Assembly: GCA_016204005.1 (NCBI GenBank) | Contig: JACQLS010000021.1 | Span: 1 to 39,910, forward strand | Direction: 5' to 3' | Source: Parcubacteria group bacterium | GTDB taxonomy: Bacteria > Patescibacteriota > Minisyncoccia > Phycocordibacterales > UBA2135 | DNA length: 39,910 nt | In this document: piece after piece, positions 1 to 39,910 of the stretch | Numbering within the stretch: the first letter of the stretch is position 1 | How the letters are laid out: every line of letters starts with the position of its first letter | Position numbers and translations under genes: made by a program | The notes under the pieces: generated by a model | Database searches by the model: none | What the model saw: only the letters and a program-made list of their open reading frames with translations | Told to the model about the DNA's origin: nothing

Positions 1-1568
1 ACTACCAATAAAGTAGAAAAAACTAATAATAACAAGAGACTGCGCACAGACAGGTTATAAAAAAGCTTATATTCCTCAGCTGTTTCGACACGCTCTATGT
101 ATAAATTTGTCTTTACATCAAATGATGGGCAATTATTCAAGTCGGTCACCAGGTCTCTTGATTTAGAGATGGTTTCGTCAAGATTGTAAACCTCTTTTAA
201 TACTCCGGATCTTCCTTCCAAAAGGACACCATCGGGACTAAGGCATGTATCAAGCCTTTTGTAAAAGGAAACCAACTCCTTAGATCCGTCAGAAGAACTG
301 AAGGTGATATTTTTGTAAGACCTGTCTAGAAAAGAAATTTTGTATTTGAGGACGTCTTTTAAAACATCGAGCTTTCTATCCAAAAGTGCAAGTAGGAAGA
401 AGTTATTACCAACTTGCTCTCTTATTACATCCCTCAACGTATTGACGAATGTCTCAGGGTTATATTCTCGAATACATTCATACGCGCTATAATCTATGAT
501 TGTATTGCACTTCACTGTGATTGTTGCGGGAATGGGCGGAATAGAAAAAATTGGGATCCAAAGTGTGAGCCAAAGACCTATGCTAAGAGCTAAGAAAATA
601 AGTAGGGGGATAGATCTCATTGGGATGGGAAACATAGAAAACACGACTTCTGTTAAAGAGATATCCGTTGATGGGGTTCCCCTTCGAGACATCATAACCA
701 TCCCGAAATCTTTTTTTGAAAAAGGTACGAGTATCATATCAATCAAATATAGTTGGGTGTAAGACGCATACGCAAAAAGCATAAGCAATAAATTTCTTAG
801 TGTTTTTTCTTGTTTATACTTTCCCCACAGATGGAGCGAGCCGAGTTCGTATTTGAGCGTCGGTGGGCGGTGGAACCAGCGCTTCTTCACAGTAAAGCCC
901 AGCTCGTTCAAGAGCATCTCCAAATTGTTCACAGAGAACTGGAAAAGGTGATAGGGCGGCGTGAGCGATGACCATGGGATGCCGAACCATGCATAAAGCG
1001 TACGCCCCATCTTTGCCCATCGGGAGTCCAGGTTTGGAGTTACTATGACCAAAAGACCGTTCTCCTTCAGCACGCGAGCGGCTTCTTTTACAAAAGCGCG
1101 CGGATCACGAATGTGTTCGATGATATCCCCTAAAAAGACGACGTCAAATTCTGCATTTCCAAAACGCGCCTCCTCAAGCGTCCCCACCTTTACATCGAGC
1201 CCGTTTGCCCGCCCGATCTCCGCTGTGAGCGCATTGAGTTCGACACCCGCAACATCAAATCCGGCTTTCTTTGCGTGATACAAAAACTTGCCGCTTGAAC
1301 AGCCAACATCGAGGAGTCGCCCATCGGGCTTCAGGCGTTGTATATCACCGAGAAGCCGCGCGCGTACTCCATCAAGGCGCGTTTGCGAAAGATCTTTCGT
1401 CTTCCCCTTCTGGTACCCCGCCTTTTCGGAATAGACTTCTTCGGCGAGAAACGCTTGTTCAGGTTGTGGATCTATAAAGACAAGACCGCAATGCGGGCAT
1501 TCGCGATACGTATAGCCATCCTTTTCAAGCAAAAAGTTGGTTGCGCTATGACAAACGTGGCATGTCAT
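1..1568 (-). CDS. Partial CDS (C-terminus beyond left edge): zinc-ribbon + class I SAM-dependent methyltransferase fused to a transmembrane segment and an uncharacterised C-terminal domain
   Basis: Absent from the ORF track because no stop lies inside the window. My own translation from ATG 1568-1566 gives MTCHVCHSATNFLLEKDGYTYRECPHCGLVFIDP (CxxC..CxxC), SAM motif I LLDVGCSSGKFL, FDVVFLGDIIEHIRDP, then hydrophobic IPLLIFLALSIGLWLTLWIPIF. The frame stays open to base 1 (about 522 codons). Track ORFs 814..1020(-) and 1045..1577(+) are out of frame or antisense to it. Confidence 0.8.
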   Translation of the reverse strand, partial: MTCHVCHSATNFLLEKDGYTYRECPHCGLVFIDPQPEQAFLAEEVYSEKAGYQKGKTKDLSQTRLDGVRARLLGDIQRLKPDGRLLDVGCSSGKFLYHAKKAGFDVAGVELNALTAEIGRANGLDVKVGTLEEARFGNAEFDVVFLGDIIEHIRDPRAFVKEAARVLKENGLLVIVTPNLDSRWAKMGRTLYAWFGIPWSSLTPPYHLFQFSVNNLEMLLNELGFTVKKRWFHRPPTLKYELGSLHLWGKYKQEKTLRNLLLMLFAYASYTQLYLIDMILVPFSKKDFGMVMMSRRGTPSTDISLTEVVFSMFPIPMRSIPLLIFLALSIGLWLTLWIPIFSIPPIPATITVKCNTIIDYSAYECIREYNPETFVNTLRDVIREQVGNNFFLLALLDRKLDVLKDVLKYKISFLDRSYKNITFSSSDGSKELVSFYKRLDTCLSPDGVLLEGRSGVLKEVYNLDETISKSRDLVTDLNNCPSFDVKTNLYIERVETAEEYKLFYNLSVRSLLLLLVFSTLLV

Positions 1569-1569
1569 A

Positions 1570-2589
1570 TTACTTGAGGAGCCCAATCTTTTTTGTCTCG
1601 TTAATAATCGTCATCGCGCGAGCTTTTGTGGAGTGTCGTTTCAAAATCTCCTGATATTCTTCGTCGAGGGCTTTCTCATCATAGCCGCTGCGCAAAAAGT
1701 CGCCGACTTTTTTCAGCTGATACTCAAAATCGTATAAGTTATTGTATTGGAAAACACGCTTAAAGTTCATTGCGTCGCTATCCGGTTCATAGAGATCGAA
1801 ACGCTCGGCAATAATAAGGCAGTCGTTACCCAAAATCTCCCAGAAGCGACGTGAGTCATACCCTGCCGCGCCCGTCGAGATGCCCACCTTGGTTCGCGCC
1901 CATATGTCGTGGGACTTTTCCGGAGAATACGGACCACGATTCAAGAGCGGCAGTTTGTATGTCTTCTTCGTGTGACAAGTAAAACCATTCTCCTTACAAA
2001 ACTTCTCCAAGAGCTCGGTTGTGTAACGGCGTGTTATCGGATAAAGCTCCTGCCCGAAGATAGAGGAGAAGTCGATGTCCTTCTTTTTGCTCGGGTCATA
2101 CTTTATGAATCGGGACTCAATGCCCAGGGGAAACGGTATCATTCCATTTGTATAGGGCTTCTCACGCCGAAAATAAAGCTGGCACTTCTCTAGCATCTCT
2201 TTGTCAGGCGCGCCGCGTCCGATGTATTCCCCCTTAATAATCTGGTACTGGAGCTCCGGGTCACGCCACCGGTTCTTCCCAATCTCCGCACCGTCAACAT
2301 AGACTGTCTTGTCCCATGCGCCAAGCTTTTCAATAAACGCTTTGTCCGTCCCATATTTTCCATACGAAAGGATGAGAAGATCCGCCTCACGCGCGAATGC
2401 TTCGAATTCTTCCTTTGAAAGCCCGAATTGTTTTGTGAACTCGCTACCAAACGGATGCGGATAGTGATTGGCGTAAGCAAACTTCAGACTTTGATTTTCT
2501 TTCGCAAGCAAACCAAGGCCGTCCAAGACAGTGTCGCAATAAAAATCATCTCGCTCTATTGGCGTTACAACGCCGATCTTATATTTCAT
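1570..2589 (-). CDS. Glycosyltransferase-like protein, CgeB-like GT-B C-terminal half (function uncertain)
   Basis: 339-aa track ORF tightly packed in the operon: its stop at 1570 lies 2 nt from ATG 1568, and it overlaps the upstream GT4 by 4 nt. GISTGAAGYDSRRFWEILGNDCLIIAERF resembles the nucleotide-sugar half of CgeB-type GT-B enzymes. No stronger motif seen. Confidence 0.45.
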   Translation of the reverse strand: MKYKIGVVTPIERDDFYCDTVLDGLGLLAKENQSLKFAYANHYPHPFGSEFTKQFGLSKEEFEAFAREADLLILSYGKYGTDKAFIEKLGAWDKTVYVDGAEIGKNRWRDPELQYQIIKGEYIGRGAPDKEMLEKCQLYFRREKPYTNGMIPFPLGIESRFIKYDPSKKKDIDFSSIFGQELYPITRRYTTELLEKFCKENGFTCHTKKTYKLPLLNRGPYSPEKSHDIWARTKVGISTGAAGYDSRRFWEILGNDCLIIAERFDLYEPDSDAMNFKRVFQYNNLYDFEYQLKKVGDFLRSGYDEKALDEEYQEILKRHSTKARAMTIINETKKIGLLK

Positions 2590-3641
2590 GATTCTTTGAG
2601 ATCTTCGACGATACGCTTGATGAGAGTAGAGAGAGCAAATTGCTCGCGGACTTTCGTTGAAAGTTGGTCTTCCATTTTTTGTCTCAACCCCTTGTCCATA
2701 TTCATGATTGAGAGTATCTGATTAGCGGTGTCTCGAGCGTCTCTTTCATTATATAAAAGATGGCCAGCATATTCTCCAAAGAGATCCGCAAAAGCCTTGT
2801 TGGCGGAAAGCGCTAGGGTGCCCGAAGCAATGCTTTCCAAAACAGCCTTGTCCATGCCCCCCGTCGGCGTCAGGTTAAGACTTACATCCGCCTCTCTGTA
2901 TAACTTCCCCATATCGACAAAGGGCACCTTGCCGACAAAGGTGACTTTGTCTTTAAGACCCCTTGCTTCTACGAGAAGCTTGAGTGTTCTCTCGTAGGCG
3001 CTATCGCTCGGTGTTGTAGGAACACCTACGAGCTTCACATGAAATGCTTCCCCGCGTGATTGTATGATCGCGAGCGCTTCAATGAGGATATCGAGATTCT
3101 TTATTGCCGTGATTCTTCCGACATGGAGAATCTGAAGGACGTGGGAATCTGCAGAAGCACTTTTGCGCGGGAAAAGGGATACATCGATACCGTGCCCGAC
3201 AAAACGAACCTTTTTGCTTTTGAGACGAAAGGCCTCGGGCGTCGTGCTCCAGATAACATGCGCGAGTTTTTCTGCGATACGAAGTTTAAGGTCAACATTT
3301 CGGTGGACATACCAGAGCCCAATACGCCTCCTTAGAAGCCGCCAGAGGTCACCCCCCAAGACGACATATTCCGGATTCATGTGCACAAACACTTTTTCAT
3401 ACTGATGTCGTTCCTTCCAAATGATTCGAAAAAAGCGCCACAGATATAAAATCCTGGAGCGCTTTTTTTCTTTACCTAGGGAAAACACACGAACGTTCTT
3501 TGGGAGGTCGTGCGCACCCTCTTCGAGGCAGATGACAGTGAGCTTTTTGCTCTGTTTCGCGAACTCTAAAAGCCAATGGTAGAAGAAACCGAGTGTTTCG
3601 TCTTGCGAATCAACTTTTTGCGTTATTATTAAAAGATTCAT
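2586..3641 (-). CDS. Glycosyltransferase family 4 (GT-B)
   Basis: Track ORF 2586..3737 trimmed to ATG 3641 (MNLLIITQKVD...). C-terminal EADVSLNLTPTGGMDKAVLESIASGTLAL fits the GT4 E-x7-E region. Confidence 0.8.
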   Translation of the reverse strand: MNLLIITQKVDSQDETLGFFYHWLLEFAKQSKKLTVICLEEGAHDLPKNVRVFSLGKEKKRSRILYLWRFFRIIWKERHQYEKVFVHMNPEYVVLGGDLWRLLRRRIGLWYVHRNVDLKLRIAEKLAHVIWSTTPEAFRLKSKKVRFVGHGIDVSLFPRKSASADSHVLQILHVGRITAIKNLDILIEALAIIQSRGEAFHVKLVGVPTTPSDSAYERTLKLLVEARGLKDKVTFVGKVPFVDMGKLYREADVSLNLTPTGGMDKAVLESIASGTLALSANKAFADLFGEYAGHLLYNERDARDTANQILSIMNMDKGLRQKMEDQLSTKVREQFALSTLIKRIVEDLKES

Positions 3642-4428
3642 TGGAAGATGTCTTTTCCTTTGGAACAGGTAGTGCCACAAGTTTGTTGTTGATCTCTTCA
3701 ACTCGCTCGAGGAGTCCGATATCAACTCCAAGCTCATGGGCTTTCTGAATCAAAGCGCGGGTGTCTTTTGGAATACATTTGCCGCCGTACCCACGATACC
3801 CCTTGTGAAAGACGGTAAGGTGGCTTCGCCCGATGCGCTTGTCAGCCGCGGTAGCATCTTTAACTCGGTCATAATCAATGCCCAGTGCCTCGCAAATGTC
3901 ATACATCTGGTTCGCAAACACTACCTTTGTTCCAAACCACGTGTTGCTGAAATACTTCACCATCTCTGCTTCTGTTGCCGGCAAAATACGCTCAAATGAA
4001 GCAAGGGGAAGAATCTGCATGAAATCACCTGCGATAGAGTAACTCTCTTTTGTGTACCCAACAATTTGCCGGTCGGGGTACCGCATGTCCTGATCCGCGG
4101 TCTCCTCCGTTAAGAATTCTGGGTTAAAAATGAATTTCTGTTGCGGGTATTCCTTCTGGAGTAATTCCGTAGTACCGGGAAGCACTGTCGATTTGATGAC
4201 AACGATTTTCCCCGGGAGAAGCCCGTTTACAGCCTCACGGACGATAGAGAGGTCAAAACCACCCTTCTCTTCATCATACGGCGTAGGAACACAGATGAAA
4301 ACGGCATCCGCCTGATTCACCTCTTTAAGAGACCCCAAACCTTTGTGTGGATCGTAGAGGATTGGGTCTTTAAAAACACGCGCAACAGCGCCGCCCACCA
4401 TGCCAACACCCATAATGCCTACTTTCAT
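3610..4428 (-). CDS. UDP-glucose/GDP-mannose dehydrogenase family protein, short form (272 aa)
   Basis: Rossmann N-terminus MKVGIMGVGMVGGAV and catalytic-Cys motif GGKCIPKDT. It ends well before the usual C-terminal UDP-binding domain. Confidence 0.7.
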   Translation of the reverse strand: MKVGIMGVGMVGGAVARVFKDPILYDPHKGLGSLKEVNQADAVFICVPTPYDEEKGGFDLSIVREAVNGLLPGKIVVIKSTVLPGTTELLQKEYPQQKFIFNPEFLTEETADQDMRYPDRQIVGYTKESYSIAGDFMQILPLASFERILPATEAEMVKYFSNTWFGTKVVFANQMYDICEALGIDYDRVKDATAADKRIGRSHLTVFHKGYRGYGGKCIPKDTRALIQKAHELGVDIGLLERVEEINNKLVALPVPKEKTSSNESFNNNAKS

Positions 4429-4507
4429 AGAATGCGTTGAGAGTTATACAATAATTTGAATATCCTATGGTATATGCTAACAACCGGAAATGCAAAAAAG
4501 TTCGACT

Positions 4508-5203
4508 TTACTCTCCCCTTAAATCATTTTCTTTTTTGAGCGCTCCTTCTGCGTTGATAACGTCTTCGGGCATATTAACCGTAACCCACATCGTCGCCGC
4601 ACGGACATGAACGGGGCGATCTTTCGCAAGTTGAGTGAGGAGTACTGGAATAAAGTATTCTCCGTTCGAGTGCGGTTCTGCTTTGTATCTAAAAATATCA
4701 GGGTCAAGTACCATGGCCCCTGTCGCCACCAAGTTTGTCGGGGGCTCCTTTGGTTTTTCTATAATGTCGCGGAGTGTTCCGTCTTCATTTAAAGTGAGAA
4801 CCCCAAACCTCTCGGGATGATCATGCTTTTCTGCAAGGAGACCCAAAGGAAGTTTTACGAGATCTTCGAGTGACCTTTTGTCGTAGATATCGTCGGCATT
4901 TAGGAGCAAGAACTTCCCTTTGAGGTGTTCCTTGCAAAGACCGAGAGCGTGAGCCGTCCCCAGCTGTTCCTCCTGCCATACGTACTGTATTTTCCTCCCA
5001 AATGCTTCGTCTCCTATTTCTTTGACAATCTGGTCACCTCGGTAGCCGACGACAATGAGGACTTGGACGATTTCGTCGGGAAGACGCTCGAGAATATGTC
5101 GCATAATCGGCTTGCCAGAGACTAAGACAAGCGACTTTGGACGTGTTTCCGTAAGCGGTCGAAGCCGCGTCCCCTTTCCTGCTGCTAAAATAACACATTG
5201 CAT
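4508..5203 (-). CDS. Sugar-1-phosphate nucleotidyltransferase
   Basis: ILAAGKGTRLRPLT signature. Start moved from TTG 5221 to ATG 5203 (MQCVILAAGKG). Confidence 0.8.
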   Translation of the reverse strand: MQCVILAAGKGTRLRPLTETRPKSLVLVSGKPIMRHILERLPDEIVQVLIVVGYRGDQIVKEIGDEAFGRKIQYVWQEEQLGTAHALGLCKEHLKGKFLLLNADDIYDKRSLEDLVKLPLGLLAEKHDHPERFGVLTLNEDGTLRDIIEKPKEPPTNLVATGAMVLDPDIFRYKAEPHSNGEYFIPVLLTQLAKDRPVHVRAATMWVTVNMPEDVINAEGALKKENDLRGE

Positions 5204-5221
5204 AAATGTTTGATTCAACAA

Positions 5222-6208
5222 TTAGAGCACAGACATTATGGCTTTAGCCAACTTCTCCGAGTCATGACGAATGAGTGTACGCCGCAACATATCTACCTTC
5301 GGCGTCTCGTGAAGACGATCGGCAAGCAAATTGAGCCCAAGAACAGAACGTCCTCGAAACTCTTTTGTTGGAACAAATTGAACCGGCTCTCCTTCGTCAA
5401 CGTTTTCATGAATGAGTCGCTGGGAAGGTTTCTTCGTATTATAAATGACTGTCTCAATAATTCCAGGTTTGAGTCTTGACTCTATTTCGCGCACATAATC
5501 AAACACGGAGAATCCGTCAGTGTGCCCGTGCTTAGTCATTAGATTTGCAATAAAAACTTTCTTCGCTTTAGAATGCACGACCGCGGCCCTTAGACCGCCT
5601 ACAAGAAAATTAGGAAGAAGTGAACTATAGAGGTTTCCGGGCCCTATCACAATCATGTCTGCTTCTTTAATCGCAGTAATTGCCTTTGGGTTAACTTGTG
5701 CGCTCGGAGAAAGGTAGAGACGCTTCAAACCAAATCGTGAGATGAGTTGGTAGGCTGAAATAGCGGCCTCGCCATACAGCACCTTACCGTTATTAAGCTC
5801 CGCTATTAAGCGCACCTTTTCGAGAGTTACGGGGCAGACAGACCCTCTGATTTGCAAAACGCCACCTGCGAGGTCGACCGCTTTATCGAGGCTCCCGGTA
5901 ATCTGTTCCAGTGCGCTCAAAAACAAATTTCCCGCGCTATGACCGGCGAGTTCTCCGCTCTGGAAACGGTGGGAAAACAACTGTTGCAAGATAGGGTCTC
6001 CTTCTGAAAGAGCAACCAAGCACTGACGAACATCGCCCGGCGGCAAGACACCAAACTCGGTGCGAAGACGCCCCGTTGAACCGCCATCATCAGCCATAGT
6101 AACAACCGCGGTTAAGTTAACCGGATGTTTCTTAAGGCCAGAAAGCACGGTATGTGAACCTGTGCCGCCGCCTATGACCACTATATTTGGTTTTCGGTTT
6201 TCAGACAT
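5222..6208 (-). CDS. YvcK/CofD-family protein (UPF0052, gluconeogenesis factor-like)
   Basis: NIVVIGGGTGSHTVLSGLK and MADDGGSTGRLR motifs typical of the YvcK/CofD family. 328 aa. Confidence 0.75.
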   Translation of the reverse strand: MSENRKPNIVVIGGGTGSHTVLSGLKKHPVNLTAVVTMADDGGSTGRLRTEFGVLPPGDVRQCLVALSEGDPILQQLFSHRFQSGELAGHSAGNLFLSALEQITGSLDKAVDLAGGVLQIRGSVCPVTLEKVRLIAELNNGKVLYGEAAISAYQLISRFGLKRLYLSPSAQVNPKAITAIKEADMIVIGPGNLYSSLLPNFLVGGLRAAVVHSKAKKVFIANLMTKHGHTDGFSVFDYVREIESRLKPGIIETVIYNTKKPSQRLIHENVDEGEPVQFVPTKEFRGRSVLGLNLLADRLHETPKVDMLRRTLIRHDSEKLAKAIMSVL

Positions 6209-7314
6209 TGTGTAAGCGCCGCTTTGTACCGCGAAAGGTAGTCTGCTTCAGAATAGGAGAGAGAGTTTATGGCCTGCTCGGCTTTAAGCACCAGGGAGTC
6301 CCTTGCTCTGCCCCCCACCTCAAGTTCTATAAGACGCTCCGCAAGACATCTCGCATCTCCAACGGAACAGACGAGGGCGCTCAAACGATCTTTGAGAATT
6401 TCTCCGGCTATGCCGACATTAGTTGTTACAATTGGGCATCCTGCCGCGGCCGCTTCAACAAGTGCCATGCCAAATCCTTCGTAATTCGACGTCAGGAGAA
6501 ACGCATCCGCACTTTTATAATATGATACCAGATCATCCTGCCACTCTTCAAAGACGACATTGGCTTCCAGCTTATCCTGTATGACTTTTAGCTTTAACCT
6601 GTCGCCTTCTGGGCCACTTCCTACTATAACTAGCCCCGCCTTCGGGTGGTTTACCACGACGTCACGAAAAGCCCGAATGGCAAGGGTATGGTTTTTTTCT
6701 ATCGTCTGGCGGCCGACAGAGAGGACAATAAAATCAAATTGTGGGTATTTGTCGCGCAGACTGAACTTTTGTTCTGCGTTGTGTATTTTTTTGATATCAA
6801 CATAGATGGGCAAAACAACGGGTTCAGTCTGTAGTCTGTAGTTCGTAGTTTGTAGTGATTGTTTTATACGCTCTGAAACGACACGGATGCAGTCGGCGCG
6901 GGGTAATAGGAGCCGCGCGATGAGAACGCGCACTTTGTTCACAAACGTCTTCGCAAAATACGGGGAAAGAAAATCTGTGTGTATTTGAAGCTGAATAGGC
7001 ACCCCTAGTCTCTTTGCCGTCCTCCAAGCCAGAAAACCGAGCTCGAATGGGTCTTGAGAGGTAACCAAACTGACACTCTTGAACTCGGCAATAGAAATGC
7101 CGCGCATCATGAGCATAAACCAAGAAAGAATGCCCCCGGCAGAAATGTGCCATGCCGTGACATTATCCGCAATAGCGACTGGCGTGAAGTGCCCCCTTCC
7201 GACCACGATGATGGAAAGGCGGTCAAAGATAGAACCGTAGTTAATCATGCGATTCCGAACCGCGCTTTTCGCATCAAAAATCTTCACGTCTGTTGAAAAC
7301 ATCAGGACGTGCAT
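6181..7314 (-). CDS. Glycosyltransferase family 4
   Basis: SADAFLLTSNYEGFGMALVEAAAAGCPIVTTNVG (E-x7-E region). Overlaps the yvcK-like start by 28 nt. Confidence 0.85.
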   Translation of the reverse strand: MHVLMFSTDVKIFDAKSAVRNRMINYGSIFDRLSIIVVGRGHFTPVAIADNVTAWHISAGGILSWFMLMMRGISIAEFKSVSLVTSQDPFELGFLAWRTAKRLGVPIQLQIHTDFLSPYFAKTFVNKVRVLIARLLLPRADCIRVVSERIKQSLQTTNYRLQTEPVVLPIYVDIKKIHNAEQKFSLRDKYPQFDFIVLSVGRQTIEKNHTLAIRAFRDVVVNHPKAGLVIVGSGPEGDRLKLKVIQDKLEANVVFEEWQDDLVSYYKSADAFLLTSNYEGFGMALVEAAAAGCPIVTTNVGIAGEILKDRLSALVCSVGDARCLAERLIELEVGGRARDSLVLKAEQAINSLSYSEADYLSRYKAALTQCLKTENQI

Positions 7315-7315
7315 A

Positions 7316-8377
7316 TTATTTTTGCATCTGCGACAAGACGTGCTTCAAGAACGCGTCGAAGCGAAGATACTTTTTAAACGTTTCGCGCGCCTGTACCTGT
7401 GCAGCAGCAAATTCTTCCGGGGAATGTTTGTTATAAAAATCTAAAATGTATTCTTCCACGCGTCCTACATCCTCATGGGGAACGACCACAACGAAATCAC
7501 GATACTTGATTTCTTTTTCAAGCGGCAGAATGGACTCTGTGTCAACAAGAACGGGAATGCGCCCGAGGGCAAGTGCCTCGTAAAACCGGACGGAGAAATT
7601 CCCGTCACCACGAGGGGCAAGAACAAAATCCGACTCTTGAATGTTCTTGAGGTACTCTGCGCGCATTGCTTCTTGCGTCATGGCACGCTTCGCATGCTTA
7701 TTGGCAACGTAAAAATCGCGGGATATAAACGAGGTCTCGACACGTGGGGAATTAAGAAGCGTGCGCATAGCCTTTCGCCGAAAATAAACCCCCTGCTTGT
7801 GGGCATTGGCGTGTGAGTCATGGAGAACAATGCTACGAAAATCACACAACAGTAATTTCTGATAATATCGAAGGCGCTGACGGAGTGATTGAAACTCCGA
7901 CCATCCGCAGAAACTGACGACTGGCTTTTCTGACTTCTGTCGTATACTAAAATTTTCATCCAAGAGAATATCGCCACCGTACACCTGCGGCACCATTATG
8001 ATCTCATTGTCTTGCTTTTTGTATTTATATTGCCCAACGCAAAAAACCTGCGCGTTGGGTATCTTCTCATACTCACTTTCGTCTGAATAATGAAACAGTA
8101 AAATCTTTTTATTGTGTTCTTGAGCAAGGCGCGTGAAGTGTTCTATATACCCCCTTTCCTTCTGCGCAAATGAGTAGTTATGCGGGACCATGAAAAAGTC
8201 TGCTTCCGCAGGATTGTGCACCACGTTTATGAAGCCAAAATCCATCTCATCAAAAATCGCCCGAAAGGGCTTCGGGCCGACATATTCGGATACGCCCAGG
8301 TGGCGTTTTAAAATCGGATAGAGGGGCCGCTCCGGCAAGGTGGCACCGATATACACCGAGATCGCTTTATCTGCCAT
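7316..8377 (-). CDS. Exostosin-like glycosyltransferase (GT47-like)
   Basis: PAEADFFMVPHNYSF and DFVLAPRGDGNFSVRFYEALALGRIPVLV match the exostosin-family pattern. Confidence 0.7.
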   Translation of the reverse strand: MADKAISVYIGATLPERPLYPILKRHLGVSEYVGPKPFRAIFDEMDFGFINVVHNPAEADFFMVPHNYSFAQKERGYIEHFTRLAQEHNKKILLFHYSDESEYEKIPNAQVFCVGQYKYKKQDNEIIMVPQVYGGDILLDENFSIRQKSEKPVVSFCGWSEFQSLRQRLRYYQKLLLCDFRSIVLHDSHANAHKQGVYFRRKAMRTLLNSPRVETSFISRDFYVANKHAKRAMTQEAMRAEYLKNIQESDFVLAPRGDGNFSVRFYEALALGRIPVLVDTESILPLEKEIKYRDFVVVVPHEDVGRVEEYILDFYNKHSPEEFAAAQVQARETFKKYLRFDAFLKHVLSQMQK

Positions 8378-8382
8378 ACGTA

Positions 8383-9900
8383 TTAGAACGATACAAGCAC
8401 CCTTTTCGTTGCCTCTAGCATGTGTTCTTTCGAGAACTGCCTTACGTATTCTTCTGCATTTTTAGAGCGTTTTTCTGCTTCTCCGCGCTCTTTCAAAACG
8501 GAAAGAATCGCCGCCGCAAGAGCCCCCCTATCGTTGTAAGAAACAAGGAGTCCCGTCTTTCCATTTTCTATGAGCTCCGGATTGCCACCCACATTGGTGG
8601 TAACGATAGGGACGCCAATCCCCATTGCTTCGAGAATGAGGTGAGAAAGACCCTCATACCCAGTATTAAGTACAAAGAGATCCGAGGCCTGCAAATACTT
8701 TAGGAGTTCATCGTGGGAAACATTACCCGCCATGAGTACCGGAGTCTTTAGCTTTAAGCTTTGAGCTTTGAGCTTTTCTTCTTGAGGGCCTGAACCCACA
8801 ACAATCAATTTCACATCGGGTATTTGTTTCTGAATCTCTGTCATGAGATCAATCAATGTATCGAACCCTTTCCATGGAACAAGACGCCCCGCTGAGACAA
8901 TGACAGATCCGCTTAGGTGGAGGGCCTTGCGCAGTTCGTCTCTACTCTCACCACTCTGCGGTGCTTCAAATGCGTTATGTATGACAACAATCTTTTCCCC
9001 GGGAACTCCCCACAACATGACTATCTTTTTTAAATATTCACTTGGCACAATAACTTTATCCGCCTTCTTGGCGACCAGATGCTCAATCTTTCGCCTCAAT
9101 TCTGTCACAAGATCAAAGTGTCTTTTTTGGAACTCCTCCGGCGTGATGAAAGAAGAGTCTGAAATTTCTAGTTTTTGTTTTTGCAGTAACTGCTCCCAGG
9201 CGTAGTCACCGACTATTTTGACGAAGAACTTCTTTTTGAGCATTCTTGCCGCAAGAAATGCGGGGAAACCAACAGAGACCGGATCAAGAGCAAAAACGAC
9301 ATCTGCGTGTGTCGCTCTCTGCAAGATTTCAAAAAAATATATAAAGTGGCGGACGACTCTCGGGAACACACGAACACTTCTGAACGGGAAAACTTCAATG
9401 GGAACGTTACGCTTGGGGAGTTCTTCTTCTATTATTTTCACATAGGTGGCAGGACCACCCGTCTCTGGAGGGTAAAGTCCCGTGGCGACAAGGACTTTTC
9501 CCGTTTTCCTCTCCTTTGCCCCGCGCATCGTGAAAATAAGGCTATAAAAGAGGAAGCTCGCCGCCGCAATCGCGCCGATAACAAGAATCTGCGCAACCAT
9601 GTAATGCATCTCAAATGCTTCGACCAATACATACATGAAGGCGCCATTGAGGATAATGTCGACGGTGGCGATAATAGCATAATAAAAAAATTGGACGGGG
9701 GCGCTTTCGAGATTTTCATTTTTAAACGTCCAAAACTTCTGGAGGGCGAAACTGACGACAATAGCAACACCCACGGCAACCGTTGAGGCAAAAATATAGT
9801 GGTAACCAAACGTGTTGACAAGCACATACAAAAGACCCAAGTGTACCACTCCAGCGGAGAAGCCCGAGATGCCGTATCTAAGAAGCGCGAAGTTAAACAT
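8383..9900 (-). CDS. GtrA-like membrane domain fused to a GT4 glycosyltransferase
   Basis: The N-terminal ~125 aa has four hydrophobic helices with a GtrA-like start (GISGFSAGVVHLGLLYVLV). The C-terminal part has a GT4 region ASDLFVLNTGYEGLSHLILEAMGIGVPIVTTNVGG. Confidence 0.75.
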   Translation of the reverse strand: MFNFALLRYGISGFSAGVVHLGLLYVLVNTFGYHYIFASTVAVGVAIVVSFALQKFWTFKNENLESAPVQFFYYAIIATVDIILNGAFMYVLVEAFEMHYMVAQILVIGAIAAASFLFYSLIFTMRGAKERKTGKVLVATGLYPPETGGPATYVKIIEEELPKRNVPIEVFPFRSVRVFPRVVRHFIYFFEILQRATHADVVFALDPVSVGFPAFLAARMLKKKFFVKIVGDYAWEQLLQKQKLEISDSSFITPEEFQKRHFDLVTELRRKIEHLVAKKADKVIVPSEYLKKIVMLWGVPGEKIVVIHNAFEAPQSGESRDELRKALHLSGSVIVSAGRLVPWKGFDTLIDLMTEIQKQIPDVKLIVVGSGPQEEKLKAQSLKLKTPVLMAGNVSHDELLKYLQASDLFVLNTGYEGLSHLILEAMGIGVPIVTTNVGGNPELIENGKTGLLVSYNDRGALAAAILSVLKERGEAEKRSKNAEEYVRQFSKEHMLEATKRVLVSF

Positions 9901-9904
9901 ACAA

Positions 9905-11116
9905 CTATGCCCTCTTCACTTTCGTGAATATTTCCCTTTCCATACGACCCGCAATATTCCCCCAGTCATAGGTATCTTTAACAAAAGTAAATGCATTCTG
10001 AACTAATACCTCGCGGAGCGTTTTCTCTTCCATGAGACGCTTTACTTGGCGTGCAATACCTTGGGGATCGCGGATATCTACCGCCAGCCCTGTGGGATTT
10101 TTGCCAGGATTTTTCTCAGGATCAAAGAGAAAATCGGTAATACCCCCTACATGCGTGGCAATAACCGGGAGACCCACGGCCATTGCCTCAATGAAGGAGT
10201 TTCCCATGCCTTCCGAAAGCGACGGGCGGATAAAGATGTCTGAAATTGAAAGATAGAGAGGCATGCGACCGTGATCGATATGGCCGAGGAACTTAACACG
10301 TTCGTAGACGCGGGATTCTCGTGCTAGCGCTCTTAGCTTCGCCTCATCGGGGCCAGTGCCGAGAATGAGGAAGTGCACATTGTTAGGAAGCAACGCGAGT
10401 GCGCGAATGACATCATCTGATGCGTTCTTGGGAACCATGCGTGACGTTGTGATGAGATACGTATCGCCCTCTTTTTTGCCGAGCTCCCCCTTGAGACGCG
10501 CAAGTTCCTGCTCTCCGTGTTTTTTAGTAAAGTGCGCCATGTCCACTCCGTTGGGAACGACAAAAACAGGAGCTTGTGTGTTCATGGATTTAGCAAATTG
10601 TGCAAGATAGTGAGAAATCGTCTGCACCACAGACGCCTCCGTAAAGATGCGTTTAAAAAGCGGGTAGACAATGCGAATGCGAGCCCTGCCGCGAATATGT
10701 TCGATCGGATCCCCATCCTGAAGCGTCAAAACGTAGGGAACCTTCTTCCAGAAAAGACGGAATAGGACAACAGGGAAGCCCATGTATGTCATCATCGCCC
10801 AAAACCCATCGTAGTGATTTTCCCTGTACAGCGAGATTGCTTTTTTAAGCGCGAGAACGGGATAGAGGACCTTGAGAAAATAAAGAGGAAACCGGACAAG
10901 CTCTTCTGGAGAAGGATTCTTTTTCGCAAAACCTACTCGATACACCCGCACGTTTCCAATTTTTTCTTCCTTAGGGAGTGTTGAATCAAGCCGAAGCGTT
11001 ATCATGTCGAAATCAAAATCCGCCGGCGATAACCGGTCGGTAATTTCTTTGACAGCAACCTCTGCCCCGCCGACGAAACGCGGGTAATAGGTAAGAGAAA
11101 AGATGAGCAACCGCAT
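9905..11116 (-). CDS. Glycosyltransferase family 4
   Basis: Track ORF 9905..11362 trimmed to ATG 11116 (MRLLIFSLTYYPRFVGGAEV), which removes the overlap with the upstream GT2. ISDIFIRPSLSEGMGNSFIEAMAVGLPVIATHVGG. Confidence 0.85.
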   Translation of the reverse strand: MRLLIFSLTYYPRFVGGAEVAVKEITDRLSPADFDFDMITLRLDSTLPKEEKIGNVRVYRVGFAKKNPSPEELVRFPLYFLKVLYPVLALKKAISLYRENHYDGFWAMMTYMGFPVVLFRLFWKKVPYVLTLQDGDPIEHIRGRARIRIVYPLFKRIFTEASVVQTISHYLAQFAKSMNTQAPVFVVPNGVDMAHFTKKHGEQELARLKGELGKKEGDTYLITTSRMVPKNASDDVIRALALLPNNVHFLILGTGPDEAKLRALARESRVYERVKFLGHIDHGRMPLYLSISDIFIRPSLSEGMGNSFIEAMAVGLPVIATHVGGITDFLFDPEKNPGKNPTGLAVDIRDPQGIARQVKRLMEEKTLREVLVQNAFTFVKDTYDWGNIAGRMEREIFTKVKRA

Positions 11117-11144
11117 TGCCGTATGATAACACGCCCACAAAACC

Positions 11145-11915
11145 TTAAGTAACCCTCGTTTGGATGCCTTTGGGGGAGGTAAAAATTCCGAGACGTATCC
11201 CAGCCCGGGCAAGCATATACAATAAAAGAGTGTATGACGTTTGGAAAATTTCAATAACGCCCTTCCAAAGCGCCATTGAAGTGTGCTCTCCGTGATAATT
11301 TGCCCGCGTAGGGACAAAACAAAAAGAAAGGCCGAAATAACGGGCAAGTACAATAATTTCAAAACTAAAGAAGTAATCGTCCGATCCTTTTGTGAAATCT
11401 ATTGATGTTACAAGACGCCTGCTGTAGGCGCGCAAGCCAGTGAAAAAGTCGCGATGCCGAATGCCTAAAACAATCCGCGCCATGAAAGAAAGGGTTAGGT
11501 TACCGCAAAATCGAATGATGCCCATGCCGTCCTTGAGTGGCTCGAAGAGATTTATAAATCTGTTGCCGAGAACAAAATCGCACCCTCCCCTTAGCTTTTC
11601 GATTGCCGAAGGAACCGCTTTGGAATCAAACTGCCCATCTCCGTGCAACTCCACCATATAATCGGCGCCCATCTCAACCGCCTTGGCGAGAGCGAACTTT
11701 AGATTGCCTCCATACCCGCGATGAGGATTTGTGAACGCGGGCACTCCAAGTCCTTTGGCCACTTCATACGTTCCGTCCGTCGAACCATCATCGGCAATAA
11801 TAACCGTGTCAAACAAGTGGAGAGGAAACTTCCTAAATGCGTCGGGTAATAGATGCGCGCAGTTATACGCCAGAATGATACCGAATACCTTGCCTTTTTC
11901 TTTATTTTGGGACAT
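11145..11915 (-). CDS. Glycosyltransferase family 2, polyprenol-phosphate sugar synthase-like (GtrB/Ppm1-like)
   Basis: FGIILAYNCAHLL...IIADDGSTDGT (GT-A DxD region), with a hydrophobic C-terminal segment. Confidence 0.75.
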   Translation of the reverse strand: MSQNKEKGKVFGIILAYNCAHLLPDAFRKFPLHLFDTVIIADDGSTDGTYEVAKGLGVPAFTNPHRGYGGNLKFALAKAVEMGADYMVELHGDGQFDSKAVPSAIEKLRGGCDFVLGNRFINLFEPLKDGMGIIRFCGNLTLSFMARIVLGIRHRDFFTGLRAYSRRLVTSIDFTKGSDDYFFSFEIIVLARYFGLSFCFVPTRANYHGEHTSMALWKGVIEIFQTSYTLLLYMLARAGIRLGIFTSPKGIQTRVT

Positions 11916-12009
11916 ATGATATCGTTCTATGATAGCACAGAATGCATTTTACCCAGCAGAAACGCGGGAGTTTAACCGCGTGGTATGCTCTCTAGTTAAG
12001 AACATCCTT

Positions 12010-13536
12010 ATGTGCAGTATTAGCGGCATTGTACACGGAAAAGGGGTGGAGAGAATGATGCAACAGCAAAAACACCGTGCTCCTGACCAGGAGGGCGTCT
12101 TTAAGGATGCGCACATTGCCTTGGGTATGGGGCGGCTCAAGATAATTGATCTGGAATCTCCGGGGCTTTGCCCATACCAAGAGGGCGAGTTTGTGCTCTC
12201 TTACAATGGAGAAATCTACAACTATGTTGAGCTGCGAAAAGAGCTCGAGAACCTCGGGTGGAAGTTCCGCACAAACTCTGACACGGAAGTTCTTTTGAAA
12301 TCTTGGCGGGAATGGGGTGTCCGTGCGTTTGATAAATGGAACGGCATGTTCGCGTTCGCGATCTATAACAAGAAGGAGGGAACAGTTACCCTGGCAAGAG
12401 ACATCGCCGGTGAAAAGCCGCTCTATTATTACGCATGCGGCGATGTCTTTGCTTTCGCATCAGAGGCAAAAGCCTTCGTAGGTGTTGTCCCTCTGGAGCT
12501 TCAGGAAAACCGCTTCTTTGAGGCATTCCAGCACGTACATGGCGATACGCTTTGGAAAAACGTTAAAGAGGTTCCCGCGGCGCATTACCTCACCTACGAT
12601 ATAAAAGATGCTAGCTTCGAAATACGAGCGTATTGGGATCTTGCTCTGCGCGACATCAACCCCGAAACAGCCGTAGAGGAACTCGAGTCACTGCTCGAAG
12701 ACGCCGTAACCATTCGCACCCGGAGCGATGTTCCTTATGGGCTATATTACTCTGGTGGCATTGACTCGGCGCTTATTTCAACTTTTCATGATTTTAAGCA
12801 TCAATTTTATTTCGACAACACACTCGAATGGAGAGATGATTTCTTTGCACATATTGAGTCTGTCGGCTACCACCTCGACTTTCCCGTAGGGTCGCTCTCT
12901 TCGTACCCTTTGTGGAAATTAGCAGAGTGGGCATCAGAAAAGGTAAAAGTGATCGTTTCCGGCGAAGGAGCTGATGAAGTTTTTGGCGGGTATGTGCGCT
13001 ATCTCCCCATTGCGCAAGAGTGGGAATTGCGCACGCGCTACCCATCATACAACGCGTATCTGTTTGCGAAATACTTTCGGCATTTTTCATACCTCGATGC
13101 CTTTGCGACCATTACTGCGCGGAATGACGATGTGGAGTTTGTGCGAGAAACACTCCGTCCGTACTTTGAGCGCTTCAAGGACCCCATCACTGCTATGGGA
13201 TATGCCGACTTTAAACTTATCTTGCCGAGCCTGCTTCAAATGGGAGACAGGCAAGCGGGTGCCTTTGGGCTCGAAAATCGTTGCCCCTTCCTTGATCGAC
13301 GCATTATCGAATTTGGATTTAGTCTGCCACCAGAACTCAAAATCAAAGGCATGGAACAAAAGGTCATTCTTCGAAGAATCCTTGAGAAGCGCGGGCTCTT
13401 AGGGCCACTCAACGTAGAGAAAAGAGGATTGACAATCACCTTTAATCAGTGGTTCGACAAGAAAGACTGGGACAGAAGCATGTATTTTGATCTCCTCAAA
13501 AAGAACTGGCACAAACGCTTTAATGCTAATCTATAA
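12010..13536 (+). CDS. Asparagine synthase-like glutamine amidotransferase (AsnB family)
   Basis: Trimmed to ATG 12010 so the protein starts MCSISGI (Cys2 nucleophile). PP-loop YYSGGIDSALIS. Confidence 0.8.
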   Translation: MCSISGIVHGKGVERMMQQQKHRAPDQEGVFKDAHIALGMGRLKIIDLESPGLCPYQEGEFVLSYNGEIYNYVELRKELENLGWKFRTNSDTEVLLKSWREWGVRAFDKWNGMFAFAIYNKKEGTVTLARDIAGEKPLYYYACGDVFAFASEAKAFVGVVPLELQENRFFEAFQHVHGDTLWKNVKEVPAAHYLTYDIKDASFEIRAYWDLALRDINPETAVEELESLLEDAVTIRTRSDVPYGLYYSGGIDSALISTFHDFKHQFYFDNTLEWRDDFFAHIESVGYHLDFPVGSLSSYPLWKLAEWASEKVKVIVSGEGADEVFGGYVRYLPIAQEWELRTRYPSYNAYLFAKYFRHFSYLDAFATITARNDDVEFVRETLRPYFERFKDPITAMGYADFKLILPSLLQMGDRQAGAFGLENRCPFLDRRIIEFGFSLPPELKIKGMEQKVILRRILEKRGLLGPLNVEKRGLTITFNQWFDKKDWDRSMYFDLLKKNWHKRFNANL

Positions 13537-13605
13537 CGATAAAGTGGGAGATAGGGAATAAAGAAAAATGACATTGTTTTTCTCTTTGTGAATTTCTGGA
13601 TGAAT

Positions 13606-13634
13606 TTGACAAAACGAATTTTGCATTGTATTTT
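13606..13634 (+). promoter_or_regulatory. Sigma70-like promoter TTGACA-17-TATTTT upstream of the DUF218 gene
   Basis: Hexamers read directly at 13606-13611 and 13629-13634. Confidence 0.5.
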
Positions 13635-13663
13635 AGCCAGTAGACACGCTCCTGGTAAAAGCG

Positions 13664-14308
13664 GTGCAGCAAACCGAACAAGAACTACTACTGCTCTTGG
13701 CACAGGTTATGTCGGACCGGGCACCAACTACGTGTGATGCCGCGTACCTTGTAGCACAAACCGTTGACAATATGAGTTCACCACTTGAGAAAGGGGTTGA
13801 GCTTTTCCATCGTGATTGTGTGCAAAGATTGGCCATCCAGTACGGAGGAGACACGGGTGTATACTGTGGTTTTGAACATTGTGTAGAAAAACTGCGAACC
13901 CTTGGCTTTCTTGCCCCCGAAGAATCCATTGTGCCCATACCAATCAACCGAGCCATCTTCCCGAAGTTAAACACCCTGACAGAGATGATTCTCACCATAC
14001 GCAAAGCGAAGGAGCTCGGGTGGAAAAAACTTGTGATCGTCGCCCCGGCATTTCACCAGCTACGTTCATTTATTACAGCCGTAACAGTAGCCATTCGAGA
14101 ATATCCAGAACTCTCGCTCTACAATTGTCCCGGCACTCCACTCCCCTGGCACGAACACGTCGTTCATTCGCAAGGAATTGTGCGGGGGTTCCGCACAAAC
14201 ATTTTTAGAGGTGAAATCGAAAGAATCGCCGCGTATCAAGCAGTTGGAACGCCCTACCCCCTACTCCCCAACAAAGCCGTTCTTGAATATCTAGAAAAAA
14301 GAGATTAG
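13664..14308 (+). CDS. DUF218 / YdcF-ElyC-like protein
   Basis: KKLVIVAPAFHQLRSFITA resembles the DUF218 core (TS..H..R). GTG start at 13664; ATG 13709 is an alternative. Promoter-like element at 13606-13634. Confidence 0.5.
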   Translation: MQQTEQELLLLLAQVMSDRAPTTCDAAYLVAQTVDNMSSPLEKGVELFHRDCVQRLAIQYGGDTGVYCGFEHCVEKLRTLGFLAPEESIVPIPINRAIFPKLNTLTEMILTIRKAKELGWKKLVIVAPAFHQLRSFITAVTVAIREYPELSLYNCPGTPLPWHEHVVHSQGIVRGFRTNIFRGEIERIAAYQAVGTPYPLLPNKAVLEYLEKRD

Positions 14309-14355
14309 TGGACAAAGCCGCACAGAGACAAAAAATTCCTGTGCGGTTTTTTAGT

Positions 14356-14384
14356 TTGCAAGAAGCAAGTAGCTTTGTTACTAT
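14356..14384 (+). promoter_or_regulatory. Promoter TTGCAA-17-(TGt)TACTAT; ATG 8 nt downstream (near-leaderless)
   Basis: Hexamers at 14356-14361 and 14379-14384. ATG at 14393. Confidence 0.55.
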
Positions 14385-14392
14385 CTTTCAAT

Positions 14393-15298
14393 ATGCGCGT
14401 CTTGGTCACTGGAGTTTCTGGGTTTATCGGACCCCATCTCGTCGAAGCGTGTCTCAAAAAAGGATGGGATGTTTTGGGCGTCGACATTCGCGATTTTAAT
14501 TATGCGGCAATCGAGTGCGACTTTCACACTCCGCGATTTGTATTTGAGAAACGCGACGTGCGAACCCTTACTCCGGAAGACCTTAAGGACATCACGTACA
14601 TCTTCCACCTTGCCTTTGACACGAACATACCAAACTCGATTAAGCACCCCCTCGAGACAACACGAGACAATATTGACATGACGGTGCATCTTTTAGATGC
14701 CGCGACCAAAGCTGGGGTGAAAAAATTCTTATTCCCCTCTACGGCGTCCCTCTATGGCAAGAACAAAACCCCGTGGAGAGAAGACATGCCGCCCTACCCG
14801 ATTGAGCCGTATGCCTGGCAAAAAGGATCCTGCGAATACGCCCTTTCCATGTGGACAGAGTGTTACGGATTGCCCACAGCGACCCTAAGACTATTCCAAG
14901 TATTTGGAGAAAACTTTCGTTATGACGGAGTCATCGCAATCTTTACTAAACTCAAGAAAGAAGGGAGGCCTGCTACCCTCACGGAGACATCGCCCGGATC
15001 TCCGCATCGCTCGGGCCAGCGAGACTTCATTTATGTGAAAGAGGTGGCGGATGCATTTATCCAAGTTGCCCTCTCACCAAAAACAGGCAAGGGTGATGTG
15101 TATAATATAGGTACTGGCAGAGTAACCACGATTGAAGAGATCGCGAACGCCATGGGCTTACCGTTTGAGTTTGTTCCAAAACGCGGGTTTGAGGTGGAAC
15201 GTCACGAAGCGGATATCACCAAGACAAAATCAGTCATTGATTGGAATCCGAAGGTAGAAGTTCTTCCGTGGCTTACAGCATTTGTTAAGACATTATAA
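14393..15298 (+). CDS. NAD-dependent epimerase/dehydratase (SDR)
   Basis: MRVLVTGVSGFIGPHLV and a Y-x3-K motif (YAWQK). Start set at ATG 14393, 8 nt after a TACTAT -10. Confidence 0.8.
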   Translation: MRVLVTGVSGFIGPHLVEACLKKGWDVLGVDIRDFNYAAIECDFHTPRFVFEKRDVRTLTPEDLKDITYIFHLAFDTNIPNSIKHPLETTRDNIDMTVHLLDAATKAGVKKFLFPSTASLYGKNKTPWREDMPPYPIEPYAWQKGSCEYALSMWTECYGLPTATLRLFQVFGENFRYDGVIAIFTKLKKEGRPATLTETSPGSPHRSGQRDFIYVKEVADAFIQVALSPKTGKGDVYNIGTGRVTTIEEIANAMGLPFEFVPKRGFEVERHEADITKTKSVIDWNPKVEVLPWLTAFVKTL

Positions 15299-15317
15299 AG
15301 GTTAAGCATTATCACGT

Positions 15318-16559
15318 ATGGGTATCAAAACAATAAAAAATAAAACTTGCCGAATGTGTGACGGGACGCAATTCGATGTCGTCATTGACTTACAAGAGCA
15401 CCCCCTTGTGAACAGTTTGATTCGTAAGGCGGATTTGAATAAAAAAGAGCCGATGTTCCCGCTTGTAGTGAAGCGGTGCCGAAAGTGCTCACTCGTGCAA
15501 TTGGTTGAAATCATTGACTCGGAAGAAATCTACCGCAACGTGGATTATTTGTTTTTCTCTTCGGACATGCCAACGCTTTCCGACTATTTTAAGGGGTTTG
15601 CAAATGACATCCAAAAAAGATTCATCAAAAGCAAAAACGACCTCGTCGTAGAGATCGGCAGTAACGACGGCGTCATGCTAAACCACTTCAAAAATAAAGC
15701 CCGAATTCTCGGTGTTGACCCGTCAACAAACGTGGTGCTTCGAGCAGTGAAGCGCGGAATCCCAACTATGTCGGAGTTTTTCACGGGCCGCCTTGGAGGG
15801 CTTATCGCGAAAGAGTGGGGTACCGCAAAAGTTGTCATGGGCAGCAACTGCATCGCTCACCTGAATAACTTGCGCGACCTTCTAGAGGGGGTCAGAGCGC
15901 TTTTGGCTCCCGACGGTGTCTTTATTGTTGAAGCAAACTACTGGGGCGGAATGGTCAAAAATACGAACTACTCACTCATCTACCACGACCACTTTTCATA
16001 CTTTTCACTCAAAGTATGGCAAGATTTTGCCAAAAAGTATGGCCTTCGGGTTTTTGATGCGGTCGTAACACCAGCACAAGGAGGATCACTCCGCATCTTT
16101 ATGGATCGCCGAAAGCGACCTGTCACAAAGCGGCTGAAGGCACTTGAAGCGACGGAGAAAAAGACCAAATTGAATACTCTGGAGACCGGACACCGCTACA
16201 GGGACAATGTGTGGAACGTCGCCAAAAAACTACGGAAGACTTTGGAAGACCTTAAAAAAGGTGGAGCAAAGCTCGCCGGCTACGGCGCTGCCGCAAAAGG
16301 GTTCACTATTTTACGCTGTTCAGGAATTGACGGAAAATTCCTCGACTATTTTGTGGATGATTCTCCCGCAAAACAAGGCTGGTACACGCCGATAGATCAC
16401 ATTCCCATTATCTCGCGCAAGGAAGCAGAGAAAAGACTTCCGGACTATTTTGTCATCTTGGCACCCAACTACGCCAAAGTAATTGTTGAGAAGGAAAAGA
16501 AGTTCCACAAAGCGGGAGGCCGCTTCGTCGTCCCCATTGGCAACATTGATATCCTCTAG
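15318..16559 (+). CDS. NDP-sugar C-methyltransferase-type SAM methyltransferase
   Basis: N-terminal Zn-ribbon CRMCDGTQFDVVIDLQEHPLVNS, SAM motif VVEIGSNDG, and the long C-terminal domain typical of sugar C-methyltransferases. Paralog of 21192..22373. Confidence 0.7.
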   Translation: MGIKTIKNKTCRMCDGTQFDVVIDLQEHPLVNSLIRKADLNKKEPMFPLVVKRCRKCSLVQLVEIIDSEEIYRNVDYLFFSSDMPTLSDYFKGFANDIQKRFIKSKNDLVVEIGSNDGVMLNHFKNKARILGVDPSTNVVLRAVKRGIPTMSEFFTGRLGGLIAKEWGTAKVVMGSNCIAHLNNLRDLLEGVRALLAPDGVFIVEANYWGGMVKNTNYSLIYHDHFSYFSLKVWQDFAKKYGLRVFDAVVTPAQGGSLRIFMDRRKRPVTKRLKALEATEKKTKLNTLETGHRYRDNVWNVAKKLRKTLEDLKKGGAKLAGYGAAAKGFTILRCSGIDGKFLDYFVDDSPAKQGWYTPIDHIPIISRKEAEKRLPDYFVILAPNYAKVIVEKEKKFHKAGGRFVVPIGNIDIL

Positions 16560-16579
16560 AGGAACACTTTAAGAACTAC

Positions 16580-18031
16580 CTAGTAACGTTTAGTGTAAAT
16601 ACTAAACCCCTCAAGGGCACCAAAGAGCGCGTAGCGCTCCTCTAAAACGCGTCTTCCTTCGTCTATAAAAAGATTAGACGGATACGACACCACGACATCC
16701 GGCGGAGTGTCAGCAAGAAGCGGGTTTTTTCCTATTGGCGAGAGGCCATCTAAATGTATCGGAAGAAAAGTTCGTGACGGATCTGTAAACAACCCGGGTA
16801 TTGGGGCGTTCAAAAGCCCTATAGTACTTTGAGGAAAGTGCTCGTTTAAGTAGGATCCGACACGAAACGCGCTGTCTCCAGAAGAAATGCCTGAGGCGGT
16901 AAATAAGTGAACTCCCTGCATAAGAACAAGAGCGCCAACGACTAGCGACGTTGCGATTTTGAGAGGAATCTTTTCCGCCCTGTACCACTGTAAAATCAGT
17001 GGGGCGACCGTGCGAATGGCATGGGGAAGTACGAATAGAATCAAAAGCTCGGCAATGAGTATGTAGCGGAGATACCCCGGACTTCTCAAATAGTAAACAA
17101 AAGCAAAAATACTATATACCGTGACAAACGCATAGAGAAACGAGAGTCCCTCTCCCCTCTTTTCTCTTGCGATGAGTACCCATGCGAACGCGACGAGCGC
17201 AAAGAGGCCGGCAAAATAGATAAGCGTGGTTGAATTGAAAAAGCCACCAAGATTGTTCAAAATATTTTGGGTAATATCTCCGCTGTACGGATTTTTGTAA
17301 AACAACAGTATCTCCCGCCATGTAGTGAGATCGAAGGGATTCGGAATGACGAGAAAAACCCAGACAATAGCAGCCGGGATCATACCCGAAGCTATTGTAA
17401 ACAGCTGTTTTGCAAGCTCCTTGAACGAAAGCCGTTCAAAAATCAACGAGAAAAAGATGGTCGGGATGATGAGAGCAAACACTGCCGGTTTCGTAACCAC
17501 AGCAAGCCCCAACAAAAGCCCCGAAAGAAGGGGTCGTTTTTGAATAAGGAGAAAATAAAACCCGGCGAGAAGCAGGACAAATCCTGGAATCTCCCCCACC
17601 ACAGCCCGCCCGCTTGCGTAGAACGAGGCGAACGTTGCCACCAAAAGCACCGCGTAGATAGCTTCTTGTTTTGAAAACAGCTTTCGCGCAAGAAAGAAAA
17701 CCCCCGCAAGAGCGACGAGAAGCCAGAGGAGCATATAGGTACGAGCTTCTTCAACGCCGAAGCCGAAAACTTTAAAGGCGGCCGCGAGGGGCACGGTCAC
17801 GGGGTATCCTGTTGATTGGATGAGGTGTGGTGCCTCGAAAAAGATACCTGGAGCGGTTTGGAGAGACAACACTCCGTTGGTTTCGAAACTGCGCGCGATG
17901 TGTATGCTTATCGCCTCGTCCGTCCATAACTTTGGTGTTGTGGTGAGTGTCAGAAGTGAACCAATCAAGATACACAACGCGACGCAAATGAATATAACCG
18001 TATCCCAGTGGCGCATCATACACGTCATCAT
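16580..18031 (-). CDS. GT-C membrane glycosyltransferase (GT39 / ArnT-PMT-like)
   Basis: 483 aa and polytopic. The first loop, LWTDEAISIHIARSF, resembles the DE motif of ArnT/PMT_2 enzymes. Confidence 0.7.
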   Translation of the reverse strand: MMTCMMRHWDTVIFICVALCILIGSLLTLTTTPKLWTDEAISIHIARSFETNGVLSLQTAPGIFFEAPHLIQSTGYPVTVPLAAAFKVFGFGVEEARTYMLLWLLVALAGVFFLARKLFSKQEAIYAVLLVATFASFYASGRAVVGEIPGFVLLLAGFYFLLIQKRPLLSGLLLGLAVVTKPAVFALIIPTIFFSLIFERLSFKELAKQLFTIASGMIPAAIVWVFLVIPNPFDLTTWREILLFYKNPYSGDITQNILNNLGGFFNSTTLIYFAGLFALVAFAWVLIAREKRGEGLSFLYAFVTVYSIFAFVYYLRSPGYLRYILIAELLILFVLPHAIRTVAPLILQWYRAEKIPLKIATSLVVGALVLMQGVHLFTASGISSGDSAFRVGSYLNEHFPQSTIGLLNAPIPGLFTDPSRTFLPIHLDGLSPIGKNPLLADTPPDVVVSYPSNLFIDEGRRVLEERYALFGALEGFSIYTKRY

Positions 18032-18060
18032 AGCATAAAGACCACCCCCTTCTCGTCAAC

Positions 18061-18084
18061 GAAAAAGCCGCAGAGACTGCGGCT
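18061..18084 (-). terminator. Intrinsic terminator of the Nudix-like gene
   Basis: AGCCGCAG-AGA-CTGCGGCT, followed on the minus strand by TTTTT. Confidence 0.7.
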
Positions 18085-18091
18085 GTGACTA

Positions 18092-18853
18092 CTATATTGC
18101 CCGTGGCCATTGTTCGGGATGATGCGCGAGATGAATGAAAAGCGCGGAAAGAGAGGTGGAAACACCAGTGTAAGCACCGGTGTCGCTTTTCCCAGATCGG
18201 ACCATCGCTAAAAGCCTACCAACTTCAATGAAGTAAACACCGTTAATGGGTTCTTCTGGGTCCGGGATCGGCTTCTCGAGCTTACGAAGATTGACCTGGA
18301 CCGCTACGACTGCGCCCCACGTTGGAGTAAAGGACGGCGACGGATTGTGACCCACGGGATAGACCTCGACACCAACAACTGCTGACTCCGAAGCACCGCC
18401 TTCTTCACTCGCCTCACGGGTCGCGGCCTGTTCTGGCGTCTCAAATTTGCCCGTAGCCGCCTTCTCGCTGAACCCCATAATGACGTGGAGGAACGGCACC
18501 GGTTTGTGCCCATCAACGTTGTATGCTTCAGCTCCAGGCATGTCTGCATGAGGACGTACTTGCTCGACCATGCCAAAATAATAACGGCCGTCAGCGCCAA
18601 GTCCCCATGTAACCGTCTGAACAAAAGGTGCTTCACGATAGAGCGGACGGTCAAAAGACGGTTTGCCATCTGGCCCCACGACAACCGCTGATCTAACTTC
18701 ACCAAACTTAGACGTAAGGGCAAAATCAGTTCCCTTGGGAAGCTGCTTGCCATCAACCGTGAGTTGCCAACGATTTGGGTCGTTGATGAACTTCTCCCAC
18801 TCAGCCGGCGAGACACACGCGCGTGCAAGTGCGTAGCTTTTGACTGCACTCAC
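18092..18853 (-). CDS. Nudix-hydrolase-like protein with an uncharacterised N-terminal extension
   Basis: ETPEQAATREASEEGG closely resembles the Nudix box E-x7-RE-x2-EE-xG (compare MutT ETPEQAVVRELQEEVG). GTG start preceded by GGAG (18861-18864). Higher GC than flanks, with its own promoter and terminator. Confidence 0.6.
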   Translation of the reverse strand: MSAVKSYALARACVSPAEWEKFINDPNRWQLTVDGKQLPKGTDFALTSKFGEVRSAVVVGPDGKPSFDRPLYREAPFVQTVTWGLGADGRYYFGMVEQVRPHADMPGAEAYNVDGHKPVPFLHVIMGFSEKAATGKFETPEQAATREASEEGGASESAVVGVEVYPVGHNPSPSFTPTWGAVVAVQVNLRKLEKPIPDPEEPINGVYFIEVGRLLAMVRSGKSDTGAYTGVSTSLSALFIHLAHHPEQWPRAI

Positions 18854-18910
18854 CAGATATCTCCGTGGAATCTTCCTTTCTTTCTGAAGAATGATGACTT
18901 TTCAGCAACA

Positions 18911-18949
18911 TGTCAAATTGACAAAAGCTGTCACATGTTGTGACAGCTT
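18911..18949 (-). promoter_or_regulatory. Palindrome cluster: TGTCAAATTGACA (contains the -35 TTGACA of the Nudix-like gene) plus a perfect 11-bp inverted repeat AAGCTGTCACA-TGT-TGTGACAGCTT (terminator of the upstream operon and/or operator)
   Basis: Read directly. On the minus strand the 11-bp hairpin is followed by TTTTGTCAATTT. Confidence 0.55.
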
Positions 18950-19147
18950 GGGTATCTTTACCCTACGTATGCTTCTTCGGGGGTATATTCCAACTCAAAC
19001 AAGAAAGCTTGCTTACATCGTCTCCCAATGCAATAAGGGCACTCAGGCACGCAAGATAAATCGCTTCTTTGAGGTCCATGACACGTCTTTTCCTTTCTGG
19101 AAGAAGAATACAGATAAAAAGACTTCTGTCAAAGCAAAGTCCTCACC

Positions 19148-20128
19148 TTAAAGCACTCGGTCAATGGTATCAAGAAGACGCGTCACGCGCACGCCGTGCG
19201 CAATGTTGGTAAGCGGCTCTGTATTGGTTTCAATGACGCGGATAAAGTGCTCAAGCTGATTCTTGAGTGGCTCTTTCGCGCTAACCTCTGGAACCATGAC
19301 ATTTTCGCTTGATTGGTCAAAAAAGAAAGAGTTTTTTCCGGAAAAAACCTCCTCCTTTGGATATTCATACCGATACTTTCGGAGTTTGTTACTCTCTTCT
19401 ATGTCGTCAAAGAGGAGCATCCCCTTGTCGCCACAGATGAAGAAATGACGCATCTTCTTGGGAGCAAACCACGAAACACTAATTGATACAGAGACGCCAC
19501 TTGAAAGACGAGCAACTACTGTTGCGGCATCTTCAAACTCTTGCTCCTTGGTCATAAAAACCGCCCGCCCACTCACATCTTCAATCTCCTGAGGTCCGAA
19601 GAGGTAATCAAGTATTGCAAGCTCGTGCGTTGCTGTTTCCCAAAAACATCCCATACCCTTTCGGATTGGGCCAGGGTAAACATTAACCGCCGTAAAAGAC
19701 CGCAGGGTGCCAAGCGCACCGCTGTCGAGGATCCCTTTTGCCGCACGAATATAGTCGTTGTAGAGATATTGGTGCCCGATCATTAAGGTTTTACCGCTTT
19801 CTCTGACAGCGCGCTCAAGACGAAGCGCGTCGGAGAGGTTGGTCGTCATCGGTTTTTCAACAAGAACGTGTTTGCCTGCCTTAAGCGCCGCTAGAGCAAG
19901 TTCCGCGTGGGTAGGAGCTGGTGTTGCGATAATAACCGCATGAATATTAGGGTCAGAAAGAATCTCTTCATACTTGGTAACACGCCGTATTCCTGGAAAT
20001 ACAGCGGTTTCTGCCGCAAGAGAACGATCAAAGAGAGCGCCTAAACGAGCGCCCTTAACCTCGCGGAGGAGGCGGATATAGTGTTTACCAAAATGACCTG
20101 CGCCAACAAGCGCAAAGGAGAGAGTCAT
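19148..20128 (-). CDS. Gfo/Idh/MocA-family oxidoreductase
   Basis: FALVGAGHFGKHYIRLL Rossmann N-terminus and EKPMT motif. ATGA overlap with the upstream SDR. Confidence 0.8.
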   Translation of the reverse strand: MTLSFALVGAGHFGKHYIRLLREVKGARLGALFDRSLAAETAVFPGIRRVTKYEEILSDPNIHAVIIATPAPTHAELALAALKAGKHVLVEKPMTTNLSDALRLERAVRESGKTLMIGHQYLYNDYIRAAKGILDSGALGTLRSFTAVNVYPGPIRKGMGCFWETATHELAILDYLFGPQEIEDVSGRAVFMTKEQEFEDAATVVARLSSGVSVSISVSWFAPKKMRHFFICGDKGMLLFDDIEESNKLRKYRYEYPKEEVFSGKNSFFFDQSSENVMVPEVSAKEPLKNQLEHFIRVIETNTEPLTNIAHGVRVTRLLDTIDRVL

Positions 20129-21195
20129 ACATTCTCCGGAAAATGTGTTTCTTTAAACCACCGTATACTCCTGCCAAGTCCGGTTTTCAAGTCAACGCGC
20201 GATTCGTAATCCAGGTTTGTACACGCCTTGGTTATGTCGGGGCATCGGCGATTTGGTTCGTCTGCCGGATAGGTATCTGGGTAATCAATAAGCTCCACCT
20301 TGAGCCCTCCGCCAATTTCCTCTGCAACCATTTGGGCGAGAGTTGCCATATTAATTTCTTCAGTTCCCCTTCCGATATTGTATACCTCGCCATGACGATC
20401 ACTTAAAAGGACCCGCAGAAAGCCATCTATCGCGTCCGTGATGTAGCAGAAGGTTCTCGTCTGATTGCCGTGGCCATGCACGGGGAGATTTTCTCCACGC
20501 AATCCCCGCGCGATGAATGTTGGCATGACGCGATGGTCGTTAGTCTTCATTCCCGGCCCGTAAACGTTGAACGGTCGAACCATCTTAACGGGAGTGCCAT
20601 ACACGCCATAATGAGTCATGCAGAGCGTCTCGGTCAAACGCTTTGATTCGTCGTAACAGGAACGCGGTCCAATGCAGGAGACATGCCCTTTGTATGTTTC
20701 CGGGGTCGGAATGGCGTCAGGAGCCGGGTCGCCATAAATCTCGCTTGAGCTGAAGAAGAGGAAACTTGCGACATCTTTTTCTCGCGCAAGTTCGAGCAGG
20801 TGTTTGGCGCCAGTAATGGCGCTTTCAATTGTTTCGATCGGGAATTTCTTGTAGTAGACGGGCGAAGCAAGACCCGCGGCATGAATGATGTAGTGGACCG
20901 GCTCTTTAAAAACATACGGCTCACGAATGTCGTGACGCTGACTTTTGATATACGTGGAATCAATATCTCCGATGAAGCTTGTTTCCGAACCAGTGATGTA
21001 GTTGTCGAGAGAAAAGACCCTCATCGGCTCGTCGAGAACATTCTTGTTTAAGTAGTCAAAAACTCCCCGGAAGTATGATCCCAAGAAACCCGCCCCGCCA
21101 GAAAGGAGAAGGGTTTTTCCTTCAAAAGCTTTTACCCTGTCTCCGAGGGTTCTCGCTATTGTTTCGATATCTTCTTGTATGATCGGAGAGTTCAT
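20125..21195 (-). CDS. NAD-dependent sugar epimerase/dehydratase (UDP-glucuronate decarboxylase / 4,6-dehydratase-like SDR)
   Basis: LLLSGGAGFLGSYF and CYDESKRLTETLC (Y-x3-K). Confidence 0.75.
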   Translation of the reverse strand: MNSPIIQEDIETIARTLGDRVKAFEGKTLLLSGGAGFLGSYFRGVFDYLNKNVLDEPMRVFSLDNYITGSETSFIGDIDSTYIKSQRHDIREPYVFKEPVHYIIHAAGLASPVYYKKFPIETIESAITGAKHLLELAREKDVASFLFFSSSEIYGDPAPDAIPTPETYKGHVSCIGPRSCYDESKRLTETLCMTHYGVYGTPVKMVRPFNVYGPGMKTNDHRVMPTFIARGLRGENLPVHGHGNQTRTFCYITDAIDGFLRVLLSDRHGEVYNIGRGTEEINMATLAQMVAEEIGGGLKVELIDYPDTYPADEPNRRCPDITKACTNLDYESRVDLKTGLGRSIRWFKETHFPENV

Positions 21196-22373
21196 ATGAT
21201 TTCTCTTGGTGGGATGGGGAGCAGAAAACGGTATCCCTCTCCCACCTTTTTTCTAATGTCGTCAAAATATTCGAAAGCAAAGACTACAAGCACGTCCGGC
21301 CTCTCACCTTCTAGATAACTACCGGGAACGATGGGAATGTGCATGCCCGGACTGAACTTGTTCTGCTTTAAGGGGCTGTCATCAACAATGTATTCAATGA
21401 GCGACGGGCCGATATTCCCGTAATTGGTAATCGTGGCGACGCGTGCGGGGGCTCCATAACCGGCAACCCTAAGTCCTTGCTTCTTGTATTCTTCGAGTTT
21501 CGCGCGGAAGGCGGCAATGGCTCCGTCCACCGTATCCTTAAATGCTCCGAGCGCCTCGGGGTTTAAGTTCATTGCTTCGTCCTGAAGCATGCGGGTGACA
21601 GCGGGTGAGGGATCTCCCGCGTGCTCCGTCTTTTGAAACGTCACCTTAATAGAGCCCCCATGGGGTTCTATTTCTTCTACATCGACAATGGACATTCCGT
21701 GAGCTTCAAAGAGATTTTTTAGTGAGGAGAGCGAGTAGTAAAAGATTCGGTCGAGATAGAATCGCTCAAACTGGGTATCTCTCAAAATGTTCCCGATATA
21801 CTCGACCTCAATGATAAACGACCCATCGTCGGACAGAAGTGCTTTTACGTCATCAATAAACGTGTGCGGATCTTCAAGGTGGGTAAAGATACTTGAGGCC
21901 ACAATAACATCGGGCTTCCCCCACTCCTTTGCTACTCTCTCTACAGTGTCAGCATTGAAAAACGAGGTGATGGTTGTAAGTCCTTGGTCATTTGCGATCT
22001 TCGAGACATTGACGGAGGGCTCAATACCAAGAGCACTTACTCCAAGCTCCTTCAAGGGTTTTAAGAGTATTCCATCATTCGAGCCAATGTCCACGACGAA
22101 ACGCGCGCCGGCAAGCTTCTTCGCAAGCCCCTCGAAATACCGAACAAGGCCCGGATTCACGGAAGACAAATAGTAGTAGTCCTCGAACATTCTCGAGCGG
22201 GAGACCTTCTCACCAAGCTCAACATTTTTACACTCAGGACAAAAAAAGACGACGAGCGGAAAGAAGTCTTCCGTCTTTATCATTTCCTCTGTCGGATATT
22301 TGTTAGCGAGGGGTTGTTTCCCCAGGTCGAGAAACGAAGCCGCCTTATTGTTTGAACACAGAGTACACAACAT
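21192..22373 (-). CDS. NDP-sugar C-methyltransferase-type SAM methyltransferase (second copy)
   Basis: Trimmed from TTG 22394 to ATG 22373 (MLCTLCSNNK...). VVDIGSNDG SAM motif. Same architecture as 15318..16559. Confidence 0.7.
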   Translation of the reverse strand: MLCTLCSNNKAASFLDLGKQPLANKYPTEEMIKTEDFFPLVVFFCPECKNVELGEKVSRSRMFEDYYYLSSVNPGLVRYFEGLAKKLAGARFVVDIGSNDGILLKPLKELGVSALGIEPSVNVSKIANDQGLTTITSFFNADTVERVAKEWGKPDVIVASSIFTHLEDPHTFIDDVKALLSDDGSFIIEVEYIGNILRDTQFERFYLDRIFYYSLSSLKNLFEAHGMSIVDVEEIEPHGGSIKVTFQKTEHAGDPSPAVTRMLQDEAMNLNPEALGAFKDTVDGAIAAFRAKLEEYKKQGLRVAGYGAPARVATITNYGNIGPSLIEYIVDDSPLKQNKFSPGMHIPIVPGSYLEGERPDVLVVFAFEYFDDIRKKVGEGYRFLLPIPPREII

Positions 22374-22428
22374 GAATGAAGAAAAGTATACCAAAAACTA
22401 AAGAAGTCACCGATTGACTTAACGGGGT

Positions 22429-23997
22429 TTAACGTGGTCTCCCGAGTTTTTGCTTCTTTTTGTTAATGAGATCAGCATATGTGTCGTGTATCTGGCGAAG
22501 GAAGTCAGGAGCACTGCGCCCACGAACAGAAACGGACAGCTCTGGATCAAACGAACGCGCTTGCTCCCCTTGTATGTCATCCGTGACATATACTGAATCC
22601 GAATTACGAAAGATCCAGCGATAAATCGGGAGATACTTCTTTGTCCGCGTATTCCCCTCTCCAAGCTCTGCTGGATCAAGGGTTACGAGAAAAGAGAGAT
22701 CGCGCGTGATGAACTTCAGAAAGAGCGCGGAGAGCCCGCCGTAGCTTGCCATAATGGACCAGGCAAAGTGGTACTTGTGCCGTCGGTGGAGTTGATAGGC
22801 TTTGATGACCCCGAGAAATGGCAAAAGATACTTATCCAAGGTGGAACCAAAACCGATACGATAAATGTGGTCTGTCTTGTGACGTTCGTATGCCGGGAGA
22901 CCGCTCCTAAACCGGGATGTAACGATGTGAAATTCTGTGCGAGGCAACATTTCCGAAAGTTCATACAGCGCCCTCTCTGCAGGACCGAGGTCAGGATAGT
23001 AGGTTGTCGCAAAAACCAAGATCTTCCGATCCGGACGTTCTAGTGTTTTGAAAAATTGAATAGTTTTGGTAAGGCCGTCTTCAAAACCGACCTTGGGTAC
23101 CCAGCCAAGTTTTTCCTTCGCGAGAGAAATGTCGGGACGCCTTTCTCTTGGATCGTCTGTTGCTTGTTTCTCAAAAACAATCTTGGAGGCTGACCCAGTC
23201 GCCCGTATAATTCTTTCCGCAAGCTCTTTCATGTTCATCTCCGCTTCATCGTTTCCGATATTGACTGGTCCGACGAATTCCTCTGAAGAGGACATCATGC
23301 GATCAATCCCCTCCACGAGATCGTCAATATACTGGAAGCTCCTACTGGAAGACCCGTCGCCATAGATCACGAGGTCTTTGCCGTCCAGAGCATTCCCGAC
23401 AAAATTTGCTATCGCCCTGCCATCGTGGAGATCCATACGCGGGCCGTATGTATTAAAAATGCGGATAATCTTCACCTTAACTCCGTATTGCCGGTGGAAG
23501 TCCATGCAAAGTGTCTCCGCGGCACGCTTTCCTTCATCGTAACAAGCGCGCGGGCCTGTGGGGCTGACGTTCCCGCGGTAACCTTCTTTTTGCGGATTCT
23601 CGAGTGGATCGCCGTATACCTCTGAAGTGGATGCTTGGAGTATCACCGCTCCATCGCGGTATGCGAGTGTAAGCATGTTACGCATTCCATCGACATTTGT
23701 GCGTAGCGTGTGCACGGGGTCATATTGATAAATAGCAGGAGCTCCCGAACAACCAAAGTTCAAAATCCAGTCAACATGCTCTTTTGGGAAAAAGGGCTTA
23801 ATGATGTCGTGCTGCACAAAACGGAACTGCGGGTTTGAGAGCAAGTGGTCGATGTTTTTGGTTGTCTTCGTGGTCCGCAGGTTATCAACGCAAATAACCC
23901 GGTGTCCAAGACCGAGGTACTTTTCACAGAGGTGCGAACCGATAAATCCCGCCCCTCCCGTTATAAGAATGGTTTTTTTGTTGTTATTTAGCCTCAT
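22429..23997 (-). CDS. UDP-glucuronate decarboxylase-like SDR fused to an isolated GT4 N-terminal (acceptor-side) half-domain
   Basis: N-terminal ~315 aa has ILITGGAGFIGSHLCEKYL and CYDEGKRAAETLC. The C-terminal ~205 aa (KILVFATTYYPDLGPAERALYELSEML...) aligns by eye with the N-terminal half of the GT4 at 9905..11116 (LLIFSLTYYPRFVGGAEVAVKEITDRL...). It lacks the E-x7-E half. Confidence 0.7.
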   Translation of the reverse strand: MRLNNNKKTILITGGAGFIGSHLCEKYLGLGHRVICVDNLRTTKTTKNIDHLLSNPQFRFVQHDIIKPFFPKEHVDWILNFGCSGAPAIYQYDPVHTLRTNVDGMRNMLTLAYRDGAVILQASTSEVYGDPLENPQKEGYRGNVSPTGPRACYDEGKRAAETLCMDFHRQYGVKVKIIRIFNTYGPRMDLHDGRAIANFVGNALDGKDLVIYGDGSSSRSFQYIDDLVEGIDRMMSSSEEFVGPVNIGNDEAEMNMKELAERIIRATGSASKIVFEKQATDDPRERRPDISLAKEKLGWVPKVGFEDGLTKTIQFFKTLERPDRKILVFATTYYPDLGPAERALYELSEMLPRTEFHIVTSRFRSGLPAYERHKTDHIYRIGFGSTLDKYLLPFLGVIKAYQLHRRHKYHFAWSIMASYGGLSALFLKFITRDLSFLVTLDPAELGEGNTRTKKYLPIYRWIFRNSDSVYVTDDIQGEQARSFDPELSVSVRGRSAPDFLRQIHDTYADLINKKKQKLGRPR

Positions 23998-24161
23998 TAT
24001 CTCCTTCTGCCTTCTCTCCTATATAAAGGGTATTAAACCCTATATTACGACTTCGCTCGGAGAAAATGAGAGCAAGCTCTTATTTCCCCTCCTCGCTCGT
24101 CGTAATAAGCACTTCGTCTTGTATAAACTCCTTGGCTCGGAAATGAGAAAGCCTTGCTTTC

Positions 24162-25607
24162 TCATTTCTCTCGCTCTACATCGTTTATAATGGAAAATTC
24201 ATCTGCGAGGTTTCCCTTCCGTCTCATTACTAAGAATCCTATACTACTGCCGCCAACAAGCAAAAGGAGGAAGAAAATCGCTAAGGGCCCGCTCCCTACG
24301 CCGGGAGCGCTACCAACTCTGGCGAGCGCCTGGTGTTTTTCGACCACCCTTTCGGCTTCTTCTTTGGGAGCTGGCGATAGCTTTTTCTCTGCAACGGAAG
24401 GTCGAGGAGGAACGACTTTCATGGGTAAGACCTTCGGCACTTCGGCTATCTGTGTTGTTGGTGGCTGTACTTGCAACACTGCAGTCTTGCCATTTGGATA
24501 GAGGAGTTCTGTATGTGTATCGTTTAAAAAACCTGTCACGGAACCGGGGAAAATTATTTCTTTTTTAGACAGAAGGAAGGAGTGCTCTGGAATGCGGAAA
24601 TAGAGACCGCCGTGTTTTAGGAGCCAACCCGACAGGTCAAGCTCGTGACTTGAATTGTTTTTTATCTTTACAAAAAGCTCTCCGCTTTCTTCTGTCTGTG
24701 TAATAGAGAGAGCGATACTCTCCGCTTCAACCACCAGACGATCCCCGGCACTATATTCCCCCGAAGCGGCATCGAGCACTACTACGTATGTCCCGGGGTA
24801 ACGGAAAATGTGAGAGACATGCTTCCCCTCTTTTGTTGTCCCGTCTCCAAAATTCCACATATACCGAGCGTTGGCGATAGCCTCCCCCTCGAAACCATAT
24901 GCTTCTCCAAGAAATGATGCTCCCGCTCCGACTATCACTGTTTTTGTTTCCTTCTTTATCTTTACTGTTATCGTTTTTATTGGTGGAACCGCTGAAAAAG
25001 TAGCAGGTTGGCCGACCGTGGCACCCGTTTCCGTGCCCACCTCTTCTTCCGGTGGGGAGATCTCTTCTTCATTCTCACCCCCGCCACCTGTTACTCCCTG
25101 GTTTTGGGCTCGCGGTGAAGGCGTCCCAGTCATCCAGGAAACGCCATTCCATTGCATTGTCTCTTTCGTCGTATTATTACCCCCACTCCAACCGCTCGTC
25201 TGGTCAAGCTCGTCTATAATTGCTCCGCTCTGGTCTTTTAGGGCCAGATGCTCCCCGCTATTCCCCAAGGCTCCAGTGTACAGCAAATCAGCGACAATGC
25301 CTGGCACAGAGTCATCGTCGGGGCGCTCGAGGAGGAAAAACCCACCCGCCGCAATTGTCCCACCCAAAAGAATATTTGGCGAACCGTCAGCCGCAACGAG
25401 TTGCCACCCATCAAGGATAATGGCTTCACTGCCATCATTGTAGAGCTCAATCCACTCGTCGTTGTAAGAAGTGACTGTGCCCATCCAAGCAATCTCATTA
25501 ATGCGTACGGTTGCCCCAACACTAAGCGGGAGTAAAAAGAATATGAAGAGTAATGCGCGAAACATTATCTTCCATTGTAAGCGCGTTGCGGACACGTGCA
25601 ATTGCAT
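24162..25607 (-). CDS. Secreted/anchored surface protein: lamin-tail domain (LTD) + PKD domain + second LTD-like region + C-terminal TM anchor
   Basis: Signal-like MFRALLFIFFLLPLSVGA (ATG 25565 is an alternative start). LTD RINEIAWMG...DEWIELYN. PKD WNFGDGTTKEGKHVSHIFRYPGTYVVVL. C-terminal GPLAIFFLLLLVGGSSIGFLVMRRK. Confidence 0.7.
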   Translation of the reverse strand: MQLHVSATRLQWKIMFRALLFIFFLLPLSVGATVRINEIAWMGTVTSYNDEWIELYNDGSEAIILDGWQLVAADGSPNILLGGTIAAGGFFLLERPDDDSVPGIVADLLYTGALGNSGEHLALKDQSGAIIDELDQTSGWSGGNNTTKETMQWNGVSWMTGTPSPRAQNQGVTGGGGENEEEISPPEEEVGTETGATVGQPATFSAVPPIKTITVKIKKETKTVIVGAGASFLGEAYGFEGEAIANARYMWNFGDGTTKEGKHVSHIFRYPGTYVVVLDAASGEYSAGDRLVVEAESIALSITQTEESGELFVKIKNNSSHELDLSGWLLKHGGLYFRIPEHSFLLSKKEIIFPGSVTGFLNDTHTELLYPNGKTAVLQVQPPTTQIAEVPKVLPMKVVPPRPSVAEKKLSPAPKEEAERVVEKHQALARVGSAPGVGSGPLAIFFLLLLVGGSSIGFLVMRRKGNLADEFSIINDVEREK

Positions 25608-25673
25608 CTTCTCTTGTGCTGTGTTCTACAACAAAACCGATCACTTGGAGTAATCGGTTTTGTTGTGCTAACC

Positions 25674-27749
25674 CTATTTTGTTTCGATGCGTAGTATTTC
25701 ACGCAGCTCATTCTCTGGAATTTCTGGAATCGGTTCAGCCCCGCTTGCCACTTTGGGAACTTGCTCTTCTCTTTTAACTTCTTCCCTCTTAACTTGCGGC
25801 GGCGGAGTACTTGGTGGCGGAGACGGCGGAACGCTCGAAGGGGATGCTGGTGGAGGCGTGCTCGCTATGGTTACCTCTGTGGGCGCTCCCTCTCCTGTAC
25901 GCGGGACATTTGGAATCCCCGCCTCTACCCTGCTAGGCGCCACTACCACTCCAGCATTTTTACCGGGTGTTTTTTCTTCCATTGCCGCATCAAGCGCGCG
26001 CTTAAGTTGAGAGAGGTTCTCCTTCAGCTTTCCCGTATTGTCTGTGCTGTTTTTTCGTAACACATTCAACGAAACCGGTTCAATCTTCTGGGCTTCCGAA
26101 GTAGAGGGATTAGCGTTTCTTGGAGGAGTCGCGGGCGAAGGAGGATTCTGTCTTACCGCCGCAAGCGCATCTTTGAATGAACTGTGACCAATGGGTGGCG
26201 CTGGCGGAATTGGCGGCGTGGACGGAACGCTCGGAACTGGTGGAATTGGCGCCGCAACTCTTTGTTCGGGGATCTTTCCCTCGACTTTGCTCGGGACAGG
26301 TCGCTCTCCCACCCTCTCTCTTGGGCGCTCATCCTTCCTCCACTCTTTCCTCTCTCCGCTACTCTGAGGAGTAATCGGGCGAACATCTTTCCGCTCTACT
26401 ACTCCAACCTTCGGCATTATTGCAGACTTTTCTCCAATGGGTTTCGGAGGCGGAGGAACGGGCTCCAAACTTTTCCGGATTGCCTCCTCTACCTCGGAGC
26501 GTGGTTTTGCGTATGCCCTGCGCGAATGGCGAAGCACCTCAGGAACAAATGATCGTTTCGGCTTTTCAATCGGCGGAAGCGTCAAGGCGGAAAAGGGGCG
26601 GGATGCGAGACCATCAATCATGAGTTTCAGATAAATATTGTAGGCCCCTGTGCCCACGATATCTTCCGCGGTAAACGTCGGTGAGAACTCCTTCTCGAGC
26701 ATCTCGGCGTCTTCTGCTCCGATGCGGAACGTAATAAGAGTACCTACGTTTCCGAAAATAGCATCCCTCACCTCGTCCTCCATCTGCCCCACATATTGGT
26801 GCGCAATGGTAAGTGATAGTTTGTATTTTCGTGCTTCTGAAAGAATGTCCGCAAATGTTTCGTTCGCGAAAGATTGAAACTCGTCTACGAAAAGAAAGAA
26901 TGGCGGGAGCTTGGCAAGCTCGCTTGCTGTACAGTCTGCGCGGCTCATTGCTCCAAGGTAAAGTTTAATGATGAGCATGCTCCCCAAGAGACGCGCGTTC
27001 GTTTCTCCCATTCTCCCCTTGGAAAGGTTTAGGATAAGGATTTTACGCTTGTCCATCATCTCTCGAATATCGAAGGATGACTTTGGTTGTCCGATAATAT
27101 TGCGAATGACAGGATTGGACACGAATTGCCCTACTTTGTTTTGGATTGCCGGTGTCGCTTCACGCGTGTATGTGTCGGTGTATTTTGCAAATTCATCAAC
27201 CCAAAAGGATTTCACGATCGGGTCTGTTACATGCGAGACGACGTCTTTCCTGAAGTCTTTGTCGATGAGCATTCGGTTGACCGAGAGAAGCGTTGAGCCG
27301 GGATACTCGAGGAGTGCCAGAAGCGCATTTTGTAGAATGTACTCCATACGCGCGCTCCAAGCATCCACCCATATTTTCTTGAATGCGCTCATCAGGTTTG
27401 AGACGACGAGGTGGCGTTTGTCATACCCGACATCTTCCATGACGTTAAACGAAACTGGGTATTCCAGGTCAAAAGGAGCAATATAGAGCACATCATGAAT
27501 GCGCTCTTCTGGAACATGTTCCAGAAGTTTTTCGGCCGATGAACCGTGGGGGTCGAGAAAGGCTAAGCCGTTTCCGTTCTGTATGTCCTGAATCGCCATG
27601 TTCTCGAGCGTAACCGACTTACCCATACCGGTTTTCCCAATCACATAGACGTGCTTCAAACGATCCAGAGCCTTAATGCCAAAAATCTTCTCCTTCCCTC
27701 GGTAGTTGGTCTTTGCAAAATATGTTTTTCTTTCTTCCCAGCGTTCCAT
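25674..27749 (-). CDS. VirD4/TraG/TraD-like (type IV coupling protein-like) P-loop ATPase, soluble, with ~240-aa proline-rich C-terminal tail
   Basis: Walker A VIGKTGMGKS and Walker B FFLFVDEFQSF, plus LTIAHQYVGQ. No N-terminal TM helices. Start moved from TTG 27761 to ATG 27749 (MERWEE). The tail is rich in PPxP and KREEV repeats. Confidence 0.7.
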   Translation of the reverse strand: MERWEERKTYFAKTNYRGKEKIFGIKALDRLKHVYVIGKTGMGKSVTLENMAIQDIQNGNGLAFLDPHGSSAEKLLEHVPEERIHDVLYIAPFDLEYPVSFNVMEDVGYDKRHLVVSNLMSAFKKIWVDAWSARMEYILQNALLALLEYPGSTLLSVNRMLIDKDFRKDVVSHVTDPIVKSFWVDEFAKYTDTYTREATPAIQNKVGQFVSNPVIRNIIGQPKSSFDIREMMDKRKILILNLSKGRMGETNARLLGSMLIIKLYLGAMSRADCTASELAKLPPFFLFVDEFQSFANETFADILSEARKYKLSLTIAHQYVGQMEDEVRDAIFGNVGTLITFRIGAEDAEMLEKEFSPTFTAEDIVGTGAYNIYLKLMIDGLASRPFSALTLPPIEKPKRSFVPEVLRHSRRAYAKPRSEVEEAIRKSLEPVPPPPKPIGEKSAIMPKVGVVERKDVRPITPQSSGERKEWRKDERPRERVGERPVPSKVEGKIPEQRVAAPIPPVPSVPSTPPIPPAPPIGHSSFKDALAAVRQNPPSPATPPRNANPSTSEAQKIEPVSLNVLRKNSTDNTGKLKENLSQLKRALDAAMEEKTPGKNAGVVVAPSRVEAGIPNVPRTGEGAPTEVTIASTPPPASPSSVPPSPPPSTPPPQVKREEVKREEQVPKVASGAEPIPEIPENELREILRIETK

Positions 27750-27800
27750 AAGGAAAAACAAGCTCTATACTCTATATTATGTAACTAGTTCACGACTTGG

Positions 27801-29120
27801 TCAATTTGAAGCATTCACTGGTGCGGGCAGAAGCGCGTCACGCGTATACGTATTAGCGGCATCCCACATCATCCAGGAATCAAGGCCGACGTCGTATGTT
27901 GCTTGTATTTGCTTCCGCACCATTGCGGCATCATAGGTCGCGCCGAGATTAAAGTCCTGCAGCCATGGACGAAGCTTCTCTGAAGTTGAACTGGCCGTAA
28001 GCATTCTTTGGACACCGCGGTTCATCGAGTAATGCACCACTTCGTACGGATTCGCAGCCGGACTTGCAAGGCCGATAAAGCCCTTTGGGTAATGTGATGG
28101 ATATACCATCGGGGCAATGTAATCAAAATATGGTTCGACATATTCGAGTATTTGCCCGATATTTAAGTCGTCCTTATTCGTCATGGTCATGCCAAACAAA
28201 TCAGCCGAAAGCACGGGGACGATGCTTCGTTTTGCGATTGTATTTGATTCGTAGAACGATGGGTTTTTCAACGTTGTGTGCAAGTGCTTAAAAAAATCGC
28301 GCATAATCTTTGCCTTGCCCAGCGCCGGATCCGCAGCAATTCGAGCATTACTGTAGGAATAGTAAATGTCGCGCATATTACCGTCCGAGGGGAAGCGAAT
28401 GTAATCAAAGTTGAGTTCATCAAAACCTATTTCGTAAGACTCCCTTGAGAGAGCGGTGGTGTAGTCCCACGCTTCTTTGGCGCCAGGGTCAATGAATGAG
28501 AGGCCCTTGTAATCAGTCCAGACTGTTGATGTCGCGCTTTCCTTCTTCACAGCCCACTCCGGTTTTACTTTCGAAAGGTACGGATCTTGGAAAACGGTAA
28601 TGCGCCCGATAACATAAACGTTTCGCCTGTGGAGGTCGGCAATAAATTCCCGAATATCCTGAATGCGCTTCTCAGCTGCGCCAAATCGAACCAAGAGAGG
28701 ATCCGTAACCTCGAAAGAGATGCGCCCAGAGTAATCCTTGATATCAATGACGATTGCGTTCAACTCCGTTTCATCGATAAGACGCACAAGCTCGGCACGA
28801 CGCGACCGAGTGCCGGCAACCCAACTGGTCATGTAGATGGCTCGCACTTCCTCGGGCAATGCGACATGGGTCGCAACAAAAGGCTTCGGCTCTTCTCCGG
28901 CGGGCACGCCGTTTGCCTCACCAACGCCCGCCTCATACACAGCTGGCGCGAAAATAGGAACCCCCCAATGCGCAAAGGAGACAACTCCGCCCACGACAAA
29001 AACCCCCGCAAATATGAGCGCGGAGCGCGCTTTTATCAGGCGGAGTAGAGATGATAACGATTTAATTAGGCGCCTCTTCTTCACGGGGTGTTGGTCTACT
29101 AATGTTCTTTCTTGGGGCAC
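27801..29120 (-). CDS. Membrane-anchored putative glycoside hydrolase (DUF4015-like TIM barrel)
   Basis: N-terminal TM ALIFAGVFVVGGVV. FDELNFDYIRFPSDG is typical of the DUF4015 putative glycosyl hydrolase family. Confidence 0.6.
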   Translation of the reverse strand: MPQERTLVDQHPVKKRRLIKSLSSLLRLIKARSALIFAGVFVVGGVVSFAHWGVPIFAPAVYEAGVGEANGVPAGEEPKPFVATHVALPEEVRAIYMTSWVAGTRSRRAELVRLIDETELNAIVIDIKDYSGRISFEVTDPLLVRFGAAEKRIQDIREFIADLHRRNVYVIGRITVFQDPYLSKVKPEWAVKKESATSTVWTDYKGLSFIDPGAKEAWDYTTALSRESYEIGFDELNFDYIRFPSDGNMRDIYYSYSNARIAADPALGKAKIMRDFFKHLHTTLKNPSFYESNTIAKRSIVPVLSADLFGMTMTNKDDLNIGQILEYVEPYFDYIAPMVYPSHYPKGFIGLASPAANPYEVVHYSMNRGVQRMLTASSTSEKLRPWLQDFNLGATYDAAMVRKQIQATYDVGLDSWMMWDAANTYTRDALLPAPVNASN

Positions 29121-29301
29121 TTTTTGTCACGGGAGGGGCAGTACGAAGAAATCGTTCCCGCGCGATGATGAGAAGCATGAGGACAGAAATGGAAAGGCCG
29201 AACGCAACGTAAAAAAACGTTTTCCAACCTCCCGGAAAACCTAAGAAAGGCATAAGAAAAGTTCCGATCCCCAATGCAAAAATTATCCAGTGTTTTTCCA
29301 T
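29062..29301 (-). CDS. Small membrane protein (79 aa, two TM helices)
   Basis: MEKHWIIFALGIGTFLMPFLGFPGGWKTFFYVAFGLSISVLMLLIIA. Overlaps the start of the downstream gene by 59 nt, so one of the two starts is uncertain. Confidence 0.45.
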   Translation of the reverse strand: MEKHWIIFALGIGTFLMPFLGFPGGWKTFFYVAFGLSISVLMLLIIARERFLRTAPPVTKSAPRKNISRPTPREEEAPN

Positions 29302-29341
29302 ACAATATTAGGATTAAGATTCCTTTAAGTATACCACAACC

Positions 29342-30025
29342 CTACGCTCCCGACACCACAATAACAAACTCTCCCCTCACTTTATCGGGGTTGGATTCCA
29401 AATACGCCATCACCTCCTTCGCGGTGCCCCGTATCACTTCCTCATGAATCTTCGTCAGCTCTTTGGCTACAACAACAAGGCGATTTTCGGAAAGGTGCTC
29501 CGCGAGCGAGGATAGCGTTTTCATGAGACGGTGGGGAGATTCACAGAAGACGACAGTCCGCTCCTCCTTCGCAATTTCACCGAATAGTGTTTGCCGCCCC
29601 TTTTTGTGTGGCAAAAATCCTAAAAAAAGAAACTCTGACGCCGGTACTCCGGAGATCGAAAGCGCCGCAACAACCGCTGATGGCCCGGGAATGGCAACAA
29701 TGCTTACTTCGTCGCCAAAACGCTCCCGCACCAATGCGACAAGTTTAACCCCGGGGTCCGAAATGGTCGGGGTACCAGCATCTGAAACCAGGGCGAGATT
29801 TTTGCCCTCGCCAAGTAAGGCCAAGATTTTGTCGGTCTTCTTGAGGGTGCTCTGAGCATGATAACTCTCTACCGGGGTCTTTATATCATGCCGCAGAAGT
29901 AGCTTTTTTGTTACACGCGTGTCTTCGCACACTATCAAATCCACTTCCTTAAGTATCCTGAGCGAACGAAGCGTGACATCTTCCAAGTTCCCTATGGGTG
30001 TTCCCACAATGTAAAGCGTTGGCAT
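29342..30025 (-). CDS. rsmI: 16S rRNA (cytidine1402-2'-O)-methyltransferase
   Basis: MPTLYIVGTPIGNLEDVTLRSLRILKEVDLIVCEDTRVTKKLL is the characteristic RsmI (tetrapyrrole-methylase fold) N-terminus. Confidence 0.85.
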   Translation of the reverse strand: MPTLYIVGTPIGNLEDVTLRSLRILKEVDLIVCEDTRVTKKLLLRHDIKTPVESYHAQSTLKKTDKILALLGEGKNLALVSDAGTPTISDPGVKLVALVRERFGDEVSIVAIPGPSAVVAALSISGVPASEFLFLGFLPHKKGRQTLFGEIAKEERTVVFCESPHRLMKTLSSLAEHLSENRLVVVAKELTKIHEEVIRGTAKEVMAYLESNPDKVRGEFVIVVSGA

Positions 30026-30027
30026 GA

Positions 30028-31347
30028 TTATGACATTATCAGTTCTTCAGCGATTTTATAAATGTCTCCGGCTCCTATCGTGAACACAACGGTTTCTCGG
30101 CCTGTATTCTGTTTCAGATATTCCCCAACTGATTGAAGGTCTGAAAACCCATGGGCCTGTTTCCCTGTGTGTCCAACTGCTTCAGCAAGCACGTGCGCGT
30201 TTATGCTCGGATCTTCTTCCTCGCGAGCGGCATAAATGGGAGCAATGAGCACTTCATCAGCATCCTCAAAACTCTTGGCAAAATCATTAAAAAGAAGCTT
30301 TGTTCTGCTGTAGAGATGCGGATGGAAAACGGCAATGATGCGTTTGGAGGGAAATTGCGCGCGCGCCGTTTTAAGCGTCGCCTTAATCGCGGTTGGATGA
30401 TGCGCATAGTCGTCATATACAAGAGCACCTCTTGAGGTCTCTCCTTTGTATTCAAATCGTCGCCATGTGCCGACAAAAAAAGAAAGGGCCTCGCGGGCCG
30501 CGCTTTCGGCAATAGGAGTACTCTGTTTCATTTTATTGAACGCCGAGACGGCGCCGAGCGCGGCTTGGGCATTTTTCTTGTTGTGCTCGCCTGGCACATT
30601 GAGAGAGAGCGTGTTCACGTCCATTTTTGCATAATCGATGACAGAAGCGTTGATGTCTCCAACGGCCGACATAACAACCTGGTCGTTCGCGTTGGAAACG
30701 ACAAAACCTCCTTTTGGCACCTTGGACGCAAGTTCATGAAATGCTTGCTTGATATTCTCGAGGTTCTTATAAAAATCGAGGTGGTCTTCCTCAATGTTAG
30801 TGATGACCAAAATGGCGGGATGGAGATGTAGAAAGTGCCGCTTGTGTTCGCACGCTTCAACAATAAAAAGGTCACTCTCTCCCGGTACAAAGTTGCTTCC
30901 GTACTTTTTCAGGAGACTCCCGACAATGACCGTCGGCTTATGTCCTGCGCGGATAAAAATCTCCGCAATCATTCCGGTCGTCGTGGTTTTCCCGTGTGTG
31001 CCCGAAATCGCTATGGTTAATTTCCCTTTTGACACAGTGCCAAGTGTTTCAAAGTAATTAAGGACTGGCACGGAGAGCGTACGCGCACGCATAAGTTCCG
31101 GATTATCCTCGGAAATAGCGGCCGTGTAGACCACCACATCAACATCGGCTGGAACATTACTTTCTCTTTGTTCAAATGAAACCCCAATCCCCTTTCGCTC
31201 CAAAAGCTCCGTCACTGGAGAGGGCTCTCGATCAGAGCCCGTGACAATCGCCCCCTCATGCAAAAAAAGCTGGGCAAGCGCCGACATGCCAATACCACCA
31301 ATACCGATGAAATGGGCCTTTTTAACCTTCTTCACGTCGAAAGACAT
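30028..31347 (-). CDS. murC: UDP-N-acetylmuramate--L-alanine ligase
   Basis: Trimmed to ATG 31347 (MSFDVKKVKKAHFIGIGGIGMSALA). GTHGKTTTTGMI P-loop. The ATG sits 6 nt after a TATACT -10. Confidence 0.9.
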   Translation of the reverse strand: MSFDVKKVKKAHFIGIGGIGMSALAQLFLHEGAIVTGSDREPSPVTELLERKGIGVSFEQRESNVPADVDVVVYTAAISEDNPELMRARTLSVPVLNYFETLGTVSKGKLTIAISGTHGKTTTTGMIAEIFIRAGHKPTVIVGSLLKKYGSNFVPGESDLFIVEACEHKRHFLHLHPAILVITNIEEDHLDFYKNLENIKQAFHELASKVPKGGFVVSNANDQVVMSAVGDINASVIDYAKMDVNTLSLNVPGEHNKKNAQAALGAVSAFNKMKQSTPIAESAAREALSFFVGTWRRFEYKGETSRGALVYDDYAHHPTAIKATLKTARAQFPSKRIIAVFHPHLYSRTKLLFNDFAKSFEDADEVLIAPIYAAREEEDPSINAHVLAEAVGHTGKQAHGFSDLQSVGEYLKQNTGRETVVFTIGAGDIYKIAEELIMS

Positions 31348-31353
31348 GGCTTC

Positions 31354-31404
31354 AGTATAGCGAAACAGATGACTGTTGACAACTATATGTAAAAATGGTA
31401 ACAA
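31354..31404. promoter_or_regulatory. Back-to-back divergent promoters sharing the -35 region: murC TTGTCA-17-TATACT (minus) and TTGACA-17-(TGg)TAACAA (plus)
   Basis: The murC ATG starts 6 nt after its -10. The -35 hexamers overlap at 31376-31382. Confidence 0.6.
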
Positions 31405-31407
31405 ACT

Positions 31408-31833
31408 ATGAGTCCCCTCAAACGACTGGTGCGAACGATGGCAACCAAACTGAACAGACGCGACCAAGCTATCGTCGATTGGTTCAAGAAGAATCGTCCG
31501 GAAGATGCCCCAAACGTCAGGGATGTCCTTTTGGGAGACGACCCTCGTGATCGGGGTGTGCAAGCTCTCGCTGCCTGCGTTTTCGAGGCCGGACGCCAGT
31601 TCCAGAACGAAAACCCTGGCACTACGCCAGGTGACGTCAACTGTTACTTGCACGATGTCCCGCTTCCCGAAAAGCCGAGACCAAAGAAAATTGTCACCCG
31701 CAAGGATGGTGACTACTTCCGCGCGAAGGTCGGCGAAGGAGAGGAGGTCAAAGCCCTAACGGAATCCGGGGCCATTGCCAAACTTATCCAGACCCATCCT
31801 GAACTATTCGGGATTGAGATCGACTTTCAATAG
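31408..31833 (+). CDS. Hypothetical protein (141 aa)
   Basis: Track ORF with TTGACA-17-TAACAA promoter (31376-31404) and an intrinsic terminator (31858-31885). No recognisable motif. Confidence 0.5.
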   Translation: MSPLKRLVRTMATKLNRRDQAIVDWFKKNRPEDAPNVRDVLLGDDPRDRGVQALAACVFEAGRQFQNENPGTTPGDVNCYLHDVPLPEKPRPKKIVTRKDGDYFRAKVGEGEEVKALTESGAIAKLIQTHPELFGIEIDFQ

Positions 31834-31857
31834 ATACAATTGCGAGTACGTTACGGG

Positions 31858-31885
31858 CGGGGGTGTTCTGCACTCCCGTTTTTTT
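31858..31885 (+). terminator. Intrinsic terminator after ORF 31408..31833
   Basis: CGGGGGTG-TTCTG-CACTCCCG followed by T7. Confidence 0.75.
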
Positions 31886-31960
31886 ATTGCCCCGACGTGA
31901 TTGACGACAAAGAAAAAACCGTGTAATAAAGACAGAGAACTTCTACGCGGGTAGCGCTTC

Positions 31961-32779
31961 ATGCGTTACGCAAGACACTCCGGAAACGCCCTGGTTGTGG
32001 TGTGTGGGAAGCGCTCCCTCGACCACCTCACCGGCTTTCGTGTCGGTTGGAATGATCGCTCGGATAAAAACGAGGCACCGCCATTCTTTGGAACGCTCGC
32101 GCAGTTCGCACGTTCCCAAAGCTGGATTACGCCGCACATTCTCGCCCCCGACATCACCGCCTTTACTGGAAATGTTGTCTCCGAAGCTGACCTGGACCGA
32201 TGCTTTTACGCAAAGGGTGTGAGTATCTACTGGGGATGCGCCGCTGATGGGGTCACTATTCCTCCGGGGTATACTGCATTTTTCCCAACAGGCGACTGTC
32301 CAACAATCGTCGCCCATCACTACCCATCGCAGAAGCTAATTGCCGCACATGCAGGACTTAAATCACTTCTTCCAGAAGGGAAGGTTGTGAAGAATGTCCT
32401 CGCCTCGTTTGATGCAAAGATCCCCAGAGAAGAAATCTTCGTGCACGTTATTTGTTCTATCGCACCGACGCACTTTGTATACTCACCGCACCACCCACTC
32501 TACGGTGAGGGGAACAGAAAGATCTTGGATGAGATCCGCGCAATAGACAAACGATCGGCAAGCGATGAGGGTGAGATCAATCTCTATCGCCTCATCCATT
32601 CGCTGTTACGCCAAAACGGAGTGCCCGCCCAAAACATAGACACGGACGGGCTCGATACATTTAGTGACGCTGATCTTTGGAGTCACGTGCGAGGAGAACA
32701 AGGACGCAACGGTATTTTTGTCATCAATAAAAAGCCTAGAGACGCCTCGGATAGCGACCGAGGCTTTTGTTTTTCTTAG
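31961..32779 (+). CDS. Divergent YfiH/PgeF-like (DUF152, laccase-domain) protein
   Basis: TGDCPTIVAHHYPSQKLIAAHAGLKSL compares with ADC-P...AA-HAGWRG. The C-terminal NLYRLIHSLLRQNGVPAQNIDTDGLDTFSDADLWSHVRGE compares with the YfiH C-terminus. It sits between murC and murD. Confidence 0.55.
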   Translation: MRYARHSGNALVVVCGKRSLDHLTGFRVGWNDRSDKNEAPPFFGTLAQFARSQSWITPHILAPDITAFTGNVVSEADLDRCFYAKGVSIYWGCAADGVTIPPGYTAFFPTGDCPTIVAHHYPSQKLIAAHAGLKSLLPEGKVVKNVLASFDAKIPREEIFVHVICSIAPTHFVYSPHHPLYGEGNRKILDEIRAIDKRSASDEGEINLYRLIHSLLRQNGVPAQNIDTDGLDTFSDADLWSHVRGEQGRNGIFVINKKPRDASDSDRGFCFS

Positions 32780-32793
32780 AGCCCGCTCACCTC

Positions 32794-34128
32794 TTAAATC
32801 TCGTTGACGAGTTTTGTGAACTGATCCCCGCGGTCATATTCATTCTTGAACAAGCCGAAAGAGGCAAACGCCGGAGAAAAGAGAATCGTATCCCCCCGCT
32901 CCGCTTTTTTCAATGCCATTTCAAGCGCCTCTTTCAAACTGAAAACTTTAATTAGGGTGTAGGTTGCAGGTTCTAGGTGTAACTTTTCTGTGCCAGTACC
33001 AGGAAGTAGCACGACTGTTTTGCAATATGTTGGCAATACTTCCAAAAGACCTCCCATGTCGAGCCCCTTGTCTGCGCCGCCCATAATGAGGATGGTATTG
33101 GGCGCTCCTTTATGAAGCGTCTTTAGCGATGCGAGGGTCGCGTCGGGCGAAGTTGCGTTCGTATCGTTATAGAACTTCAGACCATTTATTTCGCGTAGAA
33201 GCTCGATTCGTCCAGGTAGACCCTTGAACGCTTCGAGTGCTTTTTTTGACACCTCGTCAGAAACACCGAGCGCGCGAACCGCCTCAAGCGCAAGTGATGC
33301 ATTGTAACGGTTGTGGTCGCCCGGGATGGCGAGCTTCCAATGCGTGGGAAGCCCGGCCTCATCTGCGACCACGACCGTTCCGTGGATATCTTTTTTGTAC
33401 TTCTCAATTGCTCCTAAAGCCTGACTCCCAACAATGAGTGTGTCGTCTTGTTTTTGGTAAAGAAAAATGTTCGCCTTGTCTTGAAGATACGCATCCATAT
33501 CCCCTTTGTAGTAATTCATGTGGTCAGGATATAACGTCGCAAACACAGAAATGTTCGGACTTATCTTGCTTTCTCCGAATCCTTGGAGTTGCCACGAATC
33601 GAGCTCAAAGACGCCAATCGATTGGGCTCGTACTTCCTTGAGGAGTGGGAGTGTGGCAACGCCGCGAACATTGCCGCCCAAAAGCACATGCTGCCCCGAT
33701 GCCTTTAGGACATCCGCGATCATATGCGTAATGGTGGACTTACCCCGCGTGCCCGTTACTCCGACGATCGGTATTCCGGCAAGACGCGCGAAGAGCGACG
33801 CGCTCATCTCTATGGGGATGTTGCGCTTCCTTGCTTCATCAATATACGGAGAATGAGATGGCACCCCTGCCCCGCGCAAGATAAAATCCTTGTCTTGAAA
33901 ATCTTCCAGGCGATGTTCCCCGAGAACAAAGGATACGTTCGGGAAGTGTTTGAGCTTGTCTGTTGATTCTCTAAGATCTTCCTCCGACTTGAGATCGGTC
34001 ACCACGAGTGAGGCTCCGCACTCAGCTAAAAACGCGGCATCACCAACGCCCCGCCCAAGGAGCCCGAGACCAGCTACTGTTATTTTCTTGCCGCGAAATG
34101 GTTCACAAAAATCCCTTTGCATATTCAT
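32794..34128 (-). CDS. murD: UDP-N-acetylmuramoylalanine--D-glutamate ligase
   Basis: KKITVAGLGLLGRG N-terminus, GVTGTRGKSTITHMI P-loop, 444 aa. Confidence 0.9.
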   Translation of the reverse strand: MNMQRDFCEPFRGKKITVAGLGLLGRGVGDAAFLAECGASLVVTDLKSEEDLRESTDKLKHFPNVSFVLGEHRLEDFQDKDFILRGAGVPSHSPYIDEARKRNIPIEMSASLFARLAGIPIVGVTGTRGKSTITHMIADVLKASGQHVLLGGNVRGVATLPLLKEVRAQSIGVFELDSWQLQGFGESKISPNISVFATLYPDHMNYYKGDMDAYLQDKANIFLYQKQDDTLIVGSQALGAIEKYKKDIHGTVVVADEAGLPTHWKLAIPGDHNRYNASLALEAVRALGVSDEVSKKALEAFKGLPGRIELLREINGLKFYNDTNATSPDATLASLKTLHKGAPNTILIMGGADKGLDMGGLLEVLPTYCKTVVLLPGTGTEKLHLEPATYTLIKVFSLKEALEMALKKAERGDTILFSPAFASFGLFKNEYDRGDQFTKLVNEI

Positions 34129-34189
34129 ATTCTACAACACATATCGGCCTAGATATGTGACAGGTCGCCATGGGTTGATTGAAAAAGAC

Positions 34190-34218
34190 TTGACTTTTCA
34201 GTAGTATTATGATACAAT
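34190..34218 (+). promoter_or_regulatory. Near-consensus promoter TTGACT-17-TACAAT driving the high-GC ORF 34270..35052
   Basis: Hexamers at 34190-34195 and 34213-34218. The leader contains hairpin GCTCCC-N7-GGGAGC. Confidence 0.6.
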
Positions 34219-34269
34219 AATAAAGGTACCAACGCTCCCTTATGCGGGGAGCCCTTCGGAGGAACGCAC

Positions 34270-35052
34270 ATGAACATGTTGATGAAGCAGCTGATGGTTC
34301 AGTGGTTCGCGTACCGCCTCGCTTGCGGCCCAAACTGCGAGTGCGCCGCGGAAACCTTGCGGCACCTCGAACTGCTCGCACGGCTTGAGCAGGTCAAGCG
34401 TCGAGCCCAGGAACAGCAGCGCCGCAACCAGATGGTCGCAGTCGCCGGACGCTTGAGCCCCGCGATGGCGTTCATTGTCGAGAGCACCTTGGCACAGGCA
34501 TCGATCGACAGCGAGGTCGCCGAGGTCACGTTCAAGGCCACGTCGATCAGCTCGACCGGCATCTCGATGGCGACGGTTACGATCGACCCCGACGGCTACT
34601 CGGCGGAGTCGGTCTCGCTCGAGGTCAGCGTCGACCACGAAGATGTGGTCCACGGCGACGGCTTCACCATGCACCCCGTGGACGACTGGCACATCCCGGG
34701 CGGACACCTTGACGATGGGATCTCCACCGAAGCGGCGATGCGCGAAGCTCTGGCGGAGGCCAACTTGGCAATCGTCGGCGGCGGATCGCTTCGTGACGTG
34801 GGTGACCAGTGGGAACGGAGAATGGCAGACCTTCAAGCGAATCTGCCCTTCGCCGACTTCGGGACTCGTCGCAGTTCGAGTTGGGCCCACAGCCACCTCA
34901 CCGAACGGGTCGCCGCCATGAGAAGTCGGAATGGACGGCAGCGTATGCCGCTCAATATCATGGCACTCGAGCCCTCGGTTGAGTCGCGGCGGCCTCCGCA
35001 GCGTTTGCTGGCTTCGCCGCCGGCGACGCTGAGGCTGACATACCAGCCGTAA
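34270..35052 (+). CDS. Hypothetical acidic protein encoded by a high-GC cassette
   Basis: 260-aa ORF. GGAGGAA at 34258-34264 lies 5 nt before the ATG. Very GC-rich third positions (GTC GCC GAG GTC ACG TTC AAG GCC...). A sampled line is 65% GC. The opposite-strand and other-frame ORFs are Arg-rich shadows. Confidence 0.6.
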   Translation: MNMLMKQLMVQWFAYRLACGPNCECAAETLRHLELLARLEQVKRRAQEQQRRNQMVAVAGRLSPAMAFIVESTLAQASIDSEVAEVTFKATSISSTGISMATVTIDPDGYSAESVSLEVSVDHEDVVHGDGFTMHPVDDWHIPGGHLDDGISTEAAMREALAEANLAIVGGGSLRDVGDQWERRMADLQANLPFADFGTRRSSSWAHSHLTERVAAMRSRNGRQRMPLNIMALEPSVESRRPPQRLLASPPATLRLTYQP

Positions 35053-35069
35053 CGGACTGAAGAAAAAAT

Positions 35070-35097
35070 GGCGGGAGCGCATGAGCGCGCTCCCGCC
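35070..35097 (+). terminator. GC-rich 11-bp hairpin after the high-GC ORF (no clear U-tract)
   Basis: GGCGGGAGCGC-N6-GCGCTCCCGCC, then ATTACTATTTT. Confidence 0.5.
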
Positions 35098-35109
35098 ATT
35101 ACTATTTTG

Positions 35110-35135
35110 GGGGAGAAAAATACTCCTCTTTTTTT
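35110..35135 (+). terminator. Second, host-style terminator
   Basis: GGGGAG-AAAAATA-CTCCTC followed by T7. Confidence 0.55.
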
Positions 35136-35153
35136 ATGCTACAATGGCTCATT

Positions 35154-35408
35154 ATGGAATTGGTTACTCTCATCGGCTTTCTGGCAGGCACCTTTACGAC
35201 GATTTCATTCTTGCCGCAAGTTATCAAAATTTGGAAAACAAAGGAGACAAAAAGTATTTCACTTTTAATGTACGTCTCCTTTACCGTGGGTGTCGCTTTG
35301 TGGCTATGTTACGGCATACTGCTTAACGAAGCACCTTTATATGTTGTAAACGGCGTAACTTTGGTACTCACATCTTCGGTCCTCTTCCTCAAGATCAAAT
35401 ACGGCTAG
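35154..35408 (+). CDS. SemiSWEET / PQ-loop sugar transporter (84 aa)
   Basis: Three TM helices with FLPQVIKIWKTK (PQ motif). Start set at ATG 35154, 8 nt after TGcTACAAT. Confidence 0.75.
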   Translation: MELVTLIGFLAGTFTTISFLPQVIKIWKTKETKSISLLMYVSFTVGVALWLCYGILLNEAPLYVVNGVTLVLTSSVLFLKIKYG

Positions 35409-35419
35409 TACTACTAAAA

Positions 35420-35443
35420 AGGCGCGCCCATGGCGTGCCTTTG
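35420..35443. terminator. Bidirectional terminator between SemiSWEET and the small membrane ORF
   Basis: AGGCGCGCC-CAT-GGCGTGCCT flanked by A5 and TTT. Confidence 0.65.
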
Positions 35444-35457
35444 CATTACCTTTGTAA

Positions 35458-35646
35458 TCAACGCGAGAGTGTTAATCCGCCCAAGCGTGTGAGGATGCGA
35501 TCCAACAGTACAAAGGTAAAGCCGAGACCGGAGGCAACAGCAAGCGAAAGGAAAAATGCTTCATCGAGCTGTCCGTTGTGGAGAAACATAAAGATACCGC
35601 TTGAAACTACCGCGCCAAGATACAAGAACGGGAGCAAGACCTTCAT
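35458..35646 (-). CDS. Small membrane protein (62 aa)
   Basis: MKVLLPFLYLGAVVSSGIFMFLHNG...LAVASGLGFTFVLL. Flanked by two bidirectional terminators. Confidence 0.45.
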   Translation of the reverse strand: MKVLLPFLYLGAVVSSGIFMFLHNGQLDEAFFLSLAVASGLGFTFVLLDRILTRLGGLTLSR

Positions 35647-35701
35647 TTTCACAACCCCGTATTTATTCTTTCCACATACTACAGGCGATCAAGAAGAAGT
35701 C

Positions 35702-35743
35702 AAAAAACACTCCAATGATCTTGAGATTGTTGGAGTGTTTTTT
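35702..35743. terminator. Bidirectional terminator downstream of the peroxiredoxin gene
   Basis: A6-ACACTCCAA-N14-TTGGAGTGT-T6. Confidence 0.7.
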
Positions 35744-35761
35744 GATCCGCGAGAAAGATAT

Positions 35762-36307
35762 CTACTGCGCTGATTTTAAATACTTAAGCATCGTGTCTGC
35801 GCCACTCACTTCAAAAGGGTCTTGGGGGCTGTTATCCATAAATCCCGGCTCTATGAACGCCTTTTTGATTTCGCCATCTTCGACATAAGCACTATAGCGC
35901 CATGAACGAGCGCCAAAGCCGAGGTTATCCTTGCGCACGAGCATGCCCATTTTTTCGGTGAATTCACCCGATCCGTCAGGGATGAGCCGCACCTTTTTAA
36001 AACCAAGCTTTTTGCCCCACGCATTCATTACGAATGTATCATTCACTGAAAGGCAGAAGACATCATCAATGCCAAGTTTCTTAAATTCGTCGTAATGATC
36101 TTCGTATCCGGGGAGGTGCCTTGAATCACATGTCGGCGTGAATGCTCCCGGCAATGCAAAGAGCACCACTTTCTTGCCCCTGAAAAGATCGCCTGTAGTG
36201 ATGTTCTGCCAATCACGCGCGTCATCTCCGCAAACATTTTCATCACTCACCCGAGTGCGAAACATCACATCGGGAACATGCTTTGGTAATTGCGGTGTTT
36301 TAGTCAT
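35762..36307 (-). CDS. Peroxiredoxin (Prx5-type, AhpC/TSA family)
   Basis: KVVLFALPGAFTPTCDSRHLPGY contains the peroxidatic PGAFTPTC motif. Confidence 0.85.
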   Translation of the reverse strand: MTKTPQLPKHVPDVMFRTRVSDENVCGDDARDWQNITTGDLFRGKKVVLFALPGAFTPTCDSRHLPGYEDHYDEFKKLGIDDVFCLSVNDTFVMNAWGKKLGFKKVRLIPDGSGEFTEKMGMLVRKDNLGFGARSWRYSAYVEDGEIKKAFIEPGFMDNSPQDPFEVSGADTMLKYLKSAQ

Positions 36308-36344
36308 GCTTTTTTATATTCTTGATTATGAATAATGTTACAAA

Positions 36345-36426
36345 TGGGCGTGGAGAGATTCGAACTCTCAACCCTTGCGGGATACGCTTCTGAAGCGTAC
36401 GCGTATGCCAGTTCCGCCACACGCCC
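36345..36426 (-). tRNA. tRNA-Leu (anticodon CAG), class II with long variable arm, CCA not encoded
   Basis: Minus strand GGGCGTG-TG-GCGGAACTGGCATACGCG-TACGC-TTCAGAA-GCGTA-TCCCGCAAGGGTT-GAGAG-TTCGAAT-CTCTC-CACGCCC-A. All stems pair. TTGCCT-17-TATTCT promoter just upstream. Confidence 0.9.
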
Positions 36427-36482
36427 AAAGATATTTAAAGAATAGAGGAACCCAAAAGGAAAGGCAATTCTATATATAGCGA

Positions 36483-36527
36483 GAGCCCCAAGCGGAGACG
36501 CGTTAGAACGCGTTCCGCAAGGGGCTC
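36483..36527 (-). terminator. Long GC-rich imperfect hairpin after the high-GC two-gene cassette (no U-tract)
   Basis: GAGCCCC-AA-GCGGA-G-ACGCGT-TAG-A-ACGCGT-TCCGC-AA-GGGGCTC. Confidence 0.45.
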
Positions 36528-36550
36528 CATTGCGACGTGGCCGACTGACG

Positions 36551-36724
36551 TTAGTGGCGTGCGCCGCATGCAGACGCACGCGAACGCCGATCTGCCTCGG
36601 CCATGCAGACGCCCATGAAGATACTCAAGAGCGCGACGCACACGCCGAGCATGATGACGATCGGGTCGGTGGCGGTGTAGATGAGCGCGAGGAACTGAGC
36701 GAAACCGGTGATGAATTCGATCAT
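36551..36724 (-). CDS. Small membrane protein (57 aa) of high-GC cassette
   Basis: Below the track cutoff. My own translation is MIEFITGFAQFLALIYTATDPIVIMLGVCVALLSIFMGVCMAEADRRSRASACGARH. AAGGAG at 36731-36736 lies 6 nt before the ATG. Confidence 0.5.
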   Translation of the reverse strand: MIEFITGFAQFLALIYTATDPIVIMLGVCVALLSIFMGVCMAEADRRSRASACGARH

Positions 36725-36755
36725 TGTGGTCTCCTTGGTCTTGGGGGTTGGGAGT

Positions 36756-37064
36756 CTAGCCGACTTCAGGTCGGCCGATGCGCCAGTTGGCGCGAATCCA
36801 GTCGGCGAACCGTTTCGGCCAATTGATCATCCATACGGCCTGCGCAAAACAGCAGAGCGAGATGATGATCAAGATGGTCAAGGCGACTACTTGAGTCGTC
36901 GTCGGGGGCGCTAGGTTCAGGATTGAGATGTTGACGAACACCACAGTGAGCCCACCCAACACAAACCAGTAACCGCGTGTAGTGGGACCATGAGCAAAGC
37001 CTCGCGGGGCCAGAAGGGCTAACACGGCACCCACAAGAGCGAGCGCCACGAGCACGTTCGCCAT
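36756..37064 (-). CDS. Membrane protein (102 aa, about 3 TM) of high-GC cassette
   Basis: Start set at ATG 37064 (MANVLVALALVGAVL...), preceded by AAGGAGG at 37073-37079 with an 8-nt spacer. Sampled lines are about 58% GC. Confidence 0.6.
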   Translation of the reverse strand: MANVLVALALVGAVLALLAPRGFAHGPTTRGYWFVLGGLTVVFVNISILNLAPPTTTQVVALTILIIISLCCFAQAVWMINWPKRFADWIRANWRIGRPEVG

Positions 37065-37142
37065 GCTTTCTTCCTCCTTCAAGGTACTTCTCCACGGCCC
37101 AATGCCGTAGAGGGTCTCGGTTCCTTAACCGATTATGCTTTA

Positions 37143-37171
37143 ATTATATCATATTTCACATATTAAGTCAA
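37143..37171 (-). promoter_or_regulatory. Consensus promoter TTGACT-17-TATAAT driving the two-gene high-GC membrane-protein cassette
   Basis: Reverse complement of 37166-37171 is TTGACT and of 37143-37148 is TATAAT. The spacer is exactly 17 nt. Confidence 0.65.
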
Positions 37172-37240
37172 CCTTGAAGACGGGCTTGAAAAACCAGCTC
37201 TGTTGGGATATTCTCGGCGGAGACCCAGTGGAGAAAAACC

Positions 37241-37945
37241 ATGTCTCTCGTCTGCCATGAATGCGGCAATGACATACAGCCAAGCGATACCCTCCCCGCG
37301 CGCGAAGGTGGGATAATTCATCCTAATGTGATTTCACTTGCCTGGTTCCCTGACGGAAAGACATGGACGCGTGTGTTCGTGGAAGCGCCTCAAGGGATAG
37401 CGTGCTGCCTCGAATGCGTCGGGCGAAGTGTCCCTGGATACGATTTTGAACGCCTGACAAAGCTCACTCATGTTTGCGATGCTTACAACGCCGAAGTGAC
37501 GCTTAGGCGGCACGAGCAGAGCATGGAGGGTAAATGGATAGATATGGGAGGAAGGGAATTCAAGCGAAAACTCAAACTCGAAACTGCTTGGGAAGAAAAG
37601 TTGAAATTGGTCCCGACTGACGTCTGCCTCCTATGCAATGCAGACGTGTCGACAAATACAAAACCTTTTTTCACTTTCAAGGTGATGGACCGAGCTCATG
37701 GAGAAAAGCGACGTTCAGGCTTCGGTTCTTACCAATGGTCCCATATCAAGACGGGTGCAACTCATTTCTCTATCTGTTTTGCCTGTTGTCACACCCACCT
37801 ACCTCGCATATTCGAACAGATAAGCAACGAGCTCCGACAGACAGGGCAGTCAAACTTAGGTGAAGTTTGCAAGTCAGAACTGGTCATATCACCCGAGGTG
37901 ATTGATGAACTCCTTAAGGAGTCTGGCAACAAGTTTGTCCAGTAA
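37241..37945 (+). CDS. Cys-rich hypothetical protein with two zinc-ribbon-like modules
   Basis: CHEC...CCLEC in the N-terminal half and CLLC...CFACC in the C-terminal half. GGAG lies 7 nt before the ATG. Promoter TTGAAA-17-TATTCT and terminator 37953-37978. Confidence 0.55.
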   Translation: MSLVCHECGNDIQPSDTLPAREGGIIHPNVISLAWFPDGKTWTRVFVEAPQGIACCLECVGRSVPGYDFERLTKLTHVCDAYNAEVTLRRHEQSMEGKWIDMGGREFKRKLKLETAWEEKLKLVPTDVCLLCNADVSTNTKPFFTFKVMDRAHGEKRRSGFGSYQWSHIKTGATHFSICFACCHTHLPRIFEQISNELRQTGQSNLGEVCKSELVISPEVIDELLKESGNKFVQ

Positions 37946-37952
37946 TCACAGC

Positions 37953-37978
37953 AAACCCACGACATGTCGTGGGTTTTT
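37953..37978. terminator. Bidirectional terminator after the Cys-rich ORF and after the tRNA 3'-half element
   Basis: AAACCCACGA-CATG-TCGTGGGTTTTT. Confidence 0.7.
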
Positions 37979-37991
37979 AAAAGTCAGATGT

Positions 37992-38077
37992 TGGTGGGCG
38001 TGGAAGGAATCCTTCGACTTCGCTCAGGACAAGTCGAACCGGAGTTTATCCGCCTCTGGCGGAACCTCTGTCTTATA
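37992..38077 (-). other. tRNA 3'-half-like element with encoded CCA (aberrant T arm, 45-nt insertion)
   Basis: Minus strand TATAA-GACAG-AGGT-[TCCGCCAGAGGCGGA TAAACTCCGG TTCGACTTGTCCTGAGCGAAGTCGAA]-GG-ATT-CCTTC-CACGCCC-A-CCA. GACAG and CACGCCC are complementary to CTGTC and GGGCGTG of the 5' fragment at 38335-38371. Confidence 0.55.
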
Positions 38078-38317
38078 ATTGCAAACGAGGAAGAAAATGA
38101 AAATGCTATTTTCATTTTCTCCGAGCGCCGCAATTATATCTTGTGCATATAAACACAAACGAGGGAGAAAATGAGAGGGCGTACTTCTCTGTGTGCGGGC
38201 GGAAAGAATCGAACTTTCGACCTCTGTCTTATCAGGACAGCGTTCTACCACTGAACTACGCCCGCACACAAAAAACTAAAAGAGCTCTCTCACTTTTCCC
38301 GAGTGCCGTGTTTATAT
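38074..38317. repeat. Duplicated promoter/leader modules flanking tRNA-Ile
   Basis: 38074-38100 versus 38148-38174 are 23/27 identical. 38113-38139 versus 38291-38317 are 20/27 identical. An AT-rich 11-bp hairpin GAAAATGAAAA-N5-TTTTCATTTTC lies at 38093-38119. Confidence 0.65.
38194..38265 (-). tRNA. tRNA-Ile (anticodon GAU), CCA not encoded
   Basis: GCGGGCG-TA-GTTC-AGTGGTA-GAAC-G-CTGTC-CTGATAA-GACAG-AGGTC-GAAAG-TTCGATT-CTTTC-CGCCCGC-A. All four stems are Watson-Crick. Confidence 0.9.
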
Positions 38318-38337
38318 CATGATATACATCATGATAT
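38313..38337. repeat. Two copies of the palindrome ATCATGAT (as the 10-nt direct repeat ATCATGATAT, 12-bp phasing) in the spacer of the putative tRNA-Ile promoter
   Basis: Cores at 38316-38323 and 38328-38335. The first is embedded in the 14-bp palindrome TATATCATGATATA. Confidence 0.7.
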
Positions 38338-38371
38338 CAAGGACAGCGTTCTACCACTGAACTACACGCCC
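38335..38371 (-). other. tRNA 5'-half-like element (acceptor strand, D arm, 5' anticodon-stem strand), truncated in the anticodon loop
   Basis: GGGCGTG-TAGTTCAGTGGTAGAACG-CTGTC-CTTGATA. 26 consecutive nt (GTAGTTCAGTGGTAGAACGCTGTCCT) are identical to the intact tRNA-Ile, but the acceptor strand differs. It has its own TTGCGA-17-TACTAT promoter. Confidence 0.6.
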
Positions 38372-38385
38372 TCAGCAATGGCGTC

Positions 38386-38414
38386 ATAGTACCAAAAAAC
38401 CTCTATCCTCGCAA
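38386..38414 (-). promoter_or_regulatory. Promoter TTGCGA-17-(TGg)TACTAT upstream of the tRNA 5'-half element
   Basis: Hexamers at 38409-38414 and 38386-38391 (minus strand). The fragment starts 14 nt downstream of the -10. Confidence 0.55.
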
Positions 38415-38419
38415 CGGAT

Positions 38420-38447
38420 TTGCATAAAAAAAGACTTGTGGTATGCT
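38420..38447 (+). promoter_or_regulatory. Promoter TTGCAT-16-(TGg)TATGCT of the orphan GC-rich unit
   Basis: Hexamers at 38420-38425 and 38442-38447. A similar TGGTATGCT element occurs at 11971-11979 upstream of the asnB-like gene. Confidence 0.45.
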
Positions 38448-38453
38448 TTTCAA

Positions 38454-38750
38454 CTGGGAGCAAAACCAGGAGGTTGAGTGGTAATGAGGGACACGCATGC
38501 GGTTTAAGAGCGGTGAAAATGGTACACCGATTCGGGCAGATGAGGGAAGAAGTCGTGAACCGGGAGACAAGCCGGCCACATCCGCACCAAAGAACCCACG
38601 CACACAGGTGCGCCGACACCAACGTGCACGAGCACGAGTACGCGTCAAATCTCCGGACGACCCGCGCCGTCTCCCTTCTCAACTACAATTGGCGGAATCT
38701 ACCGCGCGATAAAAGCACCGTATCCCGCAGCGTTACAGACGCTGCTTTTT
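38454..38750 (+). ncRNA. Candidate orphan transcription unit: structured GC-rich ncRNA of unknown class, or a 71-aa Arg-rich small protein (38497..38712)
   Basis: TTGCAT-16-TGgTATGCT promoter (38420-38447), about 295 nt at roughly 58% GC, ending in GCAGCG-N7-CGCTGC-TTTTT (38727-38750). An internal ORF has GAGGGA 5 nt before ATG 38497. All ORFs here are low-complexity. Confidence 0.35.
38727..38750 (+). terminator. Intrinsic terminator of the orphan GC-rich unit
   Basis: GCAGCG-TTACAGA-CGCTGC-TTTTT. Confidence 0.6.
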
Positions 38751-38780
38751 AATGCTTGCATCTATGTTACAATACCCCTC

Positions 38781-39665
38781 ATGAGCGGAGACATATCTCA
38801 AAAAATTGTTGGTATCTACCACAAGAACTGCTTGGACGGCACAACTGCCGCCGCAGTGCTTCTCAAGCGATTCCCCAACGTACAGCTCTACTCCCTTGTG
38901 CGCTGGTATACCCCAGAGGACTTTGACCGTATACTCCATGATGTCGATGATACGACTATTGTCTACATTGTTGACTTCGGCTTAAACGAAGCAGAAGCTG
39001 TAAAACTTGCGGACAAGGCAAAAGAGGTAATCAACATTGACCACCACATCGGAACGAAAGAGGAAATCGAGAGCTTTGCAAAAAATCGCAGCAACTTCAC
39101 CTTCATCTTCGACAACGACCACGCAGGCGGCTCGCTTTCATGGATACACTTCTACGGCGAAGAGGGCATGCCAAAGTTTGTTCGCCTTGCCGAGCAAATT
39201 GATCTCTTCAAATTCACTCCGGACAATGAAGCCCACTCTCTTGCGGCAAATGCCACCTTTCTTATGAACAAACCCGAGGTGGTAAAAGAATACCTAGATG
39301 GAGACATAACTCCCCTCCTCCAAAAAGGAGCGGCGATACAAGAATTCCAAAATGCACTCGTCGAAGAATTCATGATAGGTGCCGAGCCGACTATGCTTAA
39401 GATCGGTGAGAAGCTTGTGCGCGCATATAATGCACCCGTCTTTCTCCGCTCAGAAATCGGCCACCGTCTCTCGACACAGTTTAATGAAGCGGTTGTCATT
39501 TTTCGCTTTATGGGAGAAGGCGTCCGATTGAGTTTTCGAGGAAACGACACCGACAACCCTTCCGCCATGGAGCTTGCAGAAGCGCTTGGGGGCACAGGTC
39601 ATCGGAATGCCGCAGGAGCCTTCGCGACTACCGAACAATTCATGAACATGATCGTCCACAAATAA
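38781..39665 (+). CDS. DHH/DHHA1-family phosphoesterase (NrnA-like)
   Basis: CLDGTTAAAVL, INIDHHIG (DHH motif) and GGTGHRNAAGAF (DHHA1 GGGH motif). The ATG lies 7 nt after TGtTACAAT. Confidence 0.8.
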   Translation: MSGDISQKIVGIYHKNCLDGTTAAAVLLKRFPNVQLYSLVRWYTPEDFDRILHDVDDTTIVYIVDFGLNEAEAVKLADKAKEVINIDHHIGTKEEIESFAKNRSNFTFIFDNDHAGGSLSWIHFYGEEGMPKFVRLAEQIDLFKFTPDNEAHSLAANATFLMNKPEVVKEYLDGDITPLLQKGAAIQEFQNALVEEFMIGAEPTMLKIGEKLVRAYNAPVFLRSEIGHRLSTQFNEAVVIFRFMGEGVRLSFRGNDTDNPSAMELAEALGGTGHRNAAGAFATTEQFMNMIVHK

Positions 39666-39688
39666 AAAACGTCACATTGACGTTTTTT
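39664..39688. terminator. Bidirectional terminator between the DHH gene (+) and the 16S rRNA gene (-)
   Basis: AAAAAACGTCA-CAT-TGACGTTTTTT directly after the DHH stop codon. Confidence 0.7.
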
Positions 39689-39832
39689 ATTTGTAAAAAA
39701 TGAGGAGAGATGCTTTTTATTTTGTTCCGTTCACTACAGTCTCAACTTAGGGTTCCGAGACCAACACCTTCGTCTCACTTGTGATGAGACGATCGCCTGA
39801 TAAGACCTTAAACAATGTTTGAGGTCGCCTTA

Positions 39833-39910
39833 TCTGAAATAGTTCCACGAGCAGCTTCCGCTACCCGTGCCTTGTTACGACTTAGTCCCTGTCACCGAGC
39901 TTACCTTAGG
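39833..39910 (-). rRNA. 16S rRNA gene, 3'-terminal ~78 nt (rest beyond right edge); 3' boundary approximate
   Basis: The reverse complement reads ...GGGACTAAGTCGTAACAAGGCACGGGTAGCGGAAGCTGCTCGTGGAACTATTTCAGA. It contains the universal AAGTCGTAACAAGG and a well-paired helix 45 with a GGAA loop. Confidence 0.85.

Follow-up and report, generated by a model that had tools for sequence, protein, structure and literature searches.

The window analysed here is a 39,910-nt stretch of contig JACQLS010000021.1 of a Parcubacteria group bacterium, in which an intact tRNA-Ile(GAU) gene lies on the minus strand between the two halves of another tRNA-Ile gene. The features of this nested unit, and of two related hairpins elsewhere in the window, are as follows.

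38386..38394, minus strand: extended -10-like element TGGTACTAT, with a T run before it (direct reading)
38335..38371, minus strand: 5' exon of the outer tRNA-Ile(GAU) (direct reading; nhmmer E 8.8e-12)
38311..38338, minus strand: left-junction mini-hairpin GATATCATGAT-GTAT-ATCATGATATA (inverted repeat)
38266..38317, minus strand: left arm of hairpin U1, consisting of P1, J1, P2 and the P3 leader (inverted repeats, alignments, nhmmer)
38194..38265, minus strand: inner, intact tRNA-Ile(GAU) with no encoded CCA (ARAGORN; Rfam RF00005)
38147..38193, minus strand: right arm of U1, consisting of the P3 trailer, P2, J1 and P1 (inverted repeats, alignments)
38073..38139, minus strand: U2, a cargo-less copy of the hairpin family (inverted repeat, fold, nhmmer, CM)
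37992..38074, minus strand: degenerate 3' exon of the outer tRNA-Ile (direct reading, ARAGORN)
38017..38063, minus strand: 47-nt two-hairpin insertion in the variable region (direct reading)
38003..38015, minus strand: T-arm remnant GAAGG-ATT-CCTTC with TTCG deleted (GAAGG-TTCGATT-CCTTC in relative L010)
37953..37976, minus strand: intrinsic-terminator-like hairpin AAACCCACGACA/TGTCGTGGGTTT, 3' of the encoded CCA
24042..24108, plus strand: H1, a dispersed cargo-less hairpin (nhmmer, fold, CM R1)
24121..24190, plus strand: H2, a second, tandem cargo-less hairpin (fold, CM)

Read on the minus strand (38371->38335), the outer 5' exon is GGGCGTG-TA-GTTC-AGTGGTA-GAAC-G-CTGTC-CTTGATA, that is, the acceptor strand GGGCGTG, a D arm and the anticodon stem strand CTGTC, followed by CT-T-GATA with one extra T. 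The outer 3' exon (38074->37992) reads AAGACAG-AGGT-[47 nt, 38063->38017]-C-GAAGG-ATT-CCTTC-CACGCCC-A-CCA. The acceptor strands GGGCGTG and CACGCCC are exact complements, and 260 nt containing the intact gene separate the two halves (38371-38335 and 38074-37992). This layout, an intact tRNA-Ile(GAU) (38265->38194) between halves with complementary acceptor strands, had been reported in a preliminary description of the locus and was confirmed by minus-strand reading, ARAGORN and Rfam, with the inner tRNA matching RF00005 over its full length (1-71) at 75.9 bits. A repeat comparison within the window also bore out the reported run of 26 nt shared by the outer 5' half and the inner tRNA, and both the encoded CCA of the outer 3' half and the loss of TTCG from its T arm could be read directly. 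The 27-nt outer 3' end occurs once in the window and gave 0 matches in 100 shuffles, and the whole 383-nt nested unit has a fold z of -10.2. Judged from its sequence, the inner tRNA-Ile(GAU) is the working gene.

Three lesions were found in the outer gene: the extra T, which gives an 8-nt anticodon loop, the 47-nt hairpin insertion in the variable region, and the loss of TTCG, which leaves a 3-nt T loop. Idealised joins of the outer exons were all rejected by ARAGORN until the three lesions were repaired; the repaired gene equals the tRNA-Ile of locus L105 within the tRNA proper, as far as the discriminator. The first hairpin of the 47-nt insertion is TCCGCCAGAGGCGGA-TAAACTCCG, and its hairpin motif, CCGCCAGAGGCGGATAAAnTCCG, was also found in a D-loop remnant in L068 and in intergenic positions in L021, L045 and L046. 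The closest relative is represented by two contigs, L014, whose DHH protein is 84% identical, and L010, with a hypothetical protein at 60% identity. In L010 the 3' half is canonical (AGGTC-GAAGG-TTCGATT-CCTTC-...ACCA), with TTCGATT kept and the 47-nt insertion missing, and the lesions seen in the window are therefore derived. The preliminary description had looked to relatives for the state of this site, and this was answered in part: the canonical 3' half was seen in the closest relative, and the interruption was not readable where the contigs of L014 and L010 break inside the tRNA. Their 30-nt break points were considered as a sign of a repeat in the relative and dismissed, as the core is common to many co-occurring CPR species.

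The interruption of the outer tRNA-Ile(GAU) lies in its anticodon loop, between T36 and A37. The preliminary description had joined the halves to give the anticodon UAU, taking the TATAA before GACAG as loop sequence; these are in fact the last letters of a hairpin arm, GCAATTATA. At about 20 homologous loci the 5' exon extends to CCTGA(TA) and the 3' exon begins with (TA)AGACAG, which makes the outer gene a GAU tRNA; the same junctions as in the window recur at 10 loci or more, and the window differs by just one extra T (CCT-T-GATA).

Separate promoters for each of the three tRNA pieces had also been suggested, a claim that did not hold up. A sigma-70 scan of 37700-38800 returned no promoter-like site, TGGTACTAT likewise being uncalled, and by eye TGGTACTAT, upstream of the outer 5' half, was the only convincing extended -10. 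It has a counterpart, TGGTACCAT, in relative L014, and resembles the T-run and TGnTAnnnT elements upstream of tRNA-Ile at other CPR loci; it probably drives the whole nested unit. An internal promoter in the left arm was rejected, since an extended -10 is present there in the window and L090 and is not conserved; if such a promoter were in use, P1 would be unable to form in the RNA. Beyond the outer CCA, the terminator-like hairpin (37976->37953) has perfect 12+12 pairing and a T run, and L010 has a terminator hairpin at the matching position after its tRNA.

The inner tRNA is carried at the tip of U1, a long hairpin whose left arm consists of P1 (ATATAAACAC), J1 (GGCACTCG), P2 (GGAAAAGTGAGAG) and the P3 leader (TTTTTTGTGT), and whose right arm consists of the P3 trailer (CACAGAGAAG), P2 (CTCTCATTTTCTC), J1 (CCTCGTTT) and P1 (GTGTTTATAT). 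P3 is a helix that prolongs the acceptor stem of the inner tRNA, and J1 is a small, pyrimidine-rich internal loop with pyrimidine mismatches around a 2-bp GC step, a form that differs from the 3-4-3 motif of archaeal splice junctions. The J1 variant of the window, CACTCGG/CCTCGTTTG, departs from the consensus TTCGCTCG/CTCRCTG and was found again in a hairpin of L113. U1 aligns with its pairs kept in both of the alignments described below (A1 and A2), and gave an E of 0.18 against a left-arm nhmmer profile built without the window. In the mini-hairpin at the left junction, the anticodon nucleotides are base-paired to the first part of the insert, and counterpart mini-hairpins were found at the left junction of other cassettes. 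Inspection and folding gave a three-way junction in which the anticodon stem meets the mini-hairpin and P1, and the spacer on its 3' side is 1 nt long.

U2, which directly adjoins the outer 3' exon, has the same parts without a tRNA: P1 is TAATTGC/GCAATTA, J1 is GGCGCTCG/CTCGTTT, and P2 is closed by a 3-nt loop. It has a fold z of -5.5, was detected at E 2.3e-4 by a profile built without the window, and scored 74 bits in sense against 15 bits in antisense with CM R1, of whose training set it is a member. A U2-type cargo-less hairpin is also present in L151, which has the same layout as the window. Elsewhere in the window, H1 has the layout ATTACGAC-TTCGCTCG-P2-CTCGCTC-GTCGTAAT (nhmmer E 2.2e-4 with a profile built without the window; fold z of -6.1; 62.5 bits with CM R1 as a training-set member), and H2, which overlaps the stop codon of ORF 24162-25607(-), has a fold z of -5.8 and a CM score of 40 bits, again as a training-set member. 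An imperfect palindrome is thus present in several copies in the window (U1, U2, H1 and H2), and CM R1 found cargo-less copies outside its training set in L086, L113 and L116. These results show that the hairpin family is dispersed beyond tRNA-Ile loci.

When the CPR tRNA-Ile core was used as a search pattern, 119 loci were recovered; the anticodon was GAU in every one of them, and most carried the label of a Patescibacteria lineage. A 41-nt core of these genes is identical in more than 100 species. Orphan 5' and 3' halves around an intact gene were found in L023, L031, L044, L062, L131 and others, and the J1 motifs were confined to nested loci (9/120). A junction scan gave 21 CPR loci, 16 of them new, and 15 non-CPR matches, a number close to the approximately 17 chance matches estimated beforehand; the two of these 15 that were inspected (L138 and L146) had no tRNA context. 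A scan keyed on P3 and J2 rather than on the cargo found five CPR loci, with tRNA-Ile(GAU) as cargo in all five, and every other cassette examined also carried tRNA-Ile(GAU). Together these scans show the cassette of tRNA-Ile(GAU) inside tRNA-Ile(GAU) in about 28 other CPR species genomes. Many of the cassette loci come from short-read MAGs, in which repeated tRNA halves are open to mis-joining, and L103 resembles such a collapse; L154 is OY970216.1, a record labelled as an 805-kb chromosome, and other cassette contigs are several hundred kb long.

The stems of the scaffold covary. In alignment A1, 93.5% of cells were paired, with two-sided changes in 12 of 14 pairs, and in alignment A2 (35 pairs) 88% were paired, with two-sided changes in 26 pairs; neither result was equalled in any of 500 shuffles, and slid controls were 35-51% paired. 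U.G pairs are kept at the P1/J1 boundary and within P3, and this, together with the 74 versus 15 bits of the CM, points to the tRNA-sense strand. Covarying stems combined with conserved internal loops point to a folded single strand rather than to protein-bound inverted repeats. The scaffold thus appears to be under selection.

The junctions have the form CCTGA-TA-[insert]-TA-AGACAG, in the window CCT-T-GATA | ... | TATA-AGACAG. TA flanks occur on both sides at 10 junctions or more; a TA target duplication would produce this pattern, so would insertion 3' of (G/T)ATA, and element termini in TATA would look alike. A second, GC-rich flank family (L055, L132) breaks exactly at A35/U36 without duplication. 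The sequence and gene found downstream of the outer 3' half in L090 and L044 are the same as those beyond the uninterrupted tRNA in L098, L018 and L076, and on this comparison of empty and filled sites the outer gene is shown to be the ancestral, resident one. L086 and L154 contain near-identical cassettes, and their resident genes differ at 4 of 7 acceptor-stem pairs, all compensated, and in the T stems as well. Because near-identical cassettes occupy different resident genes, horizontal spread is indicated. At eight loci, the window among them, the outer and inner acceptor stems are fully paired yet different, and in L137 the cargo tRNA-Ile has a body unlike that of its outer gene. At about half of the loci the two acceptor stems do not differ, a state that agrees with intragenomic duplication or gene conversion no less than with transfer. 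The outer acceptor strands are 7/7 complementary at most loci (the window and at least 14 others), and this could reflect a structural role for the halves rather than pure relics.

Further searches addressed the origin of the insert. Rfam was run at the gathering threshold on the whole window and at E<=10 on 37850-38500, and was also applied to seven related loci and to 23980-24220; it gave tRNAs only, so that a group I intron (RF00028), a ribozyme or another known RNA family was rejected. No transposase (IS630 and Y1/RAYT types included), integrase or homing endonuclease was found in the 40-kb window. The 234-aa neighbour (37241-37945) was considered as a mobility protein and rejected, as it has no Pfam family and the contigs that carry its homologues elsewhere (L011, L012, L013) have no tRNA. 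A phage origin was likewise rejected, distant blastn against phage genomes having found generic tRNA similarity only; viral contigs contained neither the cassette junction nor the CPR tRNA-Ile core. An integron attC-like P1 (RYYYAAC/GTTRRRY) was dismissed because the AAC/GTT triplets vary across cassettes. The exact outer 3'-half pattern had no match in genome contigs, a synteny search with the DHH neighbour in GTDB genomes gave only relatives of approximately 45% identity, labelled Aquificales, and a metagenome scan for a conserved upstream block gave two unrelated AT-rich contigs.

The explanation that we consider likely on the whole is that a resident tRNA-Ile(GAU) was interrupted by a hairpin cassette carrying its replacement, and that the outer gene is now a relic. 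This was among the readings offered in the preliminary description, and the comparative data support it. A resident tRNA-Ile(GAU) of a Patescibacteria (CPR) chromosome would have been broken at T36/A37 by a 260-nt palindromic insert, made up of the scaffold P1, J1, P2 and P3 with a complete tRNA-Ile(GAU) at its tip and a cargo-less hairpin copy next to it, and the outer relic would later have gained the extra T, the 47-nt hairpin insertion and the TTCG deletion. The unit may be transcribed from the outer promoter to the terminator beyond the outer CCA, and in the sense-strand RNA the scaffold may serve as a stem for processing or insulation, the inner tRNA being freed from it. We infer from the sequences that the unit is transcribed as one RNA, that it is processed at the scaffold and that the outer halves are non-functional. 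The cassette may have spread horizontally as a self-complementing insertion; a tRNA-Ile gene assumed to be single-copy and essential would be interruptible only because the cassette brings a replacement.

The other explanation with most to recommend it, though an unlikely one, is an old, host-adapted transcription unit of the Paceibacteria in place of a mobile element, inherited vertically after one ancient accident, with gene conversion between the outer and inner copies, a scaffold kept solely for processing of the essential inner tRNA, and patchiness caused by repeated loss through recombination at the direct repeats. Compensatory P1 changes between L090 and L044, probably orthologous cassettes, point to function in situ, one-sided deletion derivatives exist (L143, L144, L162 and L165; L152 versus L162), no mobility enzyme was found in the 40-kb window, and inner and outer acceptor stems are identical at about half of the loci. 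It does not account well for the near-identical cassettes of L086 and L154 in resident genes with multiple compensated stem differences, for the different tRNA body of the L137 cargo, or for cargo-less hairpins at unrelated sites, and a decaying outer pseudogene should not outlast deep divergence in genomes of approximately 1 Mb. tRNA genes are classical sites of integration, crossover taking place in the anticodon loop or the T loop, and the locus could in principle be a recombination scar made without a dedicated cassette, by an integrase moving larger elements in and out or by local duplication with deletions, the hairpins being incidental. Displaced 3' ends lie approximately 150 nt downstream of intact tRNAs in L036, L066, L028 and L126, one insert of this type encodes a GIY-YIG nuclease, and L083 has a pseudo-tRNA and an intact tRNA in tandem. 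However, integrase scars duplicate the tRNA 3' segment alone, whereas here both the 5' and 3' halves are displaced around a complete gene, the conserved covarying flanks recur in about 28 genomes at nested loci only, and the window is without integrase or element remnants; the finding of the P1-J1-P2-P3 scaffold around tRNA-Ile in many genomes went against a scar, which we regard as improbable.

There is still less to be said for the outer halves being a functional split or intron-containing tRNA (Ile-UAU or Ile-GAU), with the insert cut out and the exons ligated or base-paired in the archaeal style, a reading that had been offered earlier and that now seems very improbable. The break falls within the anticodon loop and adjoins position 37/38, where introns canonically lie, a long helix is stacked on the anticodon stem, the acceptor strands are 7/7 complementary in the window and at least 14 other loci, and in L031, L142 and L151 the outer exons are identical or nearly so to the inner tRNA. 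Against this, ARAGORN needs the 3-nt T loop, the 47-nt insertion and the 8-nt anticodon loop all repaired, and outer copies elsewhere decay differently and without compensation, through D-arm deletions (L090, L166), anticodon-stem mismatches (L113, L154) and truncations (L156, L167). The junctions have no visible 3-4-3 bulge-helix-bulge motif, and the UAU anticodon stems from taking hairpin arm GCAATTATA as loop. Least probable of all, to the point of being negligible, is a chimeric metagenome join of near-identical tRNA-Ile genes. The 41-nt core identical in more than 100 CPR species would favour such joins, the short-read contigs of L010 and L014 break in the tRNA, and L103 resembles a collapsed repeat, but in the window the repeats are just 26 and 13 nt long and the flanks are unique, the same ordered layout recurs in about 28 independent assemblies including the 805-kb L154 record, and mis-assembly is unable to yield covariation of the scaffold.

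The replacement-carrying cassette shares features with several known systems. Integrative elements (phages, genomic islands) enter tRNA genes at the anticodon loop or T loop and make the gene whole again with their own copy of the segment that they displace. With these it has in common the tRNA target, a crossover in the anticodon loop, tRNA sequence supplied by the incoming DNA, which keeps the function, and a displaced fragment left behind. It differs in carrying a complete nested tRNA with leader and trailer, in displacing both halves, and in being approximately 170-260 nt long, with no integrase and with one long covarying hairpin; an att scar would consist of a 3' repeat only, with a tyrosine or serine recombinase, whereas both halves are displaced around the 260-nt insert and the window encodes no recombinase. 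Intron-containing, multi-intron, split and permuted tRNA genes of archaea are associated with bulge-helix-bulge motifs, the EndA splicing endonuclease and the RtcB ligase. They share with the CPR loci a break near 37/38, extra insertions in the D, variable and T-loop regions, a helix on the anticodon stem and intervening sequences that are apparently mobile between genes. In contrast, the CPR cassette has a bacterial host, no 3-4-3 motif and a functional tRNA inside the intervening sequence; as the outer exons decay, they are probably not spliced into a needed tRNA, and no EndA-type endonuclease or ligase was found among the proteins of the 40-kb window. Bacterial group I introns occupy anticodon loops in, for example, tRNA-Leu(UAA) of cyanobacteria and tRNA-Ile(CAU) of Azoarcus. 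The position in a bacterial tRNA gene is the same, but Rfam at E<=10 detected no group I core in the cassette, and its 188 nt of non-tRNA insert form a simple hairpin. CPR RNA genes are described as rich in introns in a passage of PMC10714607 that cites Tsurumaki et al. 2022. The hairpins resemble MITE, REP and ERIC sequences in being imperfect palindromes of approximately 65-70 nt with TA-rich termini, in dispersed and tandem intergenic copies, and differ from them in that one lineage bears a whole tRNA at its tip and occurs nowhere but within the gene for that tRNA. Dada DNA transposons of eukaryotes target tRNA and snRNA genes, encode a DDE transposase and produce 6-7 bp duplications, and their insertions are tolerated since the targets are multicopy (PMC3706591). 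Sequence-specific insertion in small-RNA genes is common to both; the target of the cassette is presumably single-copy, and its insertion would be tolerated through the substitute that it carries.

Full-text literature searches gave no account, for CPR, of a tRNA nested in another tRNA or of this family of hairpins, and the nested cassette is apparently undescribed as an RNA-gene cassette. A broader proposal, which we put forward tentatively and hold to be somewhat short of an even chance, is that Patescibacteria harbour an undescribed class of tiny protein-less hairpin elements, one lineage of which carries a complete tRNA-Ile(GAU), homes into the anticodon loop of the host tRNA-Ile(GAU) gene and takes over its function while that gene decays, and that the scaffold is a new RNA or ssDNA motif for a processing or mobilising enzyme. 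If this homing reading is true, the cassette would amount to a gene-replacement element that is self-complementing, its target being an essential RNA gene. Nested loci of this kind break short-read assemblies, and their orphan tRNA halves are missed or miscalled by annotation pipelines.

If the replacement-carrying cassette is the right reading, a presumably single-copy, essential tRNA gene can be invaded without death of the host, as the invader carries a working copy of its target. Bacteria would then join the organisms with multiply interrupted tRNA genes, which to our knowledge have so far been mainly archaeal and algal. The P1-J1-P2-P3 scaffold would have to be read by some enzyme, either a tRNA-releasing RNase or a mobilising activity, and would offer a definite starting point for work on RNA processing and on non-autonomous mobile DNA in the CPR, most of which is uncultured.

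The minus strand bears out the preliminary description of two tRNA halves placed around an intact tRNA-Ile(GAU). Below, U1 is the hairpin scaffold that carries the inner tRNA (the cargo), and U2 is a cargo-less hairpin of the same family.

Features of the interrupted tRNA-Ile locus (window, minus strand)
38394->38386: extended -10 TGGTACTAT, with a T run before it, upstream of the outer 5' half (by eye)
38371->38335: outer tRNA 5' half, GGGCGTG-TA-GTTC-AGTGGTA-GAAC-G-CTGTC-CTTGATA (direct reading)
38265->38194: intact tRNA-Ile(GAU) (ARAGORN; Rfam tRNA 75.9 bits, full length)
38139->38073: U2, same design as U1, tip of only 3 nt, abutting the 3' exon
38074->37992: outer tRNA 3' half, AAGACAG-AGGT-(47 nt)-C-GAAGG-ATT-CCTTC-CACGCCC-A-CCA (direct reading)
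37976->37953: perfect terminator-like hairpin, 3' of the outer CCA (inverted-repeat match)
U1, helix P1: ATATAAACAC/GTGTTTATAT
U1, small internal loop J1: GGCACTCG/CCTCGTTT
U1, helix P2: GGAAAAGTGAGAG/CTCTCATTTTC
U1, helix P3: GTGT/ACAC and beyond, extending the acceptor stem of the inner tRNA

The two outer acceptor strands form an exactly complementary pair, which neither of them forms with a strand of the inner tRNA, and a repeat search recovered the 26-nt stretch identical in the outer 5' half and the inner tRNA; both features are real, as first described. The outer 3' end occurs once in the window, with no matches in 100 shuffles, and folding of the 383-nt unit against shuffles gave z = -10.2. 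CCA is encoded by the resident (outer) gene of the window and by its relative, and not by the inner tRNA. A promoter-like element had been proposed for each of the three pieces, but a sigma-70 scan of the locus found no promoter-like site; inspection by eye picked out a single good extended -10, which sequence comparison showed to be kept in the window's nearest relative. About 330 nt of non-coding DNA (38400-38760, minus strand) separate the DHH gene from the tRNA promoter and are conserved relative to positions 60-400 of L014, a locus from another genome, most strongly in the blocks CGACTTCT.CCCTCATCTGCCC, CCTTAAACCGCATGC and TTGCTCCCAGT.G.AAAGCATACCACAAGTCTTTTT. No convincing ORF or Rfam match was found in this region, which may be an unannotated small RNA or regulatory region.

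The window is an unremarkable piece of a Patescibacteria/CPR chromosome. Its genes specify Mur ligases, many glycosyltransferases, sugar-nucleotide enzymes, a peroxiredoxin, a DHH phosphoesterase and a VirD4/TraG-like protein, and none of them specifies a transposase, integrase or homing endonuclease. The VirD4/TraG-like coupling protein adjoins a lamin-tail and PKD surface protein (25674-27761 and 24162-25607, both minus strand), and the rest of the chromosome around it holds mostly cell-envelope sugar genes. The most GC-rich part of the window, 34240-35082, has long overlapping ORFs on both strands (280 aa minus, 260 aa plus), neither with a Pfam match.

The 260 nt between the halves are non-random. 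The flanks of the inner tRNA pair into one long hairpin, U1. In an alignment of 10 scaffolds (A1), 93.5% of cells were paired, compared with 35-51% in slid controls, and two-sided changes occurred in 12 of 14 pairs, matched by 0 of 500 shuffles. The scaffold also covaries in a 12-scaffold alignment (A2) of 35 pairs from P1, P2, a short P2b helix and P3 (88% paired; two-sided changes in 26 pairs; 0/500 shuffles). Judged from sequence, it is under selection. Conserved U.G pairs occur where P1 meets J1 and within P3, and the covariance model scored U2, itself in the training set, at 74 bits on the tRNA-sense strand versus 15 bits on the opposite strand, so it is the sense strand that folds, in the form of RNA or possibly single-stranded DNA. 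J1 is a pseudo-symmetric 2-bp GC step between pyrimidine mismatches, and we infer that it is the kind of site a dimeric nuclease would read.

The tRNA-Ile core GGTAGAACGCTGTCCTnnnAAGACAGAGGTC was found in at least 119 species-representative genomes, mostly labelled Patescibacteria and the remainder unclassified bacterial MAGs, with anticodon GAU in all. Among these 119 CPR loci, orphan halves surround an intact gene in L023, L031, L044, L062, L131 and others, the 5' orphan 60-110 nt upstream and the 3' orphan 90-110 nt downstream of it; numerous variants are one-sided or carry more interruptions. The J1 motifs (left TTCGCTCG, right CTCRCTGCC) were present in 9 of 120 loci, all nested. Scanning with the right junction CTCNCTGCCnnnnnnAAGACAGAGG gave 21 CPR loci, 16 of them new, and 15 non-CPR matches against about 17 expected by chance, as estimated beforehand; the two of these 15 that were inspected (L138, L146) had no tRNA context. 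P3/J2 sequences alone, around the cargo, found 5 CPR loci. In all cases (about 28 genomes and the window) both cargo and interrupted gene are tRNA-Ile(GAU), and L151 has exactly the window's layout of a cargo hairpin followed by a cargo-less one. The same nesting is seen in a second, GC-rich flank family (CCTGA, then CCCGCCAGCCG...CGGCTCTGGCGGGCAGG, then TAAGACAG; L055, L132), to which L066 and L057 probably also belong. At L103 (171-300, plus strand) a 5' half beginning GCGTCTG sits 17 nt upstream of a tRNA whose own acceptor strands mismatch (GCGAGCG versus CAGACGC), CAGACGC pairing perfectly with the upstream half. The likeliest cause is that the assembler collapsed a nested locus; a genuine arrangement of this kind would mean a tRNA in need of splicing.

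L090 and L044 share with L098, L018 and L076 the sequence aaggcttttatgcc... and the gene downstream: in the first two these come after the outer 3' half, in the other three after the uninterrupted tRNA. The promoters are homologous too. Because these flanks are common to interrupted and uninterrupted loci, the outer gene is the resident and the cassette the insertion. The 5' exon of homologous loci extends as far as CCTGA(TA), and (TA)AGACAG opens the 3' exon, so that the outer gene is a tRNA of anticodon GAU, interrupted at T36/A37. The window differs by one extra T. The anticodon UAU suggested earlier is not supported: the TATAA taken to follow CT forms the terminus of the U2 arm, GCAATTATA.

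The outer gene could alternatively be a functional split tRNA, and in most loci its acceptor strands are indeed still paired at 7 of 7 positions, a caveat to any reading as a relic. However, ARAGORN found no tRNA from the window's outer exons, whether joined as first proposed or by homology, and called tRNA-Ile(GAU) only with the extra T and the 47-nt insertion removed and TTCG restored; thus repaired, the gene equals the L105 tRNA-Ile throughout the tRNA proper, as far as the discriminator. The window's closest relatives are L014, whose DHH protein is 84% identical, and L010, where a neighbouring hypothetical protein is 60% identical. At the two corresponding flanks they have a 5' half beginning GCGGGTG and a canonical 3' half, GACAG-AGGTC-GAAGG-TTCGATT-CCTTC-CACCCGC-ACCA, with terminator, both contigs stopping within the tRNA. 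This canonical half shows the 47-nt insertion and TTCG loss to be derived in the window. Elsewhere, outer copies carry uncompensated D-arm deletions (L090, L166) or anticodon-stem mismatches (L113, L154), are shortened (L156, L163, L167) or beyond recognition (L174), or are invaded in D, variable or T loops by further small hairpins; those of L031 and L142 are intact and identical to their own inner tRNA. With the ARAGORN rejection, these lesions mark the outer genes as relics and argue against a functional split tRNA. The first hairpin of the 47-nt insertion, CCGCCAGAGGCGGATAAAnTCCG, shares its motif with the L068 D-loop remnant and intergenic L021, L045 and L046. A GC-rich mini-hairpin, CCGCCAGAGGCGGA (window 38049-38062, minus strand), recurs in several CPR genomes, both in remnants of dead tRNAs (the window's variable region, the D loop of L068) and between genes (L021, L045, L046), and similar CCCGCC.../CCCCGAC... 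hairpins fill D and T loops of other outer relics.

Outward appearance recalls archaeal multi-intron or split tRNA genes, but the cassette lacks their bulge-helix-bulge motif and functional exons. A group I intron was ruled out, there being no group I match in Rfam at the locus. Like integrative elements, the cassette repairs the tRNA gene where it lands; unlike them, it is protein-less and hairpin-shaped and brings a whole gene. Its cargo-less relatives behave as MITE/REP-type palindromes. Dada transposons also target tRNA genes and depend on multicopy targets (PMC3706591), and insertions and introns are already known in CPR rRNA genes (PMC10714607); no description of a nested tRNA-in-tRNA arrangement was found in the literature. 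The interrupted and uninterrupted loci and the recurrent nesting support the early suggestion of a cassette with a replacement tRNA, and we consider a disrupted resident gene with such a cassette probable.

Whether the cassette is truly mobile we put at slightly under an even chance. Several observations point to spread between lineages. The L086 and L154 cassettes are near-identical (left arms about 90% identical, cargo tRNAs differing at 3 positions), and their resident genes differ in the T stem and in 4 of 7 acceptor pairs, each change there being compensated. In 8 loci, including the window, the outer stem is unlike the inner acceptor stem and both are fully paired, and the cargo tRNA-Ile body of L137 (TAGCTCAGGTGGTTAGAGCG...) is unlike its CPR-type outer gene. 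The CCA that the window's inner tRNA lacks and its resident gene encodes points the same way. On the 3' side, homologous recombination through the conserved exons looks an unlikely means of transfer, with only about 12 nt universally conserved there. At least 10 loci have the junctions CCTGA-TA-(insert)-TA-AGACAG, which would fit TA duplication (IS630/mariner-type MITEs) or insertion 3' of (G/T)ATA (IS200/IS605-type); the GC-rich flank family has no duplication at its junctions. Deletion derivatives with only the right arm and 3' orphan (L143, L144, L162, L165; compare L152 with L162) illustrate the decay of the arrangement through recombination between the direct repeats.

The hairpins are also dispersed. 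A left-arm profile built with the window left out matched U2 (E 2.3e-4), U1 (E 0.18) and an unrelated intergenic window site, 24047-24083 (E 2.2e-4), where two tandem hairpins lie between ORFs 22429-23997(-) and 24162-25607(-).

Cargo-less hairpins with the full P1-J1-P2 design (window, plus strand)
24042-24108: H1, in tandem with H2
24121-24190: H2, overlapping the stop codon of ORF 24162-25607(-)

The scaffold covariance model (R1) found cargo-less copies outside its training set in L086 (50 bits), L113 (49.5 bits; with the window's J1 variant) and L116 (32 bits), and H1 and the L086 copy share the left flank GGTATTAAAC(C/T)CT. Cassette and hairpin sequences (window locus, related loci, H1/H2 region) matched no Rfam family besides tRNA.

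Other oddities were seen in CPR tRNA genes. In a second insertion class, without an Rfam match, a partly conserved body of about 150 nt (motif ...GCTYGGCTCRCGTTYGGAATYGGA...) comes after an intact tRNA, and beyond it the 3' part of that tRNA, starting at the T loop, is repeated: L036 (tRNA-Ile, tRNA-Leu-GAG), L066 (Ile, Leu-UAA), L046 (Val-UAC), L028, L114, L126, L132 and L040, the last with an 80-aa GIY-YIG nuclease ORF (Pfam 5.9e-16). Many CPR tRNA-Ile(GAU) genes (L018-L136) have the T loop TCCGATT, with C at position 55, a near-universal U elsewhere; pseudouridine-55 would therefore be precluded. In L015 (3169-3864, minus strand) the coding region of a 231-aa protein with an N-terminal HTH domain and a LAGLIDADG-like stretch, VAGLMLYLGEGSK, runs at its end into the start of a tRNA-Ile(GAU) gene; the protein is a possible free-standing homing endonuclease adjoining the same target gene.

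The unit that holds the replacement cassette would be transcribed as a whole, starting at the promoter before the outer 5' half and stopping at the terminator that follows the outer CCA. The scaffold would pair leader with trailer, keeping the inner tRNA apart from the look-alike outer halves, and would direct endonucleolytic release ahead of RNase P and 3' maturation. If the resident gene is single-copy and essential, as we assume, occupying it would be possible only through the substitute that the cassette carries. An element for which we found no published description recurs in CPR genomes, and the window holds a decayed example of it.

Follow-up and report, generated by a model that had tools for sequence, protein, structure and literature searches.

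A 16S rRNA 3' tail without the CCUCC anti-Shine-Dalgarno core in a small Parcubacteria-type genome and its order, and a conserved minority of Shine-Dalgarno-like motifs

The 16S rRNA gene that ends in the 39,910-nucleotide stretch of DNA analyzed here (the window) lacks the CCUCC core of the anti-Shine-Dalgarno (anti-SD) sequence at its 3' end, and the absence of this core was confirmed as real. It is very likely that the genome holding the window carries a genuine, single detected 16S rRNA gene with an A/U-rich tail, that the canonical tail was lost order-wide, and that most genes start without a Shine-Dalgarno (SD) helix. SD/anti-SD pairing is the textbook mechanism of start-site selection in bacteria, and natural lineages without the rRNA half of it can show how dispensable the pairing is and what replaces it. 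The genome (G000) comprises 632,713 bp on 43 contigs and is 81.6% complete; the window is the whole of contig C5 and belongs to this genome by binning.

The minus strand from 39910 to 39833 represents the final 78 nt of a bacterial 16S rRNA gene. Infernal (cmscan) aligned it to model positions 1456 to 1533 of 1533 in RF00177 (SSU_rRNA_bacteria) with 47.5 bits and an E value of 1.2e-12; this score lies under the 50-bit gathering score of the family because the window includes no more than 78 nt of the gene, and the match runs to the last model position. A blastn comparison of the 16S loci of relatives with the genome placed the opening ~59 nt of the 16S gene, together with its leader, at one end of another contig of this assembly, C41, and the body of the gene between C41 and C5 is an assembly gap. 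Helix 45, read on the minus strand from 39869 to 39846, is CACGGGTAGC-GGAA-GCTGCTCGTG with GGAA as the tetraloop, in agreement with a preliminary description of this DNA that had called the helix intact with a GGAA loop. The minus-strand letters 39845 to 39833 give the tail GAACTATTTCAGA. As RNA, the tail GAACUAUUUCAGA was aligned by Infernal opposite the RF00177 consensus GAUcACCUCCUUu; at the place of GAACUAUUUCAGA the consensus has GAUCACCUCCUUu, and AUUUC at 39840 to 39836 (minus strand) stands in place of the consensus CCUCC, a core that is not present in the 13-nt tail. The earlier claim of a tail with AUUUC instead of CCUCC was therefore correct to the base, and the interval given for it, 39833-39862, spans the loop of helix 45, the 3' strand of the helix, and the tail.

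We searched 40 relatives from the same family and order (genomes of 0.5 to 1.1 Mb) and obtained a 16S match in 20 of them, with the 3' end recovered in 18 of these 20. In every one of these 18 order-level relatives the tail lacked CCUCC and had an A/U-rich sequence instead, so that the alignment to related 16S sequences, which had been proposed as a check, agreed with the preliminary description. Across 19 distinct order-level sequences, helix 45 was identical save for one covarying pair (G-C in 10 and C-G in 9), and by this covariation the order-level 16S copies would be functional genes. The tail consensus in the order was GA(A/U)(U/C)(A/U)(A/U)UU(C/U)(A/C)A. In the same 19 sequences the GA directly after helix 45 was invariant, the UU(C/U)(A/C)A core was kept, and conservation fell to background ~17 nt beyond helix 45, a pattern that a short functional tail would be expected to give. 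An even sample of 301 genomes from the class yielded the 16S 3' end in 177, of which 71 had CCTCC at the canonical distance. Presence and absence of the anti-SD split by family (for example, 11/12 and 7/8 versus 0/12 and 0/12), and intermediate tails such as GGAUCAUCUCCUUUC were found in this sample. The sole canonical tail within the order, that of G329, follows a different type of helix 45 and may lie on a foreign contig. Among public records, those that match in helix 45 and tail type were titled Kaiserbacteria, Nomurabacteria, Paceibacteria, Parcubacteria group, etc., and many were also labeled 'Saccharibacteria'; the pattern used for these records picks A/U tails by construction and gives names, not frequencies. 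The taxon names used here for G000 are taken from these records with a shared tail type, and the genome sizes of 0.5 to 1.1 Mb would suit Parcubacteria. Judged from these comparisons, the tail without an anti-SD is a lineage trait and not a broken copy.

An alternative is that the window contains a pseudogene or an artifact of assembly or binning and that the working 16S rRNA has a canonical tail. Such an explanation could draw on the short piece of the gene inside the window (78 nt), on the incompleteness of the genome (81.6%), and on the same-genus genome G001, which lacks the window region (6 of the 31 window genes had matches there, at paralog level only). However, none of the contigs of G001 bears a 16S 3' end at all, and the gap there is simply that of a missing flanking contig. 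The assembly of G000 contains a single 16S 3' end and a single 5' end; neither a second 3' end nor a second copy with a canonical tail was found in it, at 81.6% completeness, and each relative with a match has one 16S gene. In a public DNA run from groundwater (X1), which is possibly the source sample of the genome, an independently assembled contig of 343 nt showed 0 differences over 39560 to 39853, and the tail is therefore not a contig-end error. Window positions 20001-39800 are also collinear with 305.7-324.1 kb of contig C3 of G005, adjoining the 16S gene of that genome, and the same region is collinear in G002, G006, and G007; from this collinearity beside the 16S gene, the window is a genuine chromosomal region. 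The preliminary description had named a pseudogene with a canonical second operon as the finding that would overturn it. What we found was one 3' end, the same tail type in 18/18 relatives, and a covarying helix 45, and we consider a pseudogene or artifact very improbable.

The features at and downstream of the 16S 3' end are listed in Table 1. Folding of the RNA from 39862 to 39655 gave a minimum free energy of -64.3 kcal/mol (z, -4.59). The trailer strand UGAACGGAACAAAAUAAAAAGC is complementary to GCUUUUUCUUUUGUUCCGUUCA, which precedes the 16S 5' end on C41 by ~45 nt, with one mismatch in 21 by hand count, and the helix shows compensatory changes in the relatives L001 (GUUUCACUC/GAGUGAAAC), L006 (GUUCUGUUUUGAG/CUCAAAGCAGGAC), and L008. 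This leader-trailer helix is the usual stem for the processing of pre-16S rRNA. Of the five genomes searched, four had RNase III; in the fifth, the 81.6% complete G000, it was not found. The terminator-like hairpin that follows is common to the 16S transcript and the convergent open reading frame on the plus strand; a simple terminator scan passed over it because its T run is inside the stem, and it was the RNA fold that showed it. The convergent DHH reading frame sits between the 16S gene and tRNA-Ile, and the order of tRNA-Ile and then 16S is the same in G005. The 23S gene is unlinked to 16S: the distance is 14 kb in G005 and 55 kb in G224, and in G020 the two genes are on different contigs. 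The 16S gene is probably transcribed on its own. The neighboring genes of the window are housekeeping genes, including two Mur ligases, an RsmI-type methylase, and a redoxin.

Table 1. Features of the 16S rRNA 3' end and its downstream region in the window
Feature	Positions	Strand	Basis
16S rRNA gene 3' end (78 nt); gene runs off contig	39833..39910	-	cmscan RF00177
Helix 45, CACGGGUAGC-GGAA-GCUGCUCGUG, intact	39846..39869	-	Sequence and alignment of relatives
13-nt tail GAACUAUUUCAGA	39833..39845	-	Sequence, alignment, covariance model
Trailer hairpin 1, nonconserved ACCUC within stem	39799..39834	-	RNA fold
Trailer hairpin 2, CGUCUCA-UCACAAG-UGAGACG	39771..39791	-	RNA fold
Trailer hairpin 3, GGUCUCGGAACCCUAAGUUGAGACU; similar sequence in relatives L002, L008, L015	39738..39762	-	RNA fold and comparison
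Pre-16S leader-trailer processing stem, 3' strand UGAACGGAACAAAAUAAAAAGC	39712..39733	-	Complementarity and relatives
CUCUCCUC string, not conserved, probably chance	39702..39709	-	3' of processing stem
Palindromic terminator-like hairpin, ~20 bp, A-tract/T-tract flanks	39658..39694	.	RNA fold
Convergent ORF, 294 aa, DHH phosphoesterase family	38781..39665	+	Pfam DHH, E 3.5e-7
tRNA-Ile(GAU), 1.5 kb downstream of 16S, separate operon	38193..38265	-	Same gene order in G005

From the conservation and the processing stem, we infer that the mature 16S rRNA ends with the short tail. The mature rRNA might instead be longer and take in either CUCUCCUC (39709 to 39702) or the ACCUC near ~39820 as a displaced anti-SD. 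The CUCUCCUC string does exist, inside the interval 39701-39712 of the preliminary description, and several of the 5- and 6-mers enriched before genes (GGAGA, GAGGAG, and AGGAGA) are complementary to it. Additionally, in anti-SD-less relatives, contigs from two RNA libraries continue beyond helix 45 for 73-119 nt, which is a weak hint, as contigs cannot show ends; among the RNA runs, none contained this organism, and they contained just the conserved part of 16S in the form of contigs. However, CUCUCCUC is on the 3' side of the processing stem (39733 to 39712), ~125-130 nt beyond the tail and directly before the 20-bp hairpin terminator, and neither string is kept in the 18 relatives, the same-family L008 and L012 included. 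The downstream CCUCC occurrences in relatives are part of terminator stems, and the conservation of the tail decays ~17 nt after helix 45. The downstream CUCCUC was rejected as a real anti-SD because of its position beyond the processing stem and its lack of conservation, and its earlier placement beyond the 16S end holds. A displaced anti-SD in a longer 16S rRNA is thus, in our judgment, highly unlikely.

To what extent genes carry SD motifs was scored on starts from a simple codon-usage ORF picker, which is not a validated gene finder and gave 587 ORFs with 559 usable starts in G000. An SD-like motif was defined as GGAG, GAGG, or AGGA at -18 to -5, control windows were scored alongside, and the procedure was controlled on 50 kb of E. 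coli K-12. The positive control, with its canonical tail, had SD-like motifs in 24/46 genes (52%; control windows, 3-7%), and G000 had them in 129/559 genes (23%; control windows, 7-13%). The other genomes without CCUCC reached 16% in G005 (control windows, 9-10%) and 12% in G020 (10-12%), and those with a canonical tail reached 11% in G224 (8-9%) and 14% in G289 (14%). The mean trough in duplex energy with the canonical anti-SD was -2.19 kcal/mol in G000 (baseline, -1.38) versus -4.57 kcal/mol in E. coli (baseline, -0.96). SD-like motifs preceded only 1 of the 15 mapped genes of the ribosomal-protein cluster and 6 of the 31 called window genes. These results show that G000 is an SD-poor genome and that the class as a whole is SD poor with or without a surviving anti-SD. 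Since G224 and G289 keep the anti-SD yet show no more SD signal, SD poverty is not a simple consequence of tail loss. The preliminary description had spoken of a near absence of SD sequences; the SD poverty stands, but the wording was too strong, as GGAG/GGAGG is clearly enriched at -14 to -9 in the G000/G001/G005 family. Likewise, genome-wide scoring of SD usage, which it had suggested, gave the weak trough but also a retained SD-like minority.

It is conceivable that the SD co-evolved with the new tail, with mRNAs carrying a complement such as UGAAAU, and the conservation of ~11 nt of the tail with its UUYMA core does suggest some function. However, GAAAT and TGAAA were not enriched upstream of starts, the duplex energy with the native tail had no trough, with binding if anything weaker at -15 to -5, and no enriched 5-mer was complementary to the native tails of G000, G005, and G020. 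The AAGGAGG that is enriched in G000 is not complementary to its native tail. The idea of an altered SD that pairs with the altered tail was rejected on this lack of enrichment and of a duplex trough, and the outcome was the same in the 128 anti-SD-less organisms that Amin et al. 2018 (PMC6107228) describe in the passages concerned. We regard co-evolution of the SD with the tail as extremely unlikely.

Part of the genes have a different signature at their starts. TANNNT begins exactly at -12 in 63 of the 559 genes of G000 (about 11%) versus a background of 15.3, often with TG at -15/-14; TGNTANNNT at -15 was found in 24 genes versus a background of about 2. The -10 element of these genes ends 6-7 nt upstream of the start codon, and by promoter geometry a -10 box at this distance from the ATG is a known signature of leaderless mRNAs. 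Roughly a tenth of the genes of G000 thus look leaderless. TANNNT at -12 was also counted in 72/595 genes of G001 and 37/219 genes of G020, and the signature was kept in 28 of 41 G001 orthologs of G000 genes. Leaderless-type promoters appear to be common in G000, G001, and G020.

A further minority of genes retains SD-like motifs for which no partner is visible. GGAG begins at -14 to -9 in 71 cases in G000 (559 genes), 51 in G001 (595 genes), and 64 in G005 (672 genes), compared with roughly 13, 17, and 8, respectively, expected from flanking positions, and the top enriched upstream 5-mers in G005 were AAGGA, AGGAG, AAAGG, and GGAGG. The only 16S match in G005, its anti-SD-less gene, is located inside a contig of 344 kb, so that the SD-like enrichment is independent of binning. 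In 257 G000-G001 ortholog pairs with alignable starts, strong motifs were retained in 16 of 23 cases and gained in 6 of 234 (Fisher p about 1e-15). Shared descent did not account for this retention: a neutral simulation at a flank identity of 0.52 gave 5.0±1.8 retained motifs and reached 16 in 0 of 2000 runs. Composition failed in the same way, with 1.9 retained motifs expected from shuffled G001 upstream regions, and so did coding overlap, as 14 of 18 strong motifs were retained where the upstream gap was at least 30 nt or the neighbor was divergent. Contamination was rejected because the SD-like genes are spread over several contigs, and those rich in them (C19, C35, C10, C27, and C38) have orthologs in the same-genus G001 with 67-82% median amino acid identity. 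We also rejected the idea that the SD-like genes are a core of the family, as only 5 of 141 G000-G005 ortholog pairs were strongly SD positive and 1 of the 5 was retained; in comparisons of G000 with G020, G224, and G289, the ortholog pairs were too few to interpret. The SD-like minority thus seems to be selectively retained, which the missing anti-SD does not explain, and an AAGGAGG-like motif in about 10% of the genes of the G000/G001/G005 family is under apparent selection. In the SD-like genes, TANNNT was enriched at -70 to -31 and depleted at -30 to -11, and these genes appear to be leadered. They are slightly GC richer (0.534 vs 0.496) and include IMP dehydrogenase, adenylosuccinate synthetase, a DHFR-HIT fusion, and a class-II amidotransferase. 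The canonical-tail genomes G224 and G289 showed a weaker SD-like signal than the G000/G005 family.

These observations leave some room for the view that ribosomes of the G000/G005 family still recognize AAGGAGG on the leadered subset through another partner, such as a protein, another rRNA segment, or a retained 3' trailer, in which case the anti-SD function would have been relocated or replaced, not lost. The excess of GGAG at -14 to -9 in all three genomes, the independence of the G005 signal from binning, the retention above both the neutral and the composition-only expectations, its persistence away from coding overlap, and the leadered look of the motif genes all speak for such a partner. 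However, no candidate was found. CCUCC or CUCC elsewhere in 16S was not conserved in eight anti-SD-less 16S sequences, and none was specific to or shared by both family members, so an anti-SD relocated within the 16S rRNA was rejected. A separate RNA with a canonical tail was rejected as well: in G000, G001, and G005 the 10-mers of GATCACCTCCTT were nearly as frequent as expected by chance, long open frames contained almost all of them, and G005 had 0 occurrences of two of the three 10-mers. The native tail gives no duplex trough, the motif is absent from the core ribosomal-protein genes (1/15 in the cluster), G020, which belongs to another family and also lacks the anti-SD, is without the signal, and the motif could serve a purpose besides initiation. 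An SD-dependent frameshift site in prfB was not seen in G001, G005, G020, or G224 (the gene is in one frame in the first three and N-terminally short in G224) and is uninformative as a readout of the anti-SD. An alternative partner is therefore possible but doubtful. As a tentative proposal, AAGGAGG located 5-9 nt before the start in ~10% of genes, which are leadered and mostly of accessory function or nucleotide metabolism, may be under purifying selection for a reader other than the 16S tail or for a role other than docking. If this is true, the SD motif is uncoupled from its textbook partner, and if the SD-like subset holds, the question of what else an SD motif can do becomes testable in a natural system.

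Several ribosomal and initiation proteins were searched for in the same genomes. Ribosomal protein uL1 (PF00687) was present in G289 and in 14/14 control genomes and was not found in G000 (81.6% complete), G005, G020, or G224; G224 lacks uL1 yet keeps the canonical tail. Era had no match above the cutoff in any of five genomes, which contained GTPase-domain fragments only, and bS21 had none above the cutoff in the genomes searched. An S1-like multidomain protein and IF3 were present in 5/5 genomes. The KH domain of Era binds GAUCACCUCC (PMC10582724), and Paceibacteria are mostly without era (PMC12641178).

Our preferred explanation remains a genuine A/U-tailed 16S rRNA in a lineage that lost the canonical tail. 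The organism would be a very small (about 0.6-0.7 Mb) CPR bacterium of the Parcubacteria/Paceibacteria type with a single detected 16S gene, and its whole order would have swapped the canonical tail GAUCACCUCCUUA for an A/U-rich tail, which in G000 is GAACUAUUUCAGA. Its ribosome would be unable to form the canonical SD helix, and most genes would start without an SD. Roughly a tenth of them would be leaderless, with a -10 box whose end lies 6-7 nt from the ATG, while the remaining genes, ribosomal-protein operons included, would have no purine-rich motif and presumably depend on a start codon in unstructured surroundings, the S1-like protein, and IF3. The loss of the anti-SD was probably tolerated, given that SD use is low class-wide even with an anti-SD and that Era is missing; with low SD use and no Era, both known readers of, or constraints on, the GAUCACCUCC region would be gone, so that the tail could drift. 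The SD-poor relatives that still bear an anti-SD, together with the absence of Era, fit a relaxation of constraint before the loss. The leader-trailer stem ~100 nt downstream of the tail would be the primary processing site, with the hairpin terminator next and 23S elsewhere.

Bacteroidetes reportedly initiate translation independently of the SD, with an anti-SD that is present but said by Jha et al. in 2021 to be occluded by bS21, bS18, and bS6. G000 resembles this type in having few SDs genome-wide and a small subset of genes with strong SDs, but its anti-SD is absent rather than sequestered, and it has no bS21 above the cutoff. Mammalian mitochondria use leaderless mRNAs. Their 12S rRNA is another small-subunit rRNA without an anti-SD (PMC10582724). 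However, they are organelles that keep the Era homologue ERAL1, whereas G000 lacks Era, and a leaderless appearance is limited to about 10% of its genes. Organisms with variant anti-SDs were reportedly treated by Lim et al. in 2012, as cited by Amin and coworkers. In the passages of Amin et al. 2018 (PMC6107228) on these variants, 128 organisms without CCUCCU generally have no recognizable SD and never a co-evolved one. G000 is like the Flavobacteriia, Mycoplasma, and Carsonella described there in its 13-nt tail without CCUCCU, the lack of a complementary SD, and its SD-poor clade. These variants belong to another phylum than the G000 clade and, in the words of those passages (PMC6107228), "also lacked a recognizable SD", whereas in the G000 family the canonical-looking AAAGGAGG is the top enriched upstream 5-mer set.

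The closest match is the subgroup of Parcubacteria described by Tsurumaki et al. 2022 (RNA 28:1041; PMC9297842), and the tail of G000 is a further instance of the loss already reported for uL1-less Parcubacteria. In the relevant passages of that study, detection of an anti-SD motif is given for 48% of Parcubacteria, lineages without it overlap the uL1-lacking group, and SD helices are "thought not to form". G000, G005, and G020 share with this subgroup the lack of uL1, and with it go small CPR genomes and the absence of CCUCCU at the 16S 3' end. In a literature search, neither SD usage nor conserved SD-like motifs in anti-SD-less Parcubacteria were reported beyond that study, its supplements aside, which may hold per-lineage data. 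The passages in question (PMC9297842) give motif detection rates and no analysis of SD usage. To these our analysis adds SD-poor relatives that bear an anti-SD and lack Era, leaderless-type promoters, and the persistence of an SD-like subset in one family. Unlike the simple overlap of uL1 and anti-SD loss in those passages (PMC9297842), the uL1-less G224 has a canonical tail. Overall, the simple rule that a missing anti-SD means missing SDs describes most genes but fails for the conserved minority.

The 16S rRNA is encoded by a lone gene with its own hairpin terminator (window 38193-39910); within the same stretch, tRNA-Ile lies 1.5 kb from it, with a convergent gene in between. The 23S gene was located 14 to 55 kb from the 16S gene (14 kb on contig C3 of G005, a genome of the same family, and 55 kb on C1 of G224, a relative with a canonical 16S tail) or on a different contig. 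Thus, the rRNA genes are unlinked. Comparison of the 16S 3' trailers revealed blocks conserved across the order: GGYCGAU, followed by either GGUCUCGGARC...GAGAC or CGGGAAAGACCG and then by GAACGGAACAAAAGAAAG. Among relatives without the anti-Shine-Dalgarno core, contigs from two RNA libraries extended 73 to 119 nt beyond helix 45, which hints weakly at possible retention of the trailer in RNA.

Features described in the window and in a relative
Feature	Location	Strand	Remarks
16S 3' trailer, ~100-150 nt	39712-39834	-	compared with matching trailers of relatives' 16S loci L001-L021
Element of ~80 nt	24022-24109		recurrent in the genome under study (G000) and family genomes
Palindromic element, ~45 nt	35700-35745		matches both its own strands
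691-aa protein, weak matches to TraG/TrwB-like domains of type IV secretion coupling proteins	25674-27749	-	
RF2 gene of G224 (L286)	G224:C1:273934-274656		

Only 6 of the 31 genes called in the window (1-39910) had a match in G001, a genome of the same genus that is 95% complete, and all six matches were at the paralog level (28 to 39% identity). Contigs C23 and C29 of G000 were likewise poor in G001 matches (1/21 and 1/18 genes, respectively). Despite this scarcity, other genera of the family were collinear with the window. The neighbors of the weakly TraG/TrwB-like gene are housekeeping Mur ligase genes. Copies of the ~80-nt element occurred at 76 to 91% identity on G000 contigs C23, C18, C3, C38, and C35, as well as at many sites in G001, G003, G005, G007, and further family members; ARAGORN called no tRNA in this element. 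The palindrome, which had matching sites at 85 to 95% identity in G001, G003, and G007, may be a shared terminator or repeat.

The RF2 gene of G224 begins immediately 3' of a tRNA gene. The alignment of its product to the model started no earlier than position 110; the usual N-terminal domain is thus missing.

In approximately 10 to 17% of start codons, a TANNNT box began exactly 12 nt upstream, both across all G000 contigs and in G001, G005, G020 (a member of another family), and G224, often with TGN directly 5' of the box. Judged by its promoter geometry, TANNNT at -12 is a putative signature of leaderless-mRNA promoters. The prfB gene of G001 exemplifies this layout (TATAAT-AGTACA-ATG), and the strongest signal among the genomes compared was that of G020 (37/219).
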